Shown here: one piece after another, positions 1 to 64,000 of the stretch
Position numbering within the stretch: position 1 is the first letter of the stretch
How the letters are laid out: every line of letters starts with the position of its first letter
Assembly (NCBI GenBank): GCA_019326865.1
Contig: GCA_019326865.1_4101.1
DNA: 64,000 nt
Strand: one strand, 5' to 3'
Source: a phage
Position numbers and translations under genes: made by a program
The notes under the pieces: generated by a model
Told to the model about the DNA's origin: nothing
Seen by the model: only the letters and a program-made list of their open reading frames with translations
The model's database searches: none

Positions 1-461
1 TATCTATATGGTAAACTATTGACAAACTGAGTACCTTCACGTATACTTTCCCATAATGAGTAAAAATCTTTCATTAAGTTGGTGTTAAGTAAAGTGTTTT
101 TAGCACCTGGGTGTAATGGTTTAGGCCACGAACCAATTTTAACCCATGCGTAGCCAGAGCTTTCATGATTTAAAATTGGGATAAATTCATTTTCAACTAC
201 AATAACAAATGAATAATATTTGAATTTTCCATTTTTTGTACAAAATACATCAAATGGAATAATATCAATTATATCTGGTATTGAGTCACCCAACTCTTCT
301 TTAATTTCTCTCATCAAACCTTGCAATGGTGTTTCGTTATGTTCAAGCTTTCCACCAACAAATGCCCAGTTGTTAGAATAGGTACTTCTTTCAGAACGCA
401 AGTTTAACATCATATGTCCAGTACTTTTTGATAAAAAAATAGCACCAACCGCTTCATTCAT
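1..461 (-). CDS. Nudix (MutT-like) hydrolase, ~153 aa; stop codon at or just beyond window start
   Basis: Not in ORF track. Minus-strand translation from ATG (459-461) reads MNEAVGAIFLSKSTGHMMLNLRSERSTYSNNWAFVGGKLEHNETPLQGLMREIKEELGD...; canonical Nudix box GX5EX7REUXEEXGU (GGKLEHNETPLQGLMREIKEELG); AGGAGGTG RBS upstream. Confidence 0.75.
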   Translation of the reverse strand, partial: MNEAVGAIFLSKSTGHMMLNLRSERSTYSNNWAFVGGKLEHNETPLQGLMREIKEELGDSIPDIIDIIPFDVFCTKNGKFKYYSFVIVVENEFIPILNHESSGYAWVKIGSWPKPLHPGAKNTLLNTNLMKDFYSLWESIREGTQFVNSLPYR

Positions 462-473
462 AACAACACCTCC

Positions 474-1817
474 TTATTTGTCAGTGAAAGTTATTTTCCA
501 ATATCCTTGTCGATAAACAGACATAATACTTTTATGCCATTTAAATTTGTCATTATACCTATAATAACCATTATCTTCTTTATTATAAATGTAATTACGT
601 ACAGATGATGGGTCAATTAATTCAACACCATCGTTTGTAATTTTAAACATATAATTTGAAGGAATTTCGGTTTCTTTATAAATGATGTTATGTATACTAT
701 TATTTACATAATATTGTTCCGGTATGGCATCGAAAAGAACTGAACCTTTCTGTACAAAACCATGTATTGTATAATCAACAGTATAGTTACTATTATCAAG
801 CTGCACAATAATTTTGTTAGCATCTTCATTTTCACCATATGAAGATATATAACCTTTAAGTGGATTGTCTTCTTCGATTGACTGTTGGAATTTAATACCT
901 ACTTTTTTGTCATCAAAATTTGGTTCTAAATATTTAAGATACTTTTCCCATGAATATATACCACCATTAGGTGAAACATCAGATAATGACTGACTGACTA
1001 AAGTTAACTGATATGTATCTGGTAAATTATATAAAGAATTAGTAATTTCTTCAACTTTAATACATAAATTTTTGGGCGTAAAAACATCAGTAATAATATC
1101 AGAATAGTCACCCATTTCAATATCAAATTCGTCACGAGCACCTTTAATGTTAGTAGTAATTTGATGAATTAGTTTTGGCTTTTCAACAATAGCTGGTAAA
1201 GAAAACCAAATTGTTGTTTCAAATGTTAATACCATTATATCCAAATCTTGATCAGTGCCTTGTGGAAAACCACGCGTAGTGAACTGACAATCAACTAATT
1301 CAACATCACTAAGTGATGTCCAGTCTAATGGATTATCTGATAATTGAAGCTGTATGCTTGGTGCAAATAAAGTAGAAATTTGCTCGAATAATTCCATTTT
1401 TGTTTGAATTTGAGTTACCCAAATATTCAAATCAAATGTAAAAGTCCAAGGTACTGGGTTGTGTCTTACAATTTTATACTGTGTGTCAAGTTCCTTTTTA
1501 TATTCATTAATAGCAGGAGACTTGTTTGTCCCCATCACTAAAGTTTCATTTGCATTAGAACGTATACTCTTACGATCCAACTTGAGTTGGTTAACACTTA
1601 TTGTCATAATAGGTGCTGATGGCAAAACGTTTTCACTATTACCATTAATAATTGCTGCTGCCATTCTTGAAATATCAGCATAACGACATGGAACTTTTTT
1701 ATATTTTGGGTTTCCATCAGCATCAACACCATTTTGTACTTGAAATTCACCAAAAACTCTGATAAGATGTTTCAGTACTCTGCGAAATTGACCGTCATAA
1801 TAATAATCTATCTTCAT
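474..1817 (-). CDS. virion structural protein, probable baseplate/tail component (447 aa)
   Basis: Long ORF in AT-rich DNA; same strand and operon as gp6/gp7-like genes; ATGA start/stop overlap with upstream ORF (translational coupling); no diagnostic motif recognised. Confidence 0.45.
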   Translation of the reverse strand: MKIDYYYDGQFRRVLKHLIRVFGEFQVQNGVDADGNPKYKKVPCRYADISRMAAAIINGNSENVLPSAPIMTISVNQLKLDRKSIRSNANETLVMGTNKSPAINEYKKELDTQYKIVRHNPVPWTFTFDLNIWVTQIQTKMELFEQISTLFAPSIQLQLSDNPLDWTSLSDVELVDCQFTTRGFPQGTDQDLDIMVLTFETTIWFSLPAIVEKPKLIHQITTNIKGARDEFDIEMGDYSDIITDVFTPKNLCIKVEEITNSLYNLPDTYQLTLVSQSLSDVSPNGGIYSWEKYLKYLEPNFDDKKVGIKFQQSIEEDNPLKGYISSYGENEDANKIIVQLDNSNYTVDYTIHGFVQKGSVLFDAIPEQYYVNNSIHNIIYKETEIPSNYMFKITNDGVELIDPSSVRNYIYNKEDNGYYRYNDKFKWHKSIMSVYRQGYWKITFTDK

Positions 1818-3307
1818 TCTGTATCCTTATGTATACGATATGCAGTATTTGGTTTAACTGCGTCATGTAATGGGACTTTATTATCACTATTTACGAACTT
1901 AGTAAGTGCCAAGTCTGCACCTTCCCATGGTTTTCTACCACCATAATCAAAAATAACCCATGAATTCTTTGTTGCATTGAATTCCCATAACGTAACTGGT
2001 GTATAATCGGTGCGATAAAAATAATCCCCATCAACAGCATCAGTAGGGAACATATTTCCTTCTGGAACAGTTCCTCTAGCGGGTGGAATTTTCGGTCGAT
2101 AATCCTGTTGGGCATCAATATTTCCATATACACTATTTGATGAGAATGGTTCATTAACATAGGTTACTTTTGGCTCGCCCCATTTATCATCATTGTACTG
2201 AAAAATGTGTGGTTCTTTATAAAAAATACAAAAATCTTCAATATTTTGCGGTGGGATATCACTTGTAGTATATTCTACATCACAATTTAACCATTTTTTA
2301 GCACTTTTGTCGTACTGATACAACGTATACCCAGTCACATCTGCATCATTTTCTTTAAAGAAAAAATCCCCATCCATTGGTTTTTTTGGAAAAACTGTTC
2401 CACGCTTGACTTCCAGTGAAATCCATGTATCATTGTCATACTCTTTGAGAACTGGGTACGTTTTTTTCAAAAAATACATACCATTAGCAGGTTCTTCTGG
2501 AAAATCATAACCGTTGAGCATATATTTAGATAAATCCACAGTATCGCGGCGGTCATCATACAAATGCTCGTTTGTATAATGGATATAAGGTACTTCATCA
2601 TCAGCTTGCATAATAATACGGTTCATAATATCCATTTCATTACTATAATTACTGTTTTCGGACGTACCATCGGTTGTGTTTCCATTACCATTATTTGGAT
2701 CATTTGGGTTATCTGGGTAATTATTGTTCCCCAGTAAGTCAGAGTACTCAGGTGAGTCAGTTAGTGGTTTTACTCTAAGTTTGTAAATGTGGTGTTGCCA
2801 CGTTACAGAGTAACCTTCGGCTGTACGAAATGCATCTTGTACCACATAGAAGCGATTTAGACCAGAATCTTTACCAAGTACATCATAATCACGCAAATTT
2901 GGCAATTCTATTACATCACCAGGCATGATTTTCCTGCCTAATCGTTGCATCATGGTATTGTAATGAATTGTGATGTCCATTGTGTTAAAATTAAAGAACA
3001 ACCCTGGGATTTTCAAGTCAGGGGTTGCTTCTTGGACTTGATAAACACAACTAAGTGTGATTGCTTCAAGGTTATAGCTTCGATTTGGTGTGTCTCCAAA
3101 AATTAAATCACCAATACTTGACACAACCGTACCGGAAGATGTATAATCACCGCCATATGATAAGTCATTGCTATCCGCAACTTGTTTTGGACCAACATAA
3201 GCGTAAAGCCACATGTCCACTCCACCTATGTTGTATTGTTCAGCAATTGCAGAGTCAATGAACTTGTAATCATTTGTTCTACCTTTTTTCCACATTCTAT
3301 ATGTCAT
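1814..3307 (-). CDS. virion structural protein, probable baseplate/tail component (~497 aa)
   Basis: Track ORF begins at a TTG (3319); first ATG at 3305-3307 has GGAG RBS 6 nt upstream; repeated DGDFFFK/DGDYFYR motifs; function by synteny only. Confidence 0.45.
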   Translation of the reverse strand: MTYRMWKKGRTNDYKFIDSAIAEQYNIGGVDMWLYAYVGPKQVADSNDLSYGGDYTSSGTVVSSIGDLIFGDTPNRSYNLEAITLSCVYQVQEATPDLKIPGLFFNFNTMDITIHYNTMMQRLGRKIMPGDVIELPNLRDYDVLGKDSGLNRFYVVQDAFRTAEGYSVTWQHHIYKLRVKPLTDSPEYSDLLGNNNYPDNPNDPNNGNGNTTDGTSENSNYSNEMDIMNRIIMQADDEVPYIHYTNEHLYDDRRDTVDLSKYMLNGYDFPEEPANGMYFLKKTYPVLKEYDNDTWISLEVKRGTVFPKKPMDGDFFFKENDADVTGYTLYQYDKSAKKWLNCDVEYTTSDIPPQNIEDFCIFYKEPHIFQYNDDKWGEPKVTYVNEPFSSNSVYGNIDAQQDYRPKIPPARGTVPEGNMFPTDAVDGDYFYRTDYTPVTLWEFNATKNSWVIFDYGGRKPWEGADLALTKFVNSDNKVPLHDAVKPNTAYRIHKDTE

Positions 3308-3349
3308 ATTTGTCTCCAAAATAATTCGGGTATATCTTTATTTACCATG

Positions 3350-3377
3350 TAGACAAACCATAAGAATGTGATATAAT
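3350..3377 (+). promoter_or_regulatory. sigma70-type early promoter for ClpA-like gene
   Basis: TAGACA-N16-TATAAT with TGa extended -10. Confidence 0.5.
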
Positions 3378-3417
3378 GGTTATTAATTAGAGTGACGTGA
3401 ATCACATAGGAGAATAC

Positions 3418-5706
3418 ATGAATCTTACTCAATTGTTCAAAAAAAGCGACGAACTGGCAACATCTCTCGGTCATACATTCTTGACTATTGACCATGTAAG
3501 TGCTACAGTACTAACCATTGATAGCATCAAGAATGTGTTTGAAGATATGAATATTGATGCAGACAAATTACATAATCGCTTAATGGACTATCTTAAAAAT
3601 ACATCGATTCCACATGCTCCAAAAAGTACCCAAGATGAAGATGCCAATCGTACTTCACTACTAGTGAATCGTGTCGTACATGAGCTTTCAAAAAAATCTG
3701 TCATTGAACAACTAAAAACGGATGATTTTTCAATTGATGCATATTTTGTGTTATTTGAATGCTTGTCTTTCCCAAACACTGCACTCGAAGCTGCGTTGAA
3801 AGAAGAAGGTGTTAGTTGTACTGAGGCTGCTCGTGCACTACAGAAACATGTTGAGACACTTAATAAGGGTATCAACCTACAAAGCATTAATGATGAACCT
3901 ACTGGAGATAAAAAAGTGGCTCAACCACAACAATCATCTAAACAAAAAGGTTTGGAAGACTACACAACAAATCTAACCGCTCTTGCAAAAGAAGGAAAAT
4001 TAGATCCGATGATTGGTCGCCAAAAAGAACTGTGTGCACTGATTGAGACACTAGCTCGTAAAACTAAAAAGAATGCAATTCTTACTGGTGAAGCTGGTGT
4101 AGGTAAAACACAAATCATTGACGGACTAGCACAAGCCATCGCTGATGGTAATGTACCTGAACATCTGAAAAATGTTGAAATTCTTTCACTAAATGTTGGT
4201 GCATTGACTGCTGGTACAAAGTACCGTGGTGAGTTTGAAGAACGCATCGATAATTTACTAAAAGAACTAAAGAAACGTGAAAATACTATTGTTTTCATTG
4301 ATGAAATTCATATTATGGTTGGTGCAGGTTCTGCAAGTAATGGCTCGATGGATATGAGCAATATGTTAAAACCAGCACTGTCACGTGGTGAGATTCGTGT
4401 GATTGGTGCAACAACATACGAAGAATATCGCAAAAATATCGAGAAAGATAGTGCACTAACACGTCGTTTTATGAAAATTGACGTAGTTGAGCCGACAATT
4501 GATGAAACTCGTACAATTGTTAATGGGTTAAAGTCAACTTATGAAAAATTCCATAATGTTGAGTTTACCGCCGATGCCATGGATGCTGTAATTTCTCTCA
4601 GCGATAAGTTCCTGAAGAATAAACACTTCCCTGATAAAGCAATTGACCTAATGGATGCTGCTGCGGCTAAAGTTCGTTCACGTGACAATAATAGTAAGCT
4701 TATTACTGCAAGTTTGGTTCAAGAAGTGGTTGCTGGTATTGCAAACTTAGATATCAATGTGGTTGCATGTACCGAAAGTGAACGTATGCGTAATCTTCCA
4801 GATGCACTTCGTTCACGTGTATATGGTCAAGATGAGGCTATTCAAAAATTAGTTGATAACGTAATGGTTGCTCGTGCGGGTTTGCGTGATAAATCAAGTG
4901 TTCAGGGTGCATTTATGTTTGTTGGTCCATCTGGAACTGGTAAAACTGAAATCACCAAAGCATTAGCTGACGCAACTGGTTCTGAACTTATTCGTTTTGA
5001 TATGTCAGAGTTTTCACAAGAACATACAGTATCTAAACTTATCGGTTCACCTCCAGGGTATGTTGGTCATGATTCTGGTAACGGATTACTGCTAGATAAG
5101 ATTGAACAGTTCCCTAATGCAGTTCTGTTACTTGATGAAATCGAAAAAGCAGATCGCAAAGTACTACTAACCTTTCTACAGGTTCTGGATGAAGGTCGTT
5201 TGACTGGTTCACAAGGAAAAACTGTATATTTTAATAACGTAACTGTTATTATGACTACAAACCTTGGTGCAGCAGATTCAACTAAACGTAGTATTGGTAT
5301 GAGTGGCAGTGAAACTGCACAAGATAAAGCAATCAAAGCATTTTTACCACCTGAATTCATTAACCGTATTGATAGTATCGTTACGTTTAATGAACTAAGC
5401 CGTGAAGCAATTGATAGTATCATTGACAAATTTATTGGAAGCTTAAATGACCAAGTAAAAAGCCGTAATGTAAAAGTTACTCTCACAAAAGCAGCACGTG
5501 AATGGTTGGCACAAAATGGTGTTCAAGCTGGCATGGGGGCACGACCTATGAAGCGTACAATTGAACAAAACATTCGTGTTCCACTAGCGAAAGAAATGTT
5601 GTGTGGAACGCTAGTGAATGGTGGTAACATCACATTTGATGTTATTAATGGTAAAATTGGCATCAAGCCAAAACGCACCAGAACAGTTGAAAAATCACTA
5701 GCCTAA
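3418..5706 (+). CDS. ClpA-type AAA+ unfoldase (two nucleotide-binding domains, Clp N-domain, IGM ClpP-docking loop)
   Basis: Walker A GEAGVGKT and Walker B IVFIDEIH (NBD1); Walker A GPSGTGKT and Walker [10 protein letters not shown] (NBD2); no long ClpB-type middle domain; SIGM tripeptide loop at nt 5293-5301 in the position of the ClpA IGL loop; track start 3397 is GTG, ATG 3418 has GGAG RBS. Confidence 0.85.
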
Positions 5707-5715
5707 AAAGAAAAA

Positions 5716-5740
5716 GGAGAGCACAATGCTCTCCTTTTTT
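5716..5740. terminator. bidirectional rho-independent terminator
   Basis: GGAGAGC-acaat-GCTCTCC then T6; A-run on other side. Confidence 0.75.
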
Positions 5741-5741
5741 A

Positions 5742-8700
5742 TTATTTAACTAACAATATATTCTTAATATCACTCCCACTTATTCGTAGGCTATTGGTAT
5801 ACATTGAAAGGTCTATTGTGTAACCATTATGAGTATAATGTTTAAATTTATCATAACTACCCAAATTAATACCATTAAAAGAATATGTAGTATTAAGTTT
5901 AAAGTCATGCTCAGCACTATACATTACTCCACGGAGCAAATTATTTGCATTTCTGACTTCAACTTTTTCATACCCAATCGATATAATGTCATTCCTGTTA
6001 GCAGAAGAACCTAATAACACATTATTTCTAATATTATAAGGACTTACTGATATAGGTTGAGCAACATACGTTGTATTTTCTTCACTGATAGTTGTTATGT
6101 TAGTGATAGTACCACCGACAACACCAATATATATATTGTCAACCATTGGATATTCATAACCCCATATACCTTCATTATTTTTGAATGGTTTGATATCATT
6201 CGCATCATATTCAATTACGTTAATTTCTAAACAATCAGGCATTTTAGTTCTTACCAATTCACTAAGAACACCATCCCCAGTAATTGGTAGGTTATACCCG
6301 TTATCTATAGTAATTCCATCGTCATTAAATATTTCGTTCGATACAATCCAAACATCAATATCATCAGGTGTTACACCGTCATTATACTTACCACCATTTA
6401 AAGTAGTATCATAAAAAACGTCATAATTAATCACATCAATAGTGTAATTTCGGTTTTGTTCATATAATTTAATACCATCTTTGACAAATTCTGAGTCAGT
6501 AAATGTTCTAACACGAACAATGTTCAAGGCAAGAGGCTGTACTGGCTCATTTTGTTGTGCAAGTGTGATATTATCATAACGAAGAACAGCACCAGAAGTA
6601 TCAACTAATTCAATCGTTTCCTTACCAGTAGTTCTTACTGTGAAAAGGATAGGAGTTGTATTATGTTTGATATTAGATACACGCAATATGGTTTCCCATT
6701 TATGGTTTTGATATCTTATAAAGTCTTCACCATCAGGAGTGAAAATCATCACCTTATCACCATCAGATAAGTCATTGTCAACAATTTCCGCTTCAGTCAA
6801 GCTATTAATAGATCTCACACGATAAAAATATTTTTCATCAAACGGTGCTGATTTTTTATTAATATCATTTTCAACCTTAGCATATGAAGGAATACTAACA
6901 ATTGCTTCTGTGTGTTTATATGGATTTATAATTGCCATACCTTCAGTTTGATATCTACTATTATTACGTAATTGCACTAGTGACACGTTGTCAAACCCAT
7001 ACCCATCAACAGTAAATCTAATATGCCCAACATCACGACCAGATGGATTTATATCAGATATGTCAATAATATAAGGATCAACTTCGTCGTCTTTAACTTC
7101 CCATTTTATGGTAGAAGTTTGTGATTCTAATGCAAGGTTATCAAATGCATTCATATCATTAAAGTACTTAGCTTCAGAAATACTATCAAGTATAAATTGA
7201 TAGTCTGAATACATTGGGTTATTTGTATCTTGTGGTAAATCGTCAAGATTTATTTCCGCAAGTTCAACCATTTCACCATTTGTAATAAAATAATCTTCCA
7301 TGAAATCATCAATACTTCTGTTATCTGGTATACTTTGGTTTACACCGTTAACATTTAAATATACATATTTCCTTGGCATCATAGTAATAGCATAGATATC
7401 AATTGGTGTTTTTGAAAGAATTTCTTCCGCTTTTTCGTACTTGTCGGTAGCATCTTTGTCAAACAACCCTCTCATACCTGCTAATACATGAACTGCATCT
7501 GAATAGAAACGAGTATCTCCACCAACCTCATCATAACGATAAACGTATACACCATATTCAACTTCTAGTTTTACTTTAATATCATAGTCTGATGCATCAG
7601 GATGTTTATCTTTAATTAAAGAAATATATTTTTCATATAATTCTTTACTTATTTCAAAATACCCATAGTTATAATCATTACTAGAAGAAAAGCCTAATGG
7701 AAGTCTTGTGCTCGGATTATCATTATAAGTCAATCCACTGAACCCACAACCAACTTCATCATGAATTTTATCATCACTGATATCTTTATAAAGTTTCAAG
7801 CGGTTGGCTAATGTGTTATACTGTACATATTGTCTAAGGTCAGTAAACATTTCATTATGCGTTGATTCTTTATAAACTCGTTCCAAAGTAGCAGTAAATT
7901 TATCAGTGGCTTCTAAATCATCTGCATGATCTTTATACCATTGGTTCACACCATGTGCAGTTCCAAGTGTTACATCCAATTCTGGATAATAGATTTGCAT
8001 TAGATACGCATTAACAAGGTCAAACGATTTTTCATTATATTCTGGGAAAGAATATATATAACGTTGTAATTCATAGTTATTAACAGAATCTTTTTCATTT
8101 GTTTGATATTTTTTATTAACACTAACTAAATCATTAATGTTTGCCAAATCTTCGTTTGGTTTACATTGAATGTTATCATAATGCATAATAATATCAATTT
8201 CTTGGAATCTTCTATTTGGGGTAATAAAATCACTAGGTAATGCACCAACTTGTTCCCATTTTTTAGTAACTTCATTATATTGTGCGTACTCGTAATCCCA
8301 AATATCTTTTTCAGTTTTAATCCAAGAACCATCAACGAAAATATACCCATTAGGATCTAAATCGTTACAAAGACCTTTTATTAAATCATCATCAGATGTT
8401 TTTTGTTCTATTTGTGAACGAATTTTAGTTCTATAAGGTTTAACCTCTTCAAAGTACTCAACAATTTGATTAATCAAATTATCATTTGAGTAATTTTGAA
8501 CTAAAGATTGTTCCAACCCAACAATATAGATATAGGAAGTTTTAAATACCCAATCTACAACACTTTGTTCGACGTGAACATATTTTACCATATCAAACAC
8601 AATTTCGCTTTGATGTAAATCGAAAGAATGTTTAAGTAATGCTAGTGCTTTACGAACATTTATTTCACGATTACTAAGGGAACCATCATCATTGTAAACA

Positions 8701-11700
8701 CTATAGTCTGTATAAAGTATATCATTAAGTTCAATAGTACTATTTTGACGACCAATAGCTTTCCAATAAATTGAATCACGTGATTGAGATTTGATATACA
8801 ACGTCCAAATATTTTCACTATCTGTAACTCTGATGATATCACCGACTTGATAGTTTTTAGTATTTGCTTCTTCTAAACTTGTCTCTTGAATATAAGCTGT
8901 TTTACTATCATACCCAACGTCATACCAATCAGCATATGACCAGTAATGAGTCATATCTAATGATGTTCCAAGTGATTCAACATAATCACTTTGCTTAATC
9001 ATTTTATGTTGTCCCTCACCTTTATTTTCTAAAGTTATAGTAACAATATTTCCTGTATTGGCCGGGCTGTTCATTAACTGAATATATCCATTTTCATCAA
9101 AGTGAATGAAATAAACTGCACTGGTGGATAAAGGATTTGGTAGATAACCGCTGGAACTTAAAATAACAGCGTCATTTTCTTTAAATTTATCCTTTTCGAC
9201 TGCAATCACCAATTCATTATTATAAGACAATACACGGAAAGAAACCTCATTTGGGTTAACTTCTGTTGTTTTGACATTAAACACATCTTCCATAACAACA
9301 CTATTAGTGGTTATGTTTTGTGATCTATAATAATTATTAGCACTTTCTACAAAGTTTCTACGTGCTTCAATTACATTCTGGAACCAGGTTTTATTGGAGC
9401 CGATTCCATTATCAACATCTGGATATAATAAATTTATCACTGAACCTGACTTGGTAGTTTCTTGTCCTATTAGTGAGTTCCACATTGAATCCCAAATTAA
9501 TGGATTGAAGTTATAACTTTCTCCCTCTTTACACAGTTGGTACTGATCATGTTTAACAACTTCAGTGCTGTCCATATAGTAAGAAATAGTCAAAATACTG
9601 GTGTCATCATTGACTTTAAACTGCATATTACTAAGGATAAAAGAGTTTTCATTAATTGGTGCAAACCAAGGAATGTTTAACTGTGATGGATCTTTAATAA
9701 TACGTGCAATATCAGTACATGATTTAGTTCTGGTATGTAGTGGTGGTACATAAATTGTATCACGTACCCAGAAATAGTATTTTGTCACATAACTGTCAGT
9801 TGAGCTATCATATTCCAAAAATGTACTATAATTATCTTCAAGTGCAGTTCCGCTTGGAAGATACATATTATTATTTTTGTTTTTCTTAGCAACATCTTTA
9901 CAGTACTTATCCCAGTTATATGGTTCTACTGGTGAACATACCCACTCTAATACATCAATTGTGCTATGTGGCAACAAACGCCCCCAGTTGTATCGTTTGT
10001 ATTCATTAGTTGCGTCAATATCAACATTACCATCTGCGTCATAAATGGCACGAGTATAATCCAAATAAAATGCAGTGCTTGTGTTCCACCATACTTGACC
10101 TACTTTATCTGCACCCCAAGCTTGAACTAATTCGCCATTACTATTATATTGTGCAGGGTCAATTGGTGAAGTATATGTCACGTTTTGCATAGCTGCACCT
10201 GGAATAACACCATTAATTGGGTCAAAAACGTTTAGATATAATGCAGTAATATTTGTGCGTTCATCATACGTTGTTGGTCGTTCAAATAAAGTGCTCTGTG
10301 GTGCTTTAAAGCTATATTTTTTGTCAATATATTCTTGACGTTTATCAGCACTAGAAAAACGTGAAACATAACGATACAAACGTGGACGAGTAGCCGGATC
10401 AGTAAATTCAATATTAATTGAAGTATCAAATGGAACTACCATAACTTTAGAATCTTCACCAGCAGTATAATATTGACTTTCTACTGTTAATGTATCTGGC
10501 ATAAAGTTTGTTTCATCAACAAAATAATAATAATCACCATCTTCAAGTGGGATTTTATCAGTCAATGTTACTTTACAGAATTGTTCAGCGTAAATATCGG
10601 TATTTTCTATTGGTGTTATAGAAACCATTTGTACATTAGTGTCAACTAATTCAAAAATGTTCCACAAACCATTACCATCTTTAAACATCCAAACTGATTC
10701 TGGATTTTCACCTTTACCGTTAACATAAGAAATTCTGTCGTTATATGCAGTACTGAAATCTTTAGTAGTGTAAGATACTTCATCTAATGTCACTGGACCA
10801 ATGTCAGGAAGTTGGATATGTTCACTTCTCCCACTACGCATTGGAAATGAAAATTTTCCATTCGGGCGTGTAATCCAACGTGGGTCTTTACCTTGATCAC
10901 CAAAATATACAACATTATTACCATTGCCATTTGAAGTTGCGTTTTCATCAAATGACACCATTTGTGGTTGTTGTTTAAATTGGTCATTAATTAATTTAAA
11001 TTGGAGATTTTTCTTACCATCAATATTACCATATGTACCAATTTTAAATGCCCATTCTTGTAATGCTTTATACTCATCTGTGTCATATGATTTAGAAACA
11101 CGTAAAACACGTTCTAAAACTTGGTTAGTGCCTTTGTCATGAATAAATCCTTTATAAAAATCAACACGACTAACATCGCTACTAATCATACGTTGTAGAT
11201 AATCACGTGATTGGTAACCAATTAAATGACTAGATAATTCTTGTAATTGTACATCGCTTACAGGGTTTTCATTATCATAGTAATGTTGAAAATCAGTTAC
11301 TAATGTTTCAAATGAAGGAATTGTACCAGATTCTAATATAATAAAACCAGGTGCTTGTAATCTACCCGTCCATGAACCAGTAATATAACCGTACATTTTG
11401 ATTAGTTCCTGAATAGAACCATATGTTGGTTGATAGATGTAATCACCAAAAATAGTTTTATCATCAAATATAACCGCATGTTCATATGAACACAAACTTA
11501 AACGAAGTAATGCAATACGTTTATTAGAATCTAATGTTCTAACAGTGAAAATATTACCAATACGAGAAGTTTCGATTTCATATTGACGAATTCCTTGGTT
11601 ATTATCATCAAGTAATGACCATACTCCACCATTATTTTGTGCAATAGACTGAACTGAGCCAAAATCTGAACCAAATTTTGCATTTGTTGCACTTGGTGTA

Positions 11701-14700
11701 CAAGATATAAATTCCCCAGTTACAAGAGAATTCTGGCTCCACATCACAAAATCTTTAGCAATAGTGTTCCAATCTTGCTGAACGCCGCCATCATTTACAT
11801 CTTCGAAGATCCAGCCATGTTCTTTAAGATACTCACCATAACCACAAATAAAAGTATAGACTTCTTGGTAACTGTTAAAAACCGTTCCATATTCAATAGA
11901 AGCCTCAGACTTCCATTCATTGTAATGGACAACATTACGGTTTTCTAATTTAATAGTTACTTTTCGACCATTTTTCACTGGGAGTTTATATTTAAATTTA
12001 GCACCAACCAAATCATATCCATCGATTTGATATGCACTGCCATTCCATGTAATTTTGATTGCACTCATCTGTTCATCACGAATATTATTCGAACGTACAA
12101 GTCCAATTGTTTGGTTTTCTTGAGAAATCAACCCAAATGATTTAGCATTGAATGTTAGTTGGTCTGCTTTAGTAAAGCCTCCAATTTTATGTCCTACATT
12201 TACATAAGAAGAACGAACAATATCACCATATTTTGTAGTAATGTTTTTATTTTGATACATCAAATAATCACTAACGAACATTTGATACCCAATTGTTCTT
12301 GTGTTATTTTCACCATGAACAGTGGTTTTTTTATCAAAATTAACACGATTACGGGTATCCCCATAAAGAAATTGTTCACCACCAGTGAATATTTCTTTTA
12401 AATTATCATTTCGGGTGTCCCAAAAATAGTTTGCGAATTGTGCTGGTTTAGCTTTATACAATAGCATCATTTGGTCATATGCAAATAATGTGGTATTCAT
12501 GTAAGTGAATTCCATGTCACCCATATCACCATATGCCCAAGGTTCTGCTCTGTGATTTAAAGAACCAGATACTAAACCTAAAATCTCAGGGGCAATATAC
12601 TCAACAACACAAATATCCACACCAGATGATGTTTTATTTCCAGTTTTTGTAATTTTAAATGGTTGTACACCAAATCTTCTATATTTGTTATACTGACCAC
12701 GACGTTCACCAGATAAAATTGTACCAGTGCTACTATCCCCAATAGTATCATTAATATTCCAAAGACCGCTAGGAACTAAATCACCTTGTTCATCTGTGAC
12801 AAGTGCTTCATATACATATACAACATCACTATCACGTTCACCAACTTGAACAGCAGTTGGTTCATATTCTTGGTTCCACCAAGTAGGACGTTGTGTAAAT
12901 CCAAACATTTCCCATGGATGTGTTGCTGGACGATATGTACCATATTGGTCAGTATAGATTGCACGCCACGAACCACGAGCAGGAATTTCAGTACTTTTAC
13001 CATCAACCATATAATAGGTTCCAGTGTAGTTCCATGTTCTCCAGTTACTTGGGTCATAATCATGTGTACTATTACTAATACCATTGGATGCTGTAAAATT
13101 AATATAACCACGTAATAAAAGTGTTTGTTTTTCTTCTGCACTATATTCAGTTTTTGTAAAATATGGAGTAGGGAAAAGGTCATCACTATTCAATACTGGA
13201 ACATAATCAACATCTTTGAATTTATTATCAATACTATTAAAAATTCTATTTTCCAACTCATAAACAACATCATCCATTTTATCAACACCATTAATTACGC
13301 GATATGCTTTTGAAATGATACCAGTATGGCTAATGTTATAAAAGCTTGGTTTACTACCAGCAGTTAGAAATGTAGCTTTCTCAGGAACATATGCTTGTAG
13401 AATACCCAAAAACTGTGGTGTTGGTGGTATAAATGCACGAATAAGTCCAGATGTGCTTCCTACATTATCATAATAGAACGGGAATGAGCTATCACGTCCC
13501 ATATTGATAGTAGTTAAAATAGAATCAACAATACTTGCTGCACTATTTTGTAAAAAGTTTGATGGATTTTCATTATACATACGAAGCATTTGAGTATTAA
13601 ATTTATTAATGAATCTGAAATATTCAGATTGCATAAACATAGTTGCTTCAAATAAATCAATATCTTCATTTGCAGTATGAGCCATCAATGGGAGCATAGA
13701 AGCTTCATTTTGAATAATTTTAGTTCCTACTCCATTATTCACTAATCCCTTAGCTAAACGTTCTTCATAATCGTTGAAGTCATCAGCATAACCACTAGTG
13801 ATATTCTGTTGAATAATATCCTGAAAATGAAGAGTATAGTCTCCTTGATTAATATATATAATATTGGAGTTATATGGGTTATTTTGTAAGTTAATTGGAA
13901 CTTCATATGCACCTAATTCTTTATCAGGTGTTACAGTTCTACTATAAGTTCTAATTTGGATAACAGAATCATCATCTAAATCTATCGAACTATCAAGTGT
14001 GATGCTTTGTACTTGACCTTTTGATACATTCTTTGTATATTTTGATACATTAACACCATCGACATTAACTTCAATAATATCAGAATCATTATCTAAAACT
14101 TTTTGAGCTAATTCAAACGTATGATTATATTTTAAAATCTGAATACCATCACCACTAATCTGATGCCAGTCCAAATAAGTTTCACGTTCTGCTTTATAGT
14201 ACTGATATGTTCTATCAACTTCAATAACATATGCATACATACCATCAACAGGTTCTTTGAACACTTCCATGTCATAAACAGTACTGAACACTCGATACAT
14301 GTCAGTACGTTGGACCTGTGGAGTTTGTTTTACATATTGTTTAGAGTATTCTTTTGAACGAACCCAATCAGTTTTTAGATTCATTTTATTAGTTTCATCA
14401 ATAATGTTATAATAATACAATCCACCAATTTCAACTTCAACACCAAGATGGTCATATGTATAACGTTGTGATTGCAAAAAGTTTTCATATGTGTAATAGT
14501 TGTAATCACCAAGTTCAATGTTATACCCATATACGCTATCAGTAGCGTAATTGTAATTTATTTTAAAACCAAATAATTGTGAACCTTTAAAGTTACTGGA
14601 TGGGTATGTTGTACTATTATCTAGTTTAATCCCATTGCGATCATAAAGTTGGAACTGTGGGAAGACGTTAACACTAGGTTTAGACTGTGCACGAACCCAC

Positions 14701-15710
14701 AAAGTACCATTCCAAAACATAGAACTATTACCATATTCATTACCTTTGGTAATTAAAACAACATCTCCATCCTGTGGTTCACCACTTGGACGAGATTCTG
14801 ATTCTTCATCGGGGTCTAGTGCTAAGCCATAAACACGTGTACCATCTTGCATTTTTTTAACATATATTTTATAAATTCTATTGTTTTCGCCATCGTTACC
14901 AATACTAGTGAATAGAATACGCATACCATCTTGTGGAATAATACCATCAATGCGAATACCACTATTGACATCTTTTTGGATAATATCTTCAGGTTTAATA
15001 TTATCAGAAAAAAGTTCAACTGTGCCACGGAATTTTGTACCATAGTTAATTAGCTCAATATTTTTATTATATTCAATAATTGGTGCACGAGCACGAATAA
15101 AACGAGCATCTTGCATTAATTCTTCGGTCAAGATAGAACCATCTTCCAGTGTTTCACCTAAAGTATACCAAAAGTTTTGTAATGACCAAGTATTACCATT
15201 ACGTGCACCACGTTCCATGACAATGTAGTCAGGGGTAGTAATATTATAAGAGTTTTTTGTATCCCAAAGATATGAGCTAAAATTATTCATTTTATTTGGG
15301 TTGATAGCAGGTGTCCATGCATAAAACTTACCGTTAAATAAGCGGCTTTCATTATCGGTTAGTGCTCCGTAATGACTCATGTACCCAACCAGATCATCAT
15401 AAAATTGAATTGAACGAATAGTCGAATCATCATTTTTAGAGACGTAAGCAGTGGACAACTGATAAAGTTGTCGAGCAACAGTACTTTCGTGTAAAAAGAT
15501 ATTACCAGCAGCGGCTGGAGAACCCATATCACCAATATAACCGTCAACTAATTCGTTTTCAGCCGGATTAAACCATTGTTGAATAACATCATCACTGACT
15601 TTCTGAATATCTTCTAAGCCTTGCATCCACTCAGGCAATCTTTTAATAAAAAGCTTTTTCTGTACTGCTTCAGCCATCTGTGTAGGTTGAAACTTAAAAT
15701 TATTAGTCAT
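5742..15710 (-). CDS. giant baseplate-associated structural protein in gp7 position (~3,320 aa)
   Basis: Single uninterrupted ORF of ~10 kb immediately downstream of the gp6-like gene on the same strand; N/Y/G/T/S/D-rich beta-type composition; ATG at 15708-15710 has GGAG RBS (track start 15737 lacks one). Confidence 0.6.
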   Translation of the reverse strand: MTNNFKFQPTQMAEAVQKKLFIKRLPEWMQGLEDIQKVSDDVIQQWFNPAENELVDGYIGDMGSPAAAGNIFLHESTVARQLYQLSTAYVSKNDDSTIRSIQFYDDLVGYMSHYGALTDNESRLFNGKFYAWTPAINPNKMNNFSSYLWDTKNSYNITTPDYIVMERGARNGNTWSLQNFWYTLGETLEDGSILTEELMQDARFIRARAPIIEYNKNIELINYGTKFRGTVELFSDNIKPEDIIQKDVNSGIRIDGIIPQDGMRILFTSIGNDGENNRIYKIYVKKMQDGTRVYGLALDPDEESESRPSGEPQDGDVVLITKGNEYGNSSMFWNGTLWVRAQSKPSVNVFPQFQLYDRNGIKLDNSTTYPSSNFKGSQLFGFKINYNYATDSVYGYNIELGDYNYYTYENFLQSQRYTYDHLGVEVEIGGLYYYNIIDETNKMNLKTDWVRSKEYSKQYVKQTPQVQRTDMYRVFSTVYDMEVFKEPVDGMYAYVIEVDRTYQYYKAERETYLDWHQISGDGIQILKYNHTFELAQKVLDNDSDIIEVNVDGVNVSKYTKNVSKGQVQSITLDSSIDLDDDSVIQIRTYSRTVTPDKELGAYEVPINLQNNPYNSNIIYINQGDYTLHFQDIIQQNITSGYADDFNDYEERLAKGLVNNGVGTKIIQNEASMLPLMAHTANEDIDLFEATMFMQSEYFRFINKFNTQMLRMYNENPSNFLQNSAASIVDSILTTINMGRDSSFPFYYDNVGSTSGLIRAFIPPTPQFLGILQAYVPEKATFLTAGSKPSFYNISHTGIISKAYRVINGVDKMDDVVYELENRIFNSIDNKFKDVDYVPVLNSDDLFPTPYFTKTEYSAEEKQTLLLRGYINFTASNGISNSTHDYDPSNWRTWNYTGTYYMVDGKSTEIPARGSWRAIYTDQYGTYRPATHPWEMFGFTQRPTWWNQEYEPTAVQVGERDSDVVYVYEALVTDEQGDLVPSGLWNINDTIGDSSTGTILSGERRGQYNKYRRFGVQPFKITKTGNKTSSGVDICVVEYIAPEILGLVSGSLNHRAEPWAYGDMGDMEFTYMNTTLFAYDQMMLLYKAKPAQFANYFWDTRNDNLKEIFTGGEQFLYGDTRNRVNFDKKTTVHGENNTRTIGYQMFVSDYLMYQNKNITTKYGDIVRSSYVNVGHKIGGFTKADQLTFNAKSFGLISQENQTIGLVRSNNIRDEQMSAIKITWNGSAYQIDGYDLVGAKFKYKLPVKNGRKVTIKLENRNVVHYNEWKSEASIEYGTVFNSYQEVYTFICGYGEYLKEHGWIFEDVNDGGVQQDWNTIAKDFVMWSQNSLVTGEFISCTPSATNAKFGSDFGSVQSIAQNNGGVWSLLDDNNQGIRQYEIETSRIGNIFTVRTLDSNKRIALLRLSLCSYEHAVIFDDKTIFGDYIYQPTYGSIQELIKMYGYITGSWTGRLQAPGFIILESGTIPSFETLVTDFQHYYDNENPVSDVQLQELSSHLIGYQSRDYLQRMISSDVSRVDFYKGFIHDKGTNQVLERVLRVSKSYDTDEYKALQEWAFKIGTYGNIDGKKNLQFKLINDQFKQQPQMVSFDENATSNGNGNNVVYFGDQGKDPRWITRPNGKFSFPMRSGRSEHIQLPDIGPVTLDEVSYTTKDFSTAYNDRISYVNGKGENPESVWMFKDGNGLWNIFELVDTNVQMVSITPIENTDIYAEQFCKVTLTDKIPLEDGDYYYFVDETNFMPDTLTVESQYYTAGEDSKVMVVPFDTSINIEFTDPATRPRLYRYVSRFSSADKRQEYIDKKYSFKAPQSTLFERPTTYDERTNITALYLNVFDPINGVIPGAAMQNVTYTSPIDPAQYNSNGELVQAWGADKVGQVWWNTSTAFYLDYTRAIYDADGNVDIDATNEYKRYNWGRLLPHSTIDVLEWVCSPVEPYNWDKYCKDVAKKNKNNNMYLPSGTALEDNYSTFLEYDSSTDSYVTKYYFWVRDTIYVPPLHTRTKSCTDIARIIKDPSQLNIPWFAPINENSFILSNMQFKVNDDTSILTISYYMDSTEVVKHDQYQLCKEGESYNFNPLIWDSMWNSLIGQETTKSGSVINLLYPDVDNGIGSNKTWFQNVIEARRNFVESANNYYRSQNITTNSVVMEDVFNVKTTEVNPNEVSFRVLSYNNELVIAVEKDKFKENDAVILSSSGYLPNPLSTSAVYFIHFDENGYIQLMNSPANTGNIVTITLENKGEGQHKMIKQSDYVESLGTSLDMTHYWSYADWYDVGYDSKTAYIQETSLEEANTKNYQVGDIIRVTDSENIWTLYIKSQSRDSIYWKAIGRQNSTIELNDILYTDYSVYNDDGSLSNREINVRKALALLKHSFDLHQSEIVFDMVKYVHVEQSVVDWVFKTSYIYIVGLEQSLVQNYSNDNLINQIVEYFEEVKPYRTKIRSQIEQKTSDDDLIKGLCNDLDPNGYIFVDGSWIKTEKDIWDYEYAQYNEVTKKWEQVGALPSDFITPNRRFQEIDIIMHYDNIQCKPNEDLANINDLVSVNKKYQTNEKDSVNNYELQRYIYSFPEYNEKSFDLVNAYLMQIYYPELDVTLGTAHGVNQWYKDHADDLEATDKFTATLERVYKESTHNEMFTDLRQYVQYNTLANRLKLYKDISDDKIHDEVGCGFSGLTYNDNPSTRLPLGFSSSNDYNYGYFEISKELYEKYISLIKDKHPDASDYDIKVKLEVEYGVYVYRYDEVGGDTRFYSDAVHVLAGMRGLFDKDATDKYEKAEEILSKTPIDIYAITMMPRKYVYLNVNGVNQSIPDNRSIDDFMEDYFITNGEMVELAEINLDDLPQDTNNPMYSDYQFILDSISEAKYFNDMNAFDNLALESQTSTIKWEVKDDEVDPYIIDISDINPSGRDVGHIRFTVDGYGFDNVSLVQLRNNSRYQTEGMAIINPYKHTEAIVSIPSYAKVENDINKKSAPFDEKYFYRVRSINSLTEAEIVDNDLSDGDKVMIFTPDGEDFIRYQNHKWETILRVSNIKHNTTPILFTVRTTGKETIELVDTSGAVLRYDNITLAQQNEPVQPLALNIVRVRTFTDSEFVKDGIKLYEQNRNYTIDVINYDVFYDTTLNGGKYNDGVTPDDIDVWIVSNEIFNDDGITIDNGYNLPITGDGVLSELVRTKMPDCLEINVIEYDANDIKPFKNNEGIWGYEYPMVDNIYIGVVGGTITNITTISEENTTYVAQPISVSPYNIRNNVLLGSSANRNDIISIGYEKVEVRNANNLLRGVMYSAEHDFKLNTTYSFNGINLGSYDKFKHYTHNGYTIDLSMYTNSLRISGSDIKNILLVK

Positions 15711-15792
15711 TTTCTGGACTCCATATAATTCGTTCATTCATTTATTTTATTTATTAGATAAAAAAGGCGTTCCGAAGAACGCCAGTGTAACA

Positions 15793-18700
15793 TTAAGAAC
15801 CAATATTTATATTGCTTTTAGCTAATGAGTTAACTATTTGAACATTTTCTACAGATGCAGTACTCAAAAATATTTGGTCAGAACGTGATGGAATTTCAAA
15901 TAGAGAACCAAATTTTGAATTTGGATTTTGTGCAACTATCACAATTGTACTAATATGTCTACCCAATTGGGAATGTATATAAGTACACAAATCAGTGTAA
16001 TAGAAACTTTCACCAAAATCCCAGTTATCGACATTAAAATATTCATTTGTTAATGCAATAACATTTTGACGAATTTCATCATCACTCATAGTGCTATTTG
16101 GTAATTTAACAACTTTAAAATCAGCTTTATAGTCTTCAGCAGCACTATTACCAAACAATGGTAGATACTCTGCACTATGCCAAATAATACTGTCACTGAT
16201 GACAGTTTTTTGTTCAACATCTTTGAACATATTTTTCAATTCAACTGATGTAGGTGGTTTTGGGATACTTCCAACTGCATTATTTTTCAACCACACATCA
16301 ACTTCGGTTTTATATGAGTTAGTTAGAACATACATATCAATTAAGTTTGTTCTACTTGGATCAATGCGATTATCATCAGGTGCATAATGCTTCCAATGGA
16401 AATCAATACTTGTACGAGCATTTGTTTTAACTGTGTATTGTGCAGTGACATCTTTATAACCATAGTAATCCAATTTCTGATTCTCATCTGAAATAGTACC
16501 CATATTGTTAATTGTACGATAAAATGCGAGTTCTGGAGTAACAGTGATGGTGTCATCTGAATATGTCAAATTACTAATTAATTGGCCCAAACGATCATTG
16601 TTGTTACCAACGGTCTGTTCGATGAAATAATATTTACCATCATATTTAAAACACACCAAGAATCCAGAACCTTTACTGTACAATCCACTCAATGAGTTAG
16701 AACGAATTGCATTATTTCGTACAAATTCAGTTCTTTTATATGTATTAGGTTCAGCTAATGCTTGTTCCATAGTATAAGACCAAGATGAATCTAGAAGCGT
16801 GAATGTATCATTTGGTAAAGATAGAACTGAAATAGTAAAATCATTATTTTCTTTGAATATCAAAATACCACCATATTTTAATGCATCAGAACCTGACCAT
16901 TCTGGGACAATTTCTTTAAATTGATTTGGCTCTAATGGTATACCATTACTATCTACTTTTCTAGATGTGACTATAATACGAGAGCCATCAAGATATCCAT
17001 TTTCTTGCTGTATTGTATCATAAATTTGAAAATCAATATTACTCGTTAGTCCAGAATTGTTAGTACTTGTGGTGTTCGAAGATAAAATTTCAATCTTATC
17101 ACTTTGAACCGTACCAGTACTAATATCAGTTATTTTTTTGGATGAAACAAAGTAAAATTTCACTTTATCTCCACCGACGAATATATATTCAATACCATTA
17201 GCGTCAAATTCCCAGGTTTCTGCTGTATATCTGACATTTATAACAACCAAAACTTCATGACCATTATACACAATAGTATCATCATTCGTACTTACTTCTA
17301 CAGGAACCCATGCAGTTGTTTCTTTGTCATGAACGATGACAAAATCAGTTTTCTTATCCAACATTGCAGAAATAGATTGAACTTCAACGGAATCAAATCT
17401 AGTTCTATATGGTAATATATAATCAATTGCTTGCATTCTACTTGGCACAGATGTACTTAATACATAAAACCCATTATCTAAGACACTAACAACGCTTGCC
17501 CATACTGTAGATGTAGAGTTAGAAAATTTAATCAAAGTACCTACCTGATACGAGCCATATACGGTTCCAGATGAACCCAAAATTCTACCATATGTATTTG
17601 TAGTATAATTTGAATTATATACAGGCGTCCATGATTGTTGGATTTCAATGCCAATCGTATTGGAAGGGTAAGCTTGATAGCGTTGTATTACTGCATTTTC
17701 ACCAATCAATGGTTGAATATTATCAATAACAATACTGGCATTAGTTTTTGTTGTTGGTAGTAGTAATGATTTATTAAATTTAGTATTTTCTTGATATAAT
17801 GCTCCGTCATCACTAAAAACATCAGTGTTTTGGTATTTCCCAGTAGGATCATTGATGTCAATAAATCGAGACTGACCACTATAAATTCTATTAATAGCTT
17901 TCGACTTAAGTACTGTATTTCCTAAGCTAAGAGGTGCTATATTATAATCTTCGCCATTAACAAAACGGTTTTGTGTATAGTACATTTGTGGTGCACGTGC
18001 TTTAATCTGCTCAATCGTCTCAGCACTTTGTGCACGGTCGGATTCATATTGTAATGAAAAACGCACATCCAACGTACTAGATTCATAGCTTGATTGGGTT
18101 TTAGTTCGATATGTATACTTTACACTTTTATTTTGAATTTCTGATGTTTTAATGTTATACGTTTTACCATTGCTGACGCGATACCACACGCGAAATGTTC
18201 CACGCGGAACAACACCACTTCTAGAATCTGGATATTTAATTGTTATTTGGTCTTTGTCACGAGTTGAAACAGCAAAAATTGTTTTTAATTGACGGTTAAC
18301 CGTATTATATGCAATACTTTCCATAGATGGAACTTTTGTCCATTTCGCACGCACAATGCCGTCTTCATTAATTTCTTGAACCCAAACATCAGTTTCGTTT
18401 ATATTATCAACGTTTACATCTTGTATTCTATTTTCTTCACGAATGTTATATTGATAATCTTGATATGTCAACGTCCCTTGTATAAAATATACAAAAAAAC
18501 CAGTATTTGGTGAACTGAATCCATTACCATCATTTTGATATACAATATATTTTTGTTCTTGTGGTTCTGGGTGACGTTCCTCAACACCAACGGATGTAAT
18601 GTCAGGGTTTACCACTTCAAATGTCATAGATTCACCATTTACTGTTGCAACAAATGGTATACTTGGTGCAGTCATTGGAATCGTATTCATTCTATACAAT

Positions 18701-19254
18701 TGTCGTGATACACCATTAACATCAATACGTTTAACTGGGTTCCCAAATTGATTAGTACTAACAAATGAACTATTCATAACAAGAATGAAGTTTTCATACC
18801 AATTTGCATCCATCGGGTCATTCCAACGAATAATTTTATCTTTGAGTGATTCATTGAAACTATTACGAACATCTTGGTTAGTTTTAATTTCAGTTAATTT
18901 TGCAACTGCACGTCCAGGATAAGAGCGACGTGGTGTATAAGAAATCATTTTAGCTAGTTTTAGAACTGATGCACGACGTGTTGCAGTATCTAAAAAGTTT
19001 TCACGCGTGTTCAAATCCATACGAAATGCCAAGTTCTGCCCTAGCATAGAAATTGTATCCAGAATAAAAATGAATTGGTCATTTTCAATCCAGTCATTGA
19101 ATGAATCAGGATATGTTTGACGCAAATAATCAATCATACTCTGGCGAATAGTATCAAAATCATATGCAGTAAGGTTGATTTTATAAAAACTTTCATAAAC
19201 TTGAGTCCAATCTTCACCACTATATAAATTCGATTGCCTTTTTTGTTGTGACAT
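15793..19254 (-). CDS. baseplate wedge protein, gp6/gpJ-like (1153 aa)
   Basis: N-terminal region (DFDTIRQSMIDYLRQTYPDSFNDWIENDQFIFILDTISMLGQNLAF) resembles the baseplate-J/gp6 N-terminal domain as recalled from memory; position between gp25-like and gp7-position genes; AAGGA RBS. Confidence 0.6.
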   Translation of the reverse strand: MSQQKRQSNLYSGEDWTQVYESFYKINLTAYDFDTIRQSMIDYLRQTYPDSFNDWIENDQFIFILDTISMLGQNLAFRMDLNTRENFLDTATRRASVLKLAKMISYTPRRSYPGRAVAKLTEIKTNQDVRNSFNESLKDKIIRWNDPMDANWYENFILVMNSSFVSTNQFGNPVKRIDVNGVSRQLYRMNTIPMTAPSIPFVATVNGESMTFEVVNPDITSVGVEERHPEPQEQKYIVYQNDGNGFSSPNTGFFVYFIQGTLTYQDYQYNIREENRIQDVNVDNINETDVWVQEINEDGIVRAKWTKVPSMESIAYNTVNRQLKTIFAVSTRDKDQITIKYPDSRSGVVPRGTFRVWYRVSNGKTYNIKTSEIQNKSVKYTYRTKTQSSYESSTLDVRFSLQYESDRAQSAETIEQIKARAPQMYYTQNRFVNGEDYNIAPLSLGNTVLKSKAINRIYSGQSRFIDINDPTGKYQNTDVFSDDGALYQENTKFNKSLLLPTTKTNASIVIDNIQPLIGENAVIQRYQAYPSNTIGIEIQQSWTPVYNSNYTTNTYGRILGSSGTVYGSYQVGTLIKFSNSTSTVWASVVSVLDNGFYVLSTSVPSRMQAIDYILPYRTRFDSVEVQSISAMLDKKTDFVIVHDKETTAWVPVEVSTNDDTIVYNGHEVLVVINVRYTAETWEFDANGIEYIFVGGDKVKFYFVSSKKITDISTGTVQSDKIEILSSNTTSTNNSGLTSNIDFQIYDTIQQENGYLDGSRIIVTSRKVDSNGIPLEPNQFKEIVPEWSGSDALKYGGILIFKENNDFTISVLSLPNDTFTLLDSSWSYTMEQALAEPNTYKRTEFVRNNAIRSNSLSGLYSKGSGFLVCFKYDGKYYFIEQTVGNNNDRLGQLISNLTYSDDTITVTPELAFYRTINNMGTISDENQKLDYYGYKDVTAQYTVKTNARTSIDFHWKHYAPDDNRIDPSRTNLIDMYVLTNSYKTEVDVWLKNNAVGSIPKPPTSVELKNMFKDVEQKTVISDSIIWHSAEYLPLFGNSAAEDYKADFKVVKLPNSTMSDDEIRQNVIALTNEYFNVDNWDFGESFYYTDLCTYIHSQLGRHISTIVIVAQNPNSKFGSLFEIPSRSDQIFLSTASVENVQIVNSLAKSNINIGS

Positions 19255-19325
19255 AATTTATTCCTTTAAATCAGTAAAGTACTAGTTCAGTACTGGGAAT
19301 TATATAGAAATATTTATTCAAAAAG

Positions 19326-19349
19326 AAAAGCACTCAGAAGAGTGCTTTT
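19326..19349 (-). terminator. rho-independent terminator after gp25-like gene
   Basis: 10-bp perfect stem AAAAGCACTC/GAGTGCTTTT, 4-nt loop, T-run on minus strand. Confidence 0.65.
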
Positions 19350-19355
19350 TCTTAA

Positions 19356-19751
19356 TTATAAAGACGATACTGAATAAGTTGCCATTCTATTATTACTTCT
19401 TGCATCAAAGACTATAGAAAGTTCTTCTACTGTATTCAATACAACGTATTGTAATACGATATTCATTTGGTATCCATATTCAATTCTTGAAATTTGTATG
19501 TTTTTAAGATTTAATCGTGGATCTAAGCTAATAATCCTACGTGCATCGGCTTCTAAAAGGTTAATAGTATTATATCCTTCCAATTCAAACAACAAATCCC
19601 ATGCAATAAACCCATAGTCTGCATCAAATGCTCTTTCGCCTTTTTTTGTATTAAAATGATTCATCAAATCCTGTCGAACCAATTCATTATCATACAATGT
19701 TTCAGTTCTACCCACAACTGGTGTAGAGAAACCTTTGAAAACAACTGCCAT
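19356..19751 (-). CDS. baseplate wedge protein gp25-like (GPW/gp25 family, 131 aa)
   Basis: Motif GERAFDADYGFIAWDLLFE matches the gp25 signature (G.RPFDPEFGC.L...LFE) as recalled; size and synteny fit. Confidence 0.65.
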   Translation of the reverse strand: MAVVFKGFSTPVVGRTETLYDNELVRQDLMNHFNTKKGERAFDADYGFIAWDLLFELEGYNTINLLEADARRIISLDPRLNLKNIQISRIEYGYQMNIVLQYVVLNTVEELSIVFDARSNNRMATYSVSSL

Positions 19752-19764
19752 TGTCTATTTCCTT

Positions 19765-20253
19765 TTATACGGATTCGACGATACGTGCCATCTTTTCCGC
19801 TCTAGAAGTGGTTTGTTTATACCATGCACTATCACGCAATTCTTTACCAGCAGTTTTATAATCAGCTTTGCCTAATGCGGTCATTGCTTTTTTGAATTTC
19901 AAAACTTTGGTTTTACCCATTTGGAATACCATCATCCACAATACACGCTGTACCTGTACTGGTGCGGTCATACCAAATTGTTCATAAATGGATTTTGCGT
20001 CATTGTACGCGGTTTGAGCATCTTTAATAAGAAGTTGGTCTGCTTGTTCTTCAGTTAAACCATTTTTGAAGTTCTCATTGGGTAGAACTAAATGACCATA
20101 ACCAATAGTATCAAGACCAAGGCTATCTTTATATACCCAAAACTTATCATTTTTAAAATATCCAAGTTTTTTTTGATAAGAAATTGTACCTTCAAACTCT
20201 TTAATTTCTTTAAAAAACTGCTCATCTGTATTTTTAATTTCCCATTTACTCAT
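19765..20253 (-). CDS. lysozyme / endolysin (T4 e-like muramidase fold, 162 aa)
   Basis: EFEG...YKDSLGLDTIGYGHL catalytic-region motif; paralogous to the C-terminal domain of the adjacent spike protein; TATAAATA late promoter and GAGGA RBS upstream. Confidence 0.7.
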   Translation of the reverse strand: MSKWEIKNTDEQFFKEIKEFEGTISYQKKLGYFKNDKFWVYKDSLGLDTIGYGHLVLPNENFKNGLTEEQADQLLIKDAQTAYNDAKSIYEQFGMTAPVQVQRVLWMMVFQMGKTKVLKFKKAMTALGKADYKTAGKELRDSAWYKQTTSRAEKMARIVESV

Positions 20254-20269
20254 AAAGACATCCTCATTT

Positions 20270-20277
20270 TATTTATA
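20270..20277 (-). promoter_or_regulatory. T4-type late promoter (TATAAATA) for lysozyme gene
   Basis: Exact TATAAATA on minus strand 17 nt upstream of ATG, followed by GAGGA RBS. Confidence 0.5.
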
Positions 20278-20289
20278 GTACTGAAATAT

Positions 20290-22953
20290 TTATTGACATG
20301 CCTCCAAACGTCGAGCCATTAACTCAGCACGGCGGGTCGTTTGACGATACCAAGCCGAATTACGGATTTGTGCTGCTGCTTGTTTATAATTTCCTTTCGC
20401 TAATTCAGATAACATTGTTTTAAATTTAAGAACTCCACCTTTGCCCATTTGAAATACCATTTGACATAGAACTTGTTGTGCCATATAAGGAGTTTTCATG
20501 TTATATGATGCATAAATTGATTTAGCATCATAAATTGCTTTACTACTATCACGAACAAGCATATCATTTGCTTGTTGTTCAGTTATCCCAGAAGAAAAGT
20601 TTTCACCATTCACAATTAAGTGACCGTAACCAATAGTTGGGAAGCCACGACTATCTAAATAACGCCAGAATTTACCATTTCGATAATACCCTTTTGCTTG
20701 CTGATATTGCATAGTACCCTCATATTCCTTTAATTCGGAAATAAATTGAGAATCGCCAGGTACAATTTTCCAATCTATTGCAGTTTTATCTACATTACCG
20801 ACATTATATGTTGGTTGCACAACTGGAGTAGATGATACACCACTTCTCTGTGTTCTTTTTTTACGAGGAACATGTCGGGAGCCACGTTGTGAATAACCAG
20901 TCCCAATTGTTTTAATTTTGGTAGTAACAACCAATTCATCACTATCAACGGATGGTTGCACTACTGCTTGTGGTGAAGATTGATTTGTTGCTTGACCTGC
21001 AATCAATGTTTTATTAGCTGCGTCTGCACCAATACCAGTTTGTGATGCATAAAACAATCCTGGGTCAACTGAACCACTAAAGCCGAGTACGTTAGCTGAC
21101 GTTACACGTATTTCAAATTGCATAACACCATTTGCTTTACCAATGACCTGTCCCTTTTGAACAACATCCTTGTTTAGTAAATTAGTTTGAATATTATAAA
21201 ATATAGATTTATAACCCGATTTATGTTGTATCAAAATTCCACCATTAGTAATTACAACAACACCCCCATCTGGTGCAACAACATCTCCTTTACATTGTAT
21301 TTCCCATCCAGAACGGTCAGTCTTTCCTCCATTTTGTGTTGGTACACCTTTTCCCCAATAACCATATTGACGAATGGTCCCACTACACGGCATATACATA
21401 TGCAAACCCTCATATGTAATGCTATACCCAGTCATTCCAGTATCAGATACCATTAAATCTTGTGTTTGTACTTGTTCAGTTTCGGATGTATAATTCACAA
21501 ATTGAATAGCTTCAGTTTCTTGAGCTTCAGGTATTTCAGGCGTAACATCATTTGCAGGCTGTGGTTGAACAGGTGATTCACTTGAAATCTTCCCCCCACC
21601 TTGTCTCGGTGGTTCAACATAACTACCATGGTTTTTCGCATCAACCCATGCAACAATATCATGAATGTGTTCATTAAGGCCAGTAGATGGTGTTTTAAAG
21701 TTCGGAGCAGTAAATTCCGCTGTTCCGCTGTTTCCTCCACTATTAACTGTCAATGTTTCTCCCCCACCACTAATGATTGCAGATGATGAACCAATTAAAT
21801 TTGCGGAAGTAGAAGCAGATATAGATGCATTCGAACCTGCTGTAATATCAGTACTGCTACCACTTTGCATACGCAAGGACGCAGCAGTGACTAATCGAAG
21901 ATCAGCACCTGAATTGACCACAACTTGTCCACCAACTTTTGCATCAAGAGTTCCAATTAAATCTAATTTAGTATTGGCTCCTACGCGTGCATTAAAATCT
22001 TGACCAGTTTCAATATTATATGAACGTCCAGCAGTGATATTAATATCTTGTCCTGCACGAATATTGATATTCTTATCACAGTGCATATCAATATCCCCTT
22101 CACCAGTAAATTTTATACGGGCGGTTCCATCACGATTAATCAAAAGTACATCCCCTGTTGCTTCTGATAATAATAGTTGTGCACCACTACGTGTTTTTAT
22201 TACAACTCCTTCATTTTTTCGAGAACCAACACGTGTGTCGTTTACTGGGTTATTGAATTGTGTATCTTGATATCCATCTGGGTCTTGATCCCATGTAGGT
22301 GCAGTTAATTCCTCTTCTGTATAACCATCATCAATAATGAAACTATTTCCACGTGGGGATGACATCCCATATACAGTACTCGTTGTTTGACGAGTACTAC
22401 TTCGGTTAGCAAGACCAGCTTCTTCATCATACAAAAGGTTTTGCTTTTTAAGACCAGCAATAATTGGAACGTTTGCATATTTGTCTTGCATATCAGTAGT
22501 GATTGTGTTACGATCATAGTCAGTAACAGGAAGAGGCATATCTGTGCCGCTATAACTACTAATCTCGGTTGCCATACCAGGGACCATAGTATTCATGCGG
22601 TGGTCATATACACAACCAATCCAATACGCTTGAAATGTACGTGCCTGTGCGAAAATCACAACAACAGTGCACCCAACATCAGGCGGCACAGCCCAGAATC
22701 CATATCCTTTAGGATATTGCCCATAAGCATCTGCACTTGGAATACCTGGAGTTTTACCAGCAAAAGGAGACATATAAGATGCCTCAATCCATGATTCTTT
22801 TGAATTTTTATCGCTTTGTGAACCTTGTATCCAAACTTTTAACTTTCCAGATTTAGTTGGATCTCTATTATCCATAACTGTTGCTAATTGTGGATAAGCT
22901 GGGTCAAAACGACCCAACTGTTGTTGTGCATACTTTTTACTTGTATCTGCCAT
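20290..22953 (-). CDS. baseplate central spike protein gp5-like with C-terminal lysozyme domain (887 aa)
   Basis: N-terminal OB-fold-like region (GKLKVWIQG...GFWAVPPDVGCTVVVIF), Gly/Ser/Thr-rich beta-helix-type repeats, M23-peptidase-like segment lacking HxH (VMQFEIR), C-terminal lysozyme motif GFPTIGYGHL. Confidence 0.7.
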   Translation of the reverse strand: MADTSKKYAQQQLGRFDPAYPQLATVMDNRDPTKSGKLKVWIQGSQSDKNSKESWIEASYMSPFAGKTPGIPSADAYGQYPKGYGFWAVPPDVGCTVVVIFAQARTFQAYWIGCVYDHRMNTMVPGMATEISSYSGTDMPLPVTDYDRNTITTDMQDKYANVPIIAGLKKQNLLYDEEAGLANRSSTRQTTSTVYGMSSPRGNSFIIDDGYTEEELTAPTWDQDPDGYQDTQFNNPVNDTRVGSRKNEGVVIKTRSGAQLLLSEATGDVLLINRDGTARIKFTGEGDIDMHCDKNINIRAGQDINITAGRSYNIETGQDFNARVGANTKLDLIGTLDAKVGGQVVVNSGADLRLVTAASLRMQSGSSTDITAGSNASISASTSANLIGSSSAIISGGGETLTVNSGGNSGTAEFTAPNFKTPSTGLNEHIHDIVAWVDAKNHGSYVEPPRQGGGKISSESPVQPQPANDVTPEIPEAQETEAIQFVNYTSETEQVQTQDLMVSDTGMTGYSITYEGLHMYMPCSGTIRQYGYWGKGVPTQNGGKTDRSGWEIQCKGDVVAPDGGVVVITNGGILIQHKSGYKSIFYNIQTNLLNKDVVQKGQVIGKANGVMQFEIRVTSANVLGFSGSVDPGLFYASQTGIGADAANKTLIAGQATNQSSPQAVVQPSVDSDELVVTTKIKTIGTGYSQRGSRHVPRKKRTQRSGVSSTPVVQPTYNVGNVDKTAIDWKIVPGDSQFISELKEYEGTMQYQQAKGYYRNGKFWRYLDSRGFPTIGYGHLIVNGENFSSGITEQQANDMLVRDSSKAIYDAKSIYASYNMKTPYMAQQVLCQMVFQMGKGGVLKFKTMLSELAKGNYKQAAAQIRNSAWYRQTTRRAELMARRLEACQ

Positions 22954-22964
22954 ATTTTTATTCC

Positions 22965-25214
22965 TTAGTCAACTATACTATCGTGACGTTTAAGTGCACG
23001 GATTACTATTGCAGCTTGAATTTGTTGTGTAAAAGAACCACCTGCACCAAAATCATGAACGATTTTATTAACACGATAAATTGTTTGATTAAACGTAGTT
23101 GGTGTATTGATATCCAATACTCCAGTGTTATCATTAATTGATACTACTGGTTGTAATTTTAATAATAGATATGCTTCAGATGTTATGTAGTTTGCTACAT
23201 GATAATCATCTGGATTAATTTCCATATCTTCACCATTAATTACTTGCTCTAGATATTGTAAGTACGAGTAATCACTCCATCCTAACCAATATGGATCACC
23301 AACTACACGCATATCAAGTTTACACAAAAAAGGTCTATTGTAATAGTTGTCACGTATTTTACGTCTGTCCATTTCATATGTACTGCTGTTATCGTTTAAC
23401 GAAGCTGATAACGTCGTTTCATTATTAGTTGCTTCAGTAGGCATAGTAAATACTTCACCATAACGATGACCTACGCCATCTGTTCCTTCATCGTTTTCTT
23501 CATATGTAGTGACATAATCTTCAATATATTGTGGTAACACATTTACTTGATAATTATTATAACGGTCTTGTTCTTCGGCGTTACCGACCTGCATTTGGTT
23601 TTTAGCCAACGTATCAATTTCCGTCAATAAATCTTGTTGATCTTTTGTTAACATCCCACCCATATCACGTGTTACACGCAAATCACTTGTTTTTGCCCAT
23701 GCATCTGGTATACTATTATATTGCACACCTTGTATATTCAATTCTTGGGAGTTATGTGTACCAGAATGGTTTGCCACGTCTTGAATTGGTCCTGGATTAC
23801 GGGTTGTTGCTACGAAAAATTGTTGGTCAAATTTCAAATCCAAATCAATTATCTCACTATTAAGACCACTAAACTGATAATTGTAAGTTTTTATATTTAA
23901 TTTTGGTTTTTGATCGATAGGATCTACATATTTTTCCGCATTCTCAAAGAAATACTCAAATGTGAAATTTTCTGGTTGCAAATCAGATTCATGTACAATA
24001 TCACCTATCTTAAATTTAACTATATAAAAAATAACTTTATAAACTGAAGTGTTACGATAATTATCAAAACCTATATATTGTTTTATTGGTATAATATTAA
24101 CAAATTGTCGTACACTGGTGCTCTCATCTGCTTGTACTGTGCAAGTATCAATAACATCATCAATAATTCTGGATATAGGAGTACTGGGGTTCCATGAAAA
24201 GTTTTTAGAACCTTGAGTTCCACTTTTAGTAGTTCCGGCTTCTGCCATTTGTTTAGAATCATAATTTATAAACAAATCTTGTAAATCAGGAGCAACTTTA
24301 AATTCAAAAAATTTACCATCAGATAATTCGCCAAATTTATATCTAAGATATCCATATTGTTGGTCAGCCATCTGATTTAATTTATCTTCCAAATCAAAAC
24401 AGAAATCACCAAAGTTTTCAGCCGTACAATTAAATGGTTCTTTTAGTGTCCATTCAATATTATCAACCAATGCTGCTCTATTATGAACTAAACTCATAGA
24501 ATACATCATAGTGCTTCCACTTTGAGATGCACTTGCCGTTATACTATTAATTTTAACTGACCATCTTCGTGTTGTTTCTGGGATAATTTCAGGGATTCCA
24601 TTCTTATTAAAACCAATGAATTTTAATTCCAATATTAACGGTAAGTCCATGAATTTGTGAAATCTAAGTTTATTACTTAACGATATTAGTTCATCATATA
24701 GACTCATACTATTATTTTCAGACATATTAAGAACTGCCGTATTGAAACAATAGTTAGTTGTCATTCCAGGTGTGGATGGCCCAGCTTGCGTCATTTGTAC
24801 ACTTGTGATATTATATTTTCCACTAACACCACTTTCAGATATAACATGACGCTGTACGTCGGCATCTGGATAAAGCCAAAAATTTTTAAAATCATCCTTA
24901 TCTAACGCAAACAAACAAAAATGCCAAGTTGGATTATCATATTTTAATAGTTTGTTGTTGTATGGTATTACAAATTGACTTAAATCTAAATCTTCATAAA
25001 CTTGTTCCACACCAGCACTCTGTGATGGCAATGACTCAACATTACTAACATTTGCTTTATAGTTATTTTTTGTAATAGCTTTCACATCATTTTGTAATGT
25101 ATTAGCGGTAGCTTTCAAACTATCCAGTGAATTAGATGCAGTTGCTTTTGTCTTCTTATTAATACTTGAAATATCATTTTGAAAATTATCAACTGTACTT
25201 CGTAAATCTGCCAT
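22965..25214 (-). CDS. baseplate/tail structural protein, possible hub component (749 aa)
   Basis: Long ORF directly upstream of spike gene in same operon; GGAG RBS; no diagnostic motif. Confidence 0.4.
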   Translation of the reverse strand: MADLRSTVDNFQNDISSINKKTKATASNSLDSLKATANTLQNDVKAITKNNYKANVSNVESLPSQSAGVEQVYEDLDLSQFVIPYNNKLLKYDNPTWHFCLFALDKDDFKNFWLYPDADVQRHVISESGVSGKYNITSVQMTQAGPSTPGMTTNYCFNTAVLNMSENNSMSLYDELISLSNKLRFHKFMDLPLILELKFIGFNKNGIPEIIPETTRRWSVKINSITASASQSGSTMMYSMSLVHNRAALVDNIEWTLKEPFNCTAENFGDFCFDLEDKLNQMADQQYGYLRYKFGELSDGKFFEFKVAPDLQDLFINYDSKQMAEAGTTKSGTQGSKNFSWNPSTPISRIIDDVIDTCTVQADESTSVRQFVNIIPIKQYIGFDNYRNTSVYKVIFYIVKFKIGDIVHESDLQPENFTFEYFFENAEKYVDPIDQKPKLNIKTYNYQFSGLNSEIIDLDLKFDQQFFVATTRNPGPIQDVANHSGTHNSQELNIQGVQYNSIPDAWAKTSDLRVTRDMGGMLTKDQQDLLTEIDTLAKNQMQVGNAEEQDRYNNYQVNVLPQYIEDYVTTYEENDEGTDGVGHRYGEVFTMPTEATNNETTLSASLNDNSSTYEMDRRKIRDNYYNRPFLCKLDMRVVGDPYWLGWSDYSYLQYLEQVINGEDMEINPDDYHVANYITSEAYLLLKLQPVVSINDNTGVLDINTPTTFNQTIYRVNKIVHDFGAGGSFTQQIQAAIVIRALKRHDSIVD

Positions 25215-25225
25215 GTGTTACTCCA

Positions 25226-25540
25226 TTAGCCTATGTTTCGAGTACCATTAAGATAGTTTTGTACTCTTTGATTTGCTGGTATTCTAATTGTTACTCCACT
25301 TTTAAAATTATATATAGGATCTTCTCCTAATATATCTGGATTTAACAATGCAAAAATATAATATAAACGTTCATTGCCATACATCTCGTATGCTAAACGC
25401 CAAGGTTGATATTCATACTTCAATGGGATCTCATAAAAATCATCAGTATCAGCAGGAACTATATCTCGTGGTAAATTATAACCAAGATACCAAGATTGCT
25501 TCACCTTAGCATAAGGCGAATATTGACTATAGTTGGACAT
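25226..25540 (-). CDS. small baseplate protein with LysM-like motif (tail protein X / gp53-like, 104 aa)
   Basis: C-terminal pattern RLAYEMYGNERLYYIFALLNPDILGEDPIYNFKSGVTIRIP resembles the LysM consensus; synteny. Confidence 0.4.
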   Translation of the reverse strand: MSNYSQYSPYAKVKQSWYLGYNLPRDIVPADTDDFYEIPLKYEYQPWRLAYEMYGNERLYYIFALLNPDILGEDPIYNFKSGVTIRIPANQRVQNYLNGTRNIG

Positions 25541-26271
25541 TAAATAAATCCTCCTTTGCGTAATAGTTCACCTCGTTTAAATGCATTGAGGTTGAACGTT
25601 TTAGTCATATAATCAGATGTCGGTTGTTCTTCAAGTTGTAACATAACTAATATTTTTTGAGGAACCCAAACTTCATCTTGTGGATTCATATATCCAGTAC
25701 TTCTAAGTTGTTCGAAGAATTTTCTACTATCCATGTCTGATAAATTAAAAGTACTGTCACTACTATCCAAAGGAACTTGAATATAAGAAACATCATTAGG
25801 ATATGTAAAATTATAAGATTTTAAAATTACAGGAATATCATTATATGTGTAACGACCATATCCACTCAAAAGTAAAATTGGTGGTGGTGCACCAGCAATT
25901 GCCAATTCGGGGTTATTAGCAGATGCTGCTTGTCTACCAAAATCCATCAATGAAACCGAACGTATAAAATGAACACATGCCAACGCATACATGGCTTCTG
26001 CTGCTGTATTGGCATAAAACTCACCCTGAATAGTGAAAACAGTATTGGTGGTGTTTTTGTAGTTGTTATAGTTACTGTTGGTATGTATAGGTGACTGTGT
26101 TTCATACTGAACTGACCTTTGTTCAGTAATTGTTGGTGTTACAGTCCAAACCAACCCATTAGTTGGACGCAGAAACGAAAGTAGAGTTGGTTCGGAGCTA
26201 TCCCCGAAATCACCATATACATAGTTAGCACCTGCGGCTTTAGGTCGTAATCGAATTCTACGATCAATCAT
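25540..26271 (-). CDS. baseplate/tail structural protein (~243 aa)
   Basis: Track ORF starts at GTG 26328 which lies upstream of the late promoter box; in-frame ATG at 26269-26271 preceded by GGAG; first gene of the minus-strand late operon. Confidence 0.4.
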   Translation of the reverse strand: MIDRRIRLRPKAAGANYVYGDFGDSSEPTLLSFLRPTNGLVWTVTPTITEQRSVQYETQSPIHTNSNYNNYKNTTNTVFTIQGEFYANTAAEAMYALACVHFIRSVSLMDFGRQAASANNPELAIAGAPPPILLLSGYGRYTYNDIPVILKSYNFTYPNDVSYIQVPLDSSDSTFNLSDMDSRKFFEQLRSTGYMNPQDEVWVPQKILVMLQLEEQPTSDYMTKTFNLNAFKRGELLRKGGFI

Positions 26272-26305
26272 CTTTTGATTCTCCATCATAAGGGAACATT
26301 TGATG

Positions 26306-26313
26306 TATTTATA
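26306..26313 (-). promoter_or_regulatory. T4-type late promoter (TATAAATA) for minus-strand baseplate operon
   Basis: Exact TATAAATA on minus strand, divergent from and overlapping the gp55 early promoter. Confidence 0.5.
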
Positions 26314-26316
26314 CGT

Positions 26317-26344
26317 GGGACAAATCACTTTTTAGTGCTATAAT
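26317..26344 (+). promoter_or_regulatory. sigma70-type early promoter for gp55-like gene
   Basis: GGGACA-N16-TATAAT preceded by GTGC. Confidence 0.55.
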
Positions 26345-26401
26345 AACATTGATGGTACAAGGATTGTATCTATTGGATTTAAACATGGAGAGTTGAATAT
26401 A

Positions 26402-27241
26402 ATGACAAATAGACCAAAGCGTAAAAAGTATCTCAATAATGCTGATTTACTTCGTGAAATACAAAAAAGTAAGATTTCATATTGCTGGTTATTAGACAAA
26501 TCATATAGTATGTATGATTATATCGTTTTTCATGAGTCAGAAATTACTGCTGAGTTACTTGAAAAAGCAAAAGCAGCACGAATTAAACGACTTAATAATG
26601 AAATGCTTGATAGTATTCGTGCAAAGGAAAATATGAGTGCTAAAAAAGCGAAAGAATATGCAGAAGAAAATAATCTCGTTATTACTGATGTTCCAATTGA
26701 TGAAGTAGTTATTCGTGTTATAACAGATGAACACATCCCACCAGATACTAGAGTTAATTTTGAACCTTTCAAACATTACATTGTAGATAGTGAAGGTATT
26801 CTTTATGAAGTATGTCGTTCTCATTGGAAAGGTGATCTTGAATCTGGGGAATTTAGTGCTGTTCATGGTAAAATTACAAATGAACTAGGGAAAATGTTCA
26901 TTAAACTTGCAGAGGAAATCTCACATAAATCTAATTATCGAAACTATACATACTTAGATGAAATGATGGGTGATGCAAGAATACAATTAGTTAAAAATGC
27001 ACTTCTCTTTAAAGAGAGCATTCTTTATAAAAAAGACAAACCCGCTGTACAACTAAATCCTTTCTCTTACTATACATCATTCGTAAACAATAGTTTTCGT
27101 TCAATTTTGAATAGTGAGAAAAATGTTCGAAATATACGTGATGATTTACTTGAAATGCATGGTTTTACTCCATCACATACACGTCAAATTGAAATTGAAT
27201 TGAACATGATTGAAAGGAAAAATGAAGATGGCACTGTTTGA
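26402..27241 (+). CDS. late-transcription sigma factor gp55-like (~280 aa)
   Basis: Position immediately upstream of gp47/gp46 as in T4; N-terminal KKYLNNADLLREIQK and C-terminal segments resemble gp55 as recalled; track start 26393 is TTG, ATG at 26402. Confidence 0.6.
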   Translation: MTNRPKRKKYLNNADLLREIQKSKISYCWLLDKSYSMYDYIVFHESEITAELLEKAKAARIKRLNNEMLDSIRAKENMSAKKAKEYAEENNLVITDVPIDEVVIRVITDEHIPPDTRVNFEPFKHYIVDSEGILYEVCRSHWKGDLESGEFSAVHGKITNELGKMFIKLAEEISHKSNYRNYTYLDEMMGDARIQLVKNALLFKESILYKKDKPAVQLNPFSYYTSFVNNSFRSILNSEKNVRNIRDDLLEMHGFTPSHTRQIEIELNMIERKNEDGTV

Positions 27242-28259
27242 TAAAGCAATTACATTCACTGATATTCATTTAGGATTAAAGAATAACAGCAAGCAGCATA
27301 ATGAAGATTGTTTAAACTTCATTAAATTTATGATTGATGTAGCTAAAAAAAATAATATTAAAGTTTGTGTTTTTATGGGTGATTATTTTCACAATAGAAG
27401 TAATATAAATATCCAAACACTAAACTATGGTTTACAAATACTCCAATTACTAAATGATAATTTTGAAAAAGTTTATTTTCTCGTCGGGAACCATGATATG
27501 TATCACAAAAACAAACGTGATATAACAAGTATCAATATGGCCCAAGTTTATGAAAATATAGAATTCATTAACGAAATTACAACAATTGATGATTGTACTT
27601 TTATTCCTTTTATGATTGAAGATGAATATAAGTTATTACCACAACTAAAAAGTAAGTATGTTTTTGGACACCTAGAATTACCAGGTTACTTACTTAACAA
27701 AATGGTCGAAATGCCCGACCATGGTAAAGAAACAGAAGGTTCTTTTGGTGGTTGTGAGTATGTTTTTAGTGGGCATTTTCATAAGAGACAATCAAAAACA
27801 ACATCAAAGGGAACTCGTGTAGTTTATACTGGTAATTGTTTCCCACATAATTTTTCCGATACATGGGATGATGCAAGAGGTGTGATGATTTTAGAACATG
27901 GAAAAGAACCAATTTTCAATTCTTGGACAGAAGCACCAAAATATAGAACATTTACACTTTCAGAACTTTTGACTGACCCAAGTTATTATCTTCAAGAGAA
28001 TACAATTTCAAAGGTTCAAGTTGATATTGCGATAACTACAGATGAAATTAGTTTTATTCGTGATACTTTTACTAAACTTTATAACATACGTGAATTTAAC
28101 GTAGTTACTAGTAAACAAAGTATATCAGAATTGATTGAAGATGGTAAAAGCTTTGAAAGTACTGAGTCAGTTGATGAGATTGTTTTACAACAAATTATGG
28201 AAATTGATTCACCAATGTTCGATAAAAATCTTCTAATCCAAATTTACAGATCGCTATAA
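27210..28259 (+). CDS. recombination nuclease subunit gp47 (Mre11-like calcineurin-type phosphoesterase)
   Basis: Phosphoesterase motifs DIHLG, GDYFHN, GNHDMY, GHLE, GHFH; followed by Rad50-like gene; true start may be 27222 or 27228. Confidence 0.85.
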   Translation: MKGKMKMALFDKAITFTDIHLGLKNNSKQHNEDCLNFIKFMIDVAKKNNIKVCVFMGDYFHNRSNINIQTLNYGLQILQLLNDNFEKVYFLVGNHDMYHKNKRDITSINMAQVYENIEFINEITTIDDCTFIPFMIEDEYKLLPQLKSKYVFGHLELPGYLLNKMVEMPDHGKETEGSFGGCEYVFSGHFHKRQSKTTSKGTRVVYTGNCFPHNFSDTWDDARGVMILEHGKEPIFNSWTEAPKYRTFTLSELLTDPSYYLQENTISKVQVDIAITTDEISFIRDTFTKLYNIREFNVVTSKQSISELIEDGKSFESTESVDEIVLQQIMEIDSPMFDKNLLIQIYRSL

Positions 28260-28267
28260 GGGAATAT

Positions 28268-30415
28268 ATGCTAAACATTACACGTATATCAATGAGGAAC
28301 TTCTTTTCATTTGGGAACGCACCACAATCAATAGAATTGAATAGTTCTGATATTTCATTAGTTCTTGGGCAAAATAATGATGCAGTTATTGAAGGTGGTG
28401 ATAGCACTGGACGACGAAATGGAGTAGGGAAAAGTGCTATTATTCAAGGATTAGTTTTTGGCTTATTTGGGAAAAGTATTGGTAATGATATTAAAATTCC
28501 CAACCTAGTCAACAAAACTAATGGCAAAAATTGTGAAGTAGTTATAGAGTTTGAAAAAGATGGTGTGCAATATATAGTTGAGCGTGGGAGAAGTCCTACG
28601 TATTTCAATTTTATAACATTAGGAAAAGATAATAAGATTGAAGATGAATCGAGAGGTGAAAAAAAAGACACACAAGAAGATTTGAATGAAATTCTTGGAA
28701 TATCTCAATTATTATTTGAACATATTGTAGTTCTTAATGCGAACGTAGAACCGTTTTTGGCTTTATCATCTCAAAAACAACGTGATATGATAGAAGAACT
28801 TCTTGGAATAACACAGTTGACTGAAAAAGCTGAAATTCTAAAGGAGATGTACAAGGATACTAAACGTTTAGCCGAACAAGAAAAGTTCAAAAATGAAACT
28901 GTGGCTGCAAGCAATGAACGCATTCAAAAAAGTATTGAAGTACTTCAAGAACAGGCTAACCAATTTGAGATTGATAAAAGTAATAGAGTATCTAAGCTAA
29001 ATGAAGAGTTGAATATATATAAAACTTTAGATTTCAATGATCTCTACCAAGCTGCTGAAGAGAAAGAGAAAGCTCTTATTCATAACGCAAAGCGTGGTGA
29101 AATTGAACGCCGTGTACAAGAGTTGGCTTTAAAATATGATGCTTATGAACGTGAACTTGAAACGTCCAAACGAGTGTTAAATCTAAGCATTGATAATTTA
29201 AAAACGATTGATATTAGTTCGGAATTGGAAAATCACAAGGAGTTGGAAATATGGAAACAGTTAGAGGCTATTCTTAAAGAGAATAATAATCAAAAACGTT
29301 TCAAAGAACAAAAGCTCAACTCACTAAAAGTTGCGTTGAATGGATATAAATGTTCAATTAATACTGAAATCGATAAATTATCAACAGTTGAAAGCAGTAA
29401 ATGTCCACTTTGTATGTCTGATTTGGAACATAACGAACATACATCTTCAATTAAAGACAAAATTCAAAGTTCTATTAGTGATCTTCAAACCAAAATTGAT
29501 AGTTCTTCTTCAGAAATTGAAACATTACTTAAAGAAATTGAGAGTATTGAGATTTTTGATATGCCACCTAAACCAGTGACATACTATAATACACTTTCAG
29601 AAGCACAAATGCATGAACATAAGCTTCAAGAACTGATTAAAAAGAGCGAAGAAGAACCAATAAACATCTATGCTAACGAACTTATGTCATCATATGATGA
29701 ACTTAACTCATATGAACTAATGGAAGTACCAGATACATTAAACAAGTACGAAGTTAAAGAGATAGAAATGACCGTAAGCTCGTTATCACAGCAATTAGAA
29801 CGTGAATTGAAGACTACTAACACTTTTATTAGCCAAATTAACACCCTTAAGACAGATTCTTTAGTTACAATAGACTATAGTGACTATAATAATCTTGATA
29901 AAATGTCAAATCACCAAGATTTTTTGGTTAAATTACTATTGAACAAGGATTCTTATGTCCGTAAGCGTATTATTGAGCAAAATATCTCATATTTGAATAC
30001 ACGACTTCAGTATTATATCGATATGTGCGGTTCTGAGCACAATGTTGTGTTTTTGAATGATTTGAGTGTTGAAATTGAGAAAAGTGGGCAGTACTTTGAC
30101 TATAAACAGCTTAGTAGGGGTGAGCGTACAAGGGTAAACATCGCATTATCTTGTGCTTTCCGTGATACATATGAGTCATTATACCAAAGTATTAATATTC
30201 TTATCATTGATGAGATGATTGACCAAGGTCTTGACTCAAGTGGTGTTCTACGTGTGTGGTCTATCTTCCAAGATATGGCTGCTGTACGTGGTAAGAATGT
30301 TTATGCTATTTCCCACAGAGAAGAGTTACTTTCTAAGACTGAAAAAATCCTCAAAGTTGTTAAAGAGGACGGATTCAGTACTGTTGAATATGCAACTCTT
30401 GATGATGTTTTCTAA
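28268..30415 (+). CDS. recombination ATPase subunit gp46 (Rad50/SbcC-like)
   Basis: N-terminal Walker A GRRNGVGKS, long coiled-coil with CPLC zinc hook, C-terminal LIIDEMIDQGLD Walker B/D-loop. Confidence 0.9.
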   Translation: MLNITRISMRNFFSFGNAPQSIELNSSDISLVLGQNNDAVIEGGDSTGRRNGVGKSAIIQGLVFGLFGKSIGNDIKIPNLVNKTNGKNCEVVIEFEKDGVQYIVERGRSPTYFNFITLGKDNKIEDESRGEKKDTQEDLNEILGISQLLFEHIVVLNANVEPFLALSSQKQRDMIEELLGITQLTEKAEILKEMYKDTKRLAEQEKFKNETVAASNERIQKSIEVLQEQANQFEIDKSNRVSKLNEELNIYKTLDFNDLYQAAEEKEKALIHNAKRGEIERRVQELALKYDAYERELETSKRVLNLSIDNLKTIDISSELENHKELEIWKQLEAILKENNNQKRFKEQKLNSLKVALNGYKCSINTEIDKLSTVESSKCPLCMSDLEHNEHTSSIKDKIQSSISDLQTKIDSSSSEIETLLKEIESIEIFDMPPKPVTYYNTLSEAQMHEHKLQELIKKSEEEPINIYANELMSSYDELNSYELMEVPDTLNKYEVKEIEMTVSSLSQQLERELKTTNTFISQINTLKTDSLVTIDYSDYNNLDKMSNHQDFLVKLLLNKDSYVRKRIIEQNISYLNTRLQYYIDMCGSEHNVVFLNDLSVEIEKSGQYFDYKQLSRGERTRVNIALSCAFRDTYESLYQSINILIIDEMIDQGLDSSGVLRVWSIFQDMAAVRGKNVYAISHREELLSKTEKILKVVKEDGFSTVEYATLDDVF

Positions 30416-30424
30416 TTAAAAGAT

Positions 30425-30450
30425 AAAGGGAGCCTTAGCTCCCTTTTTTT
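30425..30450. terminator. bidirectional terminator between gp46 and endo VII-like genes
   Basis: AAAGGGAGC-ctta-GCTCCCTTT then T7. Confidence 0.75.
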
Positions 30451-30926
30451 ACATCAACCATATTTAATTTACCGTCCTTAATCAGCTTTCTAGCTTGTTT
30501 TGCACGAGTAGAAGTGTTACTGCCAGGGACAACTCCGAACCCTTCCAGAATCTCGTTTTGCTGCGTTGCTGGGAGCCTTTTAAATTTATTAGTATCCACT
30601 GTTAGTGCCGTGTGATGTATAACTTGCTCTTCTGGTGGAATATTATTGTTCTTTTCAAGGTAGTCAGCAAGGTTGCGTAGTACTTCATGTAATGGCTTAT
30701 CTGTTAAATGACTAAGACAGCGTTTAAATGAATTTGCAACCCTTCCTTCCCATCCATTCACCTCATTTTGAAGAACCTGTCTACAATGTTGATTTCCACC
30801 ATGATAGTGATCCAGTACTGGTTTAGTTATTTTTATGCCTATGATGGGGTCAATGCCATTTTGTTTCTTTAGCAATTCATTTCGATAGTTTGCAGCATCC
30901 TTACTATCTTTTAATCTTTTTTTCAT
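30435..30926 (-). CDS. endonuclease VII-like Holliday-junction resolvase (163 aa)
   Basis: LDHYHGGNQHCRQVL...NGWEG resembles the T4 endo VII LDHDH...CN.CN..EG region as recalled; stop codon sits in the loop of a bidirectional terminator. Confidence 0.55.
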   Translation of the reverse strand: MKKRLKDSKDAANYRNELLKKQNGIDPIIGIKITKPVLDHYHGGNQHCRQVLQNEVNGWEGRVANSFKRCLSHLTDKPLHEVLRNLADYLEKNNNIPPEEQVIHHTALTVDTNKFKRLPATQQNEILEGFGVVPGSNTSTRAKQARKLIKDGKLNMVDVKKGS

Positions 30927-31018
30927 AATTCCTCACCAAACTATTTGTCATCACAATATTTATAGATTAGTTATTTGCAATATTTTAAGTACTTAATTAA
31001 TATTTTATAAAAAAATGT

Positions 31019-31046
31019 GAGACAACTTTAAAGTTTGTGCTATAAT
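31019..31046 (+). promoter_or_regulatory. sigma70-type early promoter driving non-coding island
   Basis: GAGACA-N16-TATAAT preceded by GTGC. Confidence 0.5.
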
Positions 31047-31526
31047 ATTTGTTGTAGTAATGACAATCCTGTTGAATGCAGAAATGCATATAAATTAGAA
31101 CCTGATCCTATCGAAAATGTAGATGGCAGATGAGCAGTTCAACAGTGCGATGAGCAAAAGAAACCCGTTAGATGTGGGCATAGTTTGAACCCCTCACGGC
31201 AATGCGGCTCAATAAAGAACTCCGATAAGCATACAGAGAGTTCCTAGATAGACATATAAGGATCGCACCTTACCAGATTTGCTAAGGGAGTTTATTAAGT
31301 GATTTTTAATAAACAGCCTGAAGTTTGATTGTATAGACTTTCAGGTGAGTGTCAGGATGATTAAGACTGACGACCGTTGCATATGACCGTGATAGGGAGA
31401 AACCGAGCAACCCGCTTCCGTTTGCGATTGATCTTTTTACAATATAGATCCGTCCAAAATTCACGATACAATAAATGCTGAAACCATCAGCGTCAAGAAA
31501 TAGAGACTTCATTGTCTCTTTTTTAT
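31047..31526 (+). ncRNA. candidate non-coding RNA locus
   Basis: Early-type promoter at 31019-31046, hairpin plus T-run at 31503-31526, no ORF with RBS in between, locally higher GC with complementary segments; structure not computed. Confidence 0.25.
31503..31526 (+). terminator. rho-independent terminator ending non-coding island
   Basis: AGAGAC-ttcatt-GTCTCT then T5. Confidence 0.55.
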
Positions 31527-31732
31527 TGTCTTCATTCCCCTGCGGGGGGATGAAAATGTCCTCAACAAATCCCGTCAAGTATTAAATCTTTTAAAGTTCT
31601 TTATAATTAATTTAATGAAATGAATATGAGTTACGTAGTAACGAATATTCTTCAGCTAACGAATGAAATGAGTTAGATGAATCCAATAATATTAAAATTA
31701 ATTCTTCCATAATTCAAATAATTCTGTAATTT

Positions 31733-31763
31733 AATGAAAAAAAACCAGCAACAATGTGCTGGT
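31733..31763 (-). terminator. rho-independent terminator after 69-aa ORF
   Basis: ACCAGCA-acaatg-TGCTGGT with 8-9 nt T-run on minus strand. Confidence 0.6.
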
Positions 31764-31772
31764 TATATGGGA

Positions 31773-31982
31773 TTAGTGCTTCTCGTTTTGTTTTTTAATT
31801 TTTTTATTAAAAGACTTAACTAACAAGTCTCTATCTATTAATGGCATATTAAGAAGTGTTCCGTAATCAATATTATCCATATATACAGAACACTCCATCA
31901 GTGCATTTTTGATTTCGGACTTATTCAGTTCTATCTCCTTTAAAACTTCTTGTATTTCTTCAGGAGATGACTGGAGAAGCAT
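31773..31982 (-). CDS. hypothetical protein (69 aa)
   Basis: ORF with TAATG stop/start overlap with upstream gene; followed by hairpin plus T-run terminator. Confidence 0.4.
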   Translation of the reverse strand: MLLQSSPEEIQEVLKEIELNKSEIKNALMECSVYMDNIDYGTLLNMPLIDRDLLVKSFNKKIKKQNEKH

Positions 31983-32818
31983 TACTCGAAAAAATGACTA
32001 GGATCATATTTTAGTCCATCAATTTCCCATTGATGATTACATCCATCACATTCAACTTCCATACTATGTGAAACTCCAATTTCAAGTACTTCATCCATTT
32101 TTTCACGAATTAGTTTAAGAACTCCTTTTGATTGTTGACCAAGCCATTCATTAATGAATTCTTTTTCAACTACTTCATCGCCATCTGGAGTGATGATTTT
32201 TGCAATAACTCCACCAATCATATCAAAGTTTAGTTGTGCCATATTTTCAAACACTTCAGAAAATATTTTTACTTTTTCCTCTTGTTCAATCTCAGCAGTT
32301 TCTAGAAACTTAGTTTTCTGCTGCTCACTGAACATACGCTCAGCAAACGATGAATATTCTTTCCATGTTAGTGGTCTAAACTCTAAACGTAGTCCATTAT
32401 CTAAATCAATAGATGGGATTTCTTCGAATGCTTGTGCAGTTTCAAGAAGATATGATAGATTACGTTCAAAACGACCTTCTTTTTCACATTCAGGACATAC
32501 AGCGTTAATATCATATGTTTCTTCTTTAGATGCAACTTTAATAGCAATAAGAAGCATTTCAACGTCATTTACATATAACTCATCAGCATCAATAACATTA
32601 GGAACACAGTTTTCAATGACACGTGATACTGCATCGCCGTTTAGTAACATATCTGGTGTATTGAGTGTCATTTCATCACGTGCACTACGTGCACAAACGC
32701 CACATTTGACACCTTTTGGACCTAAAACTCCGTCTTTATAAGGAATAATTCCGTTACTAACTAATTTTGTACTGATCTCTTCAATTTTAGTGTACTTAGC
32801 AAGTGGATTCATAGCCAT
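31982..32818 (-). CDS. acidic zinc-ribbon protein, late gene of unknown function (278 aa)
   Basis: Three CxxC pairs (CGVC, CPEC, CDGC); GGAG RBS; late-promoter-like boxes upstream. Confidence 0.5.
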   Translation of the reverse strand: MAMNPLAKYTKIEEISTKLVSNGIIPYKDGVLGPKGVKCGVCARSARDEMTLNTPDMLLNGDAVSRVIENCVPNVIDADELYVNDVEMLLIAIKVASKEETYDINAVCPECEKEGRFERNLSYLLETAQAFEEIPSIDLDNGLRLEFRPLTWKEYSSFAERMFSEQQKTKFLETAEIEQEEKVKIFSEVFENMAQLNFDMIGGVIAKIITPDGDEVVEKEFINEWLGQQSKGVLKLIREKMDEVLEIGVSHSMEVECDGCNHQWEIDGLKYDPSHFFE

Positions 32819-32909
32819 TTTTGTTAAATCTCCATGTAATAAATGTGTTTATAGTATTTATGAACTCAATAAAGATCAAATAAACCATTTTTTATAATCA
32901 CAATAGTTT

Positions 32910-32917
32910 TATAAATA
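32910..32917 (+). promoter_or_regulatory. T4-type late promoter (TATAAATA)
   Basis: Exact box ~33 nt upstream of ATG 32950. Confidence 0.5.
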
Positions 32918-32949
32918 TTTCTATAATACATTTATTAAAAGGGAATGTT

Positions 32950-35154
32950 ATGGCTGGAAATACAAGTGATTACCTACTCCAGCAGTTGGTTAATCAAACT
33001 AAAGATAACAACGATAGTTTGAGTGCTATACGTGAGTTATTGGCTGAAAATATAAAAAATGACAGAAAGAAGTCTGGTTCTAAAAGTGGAAAACGCAATA
33101 GTAGCAATTCATCAAGTACTGGAAATCGTGGTTCACGAACTAGTAACAAGAGTGCTGATGATAAAGAATTTGGTAAAATATTCAAATCATTATCATCGGA
33201 AGTATCAAATGTTGGTAAAACTATGATGAGCACTTCTGCAAATGTTAGTAATGTTGTCAATTCAATGGGAATGAGTGCATCTTCATTTGCTGGAACATTG
33301 TCAATGATTCCTGGTCCTGTTGGTGCAGCAGCAACTGCTTTTAAATTGGTCGCTGACGTTGGTATGGCAGTATATAATGTATTAAACGCACAACTTGAAG
33401 TTTATAATAGAATAAACAGTGCTGGTGTTGCCCTATCTGAAGGTTATGGTTCCATATTAAAAGGTGCAGGTGCATCAATGATGAGTGTTGATGCATTTGG
33501 TGAAGCATTACAAACACATAGTTCTGTTGTTGCACAATTGGATGGAGCATATGGTGATGGTGTTTCCACCTTTGGTAAATTATTGGGTACTGTACAACAG
33601 GCACAAAATCAATTAGGCTTATATGGGGTATCACAAAAAACACTAACTGATTTAACTGCACGTAATATTAAATTCCAAAAGCAATTTGGTGGAAGAGAAA
33701 TGTTACGTAGTATGGATCAAGCAAAAAGTACTGAACAGTTTGTCATGAGCATGACTAAGTTCAGTAAAAGTATGGGTGAGTCAGTTGATGCACTATTAAA
33801 TAAAACACAAAACTTAGATAAATCATTAGATACACGTTCAATGCAAATAGCATTACAGAACTATTCTGGGTTATCAGGTAAAGCAGCAGTCGAAACGTCA
33901 AAAGCATTTAACGAAGCTGCTGCGAGTATGGGTGATGTAGGTGCAGATTTCCTACGTTTAATTTCACATCGTTTAACCATAGGTGGTGTACCAGATGATT
34001 TATTGACTCCAGTACTTAATCAATTTGCTGACTTAGGTGAGAACTTGGTACGTAGTGGTGTTACTGATTCGCAAGAAATTCGTCGCCAGCAGATAGAATT
34101 TGTTAAAAAGAACAAAGAATTAATAAAGCAAGATTTATTACATCAGATTAATTTAGGAAACACTACTGCTGCAATCTTCAACCAACAACTGCTTGATATG
34201 GAAGCTGCGATAAACGATCCTAAGAGTCAACCAGCAGATAAACTAACACAATTCACTGATAGATTCAATAGATGGATTAGTAAAGAATTTTCTGCACCAT
34301 TTAATAAAATGTACGCAGATACTCAAAATTCTATTGCCGATTACCTTACTGATATTGCTGATCGAACCGATGGTGCATGGGAGTTTATTGGTCAGTTAGC
34401 ACTTGATGGGTTTGGTTTAGTTCCAATTGCGAAAGATGCAGTTGCGTATTTGGATAGGATTGGCGGTGAGTTTGAGCAGTGGTTAGACGGTTTAGGTACT
34501 GAAATTTTTGGTAGTGGATACAATAAAGTTTCAGAATCATTTAATAATTTCATGAATAACTTAATGGATTTACCTGGTAAATTATGGGATTCAGTCAAAG
34601 GTTGGTTTGGTGGTTCAAGTGATAAAGTAAAAGTTGATAATAACCCTGTTACTGATGGTGCTGAAAAAGTTAACAGCTACTTCGAAGAAAAAATGAATTC
34701 ATTTGGTGATTATATTTCTAATTCATTTGATCATTTTTTAAAATGGAATTCAAGCAGGAACTTCAAACAGCCCAAACCATTAGATGAATCTGTAGCAGAA
34801 AAACTTATTAGTAGTGGTCTTGAAAATAAACCAAGTGCAACTGCTAGAATAGAAAAATCTGAACATGTTGCACCTTATGTTACTATTACTCCTAAAACAT
34901 TCGATAAATCAGCATGGGGTCCGAATGAACCACCGATTCAAGCACAACCTGACGATTATGAGTCAATGAAAGCGATGATAAATAATGGTAGTAGTATGGC
35001 AAATGCTAATAATAATGCCACAATTTCAGAAGACATGAAAGAATTACTTAAAAAACTTGCTGATGTTAACGAGCAATCCCTATCTGCTGTACAACAGACA
35101 AATAACTATCTAAGAACTATCTCTGAAAACACTCAAGGTGAGAGAAACAGTTAA
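32950..35154 (+). CDS. virion protein, possibly tail tape-measure-like (734 aa)
   Basis: TATAAATA late promoter at 32910-32917; Ser/Lys-rich low-complexity N-terminus then Ala/Gly/Ser-rich region; function is a guess from composition and position. Confidence 0.35.
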   Translation: MAGNTSDYLLQQLVNQTKDNNDSLSAIRELLAENIKNDRKKSGSKSGKRNSSNSSSTGNRGSRTSNKSADDKEFGKIFKSLSSEVSNVGKTMMSTSANVSNVVNSMGMSASSFAGTLSMIPGPVGAAATAFKLVADVGMAVYNVLNAQLEVYNRINSAGVALSEGYGSILKGAGASMMSVDAFGEALQTHSSVVAQLDGAYGDGVSTFGKLLGTVQQAQNQLGLYGVSQKTLTDLTARNIKFQKQFGGREMLRSMDQAKSTEQFVMSMTKFSKSMGESVDALLNKTQNLDKSLDTRSMQIALQNYSGLSGKAAVETSKAFNEAAASMGDVGADFLRLISHRLTIGGVPDDLLTPVLNQFADLGENLVRSGVTDSQEIRRQQIEFVKKNKELIKQDLLHQINLGNTTAAIFNQQLLDMEAAINDPKSQPADKLTQFTDRFNRWISKEFSAPFNKMYADTQNSIADYLTDIADRTDGAWEFIGQLALDGFGLVPIAKDAVAYLDRIGGEFEQWLDGLGTEIFGSGYNKVSESFNNFMNNLMDLPGKLWDSVKGWFGGSSDKVKVDNNPVTDGAEKVNSYFEEKMNSFGDYISNSFDHFLKWNSSRNFKQPKPLDESVAEKLISSGLENKPSATARIEKSEHVAPYVTITPKTFDKSAWGPNEPPIQAQPDDYESMKAMINNGSSMANANNNATISEDMKELLKKLADVNEQSLSAVQQTNNYLRTISENTQGERNS

Positions 35155-35165
35155 GGACGAAAATA

Positions 35166-36905
35166 ATGAGTTGGAAACGACATATGACAGTGGGAAGGTC
35201 AAAGCTATCGACTATCCCAAATCAGTCCAATAATAGCAATAAATCAACAGGAACAAAAACCAATTTTGCTTCCTATCTTCCAGTTGTATATAATGGATTG
35301 GCAAACCGTACTGAACGTTATAGTCAGTATGAGCAAATGGACCAAGACCCTGAAATTAGAACTGCATTGAATATCATTGCTGACTTTTGTACTCAAAGTA
35401 CTGAAGATTATGGTTTACCATATAAAATAAAATACAAAGATGATATTGGAGATACTGAAGTAACAACGATTGAAGATCGTTTAGATGCATGGACTGAACA
35501 AAATGATTTTAAAACACGAATGTATGAGATTGTACGTGGTCTTTTGAAATATGGGGACCAGTTTTTTATCCGAGATCCAGAAACATTTGATTGGTATTGG
35601 GTGAGTCCAAAAAACGTCGAACAAGTATTTGTTAATGAAGCAACTGGGAAAACACCAGTAATTTATTACATACGTGATGTATCATTAAACTTAAAAGATA
35701 AAGTTTATAGTAATCTACAAGTTGGATTCGATAAAACCGCTTATCCTGGTGCTATTCCTACAACAATGGGTGGTGGTGGTTCTGTCGCTGCTGGCGGTGC
35801 ATCTGGATTCACTAGTCAAGGTAATACTGCTGACCCTTTCAGCACTAATGGTCAATTAGATGTTATTCCTGTTGGTGCAGAACACGTAATCCATTTGACG
35901 CTAAATACTGGACAAGATGGAGTATGGCCTTTTGGTACTAGTATACTTGAGGATGTATTCAAAGTTTATAAACAAAAAGAACTTCTAGAAGATAGTATCA
36001 TAATTTATCGTGTACAACGTGCTCCAGAACGTCGTGTTTTTAAAATCGATGTTGGTGATATGCAAGCACATCAGGCAATGGCTTATGTGGAAAGATTTAA
36101 AAACGAAATTCATCAGCGTAGAATACCTTCAAACAAAGGTGGAAGTACTTCTTTAATGGATGCAGCATATAATCCTTTAAGTATATTAGAAGATTACTTT
36201 TTCCCACAAACTTCTGAAGGTCGTGGTTCGGATGTTCAAACTTTACCAGGTGGTGATAACTTAGGGCAAATTGATGACTTACGCTACTTCAATAATAAAT
36301 TGATACGTGGTCTTCAAATACCAGCTTCCTATCTACCACAAGGTCCAGATGATGGTGGTGTTTCATTATTTGGTGATGGTGCAACACAAGCTATGGCAAG
36401 TGAATTACGATTCAATAATCAATGTATGCGTTATCAGCGTTTAGTTGCGAAACATTTTGATGCTGAATTCAAAAGATTTATGGTAAAAAATGGATATAAT
36501 ATTAGTACTTCATCATTTGAAGTCATTATGAATCCACCAATTAACTTAGCTTCTTATCGTAAAGCTGAATTGGATGCTAAATTAATTAATACATATCTAC
36601 CTCTTAATGATTTACCTTATATGGCTAAACAAACAATTCTTGAGAAAATGGGCTTTTCTAAAGCAGATATTGTTAAGAATGAACAAATGTGGTTACAAGA
36701 GAATCCACAAGATGGTTCTCAACCTTCTAGTGGTGAAGAAGATTCTGCTGGATTACAGTCTGTTGGTATTGATGCACCAAATGACCCAGGTATGGATCTT
36801 GGTATTGACGGTGATGGTAATTTAGAAAGTGCTGATTCCGAATATCAAGAACAACAAAGTGGAAGTGATGGTTTCAATCCTAATAATTTAGGCAATTCTT
36901 TTTAA
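35166..36905 (+). CDS. portal vertex protein gp20-like
   Basis: LEDSIIIYRVQRAPERRVFKIDVG and TLPGGDNLGQIDDLRYF match T4 gp20 segments ([41 protein letters not shown]) as recalled. Confidence 0.85.
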   Translation: MSWKRHMTVGRSKLSTIPNQSNNSNKSTGTKTNFASYLPVVYNGLANRTERYSQYEQMDQDPEIRTALNIIADFCTQSTEDYGLPYKIKYKDDIGDTEVTTIEDRLDAWTEQNDFKTRMYEIVRGLLKYGDQFFIRDPETFDWYWVSPKNVEQVFVNEATGKTPVIYYIRDVSLNLKDKVYSNLQVGFDKTAYPGAIPTTMGGGGSVAAGGASGFTSQGNTADPFSTNGQLDVIPVGAEHVIHLTLNTGQDGVWPFGTSILEDVFKVYKQKELLEDSIIIYRVQRAPERRVFKIDVGDMQAHQAMAYVERFKNEIHQRRIPSNKGGSTSLMDAAYNPLSILEDYFFPQTSEGRGSDVQTLPGGDNLGQIDDLRYFNNKLIRGLQIPASYLPQGPDDGGVSLFGDGATQAMASELRFNNQCMRYQRLVAKHFDAEFKRFMVKNGYNISTSSFEVIMNPPINLASYRKAELDAKLINTYLPLNDLPYMAKQTILEKMGFSKADIVKNEQMWLQENPQDGSQPSSGEEDSAGLQSVGIDAPNDPGMDLGIDGDGNLESADSEYQEQQSGSDGFNPNNLGNSF

Positions 36906-36926
36906 ACATAAATAACAGTGTATAAG

Positions 36927-36952
36927 AATGAGGGTTTATATTAGCCCTCATT
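36927..36952 (+). terminator. hairpin after portal gene (weak or partial terminator)
   Basis: AATGAGGG-N10-CCCTCATT; downstream U-tract poor. Confidence 0.35.
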
Positions 36953-36978
36953 TATAATGCATATTTCAAGGAGATTGA

Positions 36979-37206
36979 ATGTTAAAGGACATCTTTGAAT
37001 CTAGCAGTGATTCAATGTACGACCCTGAAGATGATCAGAACGTATATAAAATTACTGACTCCAGAAAACCAAAACTAACATTACAAGTATTAAATAACTT
37101 AAGAAAGTATCGTGAATTTAAAGCACATGAGGAACAACGCCGCAAAAATGTGGTTGCTGTTGTTTATGCATCTACCCCAACAGGTGATGATTCTGGATTA
37201 ATGTAA
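36979..37206 (+). CDS. small acidic prohead protein (gp67-position, 75 aa)
   Basis: Position between portal and prohead protease genes; acidic composition. Confidence 0.35.
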   Translation: MLKDIFESSSDSMYDPEDDQNVYKITDSRKPKLTLQVLNNLRKYREFKAHEEQRRKNVVAVVYASTPTGDDSGLM

Positions 37207-37258
37207 ATCAAAAATCGCACTTTTTTAAGCTTTTAAAAAAGGTGATTTTATTCAGTAC

Positions 37259-37307
37259 TAAATAATATCATACTTTATACGAATATAATATATCTATGGA
37301 GGATATA
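37259..37307 (+). promoter_or_regulatory. conserved leader cassette shared with capsid gene
   Basis: AAATAATATCATACT...ACGAATATAA...TCT..GGAGGATATAATG, near-identical to 40005-40058. Confidence 0.5.
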
Positions 37308-38138
37308 ATGGCGAATTTAAAACTACTACAAGAAGCAATTGCGGCGTTTGCAAATGGTGAACAAGATATTGCTGATAAAAAAATGCGTAAGTATTTTGTT
37401 GAGCAAGCACAAGAAATTAACAAGAAGCTAGAAGAAAGCATGGAAGATGAAGACGAGGAAGTTGAAGTCGAAGATGAAGAACAGCTTGACGAAGATTTTG
37501 ATGTGCAACCAGATGCTGGTCTAAATGCTGAAATCGAATACACACTTGGTGAAGAAGATGAAAGTGCAGAAGATGAAGTTGAGTTTTCTGCTGATGCTGA
37601 TGGTGACGGTGAAGATGATGTTGATGTGGAAGTGAAGGCAGATGCTGATGTTCCTTCTGAAGATCAATGGGAATCAATTCAGGATGCTTTCCGTGGTTTA
37701 CAACAAATGTTTGATGAAATTGGTGATGGCGAAGTTGACCTAGATTCCGATGAAGAAGTTGAAGATAGTGAAGAAGAAGTCGGTGTTGACGGGGAAGACG
37801 AATTTGCTGACGTTGAATTCGGTGATGAAAAAATTGGTGAATCCTTCAAACTAGAAAAAGTTGCACCTGTCGACAAGAAAGAAAAAGCTGGTACTCATAC
37901 TAAATCCCCAGTAGCACCTGAAGCAAAATCCCCAGTAGCAGGAGCAGAACCAGTTAAATTTGCAAAGAAAACTGATCAAGCACCACTAGTAGACCTAGAT
38001 GATAAATCTGTTCTACCAAAAGATAACCTTGATCTTGGTAAAAATGCTCGCGGTGAAATGAAAGATGTAAAAGCACCAAAAACTACTGCATCAAATTCTA
38101 AATCACCACTAAGTAAAGCACAACCTAAAGTAAAATAA
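37308..38138 (+). CDS. highly acidic prohead core/internal protein
   Basis: Long Asp/Glu runs (EDEDEEVEVEDEEQLDEDF), basic Pro/Lys-rich tail; ATG 37308 with GGAGG RBS; shares a conserved leader with the capsid gene. Confidence 0.5.
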   Translation: MANLKLLQEAIAAFANGEQDIADKKMRKYFVEQAQEINKKLEESMEDEDEEVEVEDEEQLDEDFDVQPDAGLNAEIEYTLGEEDESAEDEVEFSADADGDGEDDVDVEVKADADVPSEDQWESIQDAFRGLQQMFDEIGDGEVDLDSDEEVEDSEEEVGVDGEDEFADVEFGDEKIGESFKLEKVAPVDKKEKAGTHTKSPVAPEAKSPVAGAEPVKFAKKTDQAPLVDLDDKSVLPKDNLDLGKNARGEMKDVKAPKTTASNSKSPLSKAQPKVK

Positions 38139-38158
38139 ATAAATGAAAGGAGATCATT

Positions 38159-38782
38159 ATGAGTAGTATGATACGTGAATGGTCTTCATTCAATGATTCT
38201 AAAGTTGTTTTGGAACATCGTGATAATGGGTTTGGTGGGCGTGATTGTTACCTTCGTGGTATTGCAATTCAAGCAGACCAACGCAATTTGAACGAGAGAA
38301 TTTACCCTTTATCTGAAATTACAAGAGCAGTAAATAATATGAATCAGCGTTTAGCTAAAGGTGAAAGTATTCTTGTTGAATGTGACCATCCAGAAACACT
38401 GACTATTAATTTAGACCGAGTAGCAGCAATGATTACTAAGGTTTGGATGGAAGGTGCAAATGGTATGGCTGAAATCAAATTACTTGATACTGCACATGGT
38501 CAGAATATCCGTAAAATGCTAGAGGCTGGTGTAAAACTTGGTGTAAGTTCTCGCGGTTCCGGTAACGTAGATTATAATGGAATAGTTTCTGATTTTGAAA
38601 TTATCACTATTGATATTGTTGCTCAACCTAGTGCTCCAGAAGCATACCCAACAGCGGTATTTGAATCTCTGATGAGTAAGTACGGATCACCTTGTAATGG
38701 TTCTAAAAAAATCACTGAATCTAAAAAAGTAAATAATTTAGATTCTGAAATATACGATTTTTTCAAGAAATTAAAAGGTTAA
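38159..38782 (+). CDS. prohead core protease gp21-like
   Basis: NERIYPLSEI, VECDHPE, GVSSRGSG and IVAQPSAPEA motifs resemble T4 gp21 as recalled; sits before scaffold and capsid genes. Confidence 0.8.
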   Translation: MSSMIREWSSFNDSKVVLEHRDNGFGGRDCYLRGIAIQADQRNLNERIYPLSEITRAVNNMNQRLAKGESILVECDHPETLTINLDRVAAMITKVWMEGANGMAEIKLLDTAHGQNIRKMLEAGVKLGVSSRGSGNVDYNGIVSDFEIITIDIVAQPSAPEAYPTAVFESLMSKYGSPCNGSKKITESKKVNNLDSEIYDFFKKLKG

Positions 38783-38793
38783 CATTTTAAAAA

Positions 38794-38822
38794 TATAAAT
38801 ATCTGTATGTTGAAGTACAGAT
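38794..38822 (+). promoter_or_regulatory. T4-type late promoter plus leader hairpin for scaffold gene
   Basis: TATAAATA followed directly by ATCTGTA-N8-TACAGAT inverted repeat. Confidence 0.5.
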
Positions 38823-38848
38823 ATTTCAGTACTTAAAGGAGAGAACGA

Positions 38849-39964
38849 ATGTCTAAATTAGAAAAGCTTCTAAAAGAATCATCTCTTTCTGATGAGGCAA
38901 AACAGCTAATTCAGGAAGCATGGAATGAAGAAAAGAACACACTAGCCGCAGAGATGCGTGAAGAAATGAAAGGCCGTTATCAGCAAGATTTGGCTGAACT
39001 AACCGAAGGATTGAACACTATGGTTACTCAAGTCATTGCTGAAGAAATGGGTGCTGTATATGAAGAGAAAAAACGTCTTGTTGAAGATCGTGTAACTCTA
39101 CGTAAAACACTAAGTAATTTCTCTGCGTTTTCAAATTCTGTTTTGGCTGAAGAAGTTAAACAAATGCGTAAAGAGCGTAAGCATCTACATGAATGCATGG
39201 GTAAATTCGTTAATTTTTCTAACGGTATCCTAGCAGAAGAACTAAAAGAATTCCACACAGAAAAACGTCAACTGGTTGAAGCTCGTGTAAAATTACTTGC
39301 AGAAGGTTCACGTCAAATTGCTGAAGCTCGTAATAACTTCATCAAACGTACATCTGAAAGTGCTGCTAAATATATTGCAGAGACAACACAGAAGAATCTA
39401 TATGCGTTAAAACAAGATCTAGTGGAAGCGAAACAAAATATGTTTGGTCGTAAAATCTTTGAAGCATTTGCTCAAGAATTTAATGTCAAACAATTCAATG
39501 AAAATTCATTGCTACGTTCACTAACTGAAACAATTAAATCTAAAGAAGATGAAATTGATCAAGTTAAGCAAGAACTACATGAAACTGTTAATGCGGTCAA
39601 AGCTGCTAAAACTAAACTACGTATTATGGAAGATGCACAAGCCCGTAATGCGATTATGTCTGAACTAGTAAAACCACTAACTGCACAGCAAAAACAAATT
39701 ATGGAATCCCTTCTAGCAACTTCACCTACTGAAAAGCTTAAAGAAGATTTCAGTAAGTACCATAAGTCAGTACTTAACGGTACTAAAGTAAATGAATCTG
39801 CTACCACTCGTCAAGCAGTTCAGTCTTCCGCTAAGAAAACTCTTGCAGAAGGTAAAGTGATCACTGGCAACCGTCAGGCTATTGTTGAAAGCGAAGAAAT
39901 GACCGCTGACGATATGGCATTCCTAAAAGAACTCGATGTTCTTTCGGGTATCAATAAAAAATAA
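38849..39964 (+). CDS. prohead scaffold protein gp22-like (coiled-coil)
   Basis: Heptad-rich alpha-helical composition; position between protease and capsid genes; TATAAATA late promoter upstream. Confidence 0.6.
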   Translation: MSKLEKLLKESSLSDEAKQLIQEAWNEEKNTLAAEMREEMKGRYQQDLAELTEGLNTMVTQVIAEEMGAVYEEKKRLVEDRVTLRKTLSNFSAFSNSVLAEEVKQMRKERKHLHECMGKFVNFSNGILAEELKEFHTEKRQLVEARVKLLAEGSRQIAEARNNFIKRTSESAAKYIAETTQKNLYALKQDLVEAKQNMFGRKIFEAFAQEFNVKQFNENSLLRSLTETIKSKEDEIDQVKQELHETVNAVKAAKTKLRIMEDAQARNAIMSELVKPLTAQQKQIMESLLATSPTEKLKEDFSKYHKSVLNGTKVNESATTRQAVQSSAKKTLAEGKVITGNRQAIVESEEMTADDMAFLKELDVLSGINKK

Positions 39965-40002
39965 ACATTTTAAAGCATTTTAATAATCAATTTTTTCAGT
40001 TC

Positions 40003-40010
40003 TATAAATA
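40003..40010 (+). promoter_or_regulatory. T4-type late promoter (TATAAATA) for major capsid gene
   Basis: Exact box 46 nt upstream of ATG 40056. Confidence 0.6.
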
Positions 40011-40055
40011 ATATCATACTGAAAAACGAATATAACATCTTTAAGGAGATATATA

Positions 40056-41231
40056 ATGTCACAACTACTAAATGAATCCAAATGGGTAGCAGTAAAAGAG
40101 AAACTAGTTGAAGGTCTACAGGGTACTCGTAAGTCTGTAATGGAAACTGTTCTTGATAACCATCGTAAAGTTATGCTAACTGAATCCGCAACTTCTGGTG
40201 CAACTACCGCTGGTAATATCGCTACACTAAACAAAGTGATTCTACCAATTATGCGTCGTGTAATGCCAACTGTTATTGCTAACGAAATTATCGGTGTTCA
40301 GCCTATGACTGGTCCAGTCGGTCAAATTCACACCCTACGTGTACAATATGCTGATAATGCACCTGGTGTTATCGCTGGTGAAGAAATGCTTTCTCCATAC
40401 AAAATCGCTAAATCCTACTCTGGTGAACTAAATTCTGATAACAGCAATCCTCAAGCTGCTCCTACTAGCCAACTAGAAGGTACTATGGGTCGTCGCGTTA
40501 ACATCCGTATTCTACGTGAAACTGTTGAAGCGAAATCTCGTCGTCTATCTGCACGTTGGACTGTTGAATCTGCACAAGATGCTCAATCCCAACATGGTGT
40601 TGACGTTGAAGCAGAACTAATGGCTGCAATCGCTCAAGAAGTTACCGTAGAAATCGACCAAGAGCTACTAAGCCGTCTACGTGCACTACCAGGTGCTGCT
40701 GCTGTAACTTATGACCAATCTAAAGTTACTGGTGTTGCAACCTTCGTTGGTGATGAGCACGCTGCTCTAGCAACTCTAATTAACCGTCAAGCAAACGAAG
40801 TTGCTCGTCGTACTAAGCGTGGTGCTGCAAACTGGGCTGTTGTTTCCCCAACTGCACTAACCATTCTACAATCTGCTACTACTTCTAGCTTTGCACGTAC
40901 CACTGAAGGTACTTTCGAAGCACCAACTAACGTTAAGTTTGTAGGTACTCTAAACAGCACTATGCGTATTTTTGTTGATACTTATGCAAGTGATTCAGAA
41001 GATATTCTAATTGGTTATAAAGGTAATGCAGAAACTGATGCTGGTGTGTTTTATTGCCCATACATCCCACTAATGGCGTCCGGTACTGTAATGGACCCTA
41101 ACACTGGAGAACTCGTAACCACTTTCTTAACCAGATACGGGTACGTTCAGTTGACCGATAGCACCAGTTCACTAGGTAACGCTGCTGACTACTACAGCAA
41201 AATCGCTATCAAAAACGTTACTTTCATGTAA
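40056..41231 (+). CDS. major capsid protein gp23-like (391 aa)
   Basis: IANEIIGVQPMTGPVGQIHTLRVQYA, VEAKSRRLSARWTVESAQD and FVDTYASDSEDILIGYKGNAETDAGVFYCPYIP match T4 gp23 segments as recalled; TATAAATA late promoter, GGAG RBS, strong terminator downstream. Confidence 0.9.
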   Translation: MSQLLNESKWVAVKEKLVEGLQGTRKSVMETVLDNHRKVMLTESATSGATTAGNIATLNKVILPIMRRVMPTVIANEIIGVQPMTGPVGQIHTLRVQYADNAPGVIAGEEMLSPYKIAKSYSGELNSDNSNPQAAPTSQLEGTMGRRVNIRILRETVEAKSRRLSARWTVESAQDAQSQHGVDVEAELMAAIAQEVTVEIDQELLSRLRALPGAAAVTYDQSKVTGVATFVGDEHAALATLINRQANEVARRTKRGAANWAVVSPTALTILQSATTSSFARTTEGTFEAPTNVKFVGTLNSTMRIFVDTYASDSEDILIGYKGNAETDAGVFYCPYIPLMASGTVMDPNTGELVTTFLTRYGYVQLTDSTSSLGNAADYYSKIAIKNVTFM

Positions 41232-41275
41232 TATTGATTTTTGTAGAATTTATAGAATAAAAAACTTTTATACTA

Positions 41276-41301
41276 GGGACTCTTCGGAGTCCCTTTTTTT
41301 T
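41276..41301 (+). terminator. rho-independent terminator after major capsid gene
   Basis: GGGACTC-TTCG-GAGTCCC then T8. Confidence 0.85.
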
Positions 41302-41324
41302 GGTTTTTATATAACTAAAAGATC

Positions 41325-41353
41325 TTGACAGCACTTAACAATTGTAGTATCAT
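41325..41353 (+). promoter_or_regulatory. sigma70-like promoter for homing-endonuclease-like gene A
   Basis: TTGACA-N17-TATCAT just downstream of capsid terminator. Confidence 0.4.
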
Positions 41354-41387
41354 ACGTGTAAATAAAGAAAAGAACTCGGAGAAAATC

Positions 41388-42983
41388 GTGTTAGAAGAAA
41401 TCAAGAAGTTTTTATCAGAGAAAAATGTTCGTGGTGTTAAATCTGCTCTGCAAGCAAAATCTGTATACATTGAATTCCTGCGAGAGATGTTTGGTGATAT
41501 CGATCTTAATGAAATGATTTATATGGTATTGAATGATATTACTTCAGTGCCGAATGCTGAATGTGGTGACAAAGCTAAGTTTATAAGTATTACCGAAGGA
41601 TATTCTTACAAGTGCAATAAACCATTTCAAGGAAAAGGAAAATGCCTTATCTGTTGCTCCGCAGTTGCTAGGAAACGTAAAGAAACTTACAAAGAAAAAA
41701 CTGGTTATGATAACCCGGCACAGAATCCAGAAATTCAAAAGAAAATAGGGTATACCAATGAACAACGTTATGGCACTCGTATTGCTCAACAATCTGAACA
41801 AGTAAAGCAGAAATCAATAGAAACTAATATCAAAAAGTATGGCGTTGTTCATCCATCACAGTTGGAAAGTAATAAACAGCAACGTTTACAAACTGTACAA
41901 GAAAAGTATGGTATCAATAATGTATGGCAACTTAATAAAGGTCTTAGTGCACGTTATGAACAGTTTAAAACACGATTTGAACAGGATGGTAAATTTACTC
42001 TTTTAAGTGATGAATCCCATTATGATAATAGCAATGACGCAACTCATGCAATCATGCACTGGAAATGTAATGAATGTGGTAATGAGTTTGATAAAGTTGC
42101 TCTTTGCTTACGCTGCCCTAAGTGTGAACCATATTCATCCAGTACTGAAGAAGTTAATCTTTATAATTACATTACCTCTATCTATAGTGGTGTTGTTATT
42201 CAAAACAGCCGCAACATAATCAAAGGTAATGAAATTGATATTTTCATCCCAGAACTGAAACTTGGTATTGAGTTCAATGGTGAGTACTGGCATCGTGATG
42301 AAGTTCGTGGTAAAGACTATCATCAATCCAAATACTTCAAAATGAAGGAAGCAGGATACAAACTTATCACTATCTATAGTAATGAATGGTCAAATAAAAC
42401 TGAAATTGTTAAGAATCGTTTGAAAAGTTTGATTAGTGTGGATAGTAAAATCTATGCTCGTAAGTGTGAAGTTAGATTGGTTGTACATGAAGAATGTGAT
42501 AAATTTTTGTATGAACATCATATTCAAGGACCATGCCAATCATCAATCAAACTTGGACTTTACTATAATGATGATTTGGTTGCTTTGATGACATTTGGTG
42601 CACCACGATTTAACAAGCAGTATGAATATGAATTACTGCGTTATTGTTCTAAAGGAACAGTTGTTGGGGGTGCATCGAAACTGTTAAAACATTTTGAACG
42701 TATGTATCTTCCTAAATCTCTTCTTTCATACGCCGATATGAACTGGAGTACTGGTAATTTGTATGAAAAAATTGGTTTTACTTTAGAAGAAGTAACTCAA
42801 CCTGGTTATTTTTACTATGATAGAAAAAACGAAGTTGTTTATTCTCGCCATCAATGCCAAAAACAAAAACTTATTAAAAAATATAATTTTGATAGTTCTA
42901 TGACAGAGAAGGAAATGACAAAAGAATTAGGATACTTTAGAATCTATGATTGTGGTAACTTAGTTTATAAAAAGATTTACTAA
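41388..42983 (+). CDS. homing-endonuclease-like protein A: Cys-rich zinc-ribbon regions, tandem repeats, Vsr-like PD-(D/E)xK nuclease core
   Basis: IDIFIPELKLGIEFNGEYWH resembles the Vsr/DUF559 active-site region; repeats of form G..(N/H)P.Q......K........YG; own sigma70-like promoter; track start 41325 is TTG, GTG at 41388 has GGAG RBS; paralog at 62327. Confidence 0.55.
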   Translation: MLEEIKKFLSEKNVRGVKSALQAKSVYIEFLREMFGDIDLNEMIYMVLNDITSVPNAECGDKAKFISITEGYSYKCNKPFQGKGKCLICCSAVARKRKETYKEKTGYDNPAQNPEIQKKIGYTNEQRYGTRIAQQSEQVKQKSIETNIKKYGVVHPSQLESNKQQRLQTVQEKYGINNVWQLNKGLSARYEQFKTRFEQDGKFTLLSDESHYDNSNDATHAIMHWKCNECGNEFDKVALCLRCPKCEPYSSSTEEVNLYNYITSIYSGVVIQNSRNIIKGNEIDIFIPELKLGIEFNGEYWHRDEVRGKDYHQSKYFKMKEAGYKLITIYSNEWSNKTEIVKNRLKSLISVDSKIYARKCEVRLVVHEECDKFLYEHHIQGPCQSSIKLGLYYNDDLVALMTFGAPRFNKQYEYELLRYCSKGTVVGGASKLLKHFERMYLPKSLLSYADMNWSTGNLYEKIGFTLEEVTQPGYFYYDRKNEVVYSRHQCQKQKLIKKYNFDSSMTEKEMTKELGYFRIYDCGNLVYKKIY

Positions 42984-43000
42984 AATACGGGAGAATACGG

Positions 43001-43351
43001 ATGTTAACTGTATACAAATTTAACAAAGAAGAGTACTTAAAGAGTCAGTACTCAAATATAGAAATAAATGTTCCTTATGGTACGTTAGTTGGATATGATG
43101 AAGCCACTGAAACATTGTATTATAATGATGATAGATTGGATTATAGTTTAGATTCTTTCATAGAAGATATACTTAATACACAAACTGAAGATATGTTGTA
43201 TGAAGAATACATCGATCATTATAGAGAACGTATGTCGGTGCTGCATTCTGATGCTCCTGTACTAAACATAGCACAAGAACCATCGGAATTTCAGCCACAT
43301 AATCCTTTTCAACGTTTAATTGATATTGGTTTAAAATTCACTATTAGTTGA
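43001..43351 (+). CDS. hypothetical protein (116 aa)
   Basis: ORF with GGAG RBS. Confidence 0.5.
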   Translation: MLTVYKFNKEEYLKSQYSNIEINVPYGTLVGYDEATETLYYNDDRLDYSLDSFIEDILNTQTEDMLYEEYIDHYRERMSVLHSDAPVLNIAQEPSEFQPHNPFQRLIDIGLKFTIS

Positions 43352-43390
43352 TAGATAAATATCTCCATATTAATGATGGAGATTGAATCT

Positions 43391-43699
43391 ATGTCACAGA
43401 TATGTTATGTTATAATAAACTCTGCATGGCCTGACTATGTTAAGATTGGTTTCACTTCTAAATCTGAAATGACAGAGCGTTTGAGAACGTATCAGACAGC
43501 TACCCCGTTTCGTGATTTTGAAGTTTATCATGAAGTTCACTTTGAAGACGCACGTTTAGCTGAAAAAGAGATACATAAAAGGCTTAAACAAATGAATGCA
43601 ACTAGACAACCAAACACGGAGTGGTTTAAAATGTCTAAAAAAATAGCAGCAAACATCATTGATTCTGTGTGGGATGATATGGATAACGACTTGCTATAG
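43391..43699 (+). CDS. T5orf172 / GIY-YIG-like domain protein
   Basis: CYVIINSAWPDYVKIGFTSKSEMTERLRTYQT...EWF matches the T5orf172 pattern as recalled; 8-bp inverted repeat ATCTCCAT/ATGGAGAT overlaps the RBS. Confidence 0.55.
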   Translation: MSQICYVIINSAWPDYVKIGFTSKSEMTERLRTYQTATPFRDFEVYHEVHFEDARLAEKEIHKRLKQMNATRQPNTEWFKMSKKIAANIIDSVWDDMDNDLL

Positions 43700-43739
43700 G
43701 AATAAATATAGTATATATTAATCATAAAGGGATTTATAC

Positions 43740-45335
43740 ATGAGCATAAGTTTTAATAACCCATTGGATACAATGACCAGTACTGGTGCTAATGGTTCTT
43801 TAGAATTAATAGTGCTTGGTGGTTCACCAACTAATCCAAGACCTATTCGTTTTAATTCGTCATCAGTCATTATACCAGTAAAAACATTACCTACTGGTGA
43901 GCAAGGTGCAATGGTTTTTGATAGAAATGAATTAGTTTTGAAGTATCATAACGGTACAAGTTGGGTTGCAGTATATGATACTGATACTATTTTGGAACCA
44001 ATTAGAATTTCATTGGATGAAGTAAATCGAAAATTAAATTTAAAAGTAGAAACCGTATCATATAGTAGCAGTGCTGTTCCAAGTGCAAGTATAAGTGGGA
44101 CTAATTTAAATATTGTATTCCCTACTGTAGCTACTGGCGGTTCAGGACCAACTGGACTTTACACTTCACTAAAACCTGGTGCTATTACACAATACGCATT
44201 GACATCTGGACAAAACGTTGCTAGTATACGTGAACAAATGTCGGGTCAAACCAATGGACAAAATGGTCGCAATGGCTCACAAGGTTCTCCGTGGAAAACA
44301 TCTGATGGTTGGTGTTTTGCTGATGGGATGTGGTGGCAATGGGAAGGCGAAAATGGTACAATTACTAAACAAGTACCAAACCTTAACAGAAACGCGTATT
44401 TAAAAGGAATATCCACATCAGGTGTAACTCAAATTGATGGTGTTATTAGTAGTAGTGGAAACATTAGCGGAACTGTTTTAAGTGTAGCACAGTTGCCATC
44501 TCACTCATTCAGTTTTAGTGGGACTACTAGTGCTGCTGGTCGTCATGGTCATAGTCAAGCACTAAAAGGTAATGACCGTAGTGGTCTAAATGCAATAACG
44601 TCGAGTAGAGATAATGGTATTCCAACTGTAATCAGTAATATTAATGAAGCACCTGACCACGTACACTCATTTAGTGGAAACACAAACACACTTGGTGGAA
44701 ATCAGCCACATTACCATAGCATTAGTAACGTTGATGTGGAACACTTTAACGTTGCATACCTATATAATATTGCTGAATCTAACGTTGCATTGAGCGAAAA
44801 AGTTGCAAATAAACGTTATGTACTGAAAACTGGTGATACAATGACTGGCTCATTGACTATTGCAAATAGTGCATCCATACAGTCAAATGATACATCATTA
44901 GTTCTTTATTTCCGTAATGCAAGTGGGGGCGAACGTGCAGCGGTATATCATAACTCATCAAACAACACCTTGAGATTACGTTCTGGTGGTGCAGAAGTAG
45001 CTGTAAACTCTTCGGGTAACTTGTCTGCTCCATCTTTAACTGTTTCTAATAACTCAGCTACTGTTGGTGGCAAAAATATTGTTCGTTCGATTAACGGAAA
45101 TGCAGCAGATGGTAATGGTAATGTGAATATTAAAATTGAAACTGGTGCAATTACTGCTATGAAATTTGGTGGTAAACAACAACTTAGTGTTTCTGATAAC
45201 ATATATCGTTCAGGATGGGTAATCACTGGTTGGGCAAATGGTGATAAAAAAGAACTACGTGGTGCTGGTTATTGGTCTGCTCCATTGTATTATTTGATTG
45301 GTAGTTCTTGGTACATCATCCCAACCGATAATTAA
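43740..45335 (+). CDS. tail fiber protein with HxH receptor-binding-type C-terminal region
   Basis: Gly/Ser/Thr/Asn-rich composition; PSHSFSFSGTT, GRHGHS, PDHVHSFSG, QPHYH motifs resembling tail-collar/short-fiber tip domains. Confidence 0.6.
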   Translation: MSISFNNPLDTMTSTGANGSLELIVLGGSPTNPRPIRFNSSSVIIPVKTLPTGEQGAMVFDRNELVLKYHNGTSWVAVYDTDTILEPIRISLDEVNRKLNLKVETVSYSSSAVPSASISGTNLNIVFPTVATGGSGPTGLYTSLKPGAITQYALTSGQNVASIREQMSGQTNGQNGRNGSQGSPWKTSDGWCFADGMWWQWEGENGTITKQVPNLNRNAYLKGISTSGVTQIDGVISSSGNISGTVLSVAQLPSHSFSFSGTTSAAGRHGHSQALKGNDRSGLNAITSSRDNGIPTVISNINEAPDHVHSFSGNTNTLGGNQPHYHSISNVDVEHFNVAYLYNIAESNVALSEKVANKRYVLKTGDTMTGSLTIANSASIQSNDTSLVLYFRNASGGERAAVYHNSSNNTLRLRSGGAEVAVNSSGNLSAPSLTVSNNSATVGGKNIVRSINGNAADGNGNVNIKIETGAITAMKFGGKQQLSVSDNIYRSGWVITGWANGDKKELRGAGYWSAPLYYLIGSSWYIIPTDN

Positions 45336-45347
45336 TAGGAAAATAAT

Positions 45348-45890
45348 ATGCAAATTTATAAAGGATGGAAAGCTTATAAACCTAATCGTACTGAGGAAAA
45401 TGCAAATGGGATAGATGCAGGTGCTCTTTTCATTCAAGATGAAAATGGCAATGATTGGTATGATTTTATGAAATCACATGCTGATCGTAAAGACTTTTAT
45501 GTATTAGTTGATGAAGTAACTTCAGTTGTGATTGGATATGGTTATTCAGTTGTGGAAACATTTCCAATTGAAATGACATTGTGTATAGTAGAAGATATTA
45601 ATGAACTACCCGACGGTTTTTTAGAAAATCCAAAATACTTTGAACTCAAGAACGATAAGATAGTTTCTAGCAATGTTCTTAAGAAAGTAGAACTTGGATA
45701 TGCACTTGAATATGAGTTGGATTGGGTAAATTCAGAAATTAGTGTTCTAGCTGATGCTGAATTGTTTGAAGATCCTGAAGATCTTCCACCAATTCAAGAA
45801 CGTCTATTAAAACTTCGTCGTTATCGTTATGAACTCTCAAAAGTTGATCCTGAAGTAACTCCTGATTATGTTATACCAGCACGTCCTTAA
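45348..45890 (+). CDS. putative tail fiber assembly/chaperone protein
   Basis: Immediately downstream of the fiber gene; size typical; no diagnostic motif. Confidence 0.3.
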   Translation: MQIYKGWKAYKPNRTEENANGIDAGALFIQDENGNDWYDFMKSHADRKDFYVLVDEVTSVVIGYGYSVVETFPIEMTLCIVEDINELPDGFLENPKYFELKNDKIVSSNVLKKVELGYALEYELDWVNSEISVLADAELFEDPEDLPPIQERLLKLRRYRYELSKVDPEVTPDYVIPARP

Positions 45891-45900
45891 GGATTGAATG

Positions 45901-45934
45901 AAAACTGCTGCAAATTGTTTGTGGCAGTTTTTTA
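45901..45934 (+). terminator. rho-independent terminator after fiber/chaperone genes
   Basis: AAAACTGC...GCAGTTTT imperfect stem then T-rich run. Confidence 0.5.
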
Positions 45935-46047
45935 TTTTAATAGTTTATAGTTAAAAGAGTGTCTTGTAGAACAACTATCTTGTTTAACTTCATGCTAACC
46001 TATACAATGTTGCACCTGCCGTGTCAGAAAATTCATAGGATTTTTTT

Positions 46048-46075
46048 GGGACACTTTAAGAAGAACTGATATAAT
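46048..46075 (+). promoter_or_regulatory. sigma70-type early promoter
   Basis: GGGACA-N16-TATAAT (TGa). Confidence 0.5.
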
Positions 46076-46077
46076 AT

Positions 46078-46109
46078 AGTCATTCCACAATGTTCCTTAT
46101 GGAATGACT
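46078..46109 (+). promoter_or_regulatory. perfect 10-bp inverted repeat at transcript start (operator or 5' hairpin)
   Basis: AGTCATTCCA-N12-TGGAATGACT beginning 3 nt after the -10 hexamer. Confidence 0.4.
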
Positions 46110-46149
46110 ATATTTGATTATATAATTTATCACATGGAGATATACAAAA

Positions 46150-46452
46150 ATGGCTAAATCTAAAAAAGAAGTTAAAGTAGAAATTCGTGATCTAAACGAT
46201 GAACAACGTAAACGCCTCGGAGATGCACTTAATAACATTGTTGTACAACTTACTTTCATTGATGATACCAAAGCATCCTTGTCAGATTTTGTTTCTAGTA
46301 TTTCAGATGAACTAGGTATCAATGCATCTGATATCAAGCAAGCTGCACAGCGTATGTATAAAGGTGATTACTTTGATAAACAAAGCAAACTAGATAACAT
46401 CGAAACTATCCTAAGTGTTACTAATAATCTACCACAAGCAGATGATTACTAA
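46150..46452 (+). CDS. hypothetical early protein (100 aa)
   Basis: ORF downstream of GGGACA-N16-TATAAT promoter and a 10-bp inverted repeat; terminator downstream. Confidence 0.5.
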   Translation: MAKSKKEVKVEIRDLNDEQRKRLGDALNNIVVQLTFIDDTKASLSDFVSSISDELGINASDIKQAAQRMYKGDYFDKQSKLDNIETILSVTNNLPQADDY

Positions 46453-46475
46453 TTTCTAATAAAATATATTAAATG

Positions 46476-46502
46476 GCCTCCAGTGACGGAGGCTTTCTTT
46501 TT
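46476..46502 (+). terminator. rho-independent terminator upstream of polymerase gene
   Basis: GCCTCC-agtgac-GGAGGC then TTTCTTTTT. Confidence 0.7.
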
Positions 46503-46531
46503 AACTTAATAAACGTAAGGGAATATAAACG

Positions 46532-49500
46532 ATGTATATCGATGCTTATATGGAACGTAAACGTACTGGTGATATTCTTCATGTTGTGGAACGTAAAAAT
46601 GGTAAACGCATTCTACGTGAATTGGACCCAGTATATGAATATTATGTTGAATCACCACAAGGAACACATAAAACTGTTTATGGTACAATGGCTAAACATT
46701 TTGAGTTTCAAACCCAAGCTCAAATGAATAAAAGTGTAGAGAAACACAAAAATGAAGGTCTACGTATTTTTGAAAGTGATTGTAATATCATATTCAAAAC
46801 CTTAGCTAAAGAATATATGGGGAAAGGTTCACCAGATTTGAATATCGTATTCTTCGATATTGAAACTGACTTCCATAAGAAATTTGGTTATGCTCCACCA
46901 TCGGACCCATTTAACCGCGTAACTGCCATTTCTTTATATCAATCATGGACTGGCAAAGATTATGTACTTACTTTACCACCAGTTGATATGGAAATTTATG
47001 AAGCACAAGATATTGTTCGTAAGCTAAATGAAGAAACAAATGATCCTAACAGTACTGTGATTCTATATACAGACGAAAAGGAAATGTTTATGGAATTCTT
47101 TAGTTTAATTGATGACTCTGATGTTATTTCAGGATGGAATAGTGAATTTTTTGATATTCCATATATGATCAATCGAACTAAAAAAATCTTCAATGAAGCA
47201 ACGACTGCTCGTTGGTGTTTATGGAATAAAAAACCAAATTCACGTGAAGCCGATAACTTTGGAAAAACTGTACAAACTTATGATCTGGTAGGACGTGTTC
47301 ATCTAGATTACTTGGCTTTGTATAAAAAACATGCTGGGCAAGTTGAACAATCTTATAAACTAGATTATATTGCTGAAAAAGTAACAAAAGAAAATAAAGT
47401 ATCTTATGAAGGTTCATTGGATAAACTTTATAGAGAAGATTACATTACTTTCTTGCGTTATTCTAAACAGGATAGTATTCTTCTTAAAAAGATTGATGCT
47501 AAATGTGACTACATCAACCTACATAATCGTCTTGCACATAAAGAGTGTGTACTTATTAGTACAACAATGGGTTCAGTAGCACTAATCGACACTGCTATTA
47601 TTAACTTAGCACATAGCCGTGGTGAAGTTGTTTTTAACAAAGCACCTAAAGACGATGTTGAGTTTGATCCAGAAATGGAATATTATAGTGAAGATGGTGA
47701 AGATGAAGAAGAGAAAATCAGTGCAAAAGCCGCAGGTGCATGGGTACAAGATCCAGTTTTGGGACTTGTAAGTGACCTTGGATGTACTGACTTTAACTCT
47801 CTTTATCCTACAGTTCTACGTACATTGGGAATGAGCACAGAATGTATTCTTGGTCAATTACGTCAAGATTATACGGATGCGTATCTTGCAGCTAAAATTC
47901 AGGAACAGAAAAATAAATCCAAATCTAGATCATTTGAACCAGACTGGACTGCCGCATGGCATGGTTTGTTTGCTGCTGTTGAGTTCACTATGGTTCATGA
48001 AAAGTCAGAAGAAACATTGATTGTAGATTTAGAAGATGGGAGTTCTTTTAAAGCAACTGGAAAAGAACTATATGATATTATTTTTGCAGAAGATAGTACT
48101 ATTGTTCTAAGTGCAAATGGAACCTTGTTTGATAAATCAAAATCTGGTGTAATTCCAGATATTCTTACACAATGGTATTCTGAACGTAAAGCTCAACAAA
48201 AAATGGTTATTGATTACAAACATATGTGTACTGATGGTTGGGAGTTTAATGGTCATGAAAAAGTTGAACCACTATTGACAAACTATACCCCAGGAACTAT
48301 GTTTAGAACTAATATCCATGATAACGATCCTGTATACTTACTTCGCAAAGAAATTGGCAAAGGACAATGGGATGAAGTTGCTAAGTTGATTGTAGAAAAT
48401 GGATTAGTACTTAAAGATGGTCGCATTTACTGTCCTAAAGAAGAAAAAGATTACTTCAAGCAACGTAGTGCTTTCTGGAAACAGAACCAACAGATTCGTA
48501 AAATTCTTCTAAACAGTCTATATGGTGCACTACTGAACAAAGGTTCTCGTTTCTTTGATAAGCGTTTGGGTCAATCTGTCACATTAACTGGTCGTTCGAT
48601 GACTAAGCATATGGCAAGTCGTATCAATGAAATTACAACTGGTGTATATATTCATCACGGCGGTTCTGTGATCTATGGGGACACTGACTCTGTGTACTTT
48701 AGTGTAACGCATTATCTAAAAGAACAAGGCATTCCATATAATTTATCTAAAGAAGAAATTGTTGATATGTATATTAAAATTGGTGAAGAAGTTGGTGAAT
48801 CTTTTCCATCATTTATGCATCAAATGTTCAACACTGGTATTGAAAAAGGTAAGATTGTTGGGGCAGACCTTGAGATGGTTGGTTCCCGTGGATTATTCTT
48901 GAAGAAAAAACGTTATGCAATTTTGAAGTACTGGGAAGATGGATTTCGCAAAGATATTGATGGTAAACCTGGTGAAATCAAAGCTATGGGTCTTGAAATT
49001 AAACGTTCAGATACACCAAAATACATCCAGAACTTCCTAGAAGAGACTCTAATTGCACTACTGGTAGGTGAGAATGAACAACAGTTAAAACAGCGTGTAC
49101 GTGCTTTTAAGGACGTATTTAAAGATATGCCTGTGCATGAAAAAGGCTCACCAAAAACTGTAAAAAACTACACAAATTTAGAGGCCGAATATCAACTAAC
49201 AGGTAAGTGTAAGGTTGGGCACGTTCTTGCTGGTATTCAATGGAACCGCTTACGTGAAGTTTATGATGATAAAACTGTCCCAGAAGTAACTGATGGAACA
49301 AAAGTAATTGTTTGTAACTTAAAAGATAATCCAATGGGGATTAAAGCAGTTGGTTATCCAATTGACTGTGTTGAGTATCTACCTGAATGGTTCTTAGAAC
49401 TACCATTTGACACTGAAAAAATGGAAGAGATTGTTCTAACTAAAAAATTAGAGAATATTTTTGGTATTTTAGATATGGATATTGGTATTCATGAAAAAAG

Positions 49501-49537
49501 TACTGCATCAGTAAACAATGGATTCTTCACTTGGTAA
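46532..49537 (+). CDS. DNA polymerase, family B (gp43-like)
   Basis: Exo I FFDIETD, motif A DFNSLYPT, motif B KILLNSLYG, motif C YGDTDS. Confidence 0.9.
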   Translation: MYIDAYMERKRTGDILHVVERKNGKRILRELDPVYEYYVESPQGTHKTVYGTMAKHFEFQTQAQMNKSVEKHKNEGLRIFESDCNIIFKTLAKEYMGKGSPDLNIVFFDIETDFHKKFGYAPPSDPFNRVTAISLYQSWTGKDYVLTLPPVDMEIYEAQDIVRKLNEETNDPNSTVILYTDEKEMFMEFFSLIDDSDVISGWNSEFFDIPYMINRTKKIFNEATTARWCLWNKKPNSREADNFGKTVQTYDLVGRVHLDYLALYKKHAGQVEQSYKLDYIAEKVTKENKVSYEGSLDKLYREDYITFLRYSKQDSILLKKIDAKCDYINLHNRLAHKECVLISTTMGSVALIDTAIINLAHSRGEVVFNKAPKDDVEFDPEMEYYSEDGEDEEEKISAKAAGAWVQDPVLGLVSDLGCTDFNSLYPTVLRTLGMSTECILGQLRQDYTDAYLAAKIQEQKNKSKSRSFEPDWTAAWHGLFAAVEFTMVHEKSEETLIVDLEDGSSFKATGKELYDIIFAEDSTIVLSANGTLFDKSKSGVIPDILTQWYSERKAQQKMVIDYKHMCTDGWEFNGHEKVEPLLTNYTPGTMFRTNIHDNDPVYLLRKEIGKGQWDEVAKLIVENGLVLKDGRIYCPKEEKDYFKQRSAFWKQNQQIRKILLNSLYGALLNKGSRFFDKRLGQSVTLTGRSMTKHMASRINEITTGVYIHHGGSVIYGDTDSVYFSVTHYLKEQGIPYNLSKEEIVDMYIKIGEEVGESFPSFMHQMFNTGIEKGKIVGADLEMVGSRGLFLKKKRYAILKYWEDGFRKDIDGKPGEIKAMGLEIKRSDTPKYIQNFLEETLIALLVGENEQQLKQRVRAFKDVFKDMPVHEKGSPKTVKNYTNLEAEYQLTGKCKVGHVLAGIQWNRLREVYDDKTVPEVTDGTKVIVCNLKDNPMGIKAVGYPIDCVEYLPEWFLELPFDTEKMEEIVLTKKLENIFGILDMDIGIHEKSTASVNNGFFTW

Positions 49538-49550
49538 GGAGTTAGATAAT

Positions 49551-49700
49551 ATGGTTATTGTAAATGAAATCGAACTAAATTATGATGAAGTAAACGACAC
49601 TTTCACCAATGCAGTATTGAACATTACTGAAGAAAGTGTAAATGATGCATGGGAAAAATATGTAGAATGGGCTGCATTACAAGGTAAAAATAATGAGTAA
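49551..49700 (+). CDS. small hypothetical protein
   Basis: In-frame ATG with GGAG RBS inside track ORF 49518-49700; overlaps polymerase 3' end. Confidence 0.3.
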   Translation: MVIVNEIELNYDEVNDTFTNAVLNITEESVNDAWEKYVEWAALQGKNNE

Positions 49701-49989
49701 TATATATAAGCGTATTGGAGAAGTTCTGGAAGGTAATGGTATCATTAATTCAGTTCTAGCATACGATAATAATGAAGAGATGGTTCTAATTGGTGCTGGC
49801 TTTACCCGCACTGGCTCGGTGGAAGTTGATGGCGAAATTGCTGATATCTACACTATTGTGAAAAAGCGTAACGTTGTTTTTGTGGATGATGTATATACAT
49901 TAAAAGACTTGGCAAATTTACGCAATAAAATTGGCATGAGTTCCACTATTGATAAACCTTATCTTAAACGTTGGAACACAAAATTCTGA
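49693..49989 (+). CDS. hypothetical protein (98 aa)
   Basis: ATGAGTAA start/stop overlap with upstream ORF. Confidence 0.45.
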   Translation: MSNIYKRIGEVLEGNGIINSVLAYDNNEEMVLIGAGFTRTGSVEVDGEIADIYTIVKKRNVVFVDDVYTLKDLANLRNKIGMSSTIDKPYLKRWNTKF

Positions 49990-49997
49990 TAAAAAAT

Positions 49998-50025
49998 GAG
50001 ACAAGCATCATTTTTGAGATATAAT
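49998..50025 (+). promoter_or_regulatory. sigma70-type early promoter for clamp-like gene
   Basis: GAGACA-N16-TATAAT. Confidence 0.45.
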
Positions 50026-50088
50026 GGTGCTTGTAGTAATCTGACATAAACACATTTTTGATTAACAAATAGAACGGAGAATTATATA

Positions 50089-50820
50089 ATGGATCTACGC
50101 AACGTATTACGTGACCTTGTAAACACAACCAGTGGTATTGACTTCTCTTGTATTGCTGTAAGTAGTGAAGACCGTGGTGAAGGGCAACGTGTATATCTAG
50201 AAGCGTACACAGATGACCGAACTCTAGTGATGCGAGCATATACTAAAGAGGATGTTCCTGAAGTTCAGGGTCGCTTTGGGTTAGGAAATCTAGGTCTTCT
50301 TCAGGGTCTAATGTCTCTAAAAACATACAGTACTGAAGGAACAACAATCACGTCAAATGTCAAAGACGGATCTGTAAAAAGTCTAGCATTTAAATCTGAA
50401 GATGCAAGCACTACATTTATGGTACAAGCTGAAAAACTTATTCCAGTACAACCACGTTTTCATGAACAACCATATGACGTACAGGTTATTCCTAGTGCAG
50501 CAAAAGTTCAAGAACTAAAGAGTTTTTCTGGTGTATTTAAATCATTCAGTTCTCTCGTAACTCCGTATACTGATGGTGACACACTATACTTTCACGTTGG
50601 TGAGAAAAACAAAAGCAACCACGTTGGTTCACTAGCTTTTTCTAAAACTGATGGAGAATTGGGACTTGGATTTGGATATAATATTGATCGAGTACTTCAA
50701 GCACTATCTCGTGTCTCTAATGCTGAATCTGTATCACTTGGTATCACAAAAACTGGTATGTTAAATGTCACACTAGATACTGGAATTGCTGTATACAAAT
50801 TTTATGTAACTGGTTGCTAA
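50089..50820 (+). CDS. putative sliding clamp gp45-like
   Basis: Size (243 aa) and weak pattern similarity to T4 gp45 as recalled; downstream of polymerase under early-type promoter. Confidence 0.45.
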   Translation: MDLRNVLRDLVNTTSGIDFSCIAVSSEDRGEGQRVYLEAYTDDRTLVMRAYTKEDVPEVQGRFGLGNLGLLQGLMSLKTYSTEGTTITSNVKDGSVKSLAFKSEDASTTFMVQAEKLIPVQPRFHEQPYDVQVIPSAAKVQELKSFSGVFKSFSSLVTPYTDGDTLYFHVGEKNKSNHVGSLAFSKTDGELGLGFGYNIDRVLQALSRVSNAESVSLGITKTGMLNVTLDTGIAVYKFYVTGC

Positions 50821-50849
50821 TATAAATAACGGGGAACAAGTTGTTCCCC
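50821..50849 (+). promoter_or_regulatory. T4-type late promoter box plus hairpin
   Basis: TATAAATA immediately after clamp-like stop, followed by GGGGAAC-aagtt-GTTCCCC hairpin. Confidence 0.4.
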
Positions 50850-50885
50850 GAATTAGTTTGATTTAAAAGTAAAGGAATACAAAAA

Positions 50886-51092
50886 ATGCCATTATATACA
50901 TATCGTTGTGAAAAAGAAGAATGTAAACATAGTATGGAAAAAATTGTTAAAATTGCAAATCGTGATGAACCCCATGACTGCCCTAAATGTAATGGTAAAA
51001 AGACTATGAAGTTAGAAGTATTCACACCAGGTGATAAAGGTGCTAATCTTTATTTCCGTGGAAAATGGTTTGCAAATACTGGAGGTTACTGA
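50886..51092 (+). CDS. small zinc-ribbon protein (CxxC...CxxC)
   Basis: YRCEKEEC...HDCPKCNGK four-Cys ribbon. Confidence 0.5.
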   Translation: MPLYTYRCEKEECKHSMEKIVKIANRDEPHDCPKCNGKKTMKLEVFTPGDKGANLYFRGKWFANTGGY

Positions 51093-51093
51093 T

Positions 51094-51393
51094 ATGAAAA
51101 TTAAAATGATTAATGATTACGTTCTTGTTCGTCAAATTGAAGCACAGAATAAAAGTTCTGGTGGTATTATTCTAGGGAATGTTGAGCCACCATGCATTGG
51201 TATGGTAATTTCCGTTGGTCCAGGTAAAGTTCTACCGAACGGACAACTAGCAGAGCATGATATTAAAGAAGGTGATATGGTTGTATTTGGACGTTCATCT
51301 TTGAACACCCCCCTAACTGAAGATCTTGGGGGTGGAGAAGACACATACTATGTAATGAAAATCGAAGAGATTTTTGGTAAGAAAAATGGCTAA
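51094..51393 (+). CDS. GroES-like co-chaperonin (T4 gp31 analog)
   Basis: DYVLVRQIEAQNKSSGGIILG...VISVGPGKVLPNGQ...IKEGDMVVF matches the GroES pattern; ATG 51094 with GGAGG RBS (track ORF starts earlier). Confidence 0.75.
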   Translation: MKIKMINDYVLVRQIEAQNKSSGGIILGNVEPPCIGMVISVGPGKVLPNGQLAEHDIKEGDMVVFGRSSLNTPLTEDLGGGEDTYYVMKIEEIFGKKNG

Positions 51394-52111
51394 AAATAAA
51401 TTTATACCATTTTGGATGATCCCTGCTCACTGGGGACTTTCTGGTAAGGCAAAAGAAATAGCCAAAGCATATTACTACAATGATGATTATGAAGCTGATA
51501 TGAAGATTGCAGAATTGACATATCTAACTCCATATGAAGTTGAAGTAGCACAATTGGATATCAAAAAGAAATATGGTGTAATAGAAGAGTTAGAATATCT
51601 AATTGCTATGCTAGATGTAGAATTGAAATATTCCAAAATCACTCGTGAACAGTATGATGTTAAAGTTCTTGATGCAAAATTGAGTACTGGTGCAATCACT
51701 GAAAAAGAATATGATATGGAAATCATCGAGCTAATGCCAGATGGTGATGAAAAAAGACTAAAGGCTATTGAATTTGCATATCGTTATGATGAAATCACAC
51801 AAAGTGAATATTCTAAGGAAATATACACACTTAGAAAAGAGCCTTGGATTGATTTGAATGTGGTTCTTGACCCTGAAACAAATGAAGTTGAGTTTGTGTT
51901 TGATTATAATGAATATTTCTGGAAAAAACTGAAAGCGGAAGGTCATCCAGGTAATGACGAAGAAGAAATTATCGATAATTTTGTTAGAGACTTAGGTCGC
52001 AAACTTGCTACAGATGATTTCAGTGATGATTATGACGCAAAGTTGGTGAGTGTGAACGAAGGATTAGACAAGCTACCTGGTTTACCTGAAGGGTTTCGTT
52101 CATATAGATAA
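51374..52111 (+). CDS. acidic protein with internal ~17-aa repeats
   Basis: Repeats ITREQYDVKVLDAKL / ITEKEYDMEIIELM / ITQSEYSKEIYTLR; start may be 51386. Confidence 0.5.
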   Translation: MVRKMAKNKFIPFWMIPAHWGLSGKAKEIAKAYYYNDDYEADMKIAELTYLTPYEVEVAQLDIKKKYGVIEELEYLIAMLDVELKYSKITREQYDVKVLDAKLSTGAITEKEYDMEIIELMPDGDEKRLKAIEFAYRYDEITQSEYSKEIYTLRKEPWIDLNVVLDPETNEVEFVFDYNEYFWKKLKAEGHPGNDEEEIIDNFVRDLGRKLATDDFSDDYDAKLVSVNEGLDKLPGLPEGFRSYR

Positions 52112-52120
52112 AATATAAAA

Positions 52121-52148
52121 AGGAGAGCGTGTGCTCTCCTTTTCTTTT
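52121..52148. terminator. bidirectional terminator between convergent genes
   Basis: AGGAGAGC-gtgt-GCTCTCCT then T-run; same stem as 5716. Confidence 0.75.
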
Positions 52149-52156
52149 GTAATATG

Positions 52157-52846
52157 TTAAACCAATGCTGGAAGGTATTGGAATAGTTTAATACCGAAAT
52201 CCCCTGCTGCATCAGCGGCCTGTGAACGTAGATAAACTTCAGTGACCCCATCTTTAGCAAGTAGTGGAACACCAGTTAGATCATCAATTAGTAGGCGACC
52301 TTCTTCATATTCAGTACTTGGAACGCCTTGTGGTGATTTTAGATCTTTGTTAAAAACACTAGCACGTTCAACTAGGAATGTGATAACAGACGCATCATCA
52401 ATACTAACTTTACCAGCACTAATAACACCATCTGGTGCGTTGGTGAAACCAGTAACTGGAAACACTTCACTACCATTTCCTGCAATGTTGGATGTTGCAA
52501 TAACAACTGCACGTTGTTGTACAACATCTACGATGCGTTTTACGTTAGTTTGTGCCGCATAGGATGCATTGTAATCTGATTCTAGTGATTCTAGAACGAA
52601 AGCAGAACCATCAACACGCTTGATACCTTTATCATTTAGGTATGCTAGAATTTCTTCTGGGATATCAGTGTTTAGAAAACGTTGTAAACCTACATAAGAG
52701 GAAACTGCTCCTGTTACAAGAACGTTCACGTCACCAAGTTTACTAATAGCAATAGATGCTAGGGCGTTAGTACCACAAAAGTAACCTAGAATACGCTCAA
52801 ATGAATACCCATTGATACGTTCAAAAGAAGTATTAGTATTTGACAT
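52157..52846 (-). CDS. structural-type protein, paralog 1 of tandem pair
   Basis: Ala/Val/Gly/Thr-rich; shares QQRAV(V/L)(I/V).TS and C-terminal motifs with adjacent ORF. Confidence 0.45.
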   Translation of the reverse strand: MSNTNTSFERINGYSFERILGYFCGTNALASIAISKLGDVNVLVTGAVSSYVGLQRFLNTDIPEEILAYLNDKGIKRVDGSAFVLESLESDYNASYAAQTNVKRIVDVVQQRAVVIATSNIAGNGSEVFPVTGFTNAPDGVISAGKVSIDDASVITFLVERASVFNKDLKSPQGVPSTEYEEGRLLIDDLTGVPLLAKDGVTEVYLRSQAADAAGDFGIKLFQYLPALV

Positions 52847-52861
52847 AATATTACCTCTCTA

Positions 52862-53461
52862 TTATAGTTGAACTGGAAGAGCAGCACGTACTTTAATAGC
52901 TACAGCAGTAGATGCACCTGCATCACCAACACCATCAGTTCCTTGACTTACGAAAGTTTTAGTACGAAAAACTTTAGCTTGTGCAATAGATTTAGCTAGG
53001 TCAACAGTTGGATCAACTGGAGCAGGACATGCAGAACCTGGACGAACTTCTTGTTTATTAAATACGTCTTGACGTTCACAGATGAAAGTCAATGCAACAG
53101 AGTTAGCACCACCTTTAACATCAGTACCGCTAGTACCAAATGCAACTACGTTTGGGTTAGCATTTTTAAAATCTTCAGGAATAACAACTTCTGCATCAAG
53201 AGCAAGTAGTGAAGTCGTTACAAGAACAGCACGTTGCTGTAGTAGTTGAGTAACCATGAATAGGTTATATTGTGCATTGCTTAGTGCAGTTTGATATGCA
53301 TCAGCTTGAGCATCAGAACCATCGGACACAACTTTAGTAGTACCGATTTCAACATCAGTTGGTAGGTCGATTACGATGGTTACAAAACCGTTGTTGCCAC
53401 CCCACCATTCACGTGCAACACCAGACATACCATAGTTACGGTTAAAAGAATTAAGACTCAT
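52862..53461 (-). CDS. structural-type protein, paralog 2 of tandem pair
   Basis: As above; AAGGAG RBS. Confidence 0.45.
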   Translation of the reverse strand: MSLNSFNRNYGMSGVAREWWGGNNGFVTIVIDLPTDVEIGTTKVVSDGSDAQADAYQTALSNAQYNLFMVTQLLQQRAVLVTTSLLALDAEVVIPEDFKNANPNVVAFGTSGTDVKGGANSVALTFICERQDVFNKQEVRPGSACPAPVDPTVDLAKSIAQAKVFRTKTFVSQGTDGVGDAGASTAVAIKVRAALPVQL

Positions 53462-53585
53462 GAAAATCTCCTTGTCGAATTTTGTGCAGGTTCATCCTGC
53501 TTAAAGTTATTTATCAAAAAATATTCCTAGCATTTAAATTTACTGGAATAATTAATGAATTTCTATGATATTATTTATCAAAAAT

Positions 53586-59936
<6,351 letters not shown>

Positions 59937-60024
59937 GTAAACCGTCAAAGGAACAATGAAGTTTCTAAGACAATTGAAGCCAATTAACAAATAACAAAGA
60001 AACCCAAAATCAAGGAAGAAATAT

Positions 60025-61083
60025 ATGAAATCTCTAGCTGAAATTCGTGCACACCTAAAAGCAGAACAAGAAAAAGCAGAAGCACAAAAGAATGGTACAT
60101 TCACTGGTGAGCGTAAAGCTGATTCGTTTCTAGCTTTCTGGAACGTACCTTACAATGAACCACTAAATCTACGTTTTCTACCAGATGCTGATGAGTCCAA
60201 CCCATTCTTCTGGCGTGAACGTGACATGATCAACCTAACATTCAATGGTGTAGTCGGTATGCACACTGATAAAGTAACCGTACAAGTACCTTGTAATGAA
60301 ATGTGGGTTCCTAAATCTTGTCCGGTTCTGAAAGAAGTACGTCAATGGTTCCAAAGTGCGAATGAAACAGGGAATGAAGAACTAAAAGCAATGGCAGGTC
60401 GTTACTGGAAGAAAAAAACTTATCTAATGCAATGCTTTATTGCACCAGATAGTGTTGCAGTAAAAGACGACATTGCACCAGAAAATCCAATTCGCCGTAT
60501 TCTAGCTAACAAAGATATCTTTGATAAAGTTAAATCTATCCTACTAAACCCAGGTATCAAAGAATCCCCAACTCACTACGTTCAAGGTCGTGATTTTGGT
60601 ATTGTTAAAACTAAGAACGGTGGTGGATATAATAGCTACGACATGTCACAATTCTCCATGTCAGAGCGTCCACTAAACGAAGAAGAACTAGCAGCAATCG
60701 AAAAATATGGTCTATTCAATCTAAATGATTTTATGCCAAAACAACCAACTCCAGAAGAGTTGAAAGCAATCGAAGAAATGTTCGAAGCATCAGTAAATGG
60801 TGAAGCATATGATCCAGCACGTTGGGCATTTGCATATCGTCCAGCAGGTGTACCAAAGCCTAACACTGGAACTACCACTGTCACTGAATCAAAACCAACT
60901 CCTGCTCCAGTACAACAAGAGTCAACACCTGCACCAGTAGCACCTACTGTTCCAGTTACACCAGCACCACAAGCTGCTCCTGTAACCCCAGTCGCTACAC
61001 CAGCAGCATCTACGACTGAAGCACCAAAAGAACAACTATCTGCATCTGCACTAGTTGCTCGTTTGAAACAACAAGGTAAGTAA
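60025..61083 (+). CDS. single-stranded DNA-binding protein gp32-like
   Basis: LNLRFLPDADESNPFFW resembles the gp32 motif as recalled; H/C cluster MHTDKVTVQVPCNEMWVPKSCP (possible zinc site); Pro/Thr/Ala-rich tail. Confidence 0.65.
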   Translation: MKSLAEIRAHLKAEQEKAEAQKNGTFTGERKADSFLAFWNVPYNEPLNLRFLPDADESNPFFWRERDMINLTFNGVVGMHTDKVTVQVPCNEMWVPKSCPVLKEVRQWFQSANETGNEELKAMAGRYWKKKTYLMQCFIAPDSVAVKDDIAPENPIRRILANKDIFDKVKSILLNPGIKESPTHYVQGRDFGIVKTKNGGGYNSYDMSQFSMSERPLNEEELAAIEKYGLFNLNDFMPKQPTPEELKAIEEMFEASVNGEAYDPARWAFAYRPAGVPKPNTGTTTVTESKPTPAPVQQESTPAPVAPTVPVTPAPQAAPVTPVATPAASTTEAPKEQLSASALVARLKQQGK

Positions 61084-61102
61084 TAGTTTTTTGAAAAGTT
61101 AA

Positions 61103-61130
61103 GGGGCAACGGAGTTTGCCCCGTTTTATT
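61103..61130 (+). terminator. rho-independent terminator between gp32-like and uvsX
   Basis: GGGGCAA-cggagt-TTGCCCC then GTTTTATTT. Confidence 0.7.
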
Positions 61131-61153
61131 TCATAAAATTCAAGGAGAGAATT

Positions 61154-62275
61154 ATGAAAATGACAAGTGGTTTTGCGAACATTCTTAAAAACAGTACTGG
61201 TAGTGTAAAAAAGAATACTGGTGTTAGTGTTGGATTTCATGATCCAGATACATGGGTTAGTACTGGTAACTATGCACTAAATTACCGTATCAGTGGTTAT
61301 TTTGACCGTGGTATCCCACTAGGTAAAGTAACTATGTTTGCTGGTGAATCAGGTAGTGGTAAATCTTTTATTGTATCCGGTAACATCGCACGTGAAGCTC
61401 AACAACAAGGTATTTTTGTTGTAATGATTGACACAGAGAATGCTTTGGATTCAGATTGGCTACAAGCTCTTGGTGTTGACACTTCTGAAGAAAAACTTCT
61501 TAAAGTTAATATGGGTATGATTGGTGATGTAGCCAAATTCACTTATGAATTTATTGAAGGATATCGCAAAGAGTACGAAAATACACCTAAAGATGAACGC
61601 CAAAAAGTATTGTTCATTATCGATTCGATTGGTATGCTTAATACTGAAGTATCTAATGATCAAATGAAGGCTGGTAATCTTAAAGGTGATATGGGACATA
61701 AACCTAAGCAGCTAAAAGCATATATTACTAACTGTGTGAATTCTATTGGTTCACTAAATATTGGAATGGTTTGTGTGAACCATTCGTATGAATCACAGGA
61801 TATGTTTAATCCAGATCCTAAAGTGTCTGGTGGTAGTGGTTTGATTTATGCATCATCAATGGTGATTGCAATGGGTAAACTAAAACTAAAAGAAGATGAG
61901 GATGGTAATAAAACTTCCGATGTGAGTGGTATTCGCTCCAAATGTAAAGTTATGAAAACTCGTTATAATAAACCATTCGAGGAAGTCGAGATTAAGATTC
62001 CTTGGGATAAAGGTATGGACCCGCGTAGTGGTTTGTTGGATATGTTTGAAAAATATGGACTTATTGTTAAATCAGGTAACCGATTGATGTATGTTGATAT
62101 CGACACTGGTGAGCAAATCTTGAAATACCGCAAAGAATGGATGCGTAACGATGATTTATGTTTGGATTTGGTAATGCATCAATTTAAACGTCACCCACTG
62201 ATTGAAGAAGTCAAAGAGGAAGAAAAAGGTGATGAATCTTTTGGTGTAGATAGTTCAACTGATAGTACTGAATAA
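61154..62275 (+). CDS. uvsX: RecA-like recombinase UvsX
   Basis: Walker A GESGSGKS, VNHSYESQDMF and KGMDPRSGLLDMF match T4 UvsX segments as recalled. Confidence 0.9.
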   Translation: MKMTSGFANILKNSTGSVKKNTGVSVGFHDPDTWVSTGNYALNYRISGYFDRGIPLGKVTMFAGESGSGKSFIVSGNIAREAQQQGIFVVMIDTENALDSDWLQALGVDTSEEKLLKVNMGMIGDVAKFTYEFIEGYRKEYENTPKDERQKVLFIIDSIGMLNTEVSNDQMKAGNLKGDMGHKPKQLKAYITNCVNSIGSLNIGMVCVNHSYESQDMFNPDPKVSGGSGLIYASSMVIAMGKLKLKEDEDGNKTSDVSGIRSKCKVMKTRYNKPFEEVEIKIPWDKGMDPRSGLLDMFEKYGLIVKSGNRLMYVDIDTGEQILKYRKEWMRNDDLCLDLVMHQFKRHPLIEEVKEEEKGDESFGVDSSTDSTE

Positions 62276-62288
62276 TGATATGTTATAT

Positions 62289-62317
62289 GAATGGCCCGTA
62301 TGGGTCATTCTTTTTTG
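62289..62317 (+). terminator. rho-independent terminator after uvsX
   Basis: GAATGGCCC-gtat-GGGTCATTC (one G-T wobble) then T6. Confidence 0.6.
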
Positions 62318-62326
62318 AGGATGTGT

Positions 62327-63931
62327 ATGATTGATATATCCAAATTATATAATATGATAAAAGACATTCCCCATCCTAATTCTCGTAAAAAAATACTAAT
62401 GGGGGAAATTTCCGAAGAAGATATGATGGAGTTCGGAACAACTGAATTAAAGCAGATTGATTATTGTATAATGAATAAATTAAAACATGTACCATTAGCA
62501 CCGTGCGGGGAAAATAAAAAATACCATAATGGAAAATATTTGAATGTATGTGAAAAATATAAACTTGGTGACAATCATTCATGTATAGTCTGTCATGAAA
62601 ATAAGACAAAAGAAACATTATCTAAAATGAAGAAAACTTCTTTATCTAAATATCAAACTGAATTTCCTAATCAGTCCATTGATGTAAAAAGAAAGATACG
62701 AGAAAATTCTAATTTTACTGAAGATGAAAAAAACGCAATTAATGAAAAGAAAAAAGAAACATCATTGAAACAATTCGGTACTGAACATCCAATGAAGAAT
62801 AGTACTGTTAAGTTGACACAAATTCAGTCCAGAAAAAAGACACAAGAGCAAACTAACAACAAAAGAATTAAAACTTTAATGCAGAAAAAAACATTAAATG
62901 TTTCTGAAAATTTGGATAAATCAAAATATGAAATTGTTGAATTGCGATTGGGGACTAATGTAAAAAGTACATTCAGGTGTTTACAGTGTGGACAACAATT
63001 TGATGCATTAAGTCATTGGGGATGTAAAGTTGTTTACTGTCCACAATGTGATGTTTCACCTATGCGTTCTAATATGGAAAATGATGTTGTATCTATCATA
63101 AAAGAAATAGAACCAACTATTGATATTGAACTTAATAATAGAAAAATCATAAAACCAAAAGAAATAGATATATATTTGCCTAAGTATAATTTGGGTATAG
63201 AAGTTAATGGAATGTACTGGCATTCTGATAAATTTAAGTCAGAAAACTATCATCAAGATAAAGTTAAAGCTGCTATGTCATCTGGAATGAAATTATTAAC
63301 AATTTATGATTATGATCTTTCAAAAAACAAAGATGTAATAGTTTCAATGATAAAAAATTCAATGAATAAATCTTCTTTTAATGTTTATGCAAGAAAATGT
63401 GAAATTAAAGAAGTACCTAAAGTTGAAGAACGTAATTTCCTAAACACCTATCATATTCAAGGATTTGTTGGTTCAAATATTTGTTATGGTTTGTATTATA
63501 ATTGCGAGTTAGTATCATTAATGTCTTTTGGTAAGCCAAGATTTAATAAAAATTTTGAATATGAAATTATACGATTTTGTTCAAAAGGTAATGTTGTTGG
63601 TGCAGCAGGGAAGTTATTAAAACATTTTGAGATAACTATCAAGCCTAAGTCATTGATTACATATGCTGATTTACGATATGGATATGGTAAAACTTATGAA
63701 AAAATAGGTTTTGAATACAAATATATTACTAAACCTGGATATTTTTATGTTAATGGAAAGGGTGATGTGGTTACTCGATATCAAGCACAAAAACATAAAC
63801 TTCTGAAGAAATACCCAGAATATCAAAATGAGACAAACATTACTGAATATGATATAATGGGGTCTGAAGGATATTTAAAGATATATGATTGTGGAAACGC
63901 TGTGTATGTGAAGGAATACAACAATGAATAA
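62327..63931 (+). CDS. homing-endonuclease-like protein B (paralog of 41388-42983)
   Basis: Same architecture: CxxC pairs, IDIYLPKYNLGIEVNGMYWH nuclease motif, conserved C-terminal domain; ATG 62327 with AGGA RBS just after the uvsX terminator. Confidence 0.55.
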   Translation: MIDISKLYNMIKDIPHPNSRKKILMGEISEEDMMEFGTTELKQIDYCIMNKLKHVPLAPCGENKKYHNGKYLNVCEKYKLGDNHSCIVCHENKTKETLSKMKKTSLSKYQTEFPNQSIDVKRKIRENSNFTEDEKNAINEKKKETSLKQFGTEHPMKNSTVKLTQIQSRKKTQEQTNNKRIKTLMQKKTLNVSENLDKSKYEIVELRLGTNVKSTFRCLQCGQQFDALSHWGCKVVYCPQCDVSPMRSNMENDVVSIIKEIEPTIDIELNNRKIIKPKEIDIYLPKYNLGIEVNGMYWHSDKFKSENYHQDKVKAAMSSGMKLLTIYDYDLSKNKDVIVSMIKNSMNKSSFNVYARKCEIKEVPKVEERNFLNTYHIQGFVGSNICYGLYYNCELVSLMSFGKPRFNKNFEYEIIRFCSKGNVVGAAGKLLKHFEITIKPKSLITYADLRYGYGKTYEKIGFEYKYITKPGYFYVNGKGDVVTRYQAQKHKLLKKYPEYQNETNITEYDIMGSEGYLKIYDCGNAVYVKEYNNE

Positions 63932-64000
63932 ACCTTGGCATTGGATTATCAAAGATGATAAATCTAAAATTATTGAAATGATTGAGTTCTTTAACAAAGA
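63924..64000 (+). CDS. hypothetical protein, 5' fragment (runs off window)
   Basis: ATG 63924 overlapping preceding stop, GAAGGAA RBS; reads MNKPWHWIIKDDKSKIIEMIEFFNK. Confidence 0.3.
   Translation, partial: MNKPWHWIIKDDKSKIIEMIEFFNK

Follow-up and report, generated by a model that had tools for sequence, protein, structure and literature searches.

An Asteriusvirus jumbo phage ClpA-like unfoldase with a diverged ClpP-docking tip and a probable phage-encoded ClpP partner

Among the described systems, E. coli ClpA (PDB 1KSF, 6W1Z, 7UIV) is the closest to the phage protein considered here. Both follow the domain order N-domain, D1, D2 and D2-small, both are without a middle domain, and their lengths are nearly equal (762 aa in the phage, 758 aa in E. 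coli). The Walker A and B motifs, the Arg fingers, sensor-2, the KYRG and GYVG pore loops and the D2 helix-loop-helix tip are found at aligned positions. However, the phage protein scores below the equivalog level, its N-domain has diverged, its tip reads IGM-S-G, it belongs to a separate phage clade and it probably pairs with a phage ClpP whose cleft is altered. The ClpC-ClpP and ClpE-ClpP systems of Firmicutes and Actinobacteria also use double-ring unfoldases with a ClpP-docking loop, and they give the best full-length Foldseek matches, although full-length Foldseek cannot separate ClpA from ClpC and it is the sequence profiles that carry this distinction. A short MecA-binding middle domain is present in ClpC. 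The phage protein has no such domain, and its alignments to ClpC split in two at that point. ClpB/Hsp104 shares the class-I Clp/Hsp100 core and the N-domain fold, but has a long coiled-coil middle domain and no docking insertion, whereas the phage protein shows the reverse. Among phages, Agrobacterium phage Atu_ph07 (ClpX, ClpA, ClpB, ClpP, ClpS) is comparable in that its unfoldase, peptidase and adaptor genes are scattered over the chromosome. The Asteriusvirus set is smaller, with one ClpA, one clear ClpP, one very weak ClpP-like protein and one marginal ClpS-like protein. ClpX and ClpB were not detected, and tblastn of the whole 121Q genome returned no Clp/Hsp100- or ClpX-like AAA+ module besides ClpA.

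The gene is already known. It is annotated as 'ClpA-like protein' in phage 121Q (gp581) and is represented by RaK2 ORF069, UE-S1_530 and PHROG 4871; 121Q gp581, RaK2 ORF069 and UE-S1_530 are the same gene as the one described here, with no difference of substance. ClpA was described as 'highly conserved in most Rak2-like phages' (Attai et al. 2018), and a later study noted the phage gene and suggested that it may take part in virion assembly or translocation (Iyer et al. 2021). The records and papers searched on the 121Q gp581 family go no further than the gene name. Clp is not discussed in the UE-S1, fEgEco12 and Sharanji papers, nor is it mentioned in the text of the PA5oct RNA-seq paper, and no experimental work on phage ClpA or ClpP was found in the literature searched. 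As a gene call the present locus adds nothing, since deposited homologues at 95-99% identity are named ClpA-like or Clp ATP-binding subunit.

The window is the whole stretch of DNA that was analysed, 64 kb in length, and it comes from an Asteriusvirus jumbo phage (a 121Q/RaK2-type jumbo coliphage). The clpA-like ORF spans 3397..5706 on the plus strand, and the likely start within it (Table 1) is the one used in the 121Q and A4 annotations, while the UE-S1 annotation begins 26 codons further downstream. The closest record is that of UE-S1, with 99.1% amino acid identity, followed by 95% for 121Q and 75% for RaK2, all at the same locus and with the same neighbours. PHROG 4871 ('ATP-dependent protease') was matched over its full length (1028 bits, residues 2-755 on profile positions 11-760 of 764). 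For an ORF of 762 codons that matches the ClpA model TIGR02639 at E=1e-227, a chance match is of no concern, and the gene is real, coding for an intact ClpA-like unfoldase.

Table 1. Features of the clpA-like locus (feature; position in the 64-kb window; strand; evidence or remark).
Sigma70-like promoter, TAGACA-16 nt-TATAAT, TG extended -10	3350..3377	+	
Shine-Dalgarno AGGAG, 5 nt ahead of ATG 3418	3408..3412	+	
clpA-like gene, 762 aa + stop	3418..5706	+	Likely start ATG 3418; domain, family and ClpA alignments
N-domain (aa 1-150), Clp/Hsp100 N-domain fold, sequence strongly diverged	3418..3867	+	Pfam, AF2, Foldseek
Flexible linker (aa 151-190)	3868..3987	+	pLDDT <50 at residues 156-176; high column entropy
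AAA+ module D1 (aa 191-445): Walker A 4087-4110, pore loop KYRG 4219-4230, Walker B 4294-4311	3988..4752	+	
AAA+ module D2 and small domain (aa 446-745): Walker A 4924-4947, pore loop GYVG 5056-5067, Walker B 5128-5151, sensor-2 GARPM	4753..5652	+	
D2 helix-loop-helix insertion (aa 615-645), docking tip I626-G627-M628 at 5293-5301	5260..5352	+	Alignment to E. coli ClpA IGL loop
Bidirectional intrinsic terminator, 14-bp stem, A-run and T-run flanks, shared with convergent 3331-aa gene	5710..5740	both	

A first-pass annotation of this DNA had described a ClpA-type double-ring unfoldase with two complete AAA+ modules, a Clp N-domain and no ClpB-type middle domain, and the profile searches agree with it. 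Pfam detected Clp_N, AAA (D1), AAA_lid_9, AAA_2 (D2) and ClpB_D2-small, and the top NCBIfam model was ClpA TIGR02639, matched in a single stretch over residues 3-740. The score of 757.9 bits lies below the equivalog cutoff of 993.15, as does that for NF008263 (650.3 bits, cutoff 1350). ClpA is thus the best-scoring family at a sub-threshold level, so that the protein is a diverged homologue without the standing of a certified equivalog. A single stretch aligns it to E. coli ClpA (1KSF; residues 18-741 vs 21-734, E=2e-178), with 46-47% identity in the D1-D2 core. Identity inside the phage clade is between 54 and 91%, and bacterial sequences follow only after a gap, at 45% or less. Every catalytic and pore motif is conserved over 121 homologues: the Walker A/B, sensor and Arg-finger residues and the aromatic pore loops are intact in both AAA+ modules, the motifs of D1 are kept in essentially all of the aligned sequences, and GARPM was found in 121/121.

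The same searches bear on the idea that the protein is a ClpB/Hsp104-type disaggregase whose middle domain went unnoticed. ClpB models do score highly (635 bits), which would be expected of any class-I Clp ATPase. However, the NCBIfam models for ClpB, ClpV, ClpK and ClpG match only in two stretches, leaving a gap where a middle domain would be, and the alignments to ClpB, ClpC and Hsp104 break at this position while that to ClpA runs from end to end. The AF2 model has no coiled-coil or extra helical insertion separating D1 from D2, and the ClpP-docking insertion is present. This candidate was rejected as highly improbable.

The N-domain is the most variable folded domain across the phage clade. 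Pfam Clp_N matched one repeat at 22.0 bits (cutoff 20.7), and the sequence identity to bacterial ClpA is 16-21%. For the AF2 model of this domain (pLDDT 86, pTM 0.83), all 50 of the Foldseek matches listed were Clp/Hsp100-type N-domains or near relatives, plus one ClpC2 C-terminal domain, with a sequence identity of just 13-19%. Among the matches listed, the highest TM-score was that of the ClpA N-domain 1R6O_B (0.68/0.74); by E-value, the N-domains of ClpC1 and ClpC came at the top. The residues E23, E28, T81 and R86 of ClpA, which we take to be those that contact ClpS, align to T, D, S and R in the phage N-domain. The ClpS-like protein carried by the relatives is marginal (24.7 bits, cutoff 23), and at D36 and H66 of E. 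coli ClpS, presumably the residues that bind the N-degron, it has Pro and Asn.

An S-I-G-M loop had been proposed to occupy the place where ClpA has IGL, and the alignment to E. coli ClpA confirmed this, as the S-I-G-M of the query falls exactly on S-I-G-L. The site had also been called a pore-2/ClpP-docking loop; IGM does lie at the docking tip, but the docking loop is an element separate from the pore-2 loop. Residues 624-630 of the tip have low pLDDT, which fits the expectation for a flexible loop. Compared with E. coli ClpA, the loop residues L619, I620 and H621 have become M, S and G, so that the tip reads IGM-S-G instead of IGL-I-H, and the third tip residue, Met, falls outside the canonical F/L of [LIV]-G-[FL]. 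The insertion of about 30 aa is kept in all phage-clade sequences (113/113), with a hydrophobic first tip residue in 110/113 and a hydrophobic third (M/V/F/L/I) in about 85%. Within the clade the tips range from IGF and IGL to IGG, IGA and MSM, and the tripeptide is among the most variable positions of D2, its positions 1 and 3 being at the 87th and 93rd percentile. Given that Met is the most frequent third residue in these 113 homologues and that the tripeptide is so variable, IGM is evidently no peculiarity of the window phage. Such hypervariability amid conserved ATPase and pore motifs is not described in the literature searched. The tips IGG, IGA, LGG, MSM and MNM of some sublineages are expected to dock poorly and count against a ClpP partnership, so the function may not depend strictly on ClpP. 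The contig with the non-glycine tip MNM still has ClpP.

Since no ClpP gene was visible in the window, it had been suggested that the unfoldase may recruit ClpP from the host. The observation holds for the 64 kb, where tblastn found no ClpP, ClpS or HslV homologue below E=0.1. However, the lineage encodes its own ClpP, and the premise of recruitment is an artefact of having seen only the 64-kb window, since the relatives carry clpP. In UE-S1, the nearest relative, clpP is located about 86 kb from clpA, outside the window and not in an operon with it. ClpP homologues were identified in UE-S1, GAP32, CBB, XbC2 and Erwinia/Serratia jumbo phages, and of the top ClpA matches all complete genomes of Asteriusvirus and RaK2 type have one (36/38 records, both exceptions being genome fragments). 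Judged by UE-S1 and all other relatives, the window phage most probably carries clpP as well.

The 121Q homologue, gp464, is a true ClpP (Pfam CLP_protease, 141 bits, full length). Its score is under the NCBIfam ClpP cutoffs, and the ClpP models give 152-155 bits against 51 bits for the head-maturation ClpP-like model. The annotation also lists a T4 gp21-like prohead protease, distinct from ClpP. RefSeq labels the phage ClpP a 'head maturation protease', and one ClpP peptide was reported from virion preparations of CBB. Two other 121Q proteins were rejected as further peptidases: gp473, as a second ClpP, reached 16.7 bits in Pfam, below the cutoff, and its PDB sequence matches do not include ClpP; gp475, considered as 'ClpYQ-like', gave only about 19 bits to HslV. 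The clade ClpP profile does align the SPGG motif, the Ser and the His in gp473.

121Q gp464 and 67 clade homologues were compared at the catalytic triad and at the residues of the hydrophobic docking cleft, L23, L48, F49, A52, Y60, Y62, F82, I90, M92, F112, L114 and L189. The equivalents of Ser97, His122 and Asp171 are present in 68/68, 68/68 and 67/68 members, the sole exception being an alignment gap. The cleft is kept only in part across the clade: F82 is replaced by S, N or G, L114 by G in 64/68, and R192 is lost. This remodelling of the phage ClpP cleft is not described in the literature searched. A strict covariation of tip and cleft was rejected, because A4, with the tip LGL, and 121Q, with IGM, have identical ClpP clefts. 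ClpA could be paired with its ClpP in just seven cases (121Q, A4 and five more), which is too few for statistics.

These data have to be weighed against the view that ClpA docks on E. coli ClpP, solely or besides the phage enzyme, and redirects the host protease to phage-chosen substrates in competition with host ClpX and ClpA. I-G-M keeps the Φ-G-Φ character of IGL and IGF and sits precisely on the IGL of a protein that is nearly half identical in its D1-D2 core, and host ClpP is there from the first minute of infection while phage ClpP must first be made. However, a phage lineage with its own clpP need not borrow that of the host. The loop residues that contact E. coli ClpP have been lost at all three positions given above, and tips such as IGG, IGA and MSM in the relatives are hard to square with an invariant host cleft. 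No bacterial ClpA exceeds about 45% identity to the phage clade, which is therefore no recent copy of the host gene tuned to host ClpP. Docking on the host enzyme is thus considered unlikely.

The position of the gene was given in the first-pass annotation as embedded in the baseplate module and convergent with a giant gene, with which it would share a bidirectional terminator. The hairpin and the conserved gene order bear this out. The order NUDIX, gp15-like, 498-501 aa protein, ClpA, giant protein is maintained in Asteriusvirus, in RaK2 and GAP32, and as far as a metagenomic relative (62-75% identity), and an equivalent hairpin is kept in RaK2, GAP32 and the metagenomic contig L014 and annotated as a terminator in UE-S1. 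The promoter is identical in UE-S1, 121Q and A4. In RaK2, GAP32 and L014, TGnTATAAT and a -35-like hexamer are present at the equivalent place, while the flanking sequence has diverged. Promoter, bidirectional terminator and tail/baseplate setting are conserved in all five relatives examined. An Rfam scan of the 64-kb window at gathering thresholds detected no RNA families.

The promoter had been called early-type and the gene's own. It is real and conserved, and the word early gains indirect support from the enrichment of its class: the window has nine copies of GACA-N16-TATAAT with TGn, all of them on the plus strand, where 1.78 would be expected, and they are found ahead of a sigma-factor gene and of the regions for DNA polymerase and recA. 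The sequence xGACA-N16-GTGATATAAT is found upstream of both clpA and 121Q clpP. It is this promoter type that suggests an early timing of transcription.

The neighbourhood invites another explanation, in which ClpA would be a ClpP-independent chaperone or remodelling unfoldase for phage proteins, for instance in the folding or assembly of the adjacent 3331-aa protein or of tail and baseplate parts. E. coli ClpA alone can remodel RepA. The convergent giant neighbour is a virion protein, the gene order is fixed across the relatives, the docking tip is highly variable at positions 1 and 3 with Gly or Ala at position 3 in several lineages, and involvement in virion assembly or translocation was the proposal of Iyer et al. 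2021. However, fixed gene order is general in these genomes and no specific evidence of a functional link. The gene is opposite in orientation to the surrounding late tail and baseplate genes, and has a sigma70-type promoter of its own, of the class seen before replication and transcription genes. ClpP co-occurs throughout, and the docking insertion is retained in every clade member. ClpB-type chaperones do not have this insertion. A purely ClpP-independent role is regarded as quite improbable.

Taken together, the best explanation is a phage ClpA that is transcribed early and acts together with the ClpP of the same phage, to which a probability of about 60% is assigned. ClpA would form a hexameric double-ring unfoldase in which both rings are predicted to hydrolyse ATP, and the Tyr pore loops, KYRG in D1 and GYVG in D2, would pull substrates down the axial channel. 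The I-G-M-tipped helix-loop-helix of D2 would dock in the clefts of a ClpP heptamer, most likely that of the phage itself, the homologue of 121Q gp464. The two would constitute a phage-encoded ClpAP protease, possibly aided by the diverged ClpS-like protein. The sigma70-type extended -10 promoter, the gene and the bidirectional terminator form an autonomous unit that would be read by the host RNA polymerase. The product would be a non-virion intracellular enzyme, as ClpA is absent from the phAPEC6 virion proteome, in which both its neighbours are present.

A more specific version is put forward tentatively, at somewhat less than even odds. According to this version the phage ClpAP is self-contained and 're-keyed', with a Φ-G-Met tip lacking the Ile-His and a cleft lacking F82, L114 and R192, both of which would have drifted together. 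An equally good reading of the remodelled cleft is that loops of the IGF/IGL type are not bound by phage ClpP at all. If tip and cleft did drift together, phage ClpA would favour the phage ClpP, which would be closed to the host's ClpX and ClpA. The divergence of the interface gives a testable hypothesis, namely that the phage maintains an orthogonal ClpAP pair though its host has both ClpAP and ClpXP. If true, the pair would provide an insulated degradation channel, expressed early from host-type promoters, that may serve host takeover, counter-defence or the timed removal of phage proteins. Such a pair would be of interest for the way in which phages take over host proteostasis, and as a natural example of an insulated unfoldase-peptidase for degradation engineering.

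The window is from an Asteriusvirus (121Q/PBECO4-type, 'Rak2-like') jumbo coliphage. Its clpA gene (3418–5706) is 96.7% identical in nucleotides to that of Escherichia phage UE-S1; the product, ClpA, shares 99.1% of its amino acids with the UE-S1 protein, 95% with those of 121Q, PBECO4, phAPEC6 and others, and 75% with that of Klebsiella phage RaK2. PHROG 4871, labelled 'ATP-dependent protease', matches it over the full length (1028 bits). In 121Q the gene is annotated as gp581, 'ClpA-like protein'. Attai et al. 2018 described it as 'highly conserved in most Rak2-like phages', Iyer et al. 2021 mentioned the ClpA and ClpX chaperones found in subgroup 2.2 of the jumbo phages as proteins that might translocate substrates or help in assembly, and no experimental study of a phage ClpA or ClpP was found in the literature searched. 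The gene itself is not new, having been annotated before, and its interest in that respect is modest.

The start codon of clpA is preceded, at a distance of five bases, by AGGAG (3408–3412, +), and the same start is used in the 121Q and A4 annotations. The UE-S1 record (L001:20079) begins the gene 26 codons downstream of this RBS-backed ATG, and the first N-domain helix is cut off. A ClpA-type protein with a Clp N-domain, two AAA+ modules (D1 and D2) and no middle domain had been described in the first-pass annotation, and this architecture was borne out by profile searches, solved structures and an AF2 model. Pfam identified Clp_N (one repeat, 22.0 bits, cutoff 20.7), AAA, AAA_lid_9, AAA_2 and ClpB_D2-small. 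The top NCBIfam model was TIGR02639 (ClpA), which covers residues 3–740 in a single stretch (E = 1e-227, 757.9 bits). The best solved structure was E. coli ClpA, again in one stretch (query 18–741 against 21–734, E = 2e-178, 598 bits). A ClpB-type disaggregase is highly improbable, being refuted by the two-stretch alignments to ClpB and by the absence of a coiled-coil between D1 and D2 in the AF2 model (pLDDT 80). The NCBIfam models of ClpB, ClpV, ClpK and ClpG each align in two pieces and never in one, and structure-sequence alignments to ClpC, ClpB and Hsp104 break in the same way. Foldseek searches with the AF2 model returned ClpC and ClpA hexamer subunits, with 46–47% identity to ClpA over D1–D2. 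The low-confidence segments of the model include parts expected to be flexible, namely the linker 156–176, the D2 pore loop and the docking tip 624–630. A separate model of the N-domain (pTM 0.83) gave structural matches almost exclusively to Clp/Hsp100-type N-domains, with the highest TM-score (0.68/0.74) for 1R6O_B, the ClpA N-domain in complex with ClpS. The S-I-G-M of the query aligns on S-I-G-L of E. coli ClpA, so that the ClpP-docking tripeptide, or tip (I626-G627-M628), lies at nt 5293–5301, as had been proposed. The one correction needed concerns naming, since this docking loop had been equated with the pore-2 loop, which is a distinct loop.

A search of 5.8 billion proteins revealed a phage clade of 113 ClpA homologues, with identities from 91% down to 54%, many of them on contigs of 330–380 kb. 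Below this clade is a gap, with bacterial ClpA at 45% identity or less, and E. coli ClpA (598 bits) scores like the best bacterial sequences (592–600 bits). This indicates that clpA belongs to an old phage lineage and is not a recent host copy. Within the clade the N-domain varies roughly twice as much as the AAA+ cores (mean column entropy 1.61 against about 0.8–0.9 bits), and it is only 16–21% identical to bacterial ClpA N-domains, a pattern that would be expected of a domain choosing substrates or adaptors.

Neither ClpP nor ClpS was found in the 64-kb window by tblastn, in agreement with the first-pass annotation as far as ClpP is concerned. Its further step, that ClpA may therefore recruit host ClpP, is wrong for the lineage: ClpP is missing here because the window is limited to 64 kb, and the relatives carry it elsewhere. 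A survey of the whole 121Q genome yielded gp464, which matches Pfam CLP_protease at 141 bits (profile positions 2–179 of 182) and scores 152–155 bits with NCBIfam ClpP models versus 51 bits with the model of the ClpP-related head-maturation protease. The catalytic Ser, His and Asp are in place when it is aligned to solved ClpPs. By these sequence measures gp464 is a true ClpP, and 121Q has a separate gp21-like prohead protease. A homologue lies at 197,166–197,858 in UE-S1, about 86 kb from clpA, and ClpP is present in 36 of the 38 top-scoring ClpA records, the two exceptions being genome fragments. Since a tblastn search of 121Q with D1 and D2 as queries detected no further unfoldase of Clp or ClpX type, ClpA is the only in-genome candidate partner for the phage ClpP. 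In the virion mass-spectrometry table of Pectobacterium phage CBB, ClpP (CBB_104) is represented by a single peptide (4.5% coverage), which could reflect carry-over or a genuine association with the virion at low copy number, and ClpA is not listed.

Other 121Q genes carry related annotations. The ClpS-like gp48 (181 aa, N-terminal extension of about 65 aa) reaches 24.7 bits with Pfam ClpS (cutoff 23) and has Pro and Asn at what we take to be the positions of the N-degron-binding residues D36 and H66 of E. coli ClpS. The 'ClpP-like' gp473 (L007:22420–23025) stays under the Pfam cutoff at 16.7 bits; its alignment to a clade ClpP profile runs through an SPGG motif and places Ser and His in the catalytic columns. 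The 'ClpYQ-like' gp475 (L007:23356–23949) reaches no more than about 19 bits against HslV. Proteostasis and translation genes (gp48 and gp49, both at L003:34461–35623, and gp47, gp58, gp457 and gp615) are dispersed round the genome; the set comprises the ClpS-like protein, a 'DnaJ-like' protein that is in fact a KTSC domain match, a second DnaJ-like protein, two GroES-like/chaperonin proteins and an IF3 homologue.

The Walker, sensor, Arg-finger and pore-loop motifs hardly vary in an alignment of 121 ClpA homologues, and the helix-loop-helix insertion of D2 is retained in all 113 clade members. The bacterial tips in this alignment are IGF, VGF or IGY. Those of the clade are IGM, MGM, LGM, LGL, IGV, IGF, VGF and IGL, and further IGA, IGG, LGG, IAG, MSM, MNM, MSI and LNI; tip positions 1 and 3 rank at the 87th and 93rd percentiles of D2 column entropy. 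At the third position Met is found most often (59/113), which makes IGM a usual tip in the clade rather than a peculiarity of this phage. At two ClpP-contacting positions after the tip, I620 and H621, the window protein has Ser and Gly. The tip-receiving cleft of ClpP was compared using the E. coli ClpAP residues of Lopez et al. as reference list. The numbering of the E. coli ClpP sequence in this alignment reproduces S97, H122 and D171. While the catalytic triad is retained in the 68 clade ClpPs, the cleft changes: F82 is replaced by N, S, G or C in 64 of them, an aromatic residue hardly ever standing there (Tyr in RaK2), L114 by Gly in 64, and R192 by E, K, Q or P. Of 44 bacterial-type ClpPs, 39 are aromatic at position 82, 40 keep Leu114 and 32 keep Arg192. 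The two key substitutions were seen independently in PDB alignments. At the level of sequence, tip and cleft both depart from the bacterial standard. The match between them is loose, as A4 combines an LGL tip with exactly the cleft of 121Q, and an MNM-tip lineage still has ClpP on the same contig. Docking of ClpA on host ClpP is unlikely, given the phage ClpP, the contact residues lost from the loop and the age of the clade.

The surroundings of clpA (see table) raise another possibility, that ClpA acts without ClpP, as a chaperone or assembly factor for the giant virion protein encoded next to it. The order NUDIX, gp15-like, ~486–501-aa protein, ClpA (+), giant protein (−) is kept in RaK2, GAP32 and a metagenomic relative (L014), and this fixed order, like the degenerate tips, favours such a role. 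It is nevertheless rather improbable, slightly more so than host-ClpP docking, because the docking insertion is kept throughout the clade and the promoter is of the early-class and not the late-gene type. The phAPEC6 virion proteome includes the 381.9-kDa giant protein, the wedge protein and gp248, a 51.7-kDa 'proximal tail protein' whose size and place in the gene order suggest that it is the gp15-like one; ClpA is absent from this proteome.

Two differences from 121Q were seen elsewhere in the window. The 121Q gene gp584 ('protein associated with group I intron'; 314,100–314,864), between the gp6-like wedge and gp25-like genes, has no counterpart, and the alignment skips across at about 19269–19297. 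The TerL ORF (55855–58512, +) encodes 885 aa versus 545 aa in 121Q, with an in-frame insertion of about 1 kb (about 56117–57135). The insertion holds LAGLIDADG_3 and Hom_end homing-endonuclease domains (aa 283–363), a Terminase_6N match follows (aa 429–636), and the sequence looks like an intein absent from 121Q.

Features around clpA and promoter-like sites of the GACA-N15-18-TATAAT class in the window
Feature	Position	Strand	Remark
clpA ORF	3397–5706	+	credible start ATG 3418, 762 aa
T4 gp15-like tail-sheath stabiliser (PF16724)		−	upstream of clpA
501-aa virion protein gene		−	upstream of clpA
3331-aa virion protein gene		−	downstream of clpA, convergent
gp6-like, gp25-like, gp5-like baseplate genes			beyond 3331-aa virion protein gene
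clpA promoter	3350–3377	+	TAGACA-16-TATAAT, upstream TG
clpA class member	3352–3377	+	
Promoter-like site	3118–3147	+	class pattern 3120–3147; also perfect 12/12 sigma70 consensus TTGACA-18-TATAAT
Promoter-like site	26319–26344	+	
Promoter-like site	31021–31046	+	no ORF of at least 50 aa starting within 200 nt downstream
Promoter-like site	46050–46075	+	
Promoter-like site	50000–50025	+	
Promoter-like site	59834–59859	+	
Promoter-like site	59911–59936	+	
Promoter-like site	63832–63858	+	no ORF of at least 50 aa starting within 200 nt downstream; only about 140 nt to window end
Terminator hairpin	5710–5740		14-bp stem, A and T runs; scans as terminator on both strands

The clpA promoter is identical in UE-S1, 121Q and A4; RaK2, GAP32 and L014 have TGnTATAAT and a −35-like hexamer at the equivalent place, with diverged flanks. 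The class is enriched in the window (9 found versus 1.78 expected; none of 100 shuffles reached 9). All nine sites lie on the + strand; the spacer measures 16 nt in eight of them, and six show TG one base ahead of TATAAT. They lie ahead of clpA, a sigma-factor gene, the DNA-polymerase region, a 243-aa ORF, a gp613-like gene and the recA region. The same promoter type precedes clpP in 121Q. The 'early-type' promoter that had been proposed is a conserved element of an enriched class; its timing is supported as 'early or middle, host-RNAP type' by association and not by measurement. The site with the perfect consensus falls within the coding region of the 501-aa virion gene, some 270 nt ahead of clpA; it may serve clpA as an additional promoter or have arisen by chance. 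The bidirectional terminator predicted between clpA and the giant gene was recovered, and its hairpin is conserved in RaK2, GAP32 and L014.

Taken together, the first-pass annotation was right on architecture and regulation, and wrong for the lineage on the host-ClpP inference. The preferred reading, with a probability of roughly 0.6, is a hexameric ATP-driven unfoldase coupled to the phage's own ClpP. The gene would be expressed from an autonomous host-RNAP transcription unit, and the ClpA hexamer would unfold substrates at the expense of ATP, its Tyr pore loops threading them into a peptidase docked on the D2 face, most probably the phage ClpP. What remains of value is the possibility, suggested by sequence comparison, that these phages may possess an insulated ClpAP pair with a re-keyed docking interface.

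Follow-up and report, generated by a model that had tools for sequence, protein, structure and literature searches.

On balance, we favour the reading that a giant gene in the phage DNA analysed here (a stretch of 64,000 nucleotides, hereafter the window) encodes a baseplate protein of a Rak2/121Q-like jumbo myophage, namely a peripheral wedge protein equivalent to gp7 to which a module facing the host is fused. The gene lies on the minus strand (5742..15710) and encodes 3322 amino acids followed by a stop codon (5742-5744), corresponding to a protein of 382.3 kDa with a pI of 4.7. The initial annotation had described a single ORF of ~10 kb without giving its strand, and we confirmed it as one unbroken minus-strand frame. 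The in-frame ATG furthest upstream, at 15737, would give 3331 residues, but the true start is likely the ATG at 15710, since a GGAG Shine-Dalgarno motif read directly from the sequence (15719..15722, minus strand) stands 8 nt 5' of it and the same residue opens both the PHROG 10938 profile and the gene as annotated in 121Q. Given the base composition of the window, 3322 stop-free codons would occur by chance with a probability of ~2e-106; the ORF is real.

The gene is already present in databases, as a member of a known but uncharacterised family. PHROG 10938, whose profile has 3324 positions, matched it end to end (E=0, 5637 bits; residues 10-3328 of the 3331-aa reading against profile positions 1-3324), and when the protein was divided into ten 500-aa windows all ten matched this profile in register, with no other PHROG family returned. 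In PHROG the family is classed as 'head and packaging'. Megablast with the gene retrieved 64 records, 35 of them covering at least 80%, and tblastn with the protein retrieved 93 and 89. The closest relative was Escherichia phage UE-S1 (96.9% DNA identity), followed by 121Q (gene 582) and PBECO4 at 89%. Protein identities, taken by tblastn in two halves (aa 1-1700 and aa 1651-3322), were 98.6/96.9% for UE-S1, ~94/92% for 121Q and PBECO4, 68/59% for RaK2 and 64/50% for CBB and GAP32. The Rak2-like members (UE-S1, 121Q gp582, PBECO4, phAPEC6 gp245, RaK2, GAP32_230 and CBB_236) are collinear full-length homologs of 3320-3345 aa with the same neighbours as the window copy, which shows no essential difference from them; amino-acid conservation runs along the whole length and divergence is greatest in the C-terminal 870 aa. 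The size of the gene had been noted in the CBB paper, where 'the largest ORF' serves as a landmark of the genome (PMC5259590). We found no structural or functional assignment of the family in the literature on 121Q, PBECO4, phAPEC6, CBB, RaK2, PA5oct, Atu_ph07 and UE-S1, nor in a 2026 jumbo-phage review. Phage phiKp24 was discarded as a source of an assignment, as it belongs to an unrelated family and its baseplate is unresolved.

Mass spectrometry of homologs supports the giant protein as a virion structural protein. In phAPEC6, 17 unique peptides from virions identified gp245 (381.88 kDa), which is listed beside the gp6-like gp244 (PMC7247149), CBB_236 was detected in virions with 21 peptides (PMC5259590), and the PA5oct homolog carries an ESI-MS/MS flag. 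Peptide coverage was low for the phAPEC6 and CBB homologs, at 7.6-7.7% (PMC7247149, PMC5259590).

The genomic neighbourhood points to the baseplate. The order in the window is gp53-like, hub/lysozyme, gp25-like, gp6-like and giant gene, and the same synteny was found in 121Q, CBB, PA5oct and metagenomic contigs. The gp25-like sheath initiator/wedge gene (19356..19751, minus strand, 131 aa) was recognised by Pfam GPW_gp25 (E 8.6e-9) and PHROG 43, and the gp6-like baseplate wedge gene (15793..19254, minus strand, 1153 aa) by PHROG 10646 (E=0) and, over residues 26-125, by PHROG 219 (E 1e-19). Residues 28-113 of the gp6-like protein align with residues 21-105 of T4 gp6, the Gp6-like helical domain (hhalign E 1.3e-4). 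The initial annotation had put the giant gene in the gp7 position after a gp6-like gene, and this held: the gene stands immediately 3' of the gene 6 equivalent in the window and in the relatives examined, as in the T4 wedge cluster, the order persists between phages that are evolutionarily very far apart, and every genome examined has the giant gene embedded in the baseplate module. On its other side, a ClpA-like ATPase gene (3397-5706, plus strand) converges on it, an arrangement shared with the Rak2-like members, and a pattern scan found a bidirectional terminator-like hairpin common to both genes (5710..5740, 13-14 bp stem, both strands). The same kind of scan gave a putative terminator-like GC hairpin with a T-run in the gap that separates the gp6-like stop from the giant gene (15766..15783, minus strand, 7-bp stem with 5 GC pairs). 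An exact match to the T4 late-promoter consensus, TATAAATA (15804..15811, minus strand), lies within the 3' terminal part of the gp6-like gene, 94 nt 5' of the giant ATG; we treat it as a lead only, since the window holds no more copies of this motif than chance would give.

The correspondence with T4 gp7 is one of position and expected role. Like the giant protein, T4 gp7 (1032 aa, PDB 5IV5) is a large multi-domain protein encoded directly after gp6, in the gene order 53-5-(25)-6-7 that the giant locus matches, and the role expected for both is that of the single third chain of each wedge and platform for peripheral proteins (PMC6300606); the giant protein is 3.2 times larger. In characterised systems the helical core-bundle domain of gp6 pairs with one gp7-type chain (PMC6300606, PMC10457771), and the minimal gp7 orthologs (XM1 gp17, P2 gpI, Mu gp48, pyocin PA0619 and TssG of the T6SS) are likewise encoded after a gp6-like gene. 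XM1 gp17, with 242 aa ~14 times smaller than the giant protein, begins with a helix-turn-helix (PMC10457771), as predicted also for the giant N-terminus, a likeness of topology only. A relationship to T4 gp7 itself was not borne out. Of the gp7 Pfam domains, Gp7_helical (PF21428, T4 residues 643-689), Gp7_5th (PF21427, 766-861) and Gp7_6th (PF21456, 920-1012), none was found in the giant protein, neither in the full sequence nor in its ten overlapping windows (E<=5); profile-profile comparison of the giant and gp7 families gave a probability of 0.1-0.2% (hhalign); and all hhalign comparisons with T4 gp7 (as a single sequence and as a 24-member family), T4 gp6 and the gp6-like neighbours stayed at <=1.1%.

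Searches beyond gp7 were equally silent. Pfam returned nothing meaningful, whether queried with the full-length protein or with ten overlapping 500-aa windows (the windows at E<=5), NCBIfam gave no match, phmmer against PDB sequences gave only chance GCN5 matches (E>=0.09), and the family profile gave 0 matches against the same sequences. We then turned to AlphaFold2 models built from alignments of 24 sequences. The models spanning the conserved body reached pLDDT values of 82.4 and 77.4, and that of aa 1-1200 (pTM 0.75) was compact and multi-domain. Structure comparison of the models over aa 1-2400 detected no significant similarity to a solved structure, T4 gp7 among them. Over these residues DSSP assigned 24% helix and 27% strand, so that the region is predicted to be mixed alpha/beta; the 'beta-rich' of the initial annotation is only partly right and overstated. 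Its remarks on composition were accurate, since N (8.1%), D (8.0%), S (7.2%), Y (7.2%), T (6.9%) and G (6.0%) make up 43% of residues and, as it had also said, there is no obvious tandem repeat: Tandem Repeats Finder detected none in the gene and self-BLAST no internal repeat in the protein. A tape measure protein, which should be mainly alpha-helical with its gene between those of the tail chaperones and the hub, was rejected on the helix and strand content and on the location of the gene, after the gp6-like gene and not before the hub.

Comparison with distant relatives revealed a modular layout. Database searches gave 188 relatives, and the 120 listed span 2749-5574 aa; distant members include PA5oct gp128 (RefSeq gp355, 3857 aa), Atu_ph07 gp180 (4449 aa), the protein of Vibrio phage 2.275.O (3771 aa), those of SCTP-2 and XacN1, and metagenomic proteins reaching 5574 aa. 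They share the body (aa ~15-2450) with the window protein at 24-30% identity, and in those examined for context (PA5oct, Atu_ph07 and the metagenomic contig P0089) the giant gene directly follows the gp6-like gene. Large inserts, one set after aa ~150 and another at aa ~1600-1810, distinguish them from it, as do unrelated C-terminal tails of 400-2073 aa. In these variable regions lie CBM_5_12, FG-GAP, cadherin-like and Big_9 domains, none of which occurs in the window protein.

An HSP map, the BLAST coverage obtained with 48 distant homologs and the models together delimit a family-wide conserved body at aa 1-2350 (~15-2350; 8661..15710, minus strand). It starts with a predicted helix-turn-helix at aa 14-47 (15570..15671, minus strand; helices 14-24 and 32-47 in model 1, pLDDT 29-53), within a region (aa 1-100) of 0.60 family identity. 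The HSP map places the first insertion hot spot at aa ~149-160 (15231..15266, minus strand), where distant relatives carry 165-550 aa. The most conserved stretch of the family, aa 1411-1547 (11070..11480, minus strand), is partly helical from aa ~1467 and dense in invariant columns (identity 0.64 at aa 1401-1500 and 0.59 at aa 1501-1600); it is also where the monomer model is least confident (pLDDT 29-58 at model residues 211-350), and we regard it as a candidate partner-dependent, core-bundle-like segment. The second hot spot, aa ~1600-1810 (10281..10913, minus strand), is weakly conserved in the window protein. In relatives it holds inserts of 500-1600 aa, in which Pfam places cadherin-like, Big_9 and FG-GAP domains (as in P0088, P0093 and P0105).

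Beyond the body, aa ~2366-3322 form a distal module. Its N-terminal 'adaptor', aa 2366-2450 (8361..8615, minus strand), is the last universally conserved block. In two independent metagenomic contigs (the P0073/P0075 lineage) the module is a separate gene, the split falling at aa ~2350/2366: residues 3-127 of a 1330-aa ORF (L008) match giant aa 2366-2489 (E 1e-11), residues 1-67 of a 1312-aa ORF (L005) match aa 2374-2439 (E 3e-8), and hmmsearch returned these ORFs with E 6e-28 and 7e-24. The remainder, aa 2451-3322 (5745..8360, minus strand), is fast-evolving and lineage-specific, with no coverage by distant homologs, an identity of 0.27-0.43 against 0.50-0.64 elsewhere, and indel hot spots. 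An exhaustive phmmer search of these C-terminal 872 aa against 1.84 billion representatives gave 7 matches, all to proteins of the same family: two giant proteins with the region in the same C-terminal position (P0024, 3341 aa, and P0124, 2818 aa) and five short fragments of 60-343 aa.

We propose the following model for the favoured gp7-equivalent. Its starting point, established by the results above, is an expressed virion protein whose gene always follows the gp25-like and gp6-like genes. In function it would correspond to T4 gp7, each wedge holding a single copy and each virion six. The helices at aa 14-47 and/or aa ~1467-1541, which are conserved yet not folded by AlphaFold in the monomer, would bind the helical domains at the N-termini of a pair of gp6-like chains to give the (gp6)2-gp7-type core bundle required in every contractile baseplate. 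The ~2350-aa body would build the outer baseplate as one polypeptide, taking over the scaffolding that T4 splits among gp7, gp8, gp9, gp10 and gp11. The two exposed insertion sites and the distal module would face outward, a step established in part, and in the split lineage the separate distal protein would have to dock through the conserved block at aa 2366-2450. The carbohydrate-binding and adhesion-type domains of relatives in these regions, together with the separate-gene lineage, suggest that the distal module most likely docks lineage-specific fibres or touches the host surface.

The initial annotation had proposed a multi-domain baseplate or fiber-network protein. The multi-domain virion structural protein stands, and the fiber-network part survives as a rival, which we consider unlikely: the giant protein would be the trunk or scaffold of a branched tail-fibre apparatus, attached to the baseplate outside the wedge core, with another small protein in the role of gp7. 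Such a trunk is hard to reconcile with a body conserved across phages with very different fibre sets (PA5oct, and Atu_ph07 with its short fibres), and dedicated fibre genes lie elsewhere, e.g. 121Q gene 571. The protein also lacks the repeats, coiled coil or beta-helix of a fibre-like periodicity, its structural matches are far below significance, with no significant one to a fibre or spike fold, and the compact, mixed alpha/beta, multi-domain prediction (pTM 0.75 over aa 1-1200) agrees with a baseplate body more readily than with a fibre. Scores for the N-terminal T4 gp10-like adaptor domains of branched tailspikes (CBA120 TSP4) were under any accepted threshold and are a lead only.

Much less probable still is a virion appendage with no connection to the baseplate, for instance whiskers along the sheath and collar, or an internal or ejected giant protein. 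CBB and phAPEC6 do bear unassigned hair-like whiskers of ~119 nm (PMC5259590, PMC7247149), a span that a multi-domain chain of 3322 aa could cover, and the PHROG category also points away from the baseplate. However, the gene sits within the baseplate module in all genomes examined, the predicted architecture is compact, the low peptide coverage suggests a low copy number, unlike that of multi-ring whiskers, and searches of Pfam, NCBIfam and PDB found no enzymatic or membrane motifs. Finally, an assembly or annotation artefact in which sequencing errors fused several ORFs, against which the initial annotation had advised a check, is effectively refuted: although the annotations of SD-1_S14, SD-2_S15, SD-6_S16, CMSTMSU and the K64-1 RefSeq record break the region into 3-5 or more ORFs, the frame is intact in metagenomes and in dozens of independently sequenced isolates from at least seven host genera, is conserved over its full length, is beyond reach of chance, and has homologous products in phAPEC6 (381.9 kDa, PMC7247149), CBB and PA5oct virions.

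Returning to the gp7-equivalent reading, we tentatively raise a bolder version, which we hold to be possible rather than probable: a 'mega-wedge' in which one ~2400-aa chain, made of folds without solved relatives, replaces the gp7 core-bundle chain and the whole gp7 to gp11 periphery, with a receptor- or fibre-docking module whose fusible or detachable nature is suggested by fission and fusion at aa ~2350/2366. If true, this would be an independent outer-baseplate architecture common to a very broad jumbo-phage clade comprising Rak2-like phages, PA5oct, Atu_ph07, SCTP-2, XacN1 and many uncultured phages. Six giant copies would add ~2.3 MDa, probably most of the baseplate mass, in a group of widespread jumbo phages that are therapeutic candidates. 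No paper that we found gives the protein a role, and nothing in the PDB resembles its ~2400 confidently modelled residues. The layout of body, hot spots and distal module, with its natural split site and two candidate partner-binding helical segments, offers construct boundaries and hypotheses to structural biologists. The distal module and the insertion sites are, in turn, plausible host-range determinants for engineering.

On the minus strand of the window, a single uninterrupted ORF runs to a stop codon at 5742-5744, with its first in-frame ATG at 15737 giving a reading of 3331 aa; at the window's base composition, 3322 consecutive codons without a stop have a probability of ~2e-106. The true start is likely the ATG at 15710 rather than 15737, because a GGAG Shine-Dalgarno sequence 8 nt upstream (15719-15722, minus strand), the start of the PHROG 10938 profile (residue 10 of the 3331-aa reading) and the annotated start in phage 121Q (the same residue) agree. 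From this ATG, the product (hereafter, the giant) has 3322 aa, 382.3 kDa and a pI of 4.7. The initial annotation had described one ~10-kb ORF at 5742-15710 rich in N, Y, G, T, S and D and lacking any obvious simple tandem repeat, and this description holds, as these 6 residues make up 43% of the giant and neither DNA tandem repeats in the gene nor internal protein repeats were found.

The source of the window is an Asteriusvirus-like (Rak2-like) jumbo myophage. The giant ORF matches 64 phage records at the DNA level, 35 of them covering at least 80% of the query, with 96.9% identity to Escherichia phage UE-S1 and ~89% to 121Q, PBECO4 and phAPEC6. It closes a minus-strand series formed by a gp53-like protein (104 aa), a virion protein (749 aa), a gp5-like hub/lysozyme (887 aa, 20290-22953), a lysozyme (162 aa, 19765-20253), a gp25-like protein (131 aa) and a gp6-like protein (1153 aa). 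This order agrees with both the 121Q annotation and the T4 order 53-5-...-6-7, and the gene was therefore correctly placed in the gp7 position. The hub also carries an M23-peptidase-like stretch and DUF2345; the 162-aa ORF matches positions 727-885 of PHROG 13211, the PHROG of the hub itself, and is therefore a free-standing second copy of the lysozyme domain at the hub's C-terminus. In 121Q the gp25-like and gp6-like genes are separated by an HNH endonuclease ORF (gene 584, 'protein associated with group I intron', 27518-28282); in the window nothing but a ~100-nt spacer with a hairpin (19254-19356) lies between them, and its phage thus lacks this mobile element.

A terminator-like hairpin (15783-15766, minus strand) lies between the gp6-like and giant genes, and a bidirectional one (5710-5740) is common to the giant gene and a convergent plus-strand gene (3397-5706) for a ClpA-like AAA+ ATPase (769 aa, PHROG 4871), which could serve the 382-kDa giant specifically as an unfoldase or chaperone. 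The annotations of 121Q (gene 581) and CBB (gp235) show the two genes side by side as well, those of PA5oct and Atu_ph07 do not. The T4 late-promoter consensus TATAAATA occurs at 15804-15811, 94 nt upstream of the giant start. Most of its exact sites in the window lie just upstream of ORF starts (others at 20270-20277, 26306-26313, 30957-30964, 32910-32917, 38794-38801 and 40003-40010), and their number is not above chance (9 observed vs 11.4 expected). In 121Q an annotated late sigma factor (gene 591) adjoins the baseplate module; the ORF in the syntenic position of the window lies near 26393-27241. GC skew changes sign near 26000, where the baseplate genes of the minus strand give way to genes on the plus strand (divergent transcription units).

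A database search recovered 188 relatives, with lengths of 2749-5574 aa among the 120 listed, and both halves of the giant have relatives well beyond Rak2-like genera, including PA5oct (3857 aa), Atu_ph07 (4449 aa), Vibrio phage 2.275.O (3771 aa), Salicola SCTP-2, XacN1, Xoo-sp13 and RAS14. The giant gene directly follows a gp6-like gene in PA5oct, Atu_ph07 and a metagenomic contig (P0089, 4297 aa), with gp25 ahead of the gp6-like gene in PA5oct and P0089. PHROG 10938 is categorised in the database as 'head and packaging', which is at odds with a gene that constantly lies among baseplate genes.

T4 gp7 has 3 dedicated Pfam domains (helical, 643-689; domain V, 766-861; domain VI, 920-1012), none of which was found in the giant, and profile-profile comparison with a 24-member gp7 family gave a probability of 0.1-0.2%. 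No gp7 chain came up in the fold searches either, although such searches put matches to small domains at a disadvantage when the query is large and multi-domain, and 922 aa lay outside the models. The giant is therefore not an established member of the gp7 family. The functional argument for a gp7-equivalent role still stands: the protein encoded upstream carries the N-terminal helical domain of gp6 (PHROG 219, E 1e-19; hhalign E 1.3e-4 to T4 gp6 residues 21-105), which in all characterised contractile systems is paired with a single gp7-type chain from the adjacent gene (PMC6300606; PMC10457771), and across the family the giant is the sole candidate next to the gp6-like gene. Purified virions contain homologs, as shown for phAPEC6 gp245 (381.88 kDa, 17 unique peptides, 7.6% coverage), which adjoins gp6-like gp244 in the virion protein list (PMC7247149), for CBB_236 (21 peptides; PMC5259590) and for the PA5oct homolog, which carries an ESI-MS/MS flag. 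The CBB paper aligns Rak2-like genomes on 'the largest ORF' as a landmark (PMC5259590); no location or function was assigned to the family in the literature searched. The original interpretation is thus supported in part: the gp7 position holds and homologs are virion proteins, and a relationship to T4 gp7 itself is not established.

Domain layout was derived from 48 distant homologs mapped onto the giant and from conservation within the Rak2-like clade. A conserved region (aa ~15-2450), comprising a body (~15-2350) and an adaptor block (2366-2450), shows 50-64% identity within the clade, except for 2 weaker stretches (aa 500-600 and 1700-1800, 36-39%). Relatives carry insertions at 2 hot spots, of 165-550 aa at aa ~149-160 and of 500-1600 aa at aa ~1600-1810, the latter containing cadherin-like, Big_9 and FG-GAP domains; the tail of one relative (P0093) contains a CBM_5_12 module. 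All these domains are typical of exposed, surface-binding proteins. Beyond aa ~2450, similarity to the 48 distant homologs is undetectable and identity within the clade is 27-43%, with many indels. An exhaustive search with aa 2451-3322 gave 7 matches, 5 of them short fragments (60-343 aa) and 2 long, from giant proteins aligned at the same C-terminal position. In 2 independent metagenomic contigs (L005, 2433-14684; L008, 9001-21379) the gene is split into a body ORF (2749 or 2779 aa) ending at the equivalent of aa ~2335-2350 and, after a 46-64-nt spacer, a distal ORF with its own start (1312 or 1330 aa), whose first residues correspond to aa 2366-2450 (E 1e-11; hmmsearch E 6e-28). These sequences mark a natural fission/fusion point at aa ~2350/2366, and the window protein is therefore a fusion of body and distal module, with the conserved block likely a docking element.

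Structure models built from 24-sequence alignments covered aa 1-1200 (mean pLDDT 82.4, pTM 0.75) and aa 1201-2400 (77.4, 0.47). Combined, they are mixed alpha/beta (24% helix, 27% strand), so 'beta-rich', as proposed for this multi-domain protein, is overstated. Neither model had a convincing neighbour among solved structures (best Foldseek E for the first, 0.24), the weak matches being generic beta-sandwich, adhesin and pilin domains and N-terminal adaptor domains of phage tailspikes/fibres. In two conserved segments the monomer prediction is poor: the N-terminal helix-turn-helix (aa 14-47) and aa 1411-1547, where conservation in the family is highest (pLDDT 29-58, with helix from about aa 1467). 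We read both as candidates for partner-dependent folding.

We lean towards the giant being a gp7-equivalent, one-per-wedge peripheral baseplate protein, whose conserved body would build the outer baseplate and whose fused distal module and insertion sites would point outward, facing fibres or host. That it is instead a scaffold of the fibre apparatus seems unlikely, and another appendage or internal protein distinctly improbable. An assembly artefact, as the frameshift or ORF-fusion worry implied, is practically dismissed: a few records divide the region into several ORFs, but the same intact frame recurs in dozens of phages, sequenced independently of one another, that infect Escherichia, Klebsiella, Salmonella, Erwinia, Serratia, Cronobacter, Pectobacterium, Yersinia and Xanthomonas. 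The records OR699183.1, OR699181.1, OR699182.1, MH494197.1 and NC_027399.1 break the gene up into 3-17 'hypothetical proteins', probably because of frameshifts in sequencing or mistakes in annotation; 4 of the 5 have collinear DNA with ~80-89% identity, and K64-1 is matched by tblastn only (68% protein identity over aa 1-1700).

The giant gene adds one more member to a family that is already known but has yet to be characterised. Its interest rests on ~2400 well-modelled residues without any solved structural relative, and what is new here is the module boundaries of the family.

Follow-up and report, generated by a model that had tools for sequence, protein, structure and literature searches.

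The central spike of the phage studied here carries two peptidoglycan-related cargo domains at its C-terminal end, of which one appears catalytically dead. We hold it likely, with a probability of roughly 0.6, that the protein is a trimeric spike bearing a dead LytM domain and a GH24 lysozyme, and that an ancient duplicate of this lysozyme has been kept as a separate soluble muramidase. Both genes lie in the stretch of DNA that was analysed (64 kb of a genome of ~350 kb, below referred to as the window), and all features described here are encoded on its minus strand.

The 887-aa ORF (20290..22953) encodes the central spike, or cell-puncturing device, in the baseplate of a jumbo myophage related to Asteriusvirus and RaK2, a member of the giant E. 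coli/Klebsiella phage group, and is orthologous to RaK2 gp078, 121Q gp587, CBB_240 and phAPEC6 gp241. It matches phrog_13211 end to end, and the DNA of the locus is 96% identical to that of phage UE-S1 and 88% identical to that of 121Q, both of which have the two genes annotated as baseplate hub/tail lysozyme. A search of 1.84 billion representative proteins gave 87 full-length homologs of the spike (36-91% identity), which group into 7 clusters at 50% identity. Annotations of both the spike and the free lysozyme are present in more than 70 deposited genomes. In RaK2, 121Q, CBB and phAPEC6 the same genes (886-894 aa and 162 aa, 59-96% protein identity) occur in the same gene order (spike, lysozyme, gp25-like, gp6-like); in contrast to the present phage, RaK2 has four small ORFs inserted between spike and free lysozyme, and downstream in 121Q there is an HNH endonuclease without counterpart here. 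Orthologs of the spike have been seen in virions by mass spectrometry in CBB (PMC5259590) and phAPEC6, while RaK2's own spike was not detected by this method (PMC3622015). A literature search for central-spike structures of jumbo phages returned only unrelated phages, and the phiKp24 cryo-EM paper and the paper on the Alcyoneusvirus adsorption complex do not treat the spike and lysozymes.

From the N-terminus, the spike consists of an OB-fold, a conserved neck, a triple-stranded beta-helix, an HxH motif, a linker, a degenerate LytM/M23 domain, a second linker and the GH24 lysozyme. Domain boundaries are approximate, the AlphaFold model is that of a monomer, and with a full-length pTM of 0.50 it does not define confidently how the domains pack. 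The residue conservation given below was counted over 77 of the spike homologs. The OB-fold (aa 23-116, 22606..22887) was recognised by Pfam Phage_base_V (PF04717; 29.8 bits, cutoff 23.8) and the beta-helix (aa ~251-415, 21709..22203) by DUF2345 (PF10106; 34.6 bits, cutoff 30.7), the latter being modelled with a pLDDT of 79-91. [quoted passage not shown] The original prediction had called the protein a gp5-like spike; it is a spike, but its N-terminal half is closer to gpV/VgrG-type spikes than to T4 gp5, and by both Pfam and Foldseek it has the layout of P2 gpV and phi92 gp138, an N-terminal OB-fold followed by a triple beta-helix. The match to evolved T6SS VgrG proteins extends to their plan, as these also carry enzymatic cargo C-terminal to the beta-helix by way of a linker. 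In V. cholerae VgrG-3, for example, the C-terminal domain degrades peptidoglycan. Unlike these, the spike is a structural protein of a phage, its chain lacks a gp27-like module, and it shows an HxH motif rather than a PAAR-binding blunt end. No PAAR-type tip protein was found among eight short ORFs (98-180 aa) of the window, a result that says little because 64 kb of the ~350-kb genome was covered.

The HxH motif (H429 and H431; codons 429-431 at 21661..21669) lies within an apex-like segment (aa 416-450, 21604..21708), which also holds H442. Both histidines of the motif are kept in 77/77 homologs and H442 in 71/77; a third histidine, at position 433, occurs in 60/77 and is absent in the present phage. 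HxH is a published marker of Fe-binding apex domains, and in P2 gpV and phi92 gp138 a conserved HxH likewise comes directly after the OB-fold and beta-helix. The context in the spike resembles the gpV apex (...LHTHKHPGDSGG), with H-x-H-x-H followed by a Gly-rich stretch. BLAST of P2 gpV against the N-terminal 470 aa of the spike gave no significant similarity, so that the apex analogy is carried by the HxH motif by itself. By this analogy, the motif is a candidate histidine cage, and may form an Fe-binding apex of the spike. The apex of P2 gpV forms the end of its chain (aa 191-211 of 211), whereas the HxH of the spike sits between beta-helix and cargo and is followed by a further 456 residues after H431. 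Since the gpV-type motif is near-C-terminal and that of the spike is so far from the end, the spike HxH could instead serve as a register lock within the chain, as it does in tail fibers. The placement of cargo after a motif that in other phages marks the tip raises a structural question, namely where three arms of ~45 kDa sit on a needle that pierces a membrane.

The C-terminal domain (aa 725-887, 20293..20781) is a T4-type GH24 lysozyme, with residues 765-882 matched by Pfam Phage_lysozyme (PF00959) at 45.1 bits (cutoff 22.3). Its best PDB sequence matches are gp5-type (6xc0, 7cn7) and T4 lysozymes, and Foldseek gave target-normalised TM-scores of 0.67-0.70 against many T4 lysozyme (T4L) structures. 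The predicted catalytic residues E745, D767 and T773 align to T4L E11, D20 and T26 and are kept in 76/77, 76/77 and 51/77 homologs, respectively; with the triad intact, the domain is predicted to be a working muramidase. T4 gp5 is likewise a trimeric spike with OB-fold, beta-helix and a GH24 lysozyme, and T4 too encodes a free paralog (e). In gp5, however, the lysozyme lies between OB-fold and helix, whereas here the order is OB-fold, helix, HxH, dead LytM and lysozyme; that the lysozyme is C-terminal, an arrangement unlike that of gp5, had been foreseen from the ORF and is borne out by Pfam, the AlphaFold model and Foldseek. T4 gp5 further differs in having no LytM domain and no HxH and in using a separate tip protein, gp5.4. 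The lysozyme domains of T4 and the spike are only ~33% identical, and gene e is not adjacent to gene 5, unlike the free lysozyme gene here.

This free-standing gene (19765..20253) encodes a GH24 lysozyme of 162 aa, orthologous to RaK2 gp073, 121Q gp586 and CBB_239. Its residues 40-147 match PF00959 at 37.8 bits, again above the cutoff of 22.3, and its predicted catalytic triad, E21, D43 and T49, aligns to the same T4L residues as that of the spike. The protein aligns without gaps to aa 728-886 of the spike with 53% identity (E 5e-59), as expected from the tandem duplication that had been proposed for these two segments. The duplication is real, and is a single ancient event that is not peculiar to the present phage. 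In a neighbour-joining tree (no bootstrap), the lysozymes split into a spike-borne and a free clade, each with a branching that reproduces the phage tree; identity is 59-96% between orthologs and 40-64% between paralogs. Vibrio phage 2.275.O, a distant relative, has no free lysozyme, and its spike copy branches outside both clades. Taken together, this branching and the lack of a free gene in the Vibrio phage show, as far as can be told from the sequences, one ancient tandem duplication of the lysozyme-coding 3' end of the spike gene, from which the free gene arose. Recent duplication or gene conversion was ruled out by the clean clades and the lower identity of paralogs (40-64%) relative to orthologs (59-96%). 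The window contains no third lysozyme copy; the third lysozyme of these genomes is ORF029 in RaK2.

By analogy with T4 e and gp5, the free lysozyme would be a separately translated, soluble muramidase with a role outside the virion, related to lysis. Its triad is whole in 8/8 orthologs examined, and its dN/dS is 0.05-0.19. It was undetected in the virion proteomes of CBB (PMC5259590) and phAPEC6, although products of neighbouring genes were seen there. Virion mass spectrometry of phAPEC6 does not list its gp25-like protein either, so that absence of the free lysozyme is weak evidence because small baseplate proteins are also missed. It is conceivable, even if we think it rather unlikely, that the protein is not a lysis enzyme and is instead a low-copy component of the baseplate or virion that aids penetration. 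Such a role would agree with the position of the gene, which in nearly all relatives lies between the spike and gp25-like genes in the baseplate operon, and with the fact that these phages encode another predicted endolysin, with a transmembrane domain (CBB paper, PMC5259590). It fits less well with the proteomes of CBB and phAPEC6, where the spike was seen and the free lysozyme was not, with a product that is a bare lysozyme fold without recognisable attachment domain, and with Vibrio phage 2.275.O, which manages without it.

Spike and free lysozyme genes are separated by a 36-nt junction (20254..20289) containing a GAGGA ribosome-binding site and TATAAATA (20270..20277), a weak late-promoter candidate of the T4 type. 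The window holds 9 copies of the octamer against 11.4 expected, and thus shows no enrichment. At this position it is kept only in 121Q and RaK2, and it is not conserved in A4, CBB, BF, XbC2 and Munch. Both the lack of enrichment and the poor conservation at the junction argue against TATAAATA as a late promoter of the free lysozyme's own. Directly downstream lies a gene for a gp25-like baseplate wedge protein (19356..19751; Pfam GPW_gp25, 35.5 bits; phrog_43).

The segment between the two linkers of the spike (aa 512-640, 21034..21420) has a LytM/M23 fold from which the catalytic residues have been lost. An M23-like stretch with replaced HxH zinc ligands (VMQFEIR) had been noticed in the ORF, and the predicted structure is indeed that of a LytM fold; the Pfam profile Peptidase_M23 (PF01551) matches at 20.2 bits, under its gathering cutoff of 28.7. 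With the segment as a single sequence, phmmer retrieved no significant match from the PDB (the best, TagE, has E 0.75); significant PDB matches were obtained from the family profile only. In the present phage the positions of the HxxxD motif are occupied by R547 and E551, the third catalytic His by N587, and the HxH by V610 and Q612. A histidine at 587, 610 or 612 is found in 0/77 homologs; His547 occurs in five, among them the RaK2 clade (H-x-G-W-E), and Asp551 in two. H577 (76/77), E614 (76/77) and W550 (77/77) are in turn strongly conserved. H577 and the FEIR motif are fold signatures, present too in the inactive SpoIIQ, DipM and EnvC. Judged by these residues, the module is a pseudoenzyme in every member found. 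Both the LytM and the lysozyme modules are under purifying selection. In a distant relative, P0096, the OB-fold, helix and linker recur and lead into an M23 domain that is intact (HWGID...YRHIN...GPHLHLE, 62.8 bits) and into a trypsin-like domain; further distant relatives carry GH19 or lysozyme cargo. Because this relative keeps an intact domain at the same position, the dead LytM descends, in our reading, from an active endopeptidase cargo, and related spikes thus give a clear ancestral state.

Both linkers flanking this domain contain conserved elements. Linker 1 (aa 451-511, 21421..21603) is probably flexible and is rich in Pro, Gln and Glu, with a conserved strand (478-486) and helix (490-499) in the model, the conservation pattern E.VQ.IN.T.EV.QVL.QDL, a pLDDT below 50 at aa 501-511 and a dN/dS of 0.10-0.43. 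Linker 2 (aa 641-724, 20782..21033) has a conserved strand (675-682), a basic motif (...IGTGYSQRGSRHVPRKKR...), an invariant G691 and nearly invariant S692 and P696; its pLDDT falls below 50 at aa 660-664 and 701-717, and with a dN/dS of 0.11-0.53 it is among the fastest-evolving parts of the spike.

The following sequence of events may be envisaged. Contraction of the tail would drive the spike, and with it three lysozymes and as many dead LytM domains, across the outer membrane to the periplasm, where the spike lysozyme would then cut glycan strands locally to allow passage of the tail tube. We infer where the cargo lies with respect to the tip, that the HxH binds metal, and how delivery proceeds. 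The dead LytM would have been retained as a non-catalytic binding module after loss of endopeptidase activity, most likely holding the lysozyme on the peptidoglycan or docking the cargo onto the spike or baseplate; a function as regulator of a hydrolase seems less likely than this holding or docking role. No ligand-binding surface can be identified in the domain, since the residues of its lost active site are variable and most of its invariant residues are fold signatures.

A regulatory function could take two forms. The dead LytM may act on the spike's own lysozyme or on the free paralog, either activating it on peptidoglycan or silencing it until delivery. A precedent is DipM, whose inactive LytM domain binds the lytic transglycosylase SdpA as well as an amidase and stimulates both, and dead LytM and lysozyme co-occur throughout the 87-member family with conservation levels that track each other. 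We nevertheless regard it as improbable, since the two domains are separated by ~85 residues of fast-evolving, partly predicted disordered linker and a pTM of 0.50 leaves their packing unconfirmed. T4-type lysozymes, moreover, require no activator to our knowledge.

Alternatively, the domain could be a LytM factor of the EnvC/NlpD type, which in the periplasm binds the regulatory helix of AmiA/B/C and switches these amidases on. A LytM fold with a degenerate active site, as such factors have, is what aa 512-640 present. As cited in the DipM paper, the groove residues that EnvC needs for amidase activation are K321, V324, Y350, V353, Y401 and R405. The equivalent of R405, R616, is found in 77/77 spike homologs; the other five are not conserved in the spike LytM, where these positions vary or hold dissimilar residues and the loop of Y350 is shorter. 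DipM differs at three of these six EnvC positions yet activates AmiC. EnvC, NlpD, DipM and SpoIIQ are periplasmic or membrane regulators of bacteria with coiled-coil or LysM partner domains, unlike the spike, and our literature search found no virion-borne autolysin activator described. We rate this activation of host amidases, or of another host autolysin, at the site of penetration as a long shot. The same slim chance applies to its consequence, that host autolysins would open the wall alongside the phage lysozyme without the FtsEX/restraining-arm control that gates EnvC; if true, a LytM autolysin activator would amount to a new way of penetration and offer a lead for lytic tools derived from phages.

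That the module is still an active peptidase acting through non-canonical residues is hardly credible: the CBB paper names a possible M23 peptidase domain (PMC5259590), H577, E614 (76/77) and W550 (77/77) are conserved and five members including the RaK2 clade have the first-motif His, but the Pfam score falls short of the gathering cutoff, the third catalytic and both HxH positions lack His in all members, and H577 and FEIR are shared with the inactive SpoIIQ, DipM and EnvC.

The dead LytM domain favoured here also distinguishes the spike from the tail-knob protein gp13 of phi29, which combines lysozyme-like and M23 domains and is not a beta-helical spike. The M23 domain of phi29 gp13 is an active endopeptidase.

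The architecture of the spike and the weak M23 match are already published for orthologs. The RaK2 spike was described as having a "very unusual domain composition" with a C-terminal lysozyme, and the likeness of both lysozymes was noted (PMC3622015, 2013); a weak central M23 match was reported for the CBB ortholog (PMC5259590, 2017). New here are the dead yet conserved LytM, the HxH that precedes the cargo and the dating of the duplication, none of which (dead M23, HxH or duplication date) is mentioned in the RaK2 and CBB papers (PMC3622015, PMC5259590). The locus itself is ordinary and these additions are modest but concrete; the free lysozyme, as an old duplicate of the 3' end of the spike gene, is a natural parallel to T4 gp5 and e.

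Directly upstream of the spike gene lies a gene for a virion structural protein of 749 aa (22965..25214; phrog_11190). It has no Pfam match and no PDB sequence match, and occupies the position expected of the hub protein, which makes it a putative hub.

The central spike of the virion, an 887-aa protein (20290..22953, minus strand), and a free 162-aa lysozyme (19765..20253, minus strand) are encoded by adjacent ORFs at the positions given in the original prediction, with 36 nt between them. DNA identity of the region is 96% with Escherichia phage UE-S1 and ~88% with 121Q, PBECO4, G17 and phAPEC6 of the genus Asteriusvirus, and the spike protein shares 67% identity with its counterpart in Klebsiella phage RaK2. 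The 121Q counterparts are gp587 (spike) and gp586 (lysozyme), with gp25-like and gp6-like wedge genes downstream and genes for a 749-aa virion protein and a gp53-like protein upstream; this order is also found in A4, CBB, Serratia BF, Xanthomonas XbC2 and Salmonella Munch, and in all of these, as in 121Q and the window phage, the free lysozyme gene directly neighbours the spike gene. In RaK2 four small hypothetical ORFs, two per strand, lie between the two genes (7489..8982 of its locus). In 121Q the gp25-like and gp6-like genes are separated by a gene for an HNH homing endonuclease with a group I intron-associated annotation (5221..5985), and the matching site in the window (19254..19356) is only a ~100-nt gap.

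The pair is an already annotated and already described feature of RaK2-like jumbo phages, and the finding is mostly known. RaK2 gp078 was counted among the largest baseplate lysozymes, with a domain composition called very unusual, two unknown regions flanking the beta-helix and a lysozyme at the C-terminus, and the lysozyme domains of RaK2 ORF073 and ORF078 were 66% similar (PMC3622015, 2013). CBB_240 was described with an N-terminal gp5-type OB-fold, a weak M23 hit in its central part and a C-terminal lysozyme; the free lysozyme lacked the confirmed structural status of the spike and the gp25-like protein (PMC5259590, 2017), and phAPEC6 gp241 (95.9 kDa) has been detected in virions by mass spectrometry. 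No published structural study of a RaK2-like spike was found in the literature searched. The new details, of moderate specialist interest, are a conserved pseudo-M23 domain, an HxH motif of a putative cage that precedes the cargo, the ancient lysozyme duplication and a relative with an intact M23 domain.

Pfam places a Phage_base_V OB-fold at the N-terminus of the spike (aa 23-116), together with DUF2345 beta-helix repeats. The domain order is OB-fold, beta-helix, HxH motif, LytM domain and C-terminal lysozyme, unlike T4 gp5, in which the lysozyme precedes the helix. In the full-length model (pLDDT 79.6, pTM 0.50) the domains are confident, and confidence is low in the linkers that join them (aa 501-511, 660-664 and 701-717). 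Over its N-terminal ~330-390 columns the model resembles eCIS spikes and T6SS VgrG proteins, and at its C-terminus T4 lysozyme. Directly after the beta-helix stands an HxH motif (H429, H431) that is invariant among the 77 aligned full-length homologs, with a third His at position 433 in 60 of them and H442 in 71. P2 gpV and spikes related to it bind an iron ion at their apex in a cage of three HxH copies, and HxH near the C-terminus is a marker used for recognising such apex domains. The P2 gpV apex, ...LHTHKHPGDSGG, resembles in pattern the spike family consensus, ...LNxHIHYH...GGG, although the two proteins share no significant sequence similarity, and the HxH of the spike lies 456 residues from the C-terminus, whereas that of gpV-type apex domains is near-C-terminal. 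The motif may be either an apex with three cargo arms projecting from it or an internal register lock as in tail fibers; on geometric grounds the ~60 residues of linker 1 would be long enough to run back along the ~95-Å helix. Linker 2 contains, amid fast-evolving sequence, a conserved strand and basic motif (aa ~675-699; ~20857..20931, minus strand) with the family consensus SIGSGYSQRGSRxVPRR, in which G691 is invariant and S692 and P696 nearly so. Docking is one conceivable role for it, and processing in the manner of T4 gp5 maturation cleavage another.

The M23-like stretch with replaced HxH ligands that had been proposed for the spike is present as a degenerate LytM domain. Its Peptidase_M23 match (aa 549-608) is sub-threshold in Pfam (20.2 bits against a cutoff of 28.7, E 7e-4), and a single-sequence search of the segment against solved structures gave nothing significant. 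A family profile of aa 512-640 built from 32 sequences matched the M23/LytM proteins LasA and SpoIIQ (E 1.6e-6) and DipM (4.6e-5), followed by zoocin A, TagE and EnvC, and hhalign paired the same segment with E. coli EnvC at 93% probability (E 2.8e-7). In these alignments the canonical HxxxD is replaced by R547...E551, the additional catalytic His by N587 and HxH by V610 and Q612, and residues 613-616 (FEIR) align with the HxH-FExR motif of SpoIIQ and DipM. None of the 77 homologs has His at 587, 610 or 612, and in the first motif His occurs at 547 in five and Asp at 551 in two. Judged by these residues, the module is a pseudoenzyme throughout the spike family. Members P0005, P0006 and P0007, including the RaK2 clade, carry H-x-G-W-E at the HxxxD position (aa 547-551) and lack the other three His, which may represent an intermediate stage of active-site decay.

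The dead LytM domain is nevertheless constrained. Per-domain dN/dS against 121Q, A4, RaK2, CBB and BF was 0.05-0.21 for this domain, close to the 0.05-0.26 of the spike lysozyme domain, and up to ~0.5 for the linkers; against the most distant of these phages, no other part of the C-terminal half is as well conserved. Among 1.84 billion representative proteins only seven clusters scored above 120 bits with the LytM profile, all of them spikes of 870-984 aa, below which scores fell to <=78 bits, the level of generic M23 proteins; in cultured phages the module was present in 73 records, every one from a RaK2-like jumbo phage.

On tail contraction the spike trimer would be driven through the outer membrane, its three lysozyme domains would digest peptidoglycan locally, and the dead LytM would act as a non-catalytic binding or docking module. 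That it instead activates host amidases in the manner of EnvC is weakly supported: the free EnvC LytM domain offers a precedent, activating amidases without regulation, but of six EnvC residues required for activation only R405 is conserved (R616 in the spike, 77/77), this Arg is part of the FEIR signature that marks the fold in general, the other five positions are variable in the spike family and the loop with Y350 is shortened. Stimulation of a lytic transglycosylase by the DipM LytM domain provides a similar model for a regulator of the spike lysozyme, which we consider unlikely, and residual catalysis by a domain lacking these ligands is highly improbable.

The common lysozyme pattern noticed in the spike end and the free ORF was confirmed, all of its motifs being found, and its interpretation as a tandem duplication is supported. 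The free lysozyme, which has no extra domain, aligns ungapped over its full length to spike aa 728-886 (53% identity, E 5e-59), and both match Phage_lysozyme in Pfam (45.1 bits in the spike, 37.8 in the free protein; cutoff 22.3). Both retain the catalytic triad of T4 lysozyme (E745/D767/T773 and E21/D43/T49) and share a ~13-residue insertion between Glu and Asp relative to it. Asp replaces Thr at the T4L T26 position (aa 773; 20635..20637, minus strand) in 18 of the 77 spike lysozyme domains, e.g. in Salmonella phage Munch, and all free paralogs examined have Thr.

A neighbour-joining tree of both lysozymes from eight phages, including that of the window, with the spike copy of Vibrio phage 2.275.O added, resolved two clean clades, spike-borne and free, each mirroring phage phylogeny (ortholog identities 59-96%, paralogs 40-64%). 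The Vibrio copy, whose 883-aa spike has no free lysozyme gene next to it, branches outside both; the topology thus supports a single ancient tandem duplication of the spike 3' end, with later divergence under purifying selection (dN/dS of the free lysozyme 0.05-0.19). In the Vibrio locus (2536..5872) the spike gene comes immediately after the gp53-like gene and is itself followed by a 123-aa gene at the gp25-like position, the 749-aa virion protein and free lysozyme both being absent from their expected positions. The free lysozyme was not seen in the virion proteomes of CBB and phAPEC6 and, by analogy with T4 e beside gp5, would be a soluble, probably non-virion muramidase. The 36-nt junction holds TATAAATA (20270..20277, minus strand), which matches the -10 consensus of T4 late promoters and lies ~18 nt before the ATG of the free lysozyme; a GAGGA ribosome-binding site follows it. 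At this position the element is kept in 121Q and RaK2 only, and the window as a whole shows no enrichment for it (9 found, 11.4 expected). Relatives have an annotated gp55-like late sigma factor (gp591 in 121Q) several kb upstream of their spike gene.

More distant proteins match only the N-terminal ~45% of the spike (OB-fold and helix) and differ in C-terminal cargo. The metagenomic protein P0096 (815 aa) has the same N-terminal part and linker, then an M23 domain with its motifs intact (HWGID...YRHIN...GPHLHLE; 62.8 bits) and behind it a trypsin-like serine protease, and its beta-helix is not followed by HxH; in other relatives the cargo is GH19 or lysozyme. Since the cargo is swapped among relatives, the spike scaffold is a modular cargo carrier, and the most plausible ancestor of the dead LytM is an endopeptidase cargo that was active. 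P0095, P0102, P0110 and, weakly, P0096 have another conserved His-rich motif, (H)EP(W/C)xEHEH, in the post-helix linker (e.g. PQHEPWFEHEHY), which matched no known family.

Elsewhere, the 64-kb window has no tRNA genes and encodes on the plus strand a prohead core protease S77 (38159..38782, E 1e-20), a small T5orf172/MUG113 (GIY-YIG-like) protein (43373..43699, E 3.7e-13) and a GroES-like Cpn10 co-chaperonin (51031..51393, Pfam E 1.1e-16). Just downstream of the gp6-like wedge gene, a 3331-aa ORF (5742..15737, minus strand) encodes a homolog of the 121Q virion structural protein gp582 and is probably the counterpart of phAPEC6 gp245 (381.9 kDa), which was detected in virions.

Follow-up and report, generated by a model that had tools for sequence, protein, structure and literature searches.

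Back-to-back divergent promoters of different predicted temporal classes between the late sigma factor gene and the baseplate operon of a Rak2-like jumbo phage

The gap at 26272-26401 of the phage DNA analysed here (one stretch of 64,000 nucleotides, hereafter the window) probably holds two back-to-back divergent core promoters of different temporal classes, and occupancy of the late promoter box would at most damp the opposing promoter late in infection. We give this reading a probability of about 0.6. On the minus strand, a late promoter with the box TATAAATA would drive the structural/baseplate operon and be read by the host core polymerase carrying the gp55-like factor. On the plus strand, a promoter of a class that we call M (TGGGACA, 13 nt, TGcTATAAT) would drive an operon of gp55-like, gp47-like, and gp46-like genes, and the mRNA of this operon is predicted to start with a conserved 5' stem-loop. 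The late sigma factor would probably be made in the middle/delayed-early wave because class M is distinct from the early class and fronts many DNA-metabolism genes. Timing would be set mainly by the availability of the sigma factors. One polymerase at either promoter would occlude the other, and the likely consequence, if there is one, would be that the late holoenzyme damps the class M promoter late in infection, resulting in negative feedback on gp55 synthesis.

The window comes from a member of Asteriusvirus, within the 'Rak2-like' group of jumbo myoviruses (~350 kb). Between 25000 and 28500, its identity is 98% with Escherichia phage UE-S1 and 92% with 121Q and its relatives. Coding sequence makes up 94% of the window (non-coding 6%). 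The minus-strand operon on one side of the gap gave hits to PHROG 12050, 7145, and 11190, and its 121Q orthologues are annotated as gp590-587. We placed the start of its first gene at ATG 26271 and not at the ATGs further upstream, because a 1-nt indel in 121Q throws those ATGs out of frame; the intergenic gap is therefore 26272-26401, that is, 130 bp. On the other side of the gap, the 279-aa product of the first plus-strand gene matched PHROG 234, 'late sigma transcription factor' (E = 1.4e-16), and matched cyanophage gp55 by tblastn, with the gp55-family match covering residues 128-262 only. Table 1 summarizes the coordinates of these genes and of the predicted regulatory elements.

Table 1. 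Positions of genes, predicted promoter elements, and related features (window coordinates unless 121Q is named)
Feature	Position	Strand	Remarks
gp5-like hub/lysozyme	20290-22953	-	Pfam Phage_base_V and lysozyme
749-aa structural protein	22965-25214	-	ORF
gp53-like wedge protein	25226-25540	-	Pfam gp53
243-aa virion structural protein, first gene of the late structural operon	25540-26271	-	ORF
Shine-Dalgarno GGAGA of the structural gene	26280-26284	-	8 nt before ATG 26271; plus-strand CTCC kept in all relatives
T4-type late promoter box TATAAATA, exact octamer	26313-26306	-	plus strand reads tatttata at 26306-26313
-35-like heptamer TGGGACA, class M	26316-26322	+	hexamer GGGACA = 26317-26322
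Spacer, 16 nt	26323-26338	+	ends in TGc (26336-26338)
Extended -10 TGcTATAAT	26336-26344	+	TATAAT hexamer = 26339-26344
5'-terminal stem-loop in the predicted leader of the gp55 mRNA	26354-26370	+	5-7 bp stem, loop A(A/C)GGAT(Y)
Shine-Dalgarno GGAGA of the gp55-like gene	26387-26391	+	ATGGAG kept in relatives
gp55-like late sigma factor gene, 279 aa	26402-27241	+	PHROG 12791 and 234; tblastn
gp47-like recombination nuclease gene	27222-28259	+	Pfam Metallophos
gp46-like recombination nuclease gene	28268-30415	+	Pfam AAA_23/Rad50 hook
Junction 1, late box GGTAAATA	3346-3339	-	3-nt gap to the class M hexamer
Junction 1, TAGACA-N16-TATAAT with TGa	3350-3377	+	full junction 3339-3377
Junction 3, late box GATAAATA	53579-53572	-	6-nt gap to the class M hexamer
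Junction 3, GGGAAA-N16-TATAAT with TGc	53586-53613	+	full junction 53572-53613
Late/late divergent junctions	window 32855-32917; 121Q 328390-328521, 292466-292577	both	late boxes
Class M promoter of the non-coding element	31017-31046	+	drives no protein gene
Non-coding element, ~470 nt	31053-31525	+	terminator at 31502-31519

An earlier note on this DNA had claimed an exact minus-strand octamer at 26306-26313 that faces the baseplate operon. The octamer is right to the base (TATAAATA), and its assignment held, as it is a T4-type box directed at structural/baseplate genes; it lies 34 nt upstream of ATG 26271 in the sense orientation. Raw counts showed no enrichment, either for TATAAATA in the window (9 observed against 11.4 +/- 3.4 in shuffles) or in a generic sigma-70 scan of the window (65 sites against 60.4 expected); therefore, neither motif is significant by count alone. 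The placement of the copies, in contrast, departs strongly from chance. Eight of the nine TATAAATA copies in the window preceded a gene on their own strand, in the sense orientation and at 16-66 nt from its start; seven copies were strictly intergenic, and an eighth was within the last codons of the preceding gene. For a window that is 94% coding, a rough binomial estimate of this placement was < 1e-8.

We also counted motifs over the whole assembled genome of 121Q (348 kb), where TATAAATA was the rarest among 56 permutations of the same composition. It occurred 17 times, 11 of them upstream of genes and in the sense orientation, and only 5 copies were in coding sequence, compared with 40-90 for most other permutations. 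The next-rarest permutations all contain the TAAATA core. This indicates that TATAAATA is strongly counter-selected away from promoters in 121Q. Across relatives, TATAAATA or AATAAATA was present at the orthologous position in 19 of 19 Rak2-like loci, 28-44 nt from the ATG of the structural gene; the loci compared were from Asteriusvirus, the PHA46/7t3 type, GAP32, CBB-like phages, RaK2/K64-1, and metagenomic contigs. The box was also present in the more distant Paride and Phosso, as GATAAATA and CATAAATA. The prediction of a real minus-strand late promoter is thus well supported by position, strand, counter-selection, and conservation. Many late boxes here read nATAAATA or have the TAAATA core only, and the late promoters gave no sign of a late-specific -35 element.

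On the plus strand, the claim was of an early promoter, GGGACA-N16-TATAAT, at 26317-26344. The motif was located correctly to the base, and a sigma-70-type promoter does face the gp55-like gene, whose product matches PHROG 234. The TGc at the end of the spacer, which makes the -10 element an extended one, and the reading of the upstream element as the heptamer TGGGACA had been overlooked. The label 'early' found no support: the site lacks the traits of the canonical early class and fits class M.

These two classes come from 121Q, in which the intergenic TATAAT sites split into classes E and M. Class E comprised 47 sites with TTGACA or TTGCAA, a spacer of ~17 nt, an A-rich UP-like tract upstream, and no TGn preference; most of the sites were at 34-155 kb, with the highest density at 136-155 kb, a region in which each small ORF has its own promoter. 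Class M comprised 23 intergenic sites in which [GT][GA]GA[AC][AG] is separated from TATAAT by exactly 16 nt; TGn was present at 19 of them (Fisher p = 2e-10). Its consensus in 121Q/Asteriusvirus is G[G/A]GACA, a 16-nt spacer, and TGnTATAAT, with TG[G/A]GACA as the heptamer. The class M sites were dispersed over the replication/metabolism modules, many of them upstream of replication and recombination/repair genes, and they precede ssb, primase, exonuclease, nudix, ClpA-like, RNase H-like, and gp55-like genes, as well as a non-coding element. From these features, class M is predicted to be a phage-specific sigma-70-type class, distinct from the canonical early class.

The site at 26317-26344 has the class M heptamer TG(G/A)(G/A)AC(A/G), the 16-nt spacer, TGnTATAAT, and the location before a DNA-metabolism/regulatory gene. 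Membership of class E was ruled out by GGGACA (TT to GG) and by the 16-nt spacer; it is also contradicted by the upstream DNA, which is the late box, and by the position of the site within a structural/replication module. We considered a MotA-dependent middle promoter as well. The MotA box, (a/t)(a/t)TGCTT(t/c)A, is centred near -30, and the sequence around -30 here, AATCACTTTTT, holds no MotA box. Both promoter elements were kept at orthologous positions in the 19 related loci. The relatives showed the heptamer TGGGACA, TGGAACG, or TGAAACG at the same site, followed by a 16-nt spacer and TGnTATAAT; the exception was RaK2/K64-1, with a TTGAAT-like -35 element. The plus-strand promoter is therefore graded, on motif and location, as more probably middle/delayed-early than early.

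As a side observation on class E, the promoters in the small-ORF clusters of 121Q (135-155 kb) carry a very conserved AGTACT(G) immediately before TATAAT. AGTACT recurs in the nearby intergenic DNA of the same region and in hairpins. The motif may serve to bind a shut-off factor or may be related to restriction or modification.

The leader that would follow the class M start carries a stem-loop that is conserved between genera, with compensatory substitutions in the stem and a conserved loop. In a gap-free alignment, 100% of the cells were paired, and three of the five pairs had changed on both sides. None of 500 shuffles reached the covariation score, and controls slid along the alignment paired in at most 45% of the cells. 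When the whole gp55 leader was aligned with MAFFT, RNAalifold predicted no pairs, as the helix was disrupted by a misplaced gap and by the divergent K64-1 sequence. Stabilisation of the mRNA and binding of a regulator are both conceivable roles for such a 5'-terminal hairpin. We also considered the hairpin as a shared operator and rejected it, as the search of the 121Q genome returned this single stem-loop locus and no other copy of the loop motif in a stem-loop context.

The late box had further been described as lying directly beside the -35 element, which is so: the gap from the box to the hexamer is 3 nt. The predicted late start is near 26300 (minus strand) and the predicted class M start is near 26351-26352 (plus strand), ~51 bp apart. 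Counted from these positions, the late box would span about -45 to -38 relative to the class M start, and the class M -35 and -10 elements about -44 to -17 relative to the late start. The motif geometry implies that each -10 element would be within the upstream footprint of the other promoter. With footprints taken from T4, simultaneous occupancy of both promoters appears sterically unlikely. Given this ~51-bp distance between the predicted starts, it is plausible on geometric grounds that the two promoters exclude each other sterically, and the recurrence and conservation of the abutment, described below, lend this idea some indirect support.

The T4 footprints need some care. In T4, roughly one turn of the helix separates the late box from the start site downstream of it, a -35 element is lacking, gp33 can be cross-linked to DNA at -35 to -39, and the clamp contributes another 13 bp to the footprint on the upstream side (PMC2988020). 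The authors of the CBB genome paper detected no homologues of gp33 or gp45 (PMC5259590); therefore, the clamp-based footprint of T4 may not transfer here. The CBB paper is at odds here with Iyer et al., who report that jumbo phages of group 2 have orthologues of gp33. A search of the literature for mapped 5' ends or time courses in Rak2-like phages found none; RNA-seq exists for PA5oct alone, and its paper does not discuss the timing of the sigma gene. The RaK2 and Sharanji papers contain nothing on promoters. Both start sites and both temporal classes are thus inferred here.

The earlier note had also proposed that exclusion provides a built-in early-to-late switch. Such a switch is not needed for timing because the late promoter cannot fire before the gp55-like factor exists. 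Any effect of exclusion would be confined to the late period, in which the promoter of the sigma gene itself would be damped.

The arrangement is not restricted to the gp55-like gene. A late box on the minus strand abuts a class M promoter on the plus strand, with a gap of 3-6 nt, at three of the four divergent late/M junctions in the window. The first junction (3339-3377) is between a structural gene (1814-3307, minus strand) and a ClpA-like gene (from 3418, plus strand), and the CBB orthologues of its two promoters are Porf_234 and Porf_235; relatives of this junction were gathered by tblastn on phage records. The third junction (53572-53613) is between a structural gene (52862-53461, minus strand) and an RNase H-like gene on the plus strand. 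All three abutting junctions are conserved across genera. At the fourth divergent late/M junction (30957-31046), between endonuclease VII and the non-coding element, the gap is 54 nt, so abutment is not obligatory. In 121Q, three of the four divergent class M sites had a minus-strand TAAATA core at most 8 nt from the hexamer. Of the 18 co-directional class M sites, none had one, and the background frequency was 1.5% for an intergenic window of 20 nt.

Two observations on neighbouring junctions were made in passing. At late/late divergent junctions, the opposed late boxes are 28-50 nt apart, a looser spacing than at the late/M junctions. For the RNase H-like gene (window 53619-53680, plus strand), the longest ORF begins 5 nt after the class M -10 element, and the alignment with relatives starts only at residue 14-20; translation probably begins at a codon ~40-60 nt further downstream.

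The alternative that fared best is compaction alone. It holds that both promoters are real and independent, that tight packing brings them into abutment, and that their overlap has no regulatory consequence, as the two classes are timed apart. We rate this alternative at somewhat less than even odds. It draws on a window of 94% coding density and on a gap wholly filled by two leaders and two core promoters. Late/late divergent junctions are short too, and a T4-type late promoter needs no upstream DNA, so that deletions can draw a neighbouring promoter up to the box; the junction with the 54-nt gap evidently works without abutment. However, the distance between the late box and the heptamer stayed at 1-4 nt across genera in the 19 loci, whereas the leaders differed by up to 16 nt. 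The excess of TAAATA cores close to the hexamer at divergent class M sites of 121Q also speaks against compaction alone. The third junction is the most awkward case for it: the gap there is a roomy 157 bp, and a second late box at 53508-53515 is nearer to the structural gene, yet the abutting box is kept in Asteriusvirus (121Q), RaK2, SE_PL, SNUABM_44, and Yen9-03. Such retention is hard to attribute to compaction alone.

A second alternative is that the plus-strand promoter is truly early, with the host sigma-70 holoenzyme using the extended -10 element unaided from injection and G[G/A]GACA serving as a weak -35 element. TGnTATAAT is a near-optimal extended -10, and GGGACA agrees with TTGACA at four of six positions. 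A perfect TGnTATAAT should suit unaided host sigma-70 from the first minute, so that 'middle' may really be 'early'. In T4, gp55 transcripts were detected at the first time point (PMC9697503). The existence in the small-ORF early regions of a separate, abundant canonical class, from which class M differs in hexamer, spacer, TGn, and location, weighs against this alternative. So does the -35-like consensus, which varies with the phage genus (TGGGACA in Asteriusvirus, TGAAACG in CBB) although all hosts are Enterobacterales. These hosts share a near-identical sigma-70, and a genus-specific consensus would therefore point to a phage-encoded reader. We consider a truly early promoter unlikely, though it keeps a substantial minority share.

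A candidate for such a reader is encoded by the phages themselves, and its presence is a further point against a truly early promoter. It is a full sigma-70-family protein with regions 2, 3, and 4 (121Q gp167, 89267-90232), located downstream of a class E promoter in an early-type operon. According to Iyer et al., group 2 jumbo phages carry two kinds of sigma factor, one 'minimal' and one RpoD-like. The sigma-70-family protein evolves much faster than the gp55-like factor: the former is 35% identical between 121Q and GAP32, and the latter 75%. Within Asteriusvirus, the sigma-70-family protein is only ~59% identical, and between genera 35-43%. The 7t3-type phages share the TGGGACA consensus of 121Q, yet their sigma-70-like protein is 37% identical. 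For these reasons, the comparison of region 4 with the -35-like consensus is not decisive.

A stronger regulatory interpretation, which we consider rather unlikely, is that late boxes 3-6 nt upstream of middle-type promoters form a conserved shut-off device, in which the gp55-like holoenzyme occludes class M. The box at the third junction is kept despite the nearer late promoter, as if it served the class M promoter. If this interpretation is true, the late sigma factor would negatively autoregulate its own gene, and middle genes would be switched off at the ClpA-like and RNase H-like junctions.

Positive coupling is improbable. Divergent transcription from class M would put negative supercoils into the short spacer and thereby favour opening of the intrinsically weak late promoter. 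Negative supercoiling of the template strongly raises basal transcription by gp55 (PMC2988020), and the abutment recurs and is conserved; with start sites ~51 bp apart, however, both polymerases could hardly be bound together, and any coupling would have to be sequential. Finally, the idea that these are chance matches in AT-rich DNA and not promoters can be set aside almost completely, since the counts of TATAAATA and of sigma-70-like sites, which do not exceed shuffles, are outweighed by placement, strand, counter-selection in coding sequence, and cross-genus conservation.

The non-coding element at the fourth junction may merit more attention than the promoter pair. It has four paralogues in 121Q (326.6, 247.5, 90.3, and 192.8 kb) and 287 matching places in 62 Rak2-like genomes, with 4-6 per genome. 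Almost every aligned copy for which upstream sequence was captured has its own class M-type promoter. RNAalifold on 25 distinct copies (56-99% identical) predicted 94 pairs, of which 56 had changed on both sides, with very few mismatches; the single-sequence fold gave a z-score of -3.3. Ten copies searched against Rfam 15 had no match on the relevant strand, and a limited literature search returned nothing on the element. From this pattern of substitutions and copies, it probably represents a structured RNA family that has yet to be described. Alternatively, it could be a T4-like origin, at which a middle promoter yields an R-loop transcript.

If two back-to-back promoters of different temporal classes is the right reading, the gap would be the hinge between the second and third tiers of a Rak2-like transcription programme that would run from host sigma-70 to class M promoters and then to the gp55-like factor. 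Rak2-like jumbo phages are under development for therapy. The practical value of our results is modest: exact coordinates for two promoter classes and three junctions, and a corrected 'early' label. They also yield a hypothesis that is inexpensive to test and can be falsified: occlusion, with the late sigma factor regulating its own synthesis. The principles involved are those of the textbook: a late sigma factor made from an earlier promoter class, TATAAATA read at late promoters, and divergent promoters that can overlap.

Among the closest known cases is phage CBB, in which a 'divergent RpoD-like' promoter with TGAAACG instead of TTGACA was described before the gp55-like and DNA-synthesis genes and was also seen in GAP32 (Buttimer et al. 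2017, PMC5259590). By motif and location, class M matches this class, although the -35-like consensus is TGAAACG in CBB and TG[G/A]GACA here. Table S6 of that paper lists, as 'Promoter 1', TGGAACG-N13-TGGTATAAT at 168,994-169,022 (Porf_244), before the gp55-like gene, and Table S7 (late) lists ATAAATA at 168,976-168,989 (Porf_243) on the opposite strand, 4 nt away from Porf_244; the tables hold a further back-to-back case with a class E promoter, at Porf_537 and Porf_538 (PMC5259590). In the text of the paper that was searched, nothing is said about the promoters lying back to back, about other instances of this layout, or about how well it is conserved. The orthologous pair was thus already predicted in CBB, and what goes beyond the tables is the recurrent, cross-genus abutment of late and class M promoters.

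Compared with T4, much of the arrangement is familiar. Some regions of T4 are transcribed on both strands at different times (PMC2988020), and two papers report that gp55 transcripts precede the late genes, as do those of gp33 and gp45 (PMC9697503; PMC6024815); given this precedent, the general logic of gp55 before late genes is conventional. As at T4 late promoters, the exact octamer TATAAATA is found upstream of structural genes on either strand, with a gp55 homologue adjoining and no late -35 element seen. The gp55-like protein here has 279 aa, unlike T4 gp55, which has 185 aa. The class M promoters resemble the MotA/AsiA middle promoters of T4 in combining a sigma-70 -10 element with a non-canonical upstream element and in preceding genes for replication, recombination, and late transcription factors. 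They differ from them in having no MotA box, an upstream element at -35 with a 16-nt spacer, and an almost obligatory TGn. Overlapping divergent promoters with occlusion are known in bacteria and phages, for example, lambda PR/PRM. As in lambda PR/PRM, the two core promoters here would be too close for joint occupancy, judging from the inferred footprints; unlike lambda PR/PRM, they have no known repressor or activator site in the gap and would be used by different holoenzymes, which would appear at different times.

Follow-up and report, generated by a model that had tools for sequence, protein, structure and literature searches.

We wondered what is encoded at positions 31019-31526 of a 64-kb stretch of phage DNA (hereafter the window, meaning the whole stretch that was analysed), whose source phage is an Asteriusvirus, a jumbo coliphage of the 121Q/PBECO4 type. 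The GC content of this island is 0.40-0.42, as against 0.21-0.24 in its flanks and 0.34 in the entire window. A sequence-only reading had pointed to the locally raised GC and had listed a promoter, a hairpin followed by T5 and complementary segments; the GC difference was reproduced and we recovered each of the listed elements in its place. Our analysis supports the interpretation that a large non-coding RNA is encoded here by a gene of its own, and that 31019-31526 comprises its promoter and most of the ~540-nt RNA.

The promoter lies on the + strand (31019-31046) and consists of GAGACA (31019-31024), a 16-nt spacer and the extended -10 element TGcTATAAT, which ends at 31046. A consensus scan matched 10 of 12 positions, with TG ahead of the -10, and transcription is expected to start near 31053. 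The promoter had been described as strong and of the early type. Its elements and spacing are indeed present, but the early assignment does not hold, as the promoter belongs to a phage-specific class and not to the canonical TTGACA type. This class combines a GRRAC/TGAAAC -35-like element with TGnTATAAT; six such promoters occur on the + strand of the window where 1.4 would be expected, and a promoter of the same form precedes all copies of the RNA that were aligned with their upstream flank. The class was reported in phage CBB upstream of DNA-synthesis genes (PMC5259590), and because of this link we regard the phage-specific promoter of the RNA gene as probably of the middle type.

The hairpin plus T5 had been taken as the end of the unit. 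An intrinsic terminator is present at 31502-31526 (+ strand; stem AGAGAC/GTCTCT at 31502-31519 with 6 bp and a 6-nt loop, then U6), but the unit does not end there: conservation continues past 31526 to ~31590, and this stretch includes a G-rich hairpin at 31531-31554 and then another CGUCA motif. The internal terminator is an optional insertion, about half of the copies being without it, as seen from gapped columns in alignments of 28 and 45 members. Two more covarying hairpins follow downstream of the unit, as far as ~31685. Depending on which end is used, the RNA would measure ~470 nt (to the internal terminator), ~540 nt (with the conserved tail) or up to ~630 nt (with the downstream hairpins).

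No protein appears to be encoded here. Homologues share no ORF in strand, frame and position, and the longest stop-free stretch differs from member to member in all three, in agreement with the earlier description of the island as lacking any ORF with an RBS. The only stretch that resembles a Shine-Dalgarno sequence plus AUG (GGGGGGAUGAAAAUG..) is interrupted by one-nucleotide indels among homologues. A 90-aa ORF on the minus strand (31306-31578), an 11-codon frame, MKMSSTNPVKY, that follows GGGGGGAUG, and possible starts beyond the SD-like UAAGGGAG were considered and rejected, since neither frame nor start codon nor position is conserved in any of them. Hypothetical CDSs are annotated over the RNA in several GenBank records, and gene 516 of 121Q overlaps one paralogue. 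In the UE-S1 record a repeat_region is annotated at this locus; terminal inverted repeats were not found, nor were direct repeats, for lack of which a CRISPR-like array was dismissed, and the annotation probably reflects the similarity among dispersed paralogues. ARAGORN returned no tRNA or tmRNA gene in the 64-kb window, in line with the failure of the first inspection to find a cloverleaf by eye. The locus thus shows what is expected of an independent bacterial or phage gene for a non-coding RNA: a promoter of its own, no ORF kept among homologues, and a secondary structure whose covariation lies on the transcribed strand.

The covariation was examined in 45 non-redundant sequences, and APC-corrected mutual information was also computed. 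A structure of 82 pairs in 18 helices was paired in 96.2% of cells, compared with 77.3% after shuffling and ~39% in slid controls, and compensatory changes were present at 63 of the 82 pairs. None of 500 shuffles reached the observed covariation and the single-sequence fold has a z of -3.9, which places the signal well above chance. The suggestion that the island carries a stable, structured RNA therefore passed the comparison with related phages strongly. G-U cells outnumber A-C cells 228 to 34, which identifies the + strand as the folded one; compensatory pairs together with G-U tolerance on one strand only are a signature of RNA and not of DNA or protein. Altogether the fold contains about 20 helices; one of these is a tertiary mini-helix, and four pseudoknots are formed. 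In the same 45 sequences 94 positions are invariant and ~70 nearly so, at a mean column identity of 59%, and many of the 94 invariant nucleotides fall outside the modelled helices. Such sequence constraint is usual for RNAs that have tertiary folds and specific partners.

The structured core of ~450 nt (31053-31500, + strand, like all parts described below) is conserved in full length in 59 unique homologues. At its 5' side, pseudoknot A (31069-31145) is formed by CUGUUGA (31069-31075) and UCAACAG (31139-31145), the latter being the loop of hairpin H3 (31134-31136 with 31146-31148). Two hairpins are enclosed by the pseudoknot, H1 with a GAAA loop (31076-31080 with 31085-31089) and H2 with the loop GAAAAUGUA (31108-31112 with 31122-31126). 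Pseudoknot A is supported by mutual information, helix 1 of the 18-helix structure shows compensatory changes at seven of eight pairs, and the H2 stem occurs in 14 different complementary variants. The long helix H4 (31151-31211) follows, made up of H4a (31151-31155 with 31207-31211) and H4b (31165-31168 with 31196-31199), which are parted by a conserved internal loop, AAAAGAAAC / CAAUGCG. Both H4 helices (4 and 5) are 100% paired, with switches that include GAGC/GCUC, CAGC/GCUG, GUGC/GCAC and CCGA/UCGG. Their variable apical hairpin at 31172-31194 takes one or the other of two forms, depending on the paralogue.

The central domain (31202-31283, helices 6-9) starts with a tertiary helix of 3 bp, AUG/CAU (31202-31204 with 31253-31255), whose pairs vary as GC:32/AU:13 and UA:44/CG:1. 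Hairpin H5 (31217-31222 with 31238-31243) corresponds to the complementary segments GAACTC/GAGTTC that had been noticed by eye, and all six of its pairs are compensatory. The AGC of its loop (31228-31230) pairs with GCU (31281-31283) to give pseudoknot B, which is weaker (82% paired). Hairpin H6 (31257-31261 with 31268-31272) also belongs to this domain, and the invariant single-stranded UAAGGGA (31284-31290) lies directly 3' of it.

The 3' domain (31317-31472, helices 10-17) comprises H7 to H10 and pseudoknots C and D, and its pairs rank among the top mutual-information pairs. The other pair of segments noticed earlier, CCTGAAG/CTTTCAGG, is helix H7 (31317-31327 with 31334-31345) and likewise carries compensatory changes. 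The H7 loop (AUUGUA, 31328-31333) pairs with UACAAU (31467-31472) to form pseudoknot C, compensatory at seven of seven pairs. Hairpin H8 (31350-31355 with 31367-31372) is followed by pseudoknot D, in which GUUGC (31376-31380) with GCAAC (31407-31411) crosses GGGAG (31395-31399) with CUUCC (31415-31419); both stems are 100% paired, and changes are compensatory at three and four of their five pairs, respectively. Helix H9 (31388-31392 with 31461-31465; 5/5 pairs compensatory) and helix H10 (31422-31424 with 31455-31457) complete the domain. At 31430-31459 lies a mobile hairpin module with the stem GAUCU/AGAUC, the loop ..UACAAUAU.. and then CCGUCCAAAA. According to the alignments, other members have an alternative or additional site for it after UAAGGGAG, and the E. 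coli copy described below carries the module at both insertion points.

A first conserved motif, ..CCAUCAGCGUCAA (31484-31497), has invariant A..A.CGUCA columns. The 3' tail (31531-31580) is present in all copies and consists of a 10-bp hairpin, UUCAUUCCCC-UGCG-GGGGGAUGAA (31531-31540 with 31545-31554), and the second conserved motif CAACAAAUCCCGUCAAG (31564-31580). GGGG.A....A and AAA.C.CGUCA are invariant in this tail in 45 sequences, and the G-hairpin (helix 18) is 98.7% paired, its sole variation being C to U on one side, which yields G-U pairs. In the downstream hairpins (31622-31685) eight of nine predicted pairs were compensatory in 26 sequences. In the first, GUUAC-GUA-GUAAC is framed by an outer stem, GAAUAU/AUAUUC (31622-31627 with 31645-31650), and the second is CUAAC/GUUAG (31656-31660 with 31672-31676); they match the family modules GAAUUGAG..ACGAAGUGA..AAAAUUC and UUGA-C(stem-GNA-stem)G-GCAA. 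A downstream 'TTGACA' might have been the -35 element belonging to the next gene; we rejected this reading, since the sequence forms the 5' side of a hairpin that covaries.

How widespread is this RNA? A broad DNA-pattern scan of the collections gave ~120 mostly random loci, and nhmmer was used as a filter. The family is present in 73 phage records, whose hosts belong to nine genera, and many jumbo-phage contigs from metagenomes have it too; its range is limited to RaK2-like jumbo phages that infect Enterobacterales and Xanthomonas and to a few bacterial islands. Every RaK2-like jumbo phage has four to five ancient, diverged paralogues. Phage 121Q has four, dispersed and co-oriented, and other genomes, among them a metagenomic one of 355 kb, have five. 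Lone copies occur in genomic (mobile) islands of E. coli and Serratia fonticola with recombinases nearby, but such carriers are few (2 of 5426 E. coli genomes and 1 of 185,579 species representatives), and the plasmid collection gave no homologue. In every genome examined the RNA is intergenic. No protein gene travels with it, as tblastx of the E. coli and Serratia loci against the phage matched the RNA alone, and the genes next to it carry different Pfam domains in E. coli and in Serratia. The bacterial copies are 67-73% identical to any sampled phage copy and nevertheless retain all invariant positions and 72-76 of the 82 pairs, which argues for a function without phage neighbours.

We compared the RNA with known families. 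Against the 4227 models of Rfam 15 the whole 64-kb window gave no match at the gathering threshold, and cmscan of the window and 10 divergent members gave none inside the RNA body at E<=10. This Infernal/Rfam search had been proposed as a check; its outcome, like the tRNA search, fits an RNA that is neither a tRNA nor any described class. Judged by sequence and predicted fold, the RNA is a new class. Our literature search found no earlier description of the family and no transcriptome of Asteriusvirus or its relatives. The closest parallels in character are GOLLD, ROOL and OLE, large 'ornate' RNAs of bacteria and phages that are Rfam families and have been studied by cryo-EM (PMC12286853). They likewise are non-coding RNAs of 500-800 nt, rich in helices, with pseudoknots and strongly conserved nucleotides that are left unpaired, and likewise come from stand-alone genes, GOLLD and ROOL often in phages or prophages. 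The likeness is one of size and complexity only, with no covariance-model match at E<=10, and the jumbo-phage RNA differs in being multi-copy, with four to five paralogues per genome, and in its restricted range of host phages.

The stable RNAs of T4 (species 1 and 2, or RNA C and D) had been invoked as an analogy. They are also non-coding RNAs without an assigned function from a T4-related phage, but they are ~120-140 nt long and lie within a tRNA cluster, whereas the RNA described here is ~540 nt and not near tRNAs; the positional likeness stands, and homology was not detected. In phage PA5oct, which is grouped with 121Q/RaK2, RNA-seq revealed four 'putative lncRNAs' (ncRNA001-004), unannotated ORF-free transcribed regions of 0.24-0.62 kb, two of which account for 1-5% of phage reads (PMC7318152). 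We rejected homology for ncRNA001 and ncRNA002, the two compared, which lack similarity to the family profile (nhmmer E>20). Strings resembling the S-domain and CR-IV/V of bacterial RNase P RNA were noticed by eye (GCAAA..CCG, ACGG.AAA, AUAAGG, AGAA..CCCG.CUU). The hallmark of RNase P RNA is the set CR-I to CR-V with a long-range P4 helix that joins 5' and 3' parts, whereas the P4-equivalent strands lie ~10 nt apart in our RNA and form a local pseudoknot. As the order of helices obtained from covariation cannot be matched to P1-P18 and cmscan gave no match at E<=10, RNase P RNA and its S-domain were discarded. The same applies to group I and group II introns: there was no Intron_gpI or group-II match, and a core (P3-P9 or domains I-VI) that interrupts a gene is at odds with the intergenic position of the RNA.

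What, then, might the RNA do? Our preferred interpretation, to which we give an even chance, is a self-contained RNA that acts in trans. Its own promoter, its own terminator in about half of the copies and the differing downstream genes mark the RNA as a self-contained unit. Host RNA polymerase would transcribe the gene from ~31053, and the transcript would adopt a compact tertiary structure and would itself be the functional product. It would act as the core of a ribonucleoprotein, as a ribozyme or as a specific binder, and its partners would be conserved components of the bacterium or factors that the phage supplies in trans, not the product of a neighbouring gene. Candidate contact or active sites are the invariant single-stranded elements UAAGGGA, GAUAGAcAUAU, AUAAAG, GACCGU and ACCCGC; the two A..CGUCA motifs and the G-run hairpin are further candidates. 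Some observations speak against an RNA acting in trans. Conservation past the terminator (invariant elements and C(GNA)G hairpins) could mean a cis-acting or DNA-level role, co-oriented and dispersed copies would equally suit origins, and a simple dosage model does not explain why four to five diverged paralogues were kept over a long time. A bolder proposal, rather unlikely in our view, is an undescribed class of large catalytic or self-assembling RNA, deployed by jumbo phages, and now and then by other mobile elements, without a dedicated protein; its four to five paralogues, matched in structure but diverged in sequence, would hit different targets or co-assemble into a hetero-oligomeric RNA machine, and the two-form apical hairpin and the movable UACAAUAU hairpin would then be exchangeable modules of the paralogues.

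The main alternative, which we think rather unlikely, is that the cassettes are RNA-primed replication origins like those of ColE1 RNA II or T4 oriF/oriG. The structured transcript would form a persistent RNA-DNA hybrid near the conserved 3' tail, to be processed by RNase H or used directly as leading-strand primer, and the downstream C(GNA)G hairpins on the displaced strand would be loading or priming signals. Four to five dispersed, co-oriented copies per ~350-kb genome would suit this model, as would a promoter class that is middle-like by its link to DNA-synthesis genes in CBB. T4 has several origins per genome and these use middle promoters. ColE1 RNA II is ~0.5 kb and thus similar in length, and ColE1-type origins need no linked protein gene; here, as in the ColE1 and T4 cases, a promoter-driven non-coding transcript stands without an adjacent protein gene. 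The 3' tail is invariant in sequence without compensatory changes and is followed by stable GNA-triloop hairpins and AT-rich DNA (GC 0.24). In addition, the phage lineage encodes T4-like UvsW and RNase H, the Serratia copy adjoins ParB/RepB-like genes, and the E. coli copy is 450 nt from an iteron-like repeat cluster. Against this, four pseudoknots and 94 invariant nucleotides far exceed the known needs of a primer transcript, and the fold is far more complex, and the sequence more constrained, than in the ColE1 and T4 origin transcripts. To our knowledge no RNA structure is common to the T4 origins, nor does ColE1 RNA II contain a pseudoknot; the jumbo-phage copies are homologous to each other whereas T4 origins are not. 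The GC skew of 121Q follows gene orientation and inflects at the copies solely where orientation changes, and as a test for origins it was uninformative. Finally, we saw no conserved antisense regulator, minus-strand promoter-like matches being at chance level, and in about half of the copies a terminator lies upstream of the proposed hybrid site.

A role in conflict with the host or with other elements, a special case of action in trans, has a smaller chance of being correct. The RNA would be a decoy or inhibitor of a host immunity component, or when borne by a host it would interfere with the phage. Such a role would explain the expansion into paralogues and the sharing of the module among phages and other mobile elements, including the lone copies beside recombinases in the integrated islands of E. 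coli and S. fonticola. Host sigma-70 would probably recognise the extended -10 promoter early in infection. Mobile elements often trade anti-defence genes, and there are precedents in RNA anti-CRISPRs and pseudo-ToxI RNAs. However, we found no likeness to a known target, the RNA is far bigger than known decoys and bacterial carriers are as rare as stated above. The 10-bp stem of the G-hairpin does not vary among phages of nine host genera, and this makes it less likely to imitate one particular CRISPR repeat; a mimic of the type I-E repeat was set aside because the CCCC..GGGGAU likeness is superficial and constant across host genera.

A cis-acting leader is very unlikely, whether a riboswitch-like sensor of giant size or a put-like processive antiterminator, which would modify the polymerase transcribing it and control read-through of the internal terminator into downstream genes. 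An intrinsic terminator inside the conserved unit, with conserved sequence beyond it, would be in keeping with such a leader, as would the next gene being co-oriented in three of the four 121Q copies. Yet the genes next to the window copy and to its orthologues are convergent and a bidirectional terminator lies downstream, about half of the copies dispense with the internal terminator, the downstream genes of the paralogues are unrelated, and the bacterial copies retain the RNA but not the downstream genes. That there is no RNA gene at all, but a dispersed DNA repeat (a mobile element remnant or a cluster of protein-binding sites) or small-protein genes, is highly improbable, for although the UE-S1 repeat_region and the hypothetical CDSs over the RNA, 121Q gene 516 among them, could be read in this way, the pairs are compensatory, G-U is tolerated on one strand only, no ORF is kept in strand, frame or position, and neither terminal inverted repeats nor CRISPR-like direct repeats exist.

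Non-coding RNAs that are both large and highly structured are rare. The known classes amount to no more than a handful, and every one of them has led to new biology, from RNase P, group I and II introns and tmRNA to, more recently, OLE, GOLLD, ROOL and raiA. The RNA described here is carried by cultivable phages of E. coli, Klebsiella, Salmonella and Erwinia that are under development for therapy, which makes genetics, RNA-seq, structure probing and cryo-EM directly feasible. It occupies about 2-3 kb per genome that dozens of GenBank records leave empty or cover with spurious "hypothetical proteins". If the origin model were true, this would be the first assignment of replication origins in RaK2-like jumbo phages. 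The copies in bacterial islands suggest that the module moves between phages and other mobile elements.

The structured RNA of about 31053-31590 is encoded by a 121Q/PBECO4-like Asteriusvirus, a ~350-kb jumbo coliphage whose closest record is phage UE-S1 (97.8% identity across 30900-31800). The locus is flanked on one side by the minus-strand endonuclease VII gene (30435-30926) and on the other by a 69-aa ORF and the baseplate hub (31773-32818), both minus-strand as well. The sequence-only reading had described an island of locally higher GC running from promoter to terminator, with no RBS-bearing ORF and no tRNA cloverleaf. Indeed, the promoter (GAGACA-N16-TGcTATAAT, 31019-31046) and a hairpin with T-run (31502-31525) are present, GC is 0.40-0.42 against 0.21-0.24 in the flanks (0.34 overall), and ARAGORN found no tRNA or tmRNA. 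A search for a conserved ORF found none: between members the longest stop-free stretch changes its strand, frame and position, and one-nucleotide indels occur within the sole SD-plus-AUG-like segment.

The stretch is unannotated in curated records such as 121Q; in several records annotated automatically it is covered by "hypothetical proteins". Such overlapping CDSs (121Q gene 516, 247799-247954, minus; others in SHEFM2K, JP4, E9.1 and SD-2_S15, among further records) are probably false gene predictions. In the UE-S1 record, the 5' third of the RNA (L001:4163-4320, ~window 31062-31219) is annotated as a "repeat_region". We found no local direct repeats within it, so this annotation probably reflects dispersed paralogue similarity.

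By blastn, the RNA core was found in 73 of 50,697 phage records, with hosts in Escherichia, Klebsiella, Salmonella, Erwinia, Yersinia, Cronobacter, Serratia, Pectobacterium and Xanthomonas. Copies occur at 4-5 places per genome, with identity to the window down to ~70%. The whole 121Q genome holds exactly four full-length copies (90.3, 192.8, 247.4 and 326.6 kb), all in plus-strand orientation and intergenic with respect to the annotation, except that the short hypothetical CDS of gene 516 overlaps the 247-kb copy. A 2-kb stretch of 121Q without annotated gene (135194-137161) contains only two short tandem repeats and gave no nhmmer match to the family; other features may lie there unannotated. 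When IMG/VR and JGI metagenomes were scanned by pattern and the matches filtered with nhmmer, 59 unique full-length members at 55-95% identity were obtained. The complete contigs carrying members are jumbo-phage genomes of 349-371 kb, and one metagenomic genome of 355 kb has five co-oriented copies. Immediately downstream of the cassette, loci L195 and L154 of some metagenomic genomes carry an HNH/AP2-type homing-endonuclease-like ORF (MEEWKAINDYEKYAVSNFG..., identified by reading the sequence alone); in other genomes the same site holds an ADP-ribosylglycohydrolase-like gene.

We analyzed whether the RNA is constrained as a structure. The window sequence folded better than 100/100 dinucleotide shuffles (z = -3.9). 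RNAalifold on 28 members gave 72 pairs, 42 with compensatory changes, and APC-corrected mutual information from 60 members (effective number 42) recovered these helices together with crossing and long-range pairings. An 82-pair, 18-helix model was built on alignment A2 (45 members, all <93% identical) and tested by pair counting. Standard pairs were formed in 96.2% of cells, compared with 77.3 ± 0.4% in column shuffles and 39-44% when partners were slid by 1-3 columns. Changes on both sides were seen in 63 of the 82 pairs (43.6 in shuffles, 22-32 in slid controls), and the covariation score was 0.513 (0.177 and <0.1, respectively). None of 500 shuffles equalled any observed measure. Within helices, G-U cells numbered 228 and A-C cells 34; therefore the plus strand is the folding strand. 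These data support the suspicion, raised from the sequence alone, that a stable RNA is encoded here, and the complementary segments noticed at that stage are genuine helices (H7 and H5).

The model contains four pseudoknots and one tertiary helix. Pseudoknot A joins 31069-75 to 31139-45 in the loop of hairpin H3, and a 3-bp tertiary helix joins 31202-04 to 31253-55 (pair counts GC:32/AU:13 and UA:44/CG:1). Pseudoknot B, between the hairpin H5 loop and 31281-83, is weaker (82% paired). In pseudoknot C, the hairpin H7 loop AUUGUA pairs with UACAAU at 31467-72 and 7/7 pairs covary, as do 5/5 pairs of helix H9 (31388-92 with 31461-65), within which GUUGC/GCAAC crosses GGGAG/CUUCC (pseudoknot D). 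Hairpin H2 presents the loop GAAAAUGUA on 14 stem variants, and the two-part helix H4 (31151-55 with 31207-11; 31165-68 with 31196-99) closes an apical hairpin with two alternative forms. Alignment A2, in which mean column identity is 59%, has 94 invariant columns and ~70 others with conservation of >=90%. Many of these positions lie outside the modelled helices (GAUGAG, GCAaAaGAaACCcG, CGGCaA..GGC...AUAAA, GAUAGA..U, AAGGGA, GACCGU, ACCCGC, two A..CGUCA motifs and GGGG.A). A ~30-nt hairpin module (31430-31459; loop ..UACAAUAU.., tail CCGUCCAAAA) behaves like a movable structural cassette: different paralogues carry it at either of two insertion points or at both, and in most other members the alternative site follows UAAGGGAG (A2 columns about 335-372).

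The island had been thought to end at its terminator. Paralogue alignment shows that the conserved unit runs beyond it, and the terminator hairpin, 3' of the motif CCAUCAGCGUCAA (about 31486-31497), is found in only some copies. Common to all copies are a 10-bp hairpin at 31531-31554, UUCAUUCCCC-UGCG-GGGGGAUGAA, and, up to about 31580, a second motif, CAACAAAUC(C/U)CGUCA. Two further conserved hairpins follow ~40 nt downstream (window equivalents 31622-31676), in most members with the forms GAAUUGAG-[stem]-ACGAAGUGA-[stem]-AACGAAAAUUC and UUGA-C[stem-GNA-stem]G-GCAA; in the latter, 8/9 pairs are compensatory (n=26 sequences). Judged by this conservation, the cassette would extend over about 31019-31685. 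Farther on, a strong terminator-like hairpin at 31743-31764 (AACCAGCA...TGCTGGTT; on the minus strand, A-run upstream and T-run downstream) forms the end of the convergent 69-aa/baseplate-hub operon and would also halt read-through from the RNA gene. It is kept at orthologous loci in other genera.

Copies aligned with their 5' flanks are preceded by (G/T)G(A/G)(A/G)AC-N16-17-TGnTATAAT, whose extended -10 would make the class usable by host sigma-70. The window has six instances, all on the plus strand, against 1.4 expected. The five others (GRRAC-N16-19-TATAAT) lie at 26317-26344, 46048-46075, 49998-50025, 59832-59859 and 63830-63858, the first a short distance upstream of the late sigma-factor gene, a placement also reported in phage CBB. 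For the same "divergent RpoD-like" promoter, in which TGAAACG replaces TTGACA, the CBB genome paper gives 18 copies, mostly before DNA-synthesis genes, and it also notes the class in GAP32 (PMC5259590). The promoter is therefore phage-specific and probably middle-class; the one first noticed is real, but probably not of the early type named then. In one paralogue group (L013:6725-6765; same position in L010, L016, L019, L022, L023 and L011), a terminator-like hairpin with U-run (GGACAG...CUGUCCUUUUUU) begins only ~4 nt past the -10 box. Upstream transcripts would meet the full terminator, while the RNA's own transcript would start inside or at the hairpin, which may be a 5' protective stem or insulator.

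Rfam 15 gave no match at gathering thresholds in the whole 64-kb window, and at E<=10 nothing inside the RNA, in the window or in ten divergent members. Some strings looked by eye like the S-domain and CR-IV/V of RNase P, but no RNase P model matched and the topology derived from covariation is different. The "lncRNAs" ncRNA001 and ncRNA002, found by RNA-seq in the related jumbo phage PA5oct (PMC7318152), showed no detectable homology. In the literature searched, this RNA is not described, and no transcriptome was found for any RaK2-like phage of enterobacteria. In kind, its nearest analogues are the "ornate" large RNAs GOLLD, ROOL and OLE, which are alike in size, complexity and phage association but differ in sequence and fold.

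Bacterial copies are rare. A homologue was present in 2/5426 complete E. coli genomes, in an island adjoining ffs with an integrase fragment, IS3 and a resolvase. Serratia fonticola was the sole carrier among 185,579 species representatives, with the RNA at the edge of an element encoding a large serine recombinase and two ParB/RepB-like genes; plasmids gave no match. These loci have the RNA region alone in common with phage. Their identity to the closest phage copy sampled is only 67-73%, yet no invariant position is lost and 72-76 of the 82 modelled pairs are kept; a promoter of the same form is also retained by the copy in the E. coli island. In the E. coli LR-29-1 island, an iteron- or operator-like cluster (L143:12971-13022; ATTATCGATCGTT twice in tandem plus one inverted copy) lies ~450 nt downstream of the RNA copy, both within one 1.4-kb unannotated gap. 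In S. fonticola, two tandem rof (Rho-modulator) genes (L147:4775-5490), an unusual duplication, lie directly beside the RNA-bearing island edge.

The locus is a predicted self-contained transcription unit, and the constraint on its product lies in the secondary and tertiary pairing of the RNA. Such an RNA would fold compactly, its invariant unpaired nucleotides touching a partner or making an active site. The module appears to move alone between phages and bacterial islands under the same constraints, and a partner is therefore unlikely to be encoded beside it. We favor, at about an even chance, a trans-acting RNA that would serve as a ribonucleoprotein core or else as a ribozyme/binder, and would rely on conserved components of the bacterium or on factors that the phage supplies in trans.

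The chief rival, an RNA-primed replication origin, seems unlikely to us but has several features in its favor: 4-5 dispersed, co-oriented copies, a promoter class linked to replication genes, a length near that of ColE1 RNA II, no need of a linked protein, T4-like UvsW and RNase H in the lineage, and bacterial copies near ParB/RepB-like genes and an iteron-like repeat cluster. The 3' tail of the RNA is sequence-invariant without compensatory changes and leads into AT-rich DNA, and the very stable C(GNA)G hairpins downstream could form on a displaced strand. However, so complex a tertiary structure would be extreme for a primer, a terminator often stands upstream of the putative hybrid site, no antisense regulator was seen, and GC skew is uninformative. 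An anti-defence or conflict RNA would account for the sharing with other mobile elements and the paralogue expansion, but it is without an identified target and we consider it distinctly improbable. We disfavor a cis-acting leader or antiterminator as very improbable, since the genes next to the window copy are convergent with it, not all copies have the terminator, and downstream genes are unrelated between paralogues. That the family is a DNA repeat or protein-coding sequence is scarcely credible, as strand-specific compensatory pairing and the lack of a conserved ORF exclude both.

The RNA thus represents a new, large, pseudoknot-rich class, more than a small RNA, that is absent from Rfam and the literature searched and is present as 4-5 paralogues per genome throughout this group of jumbo phages. 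Because these phages grow on E. coli K-12, decisive experiments on its function are straightforward.
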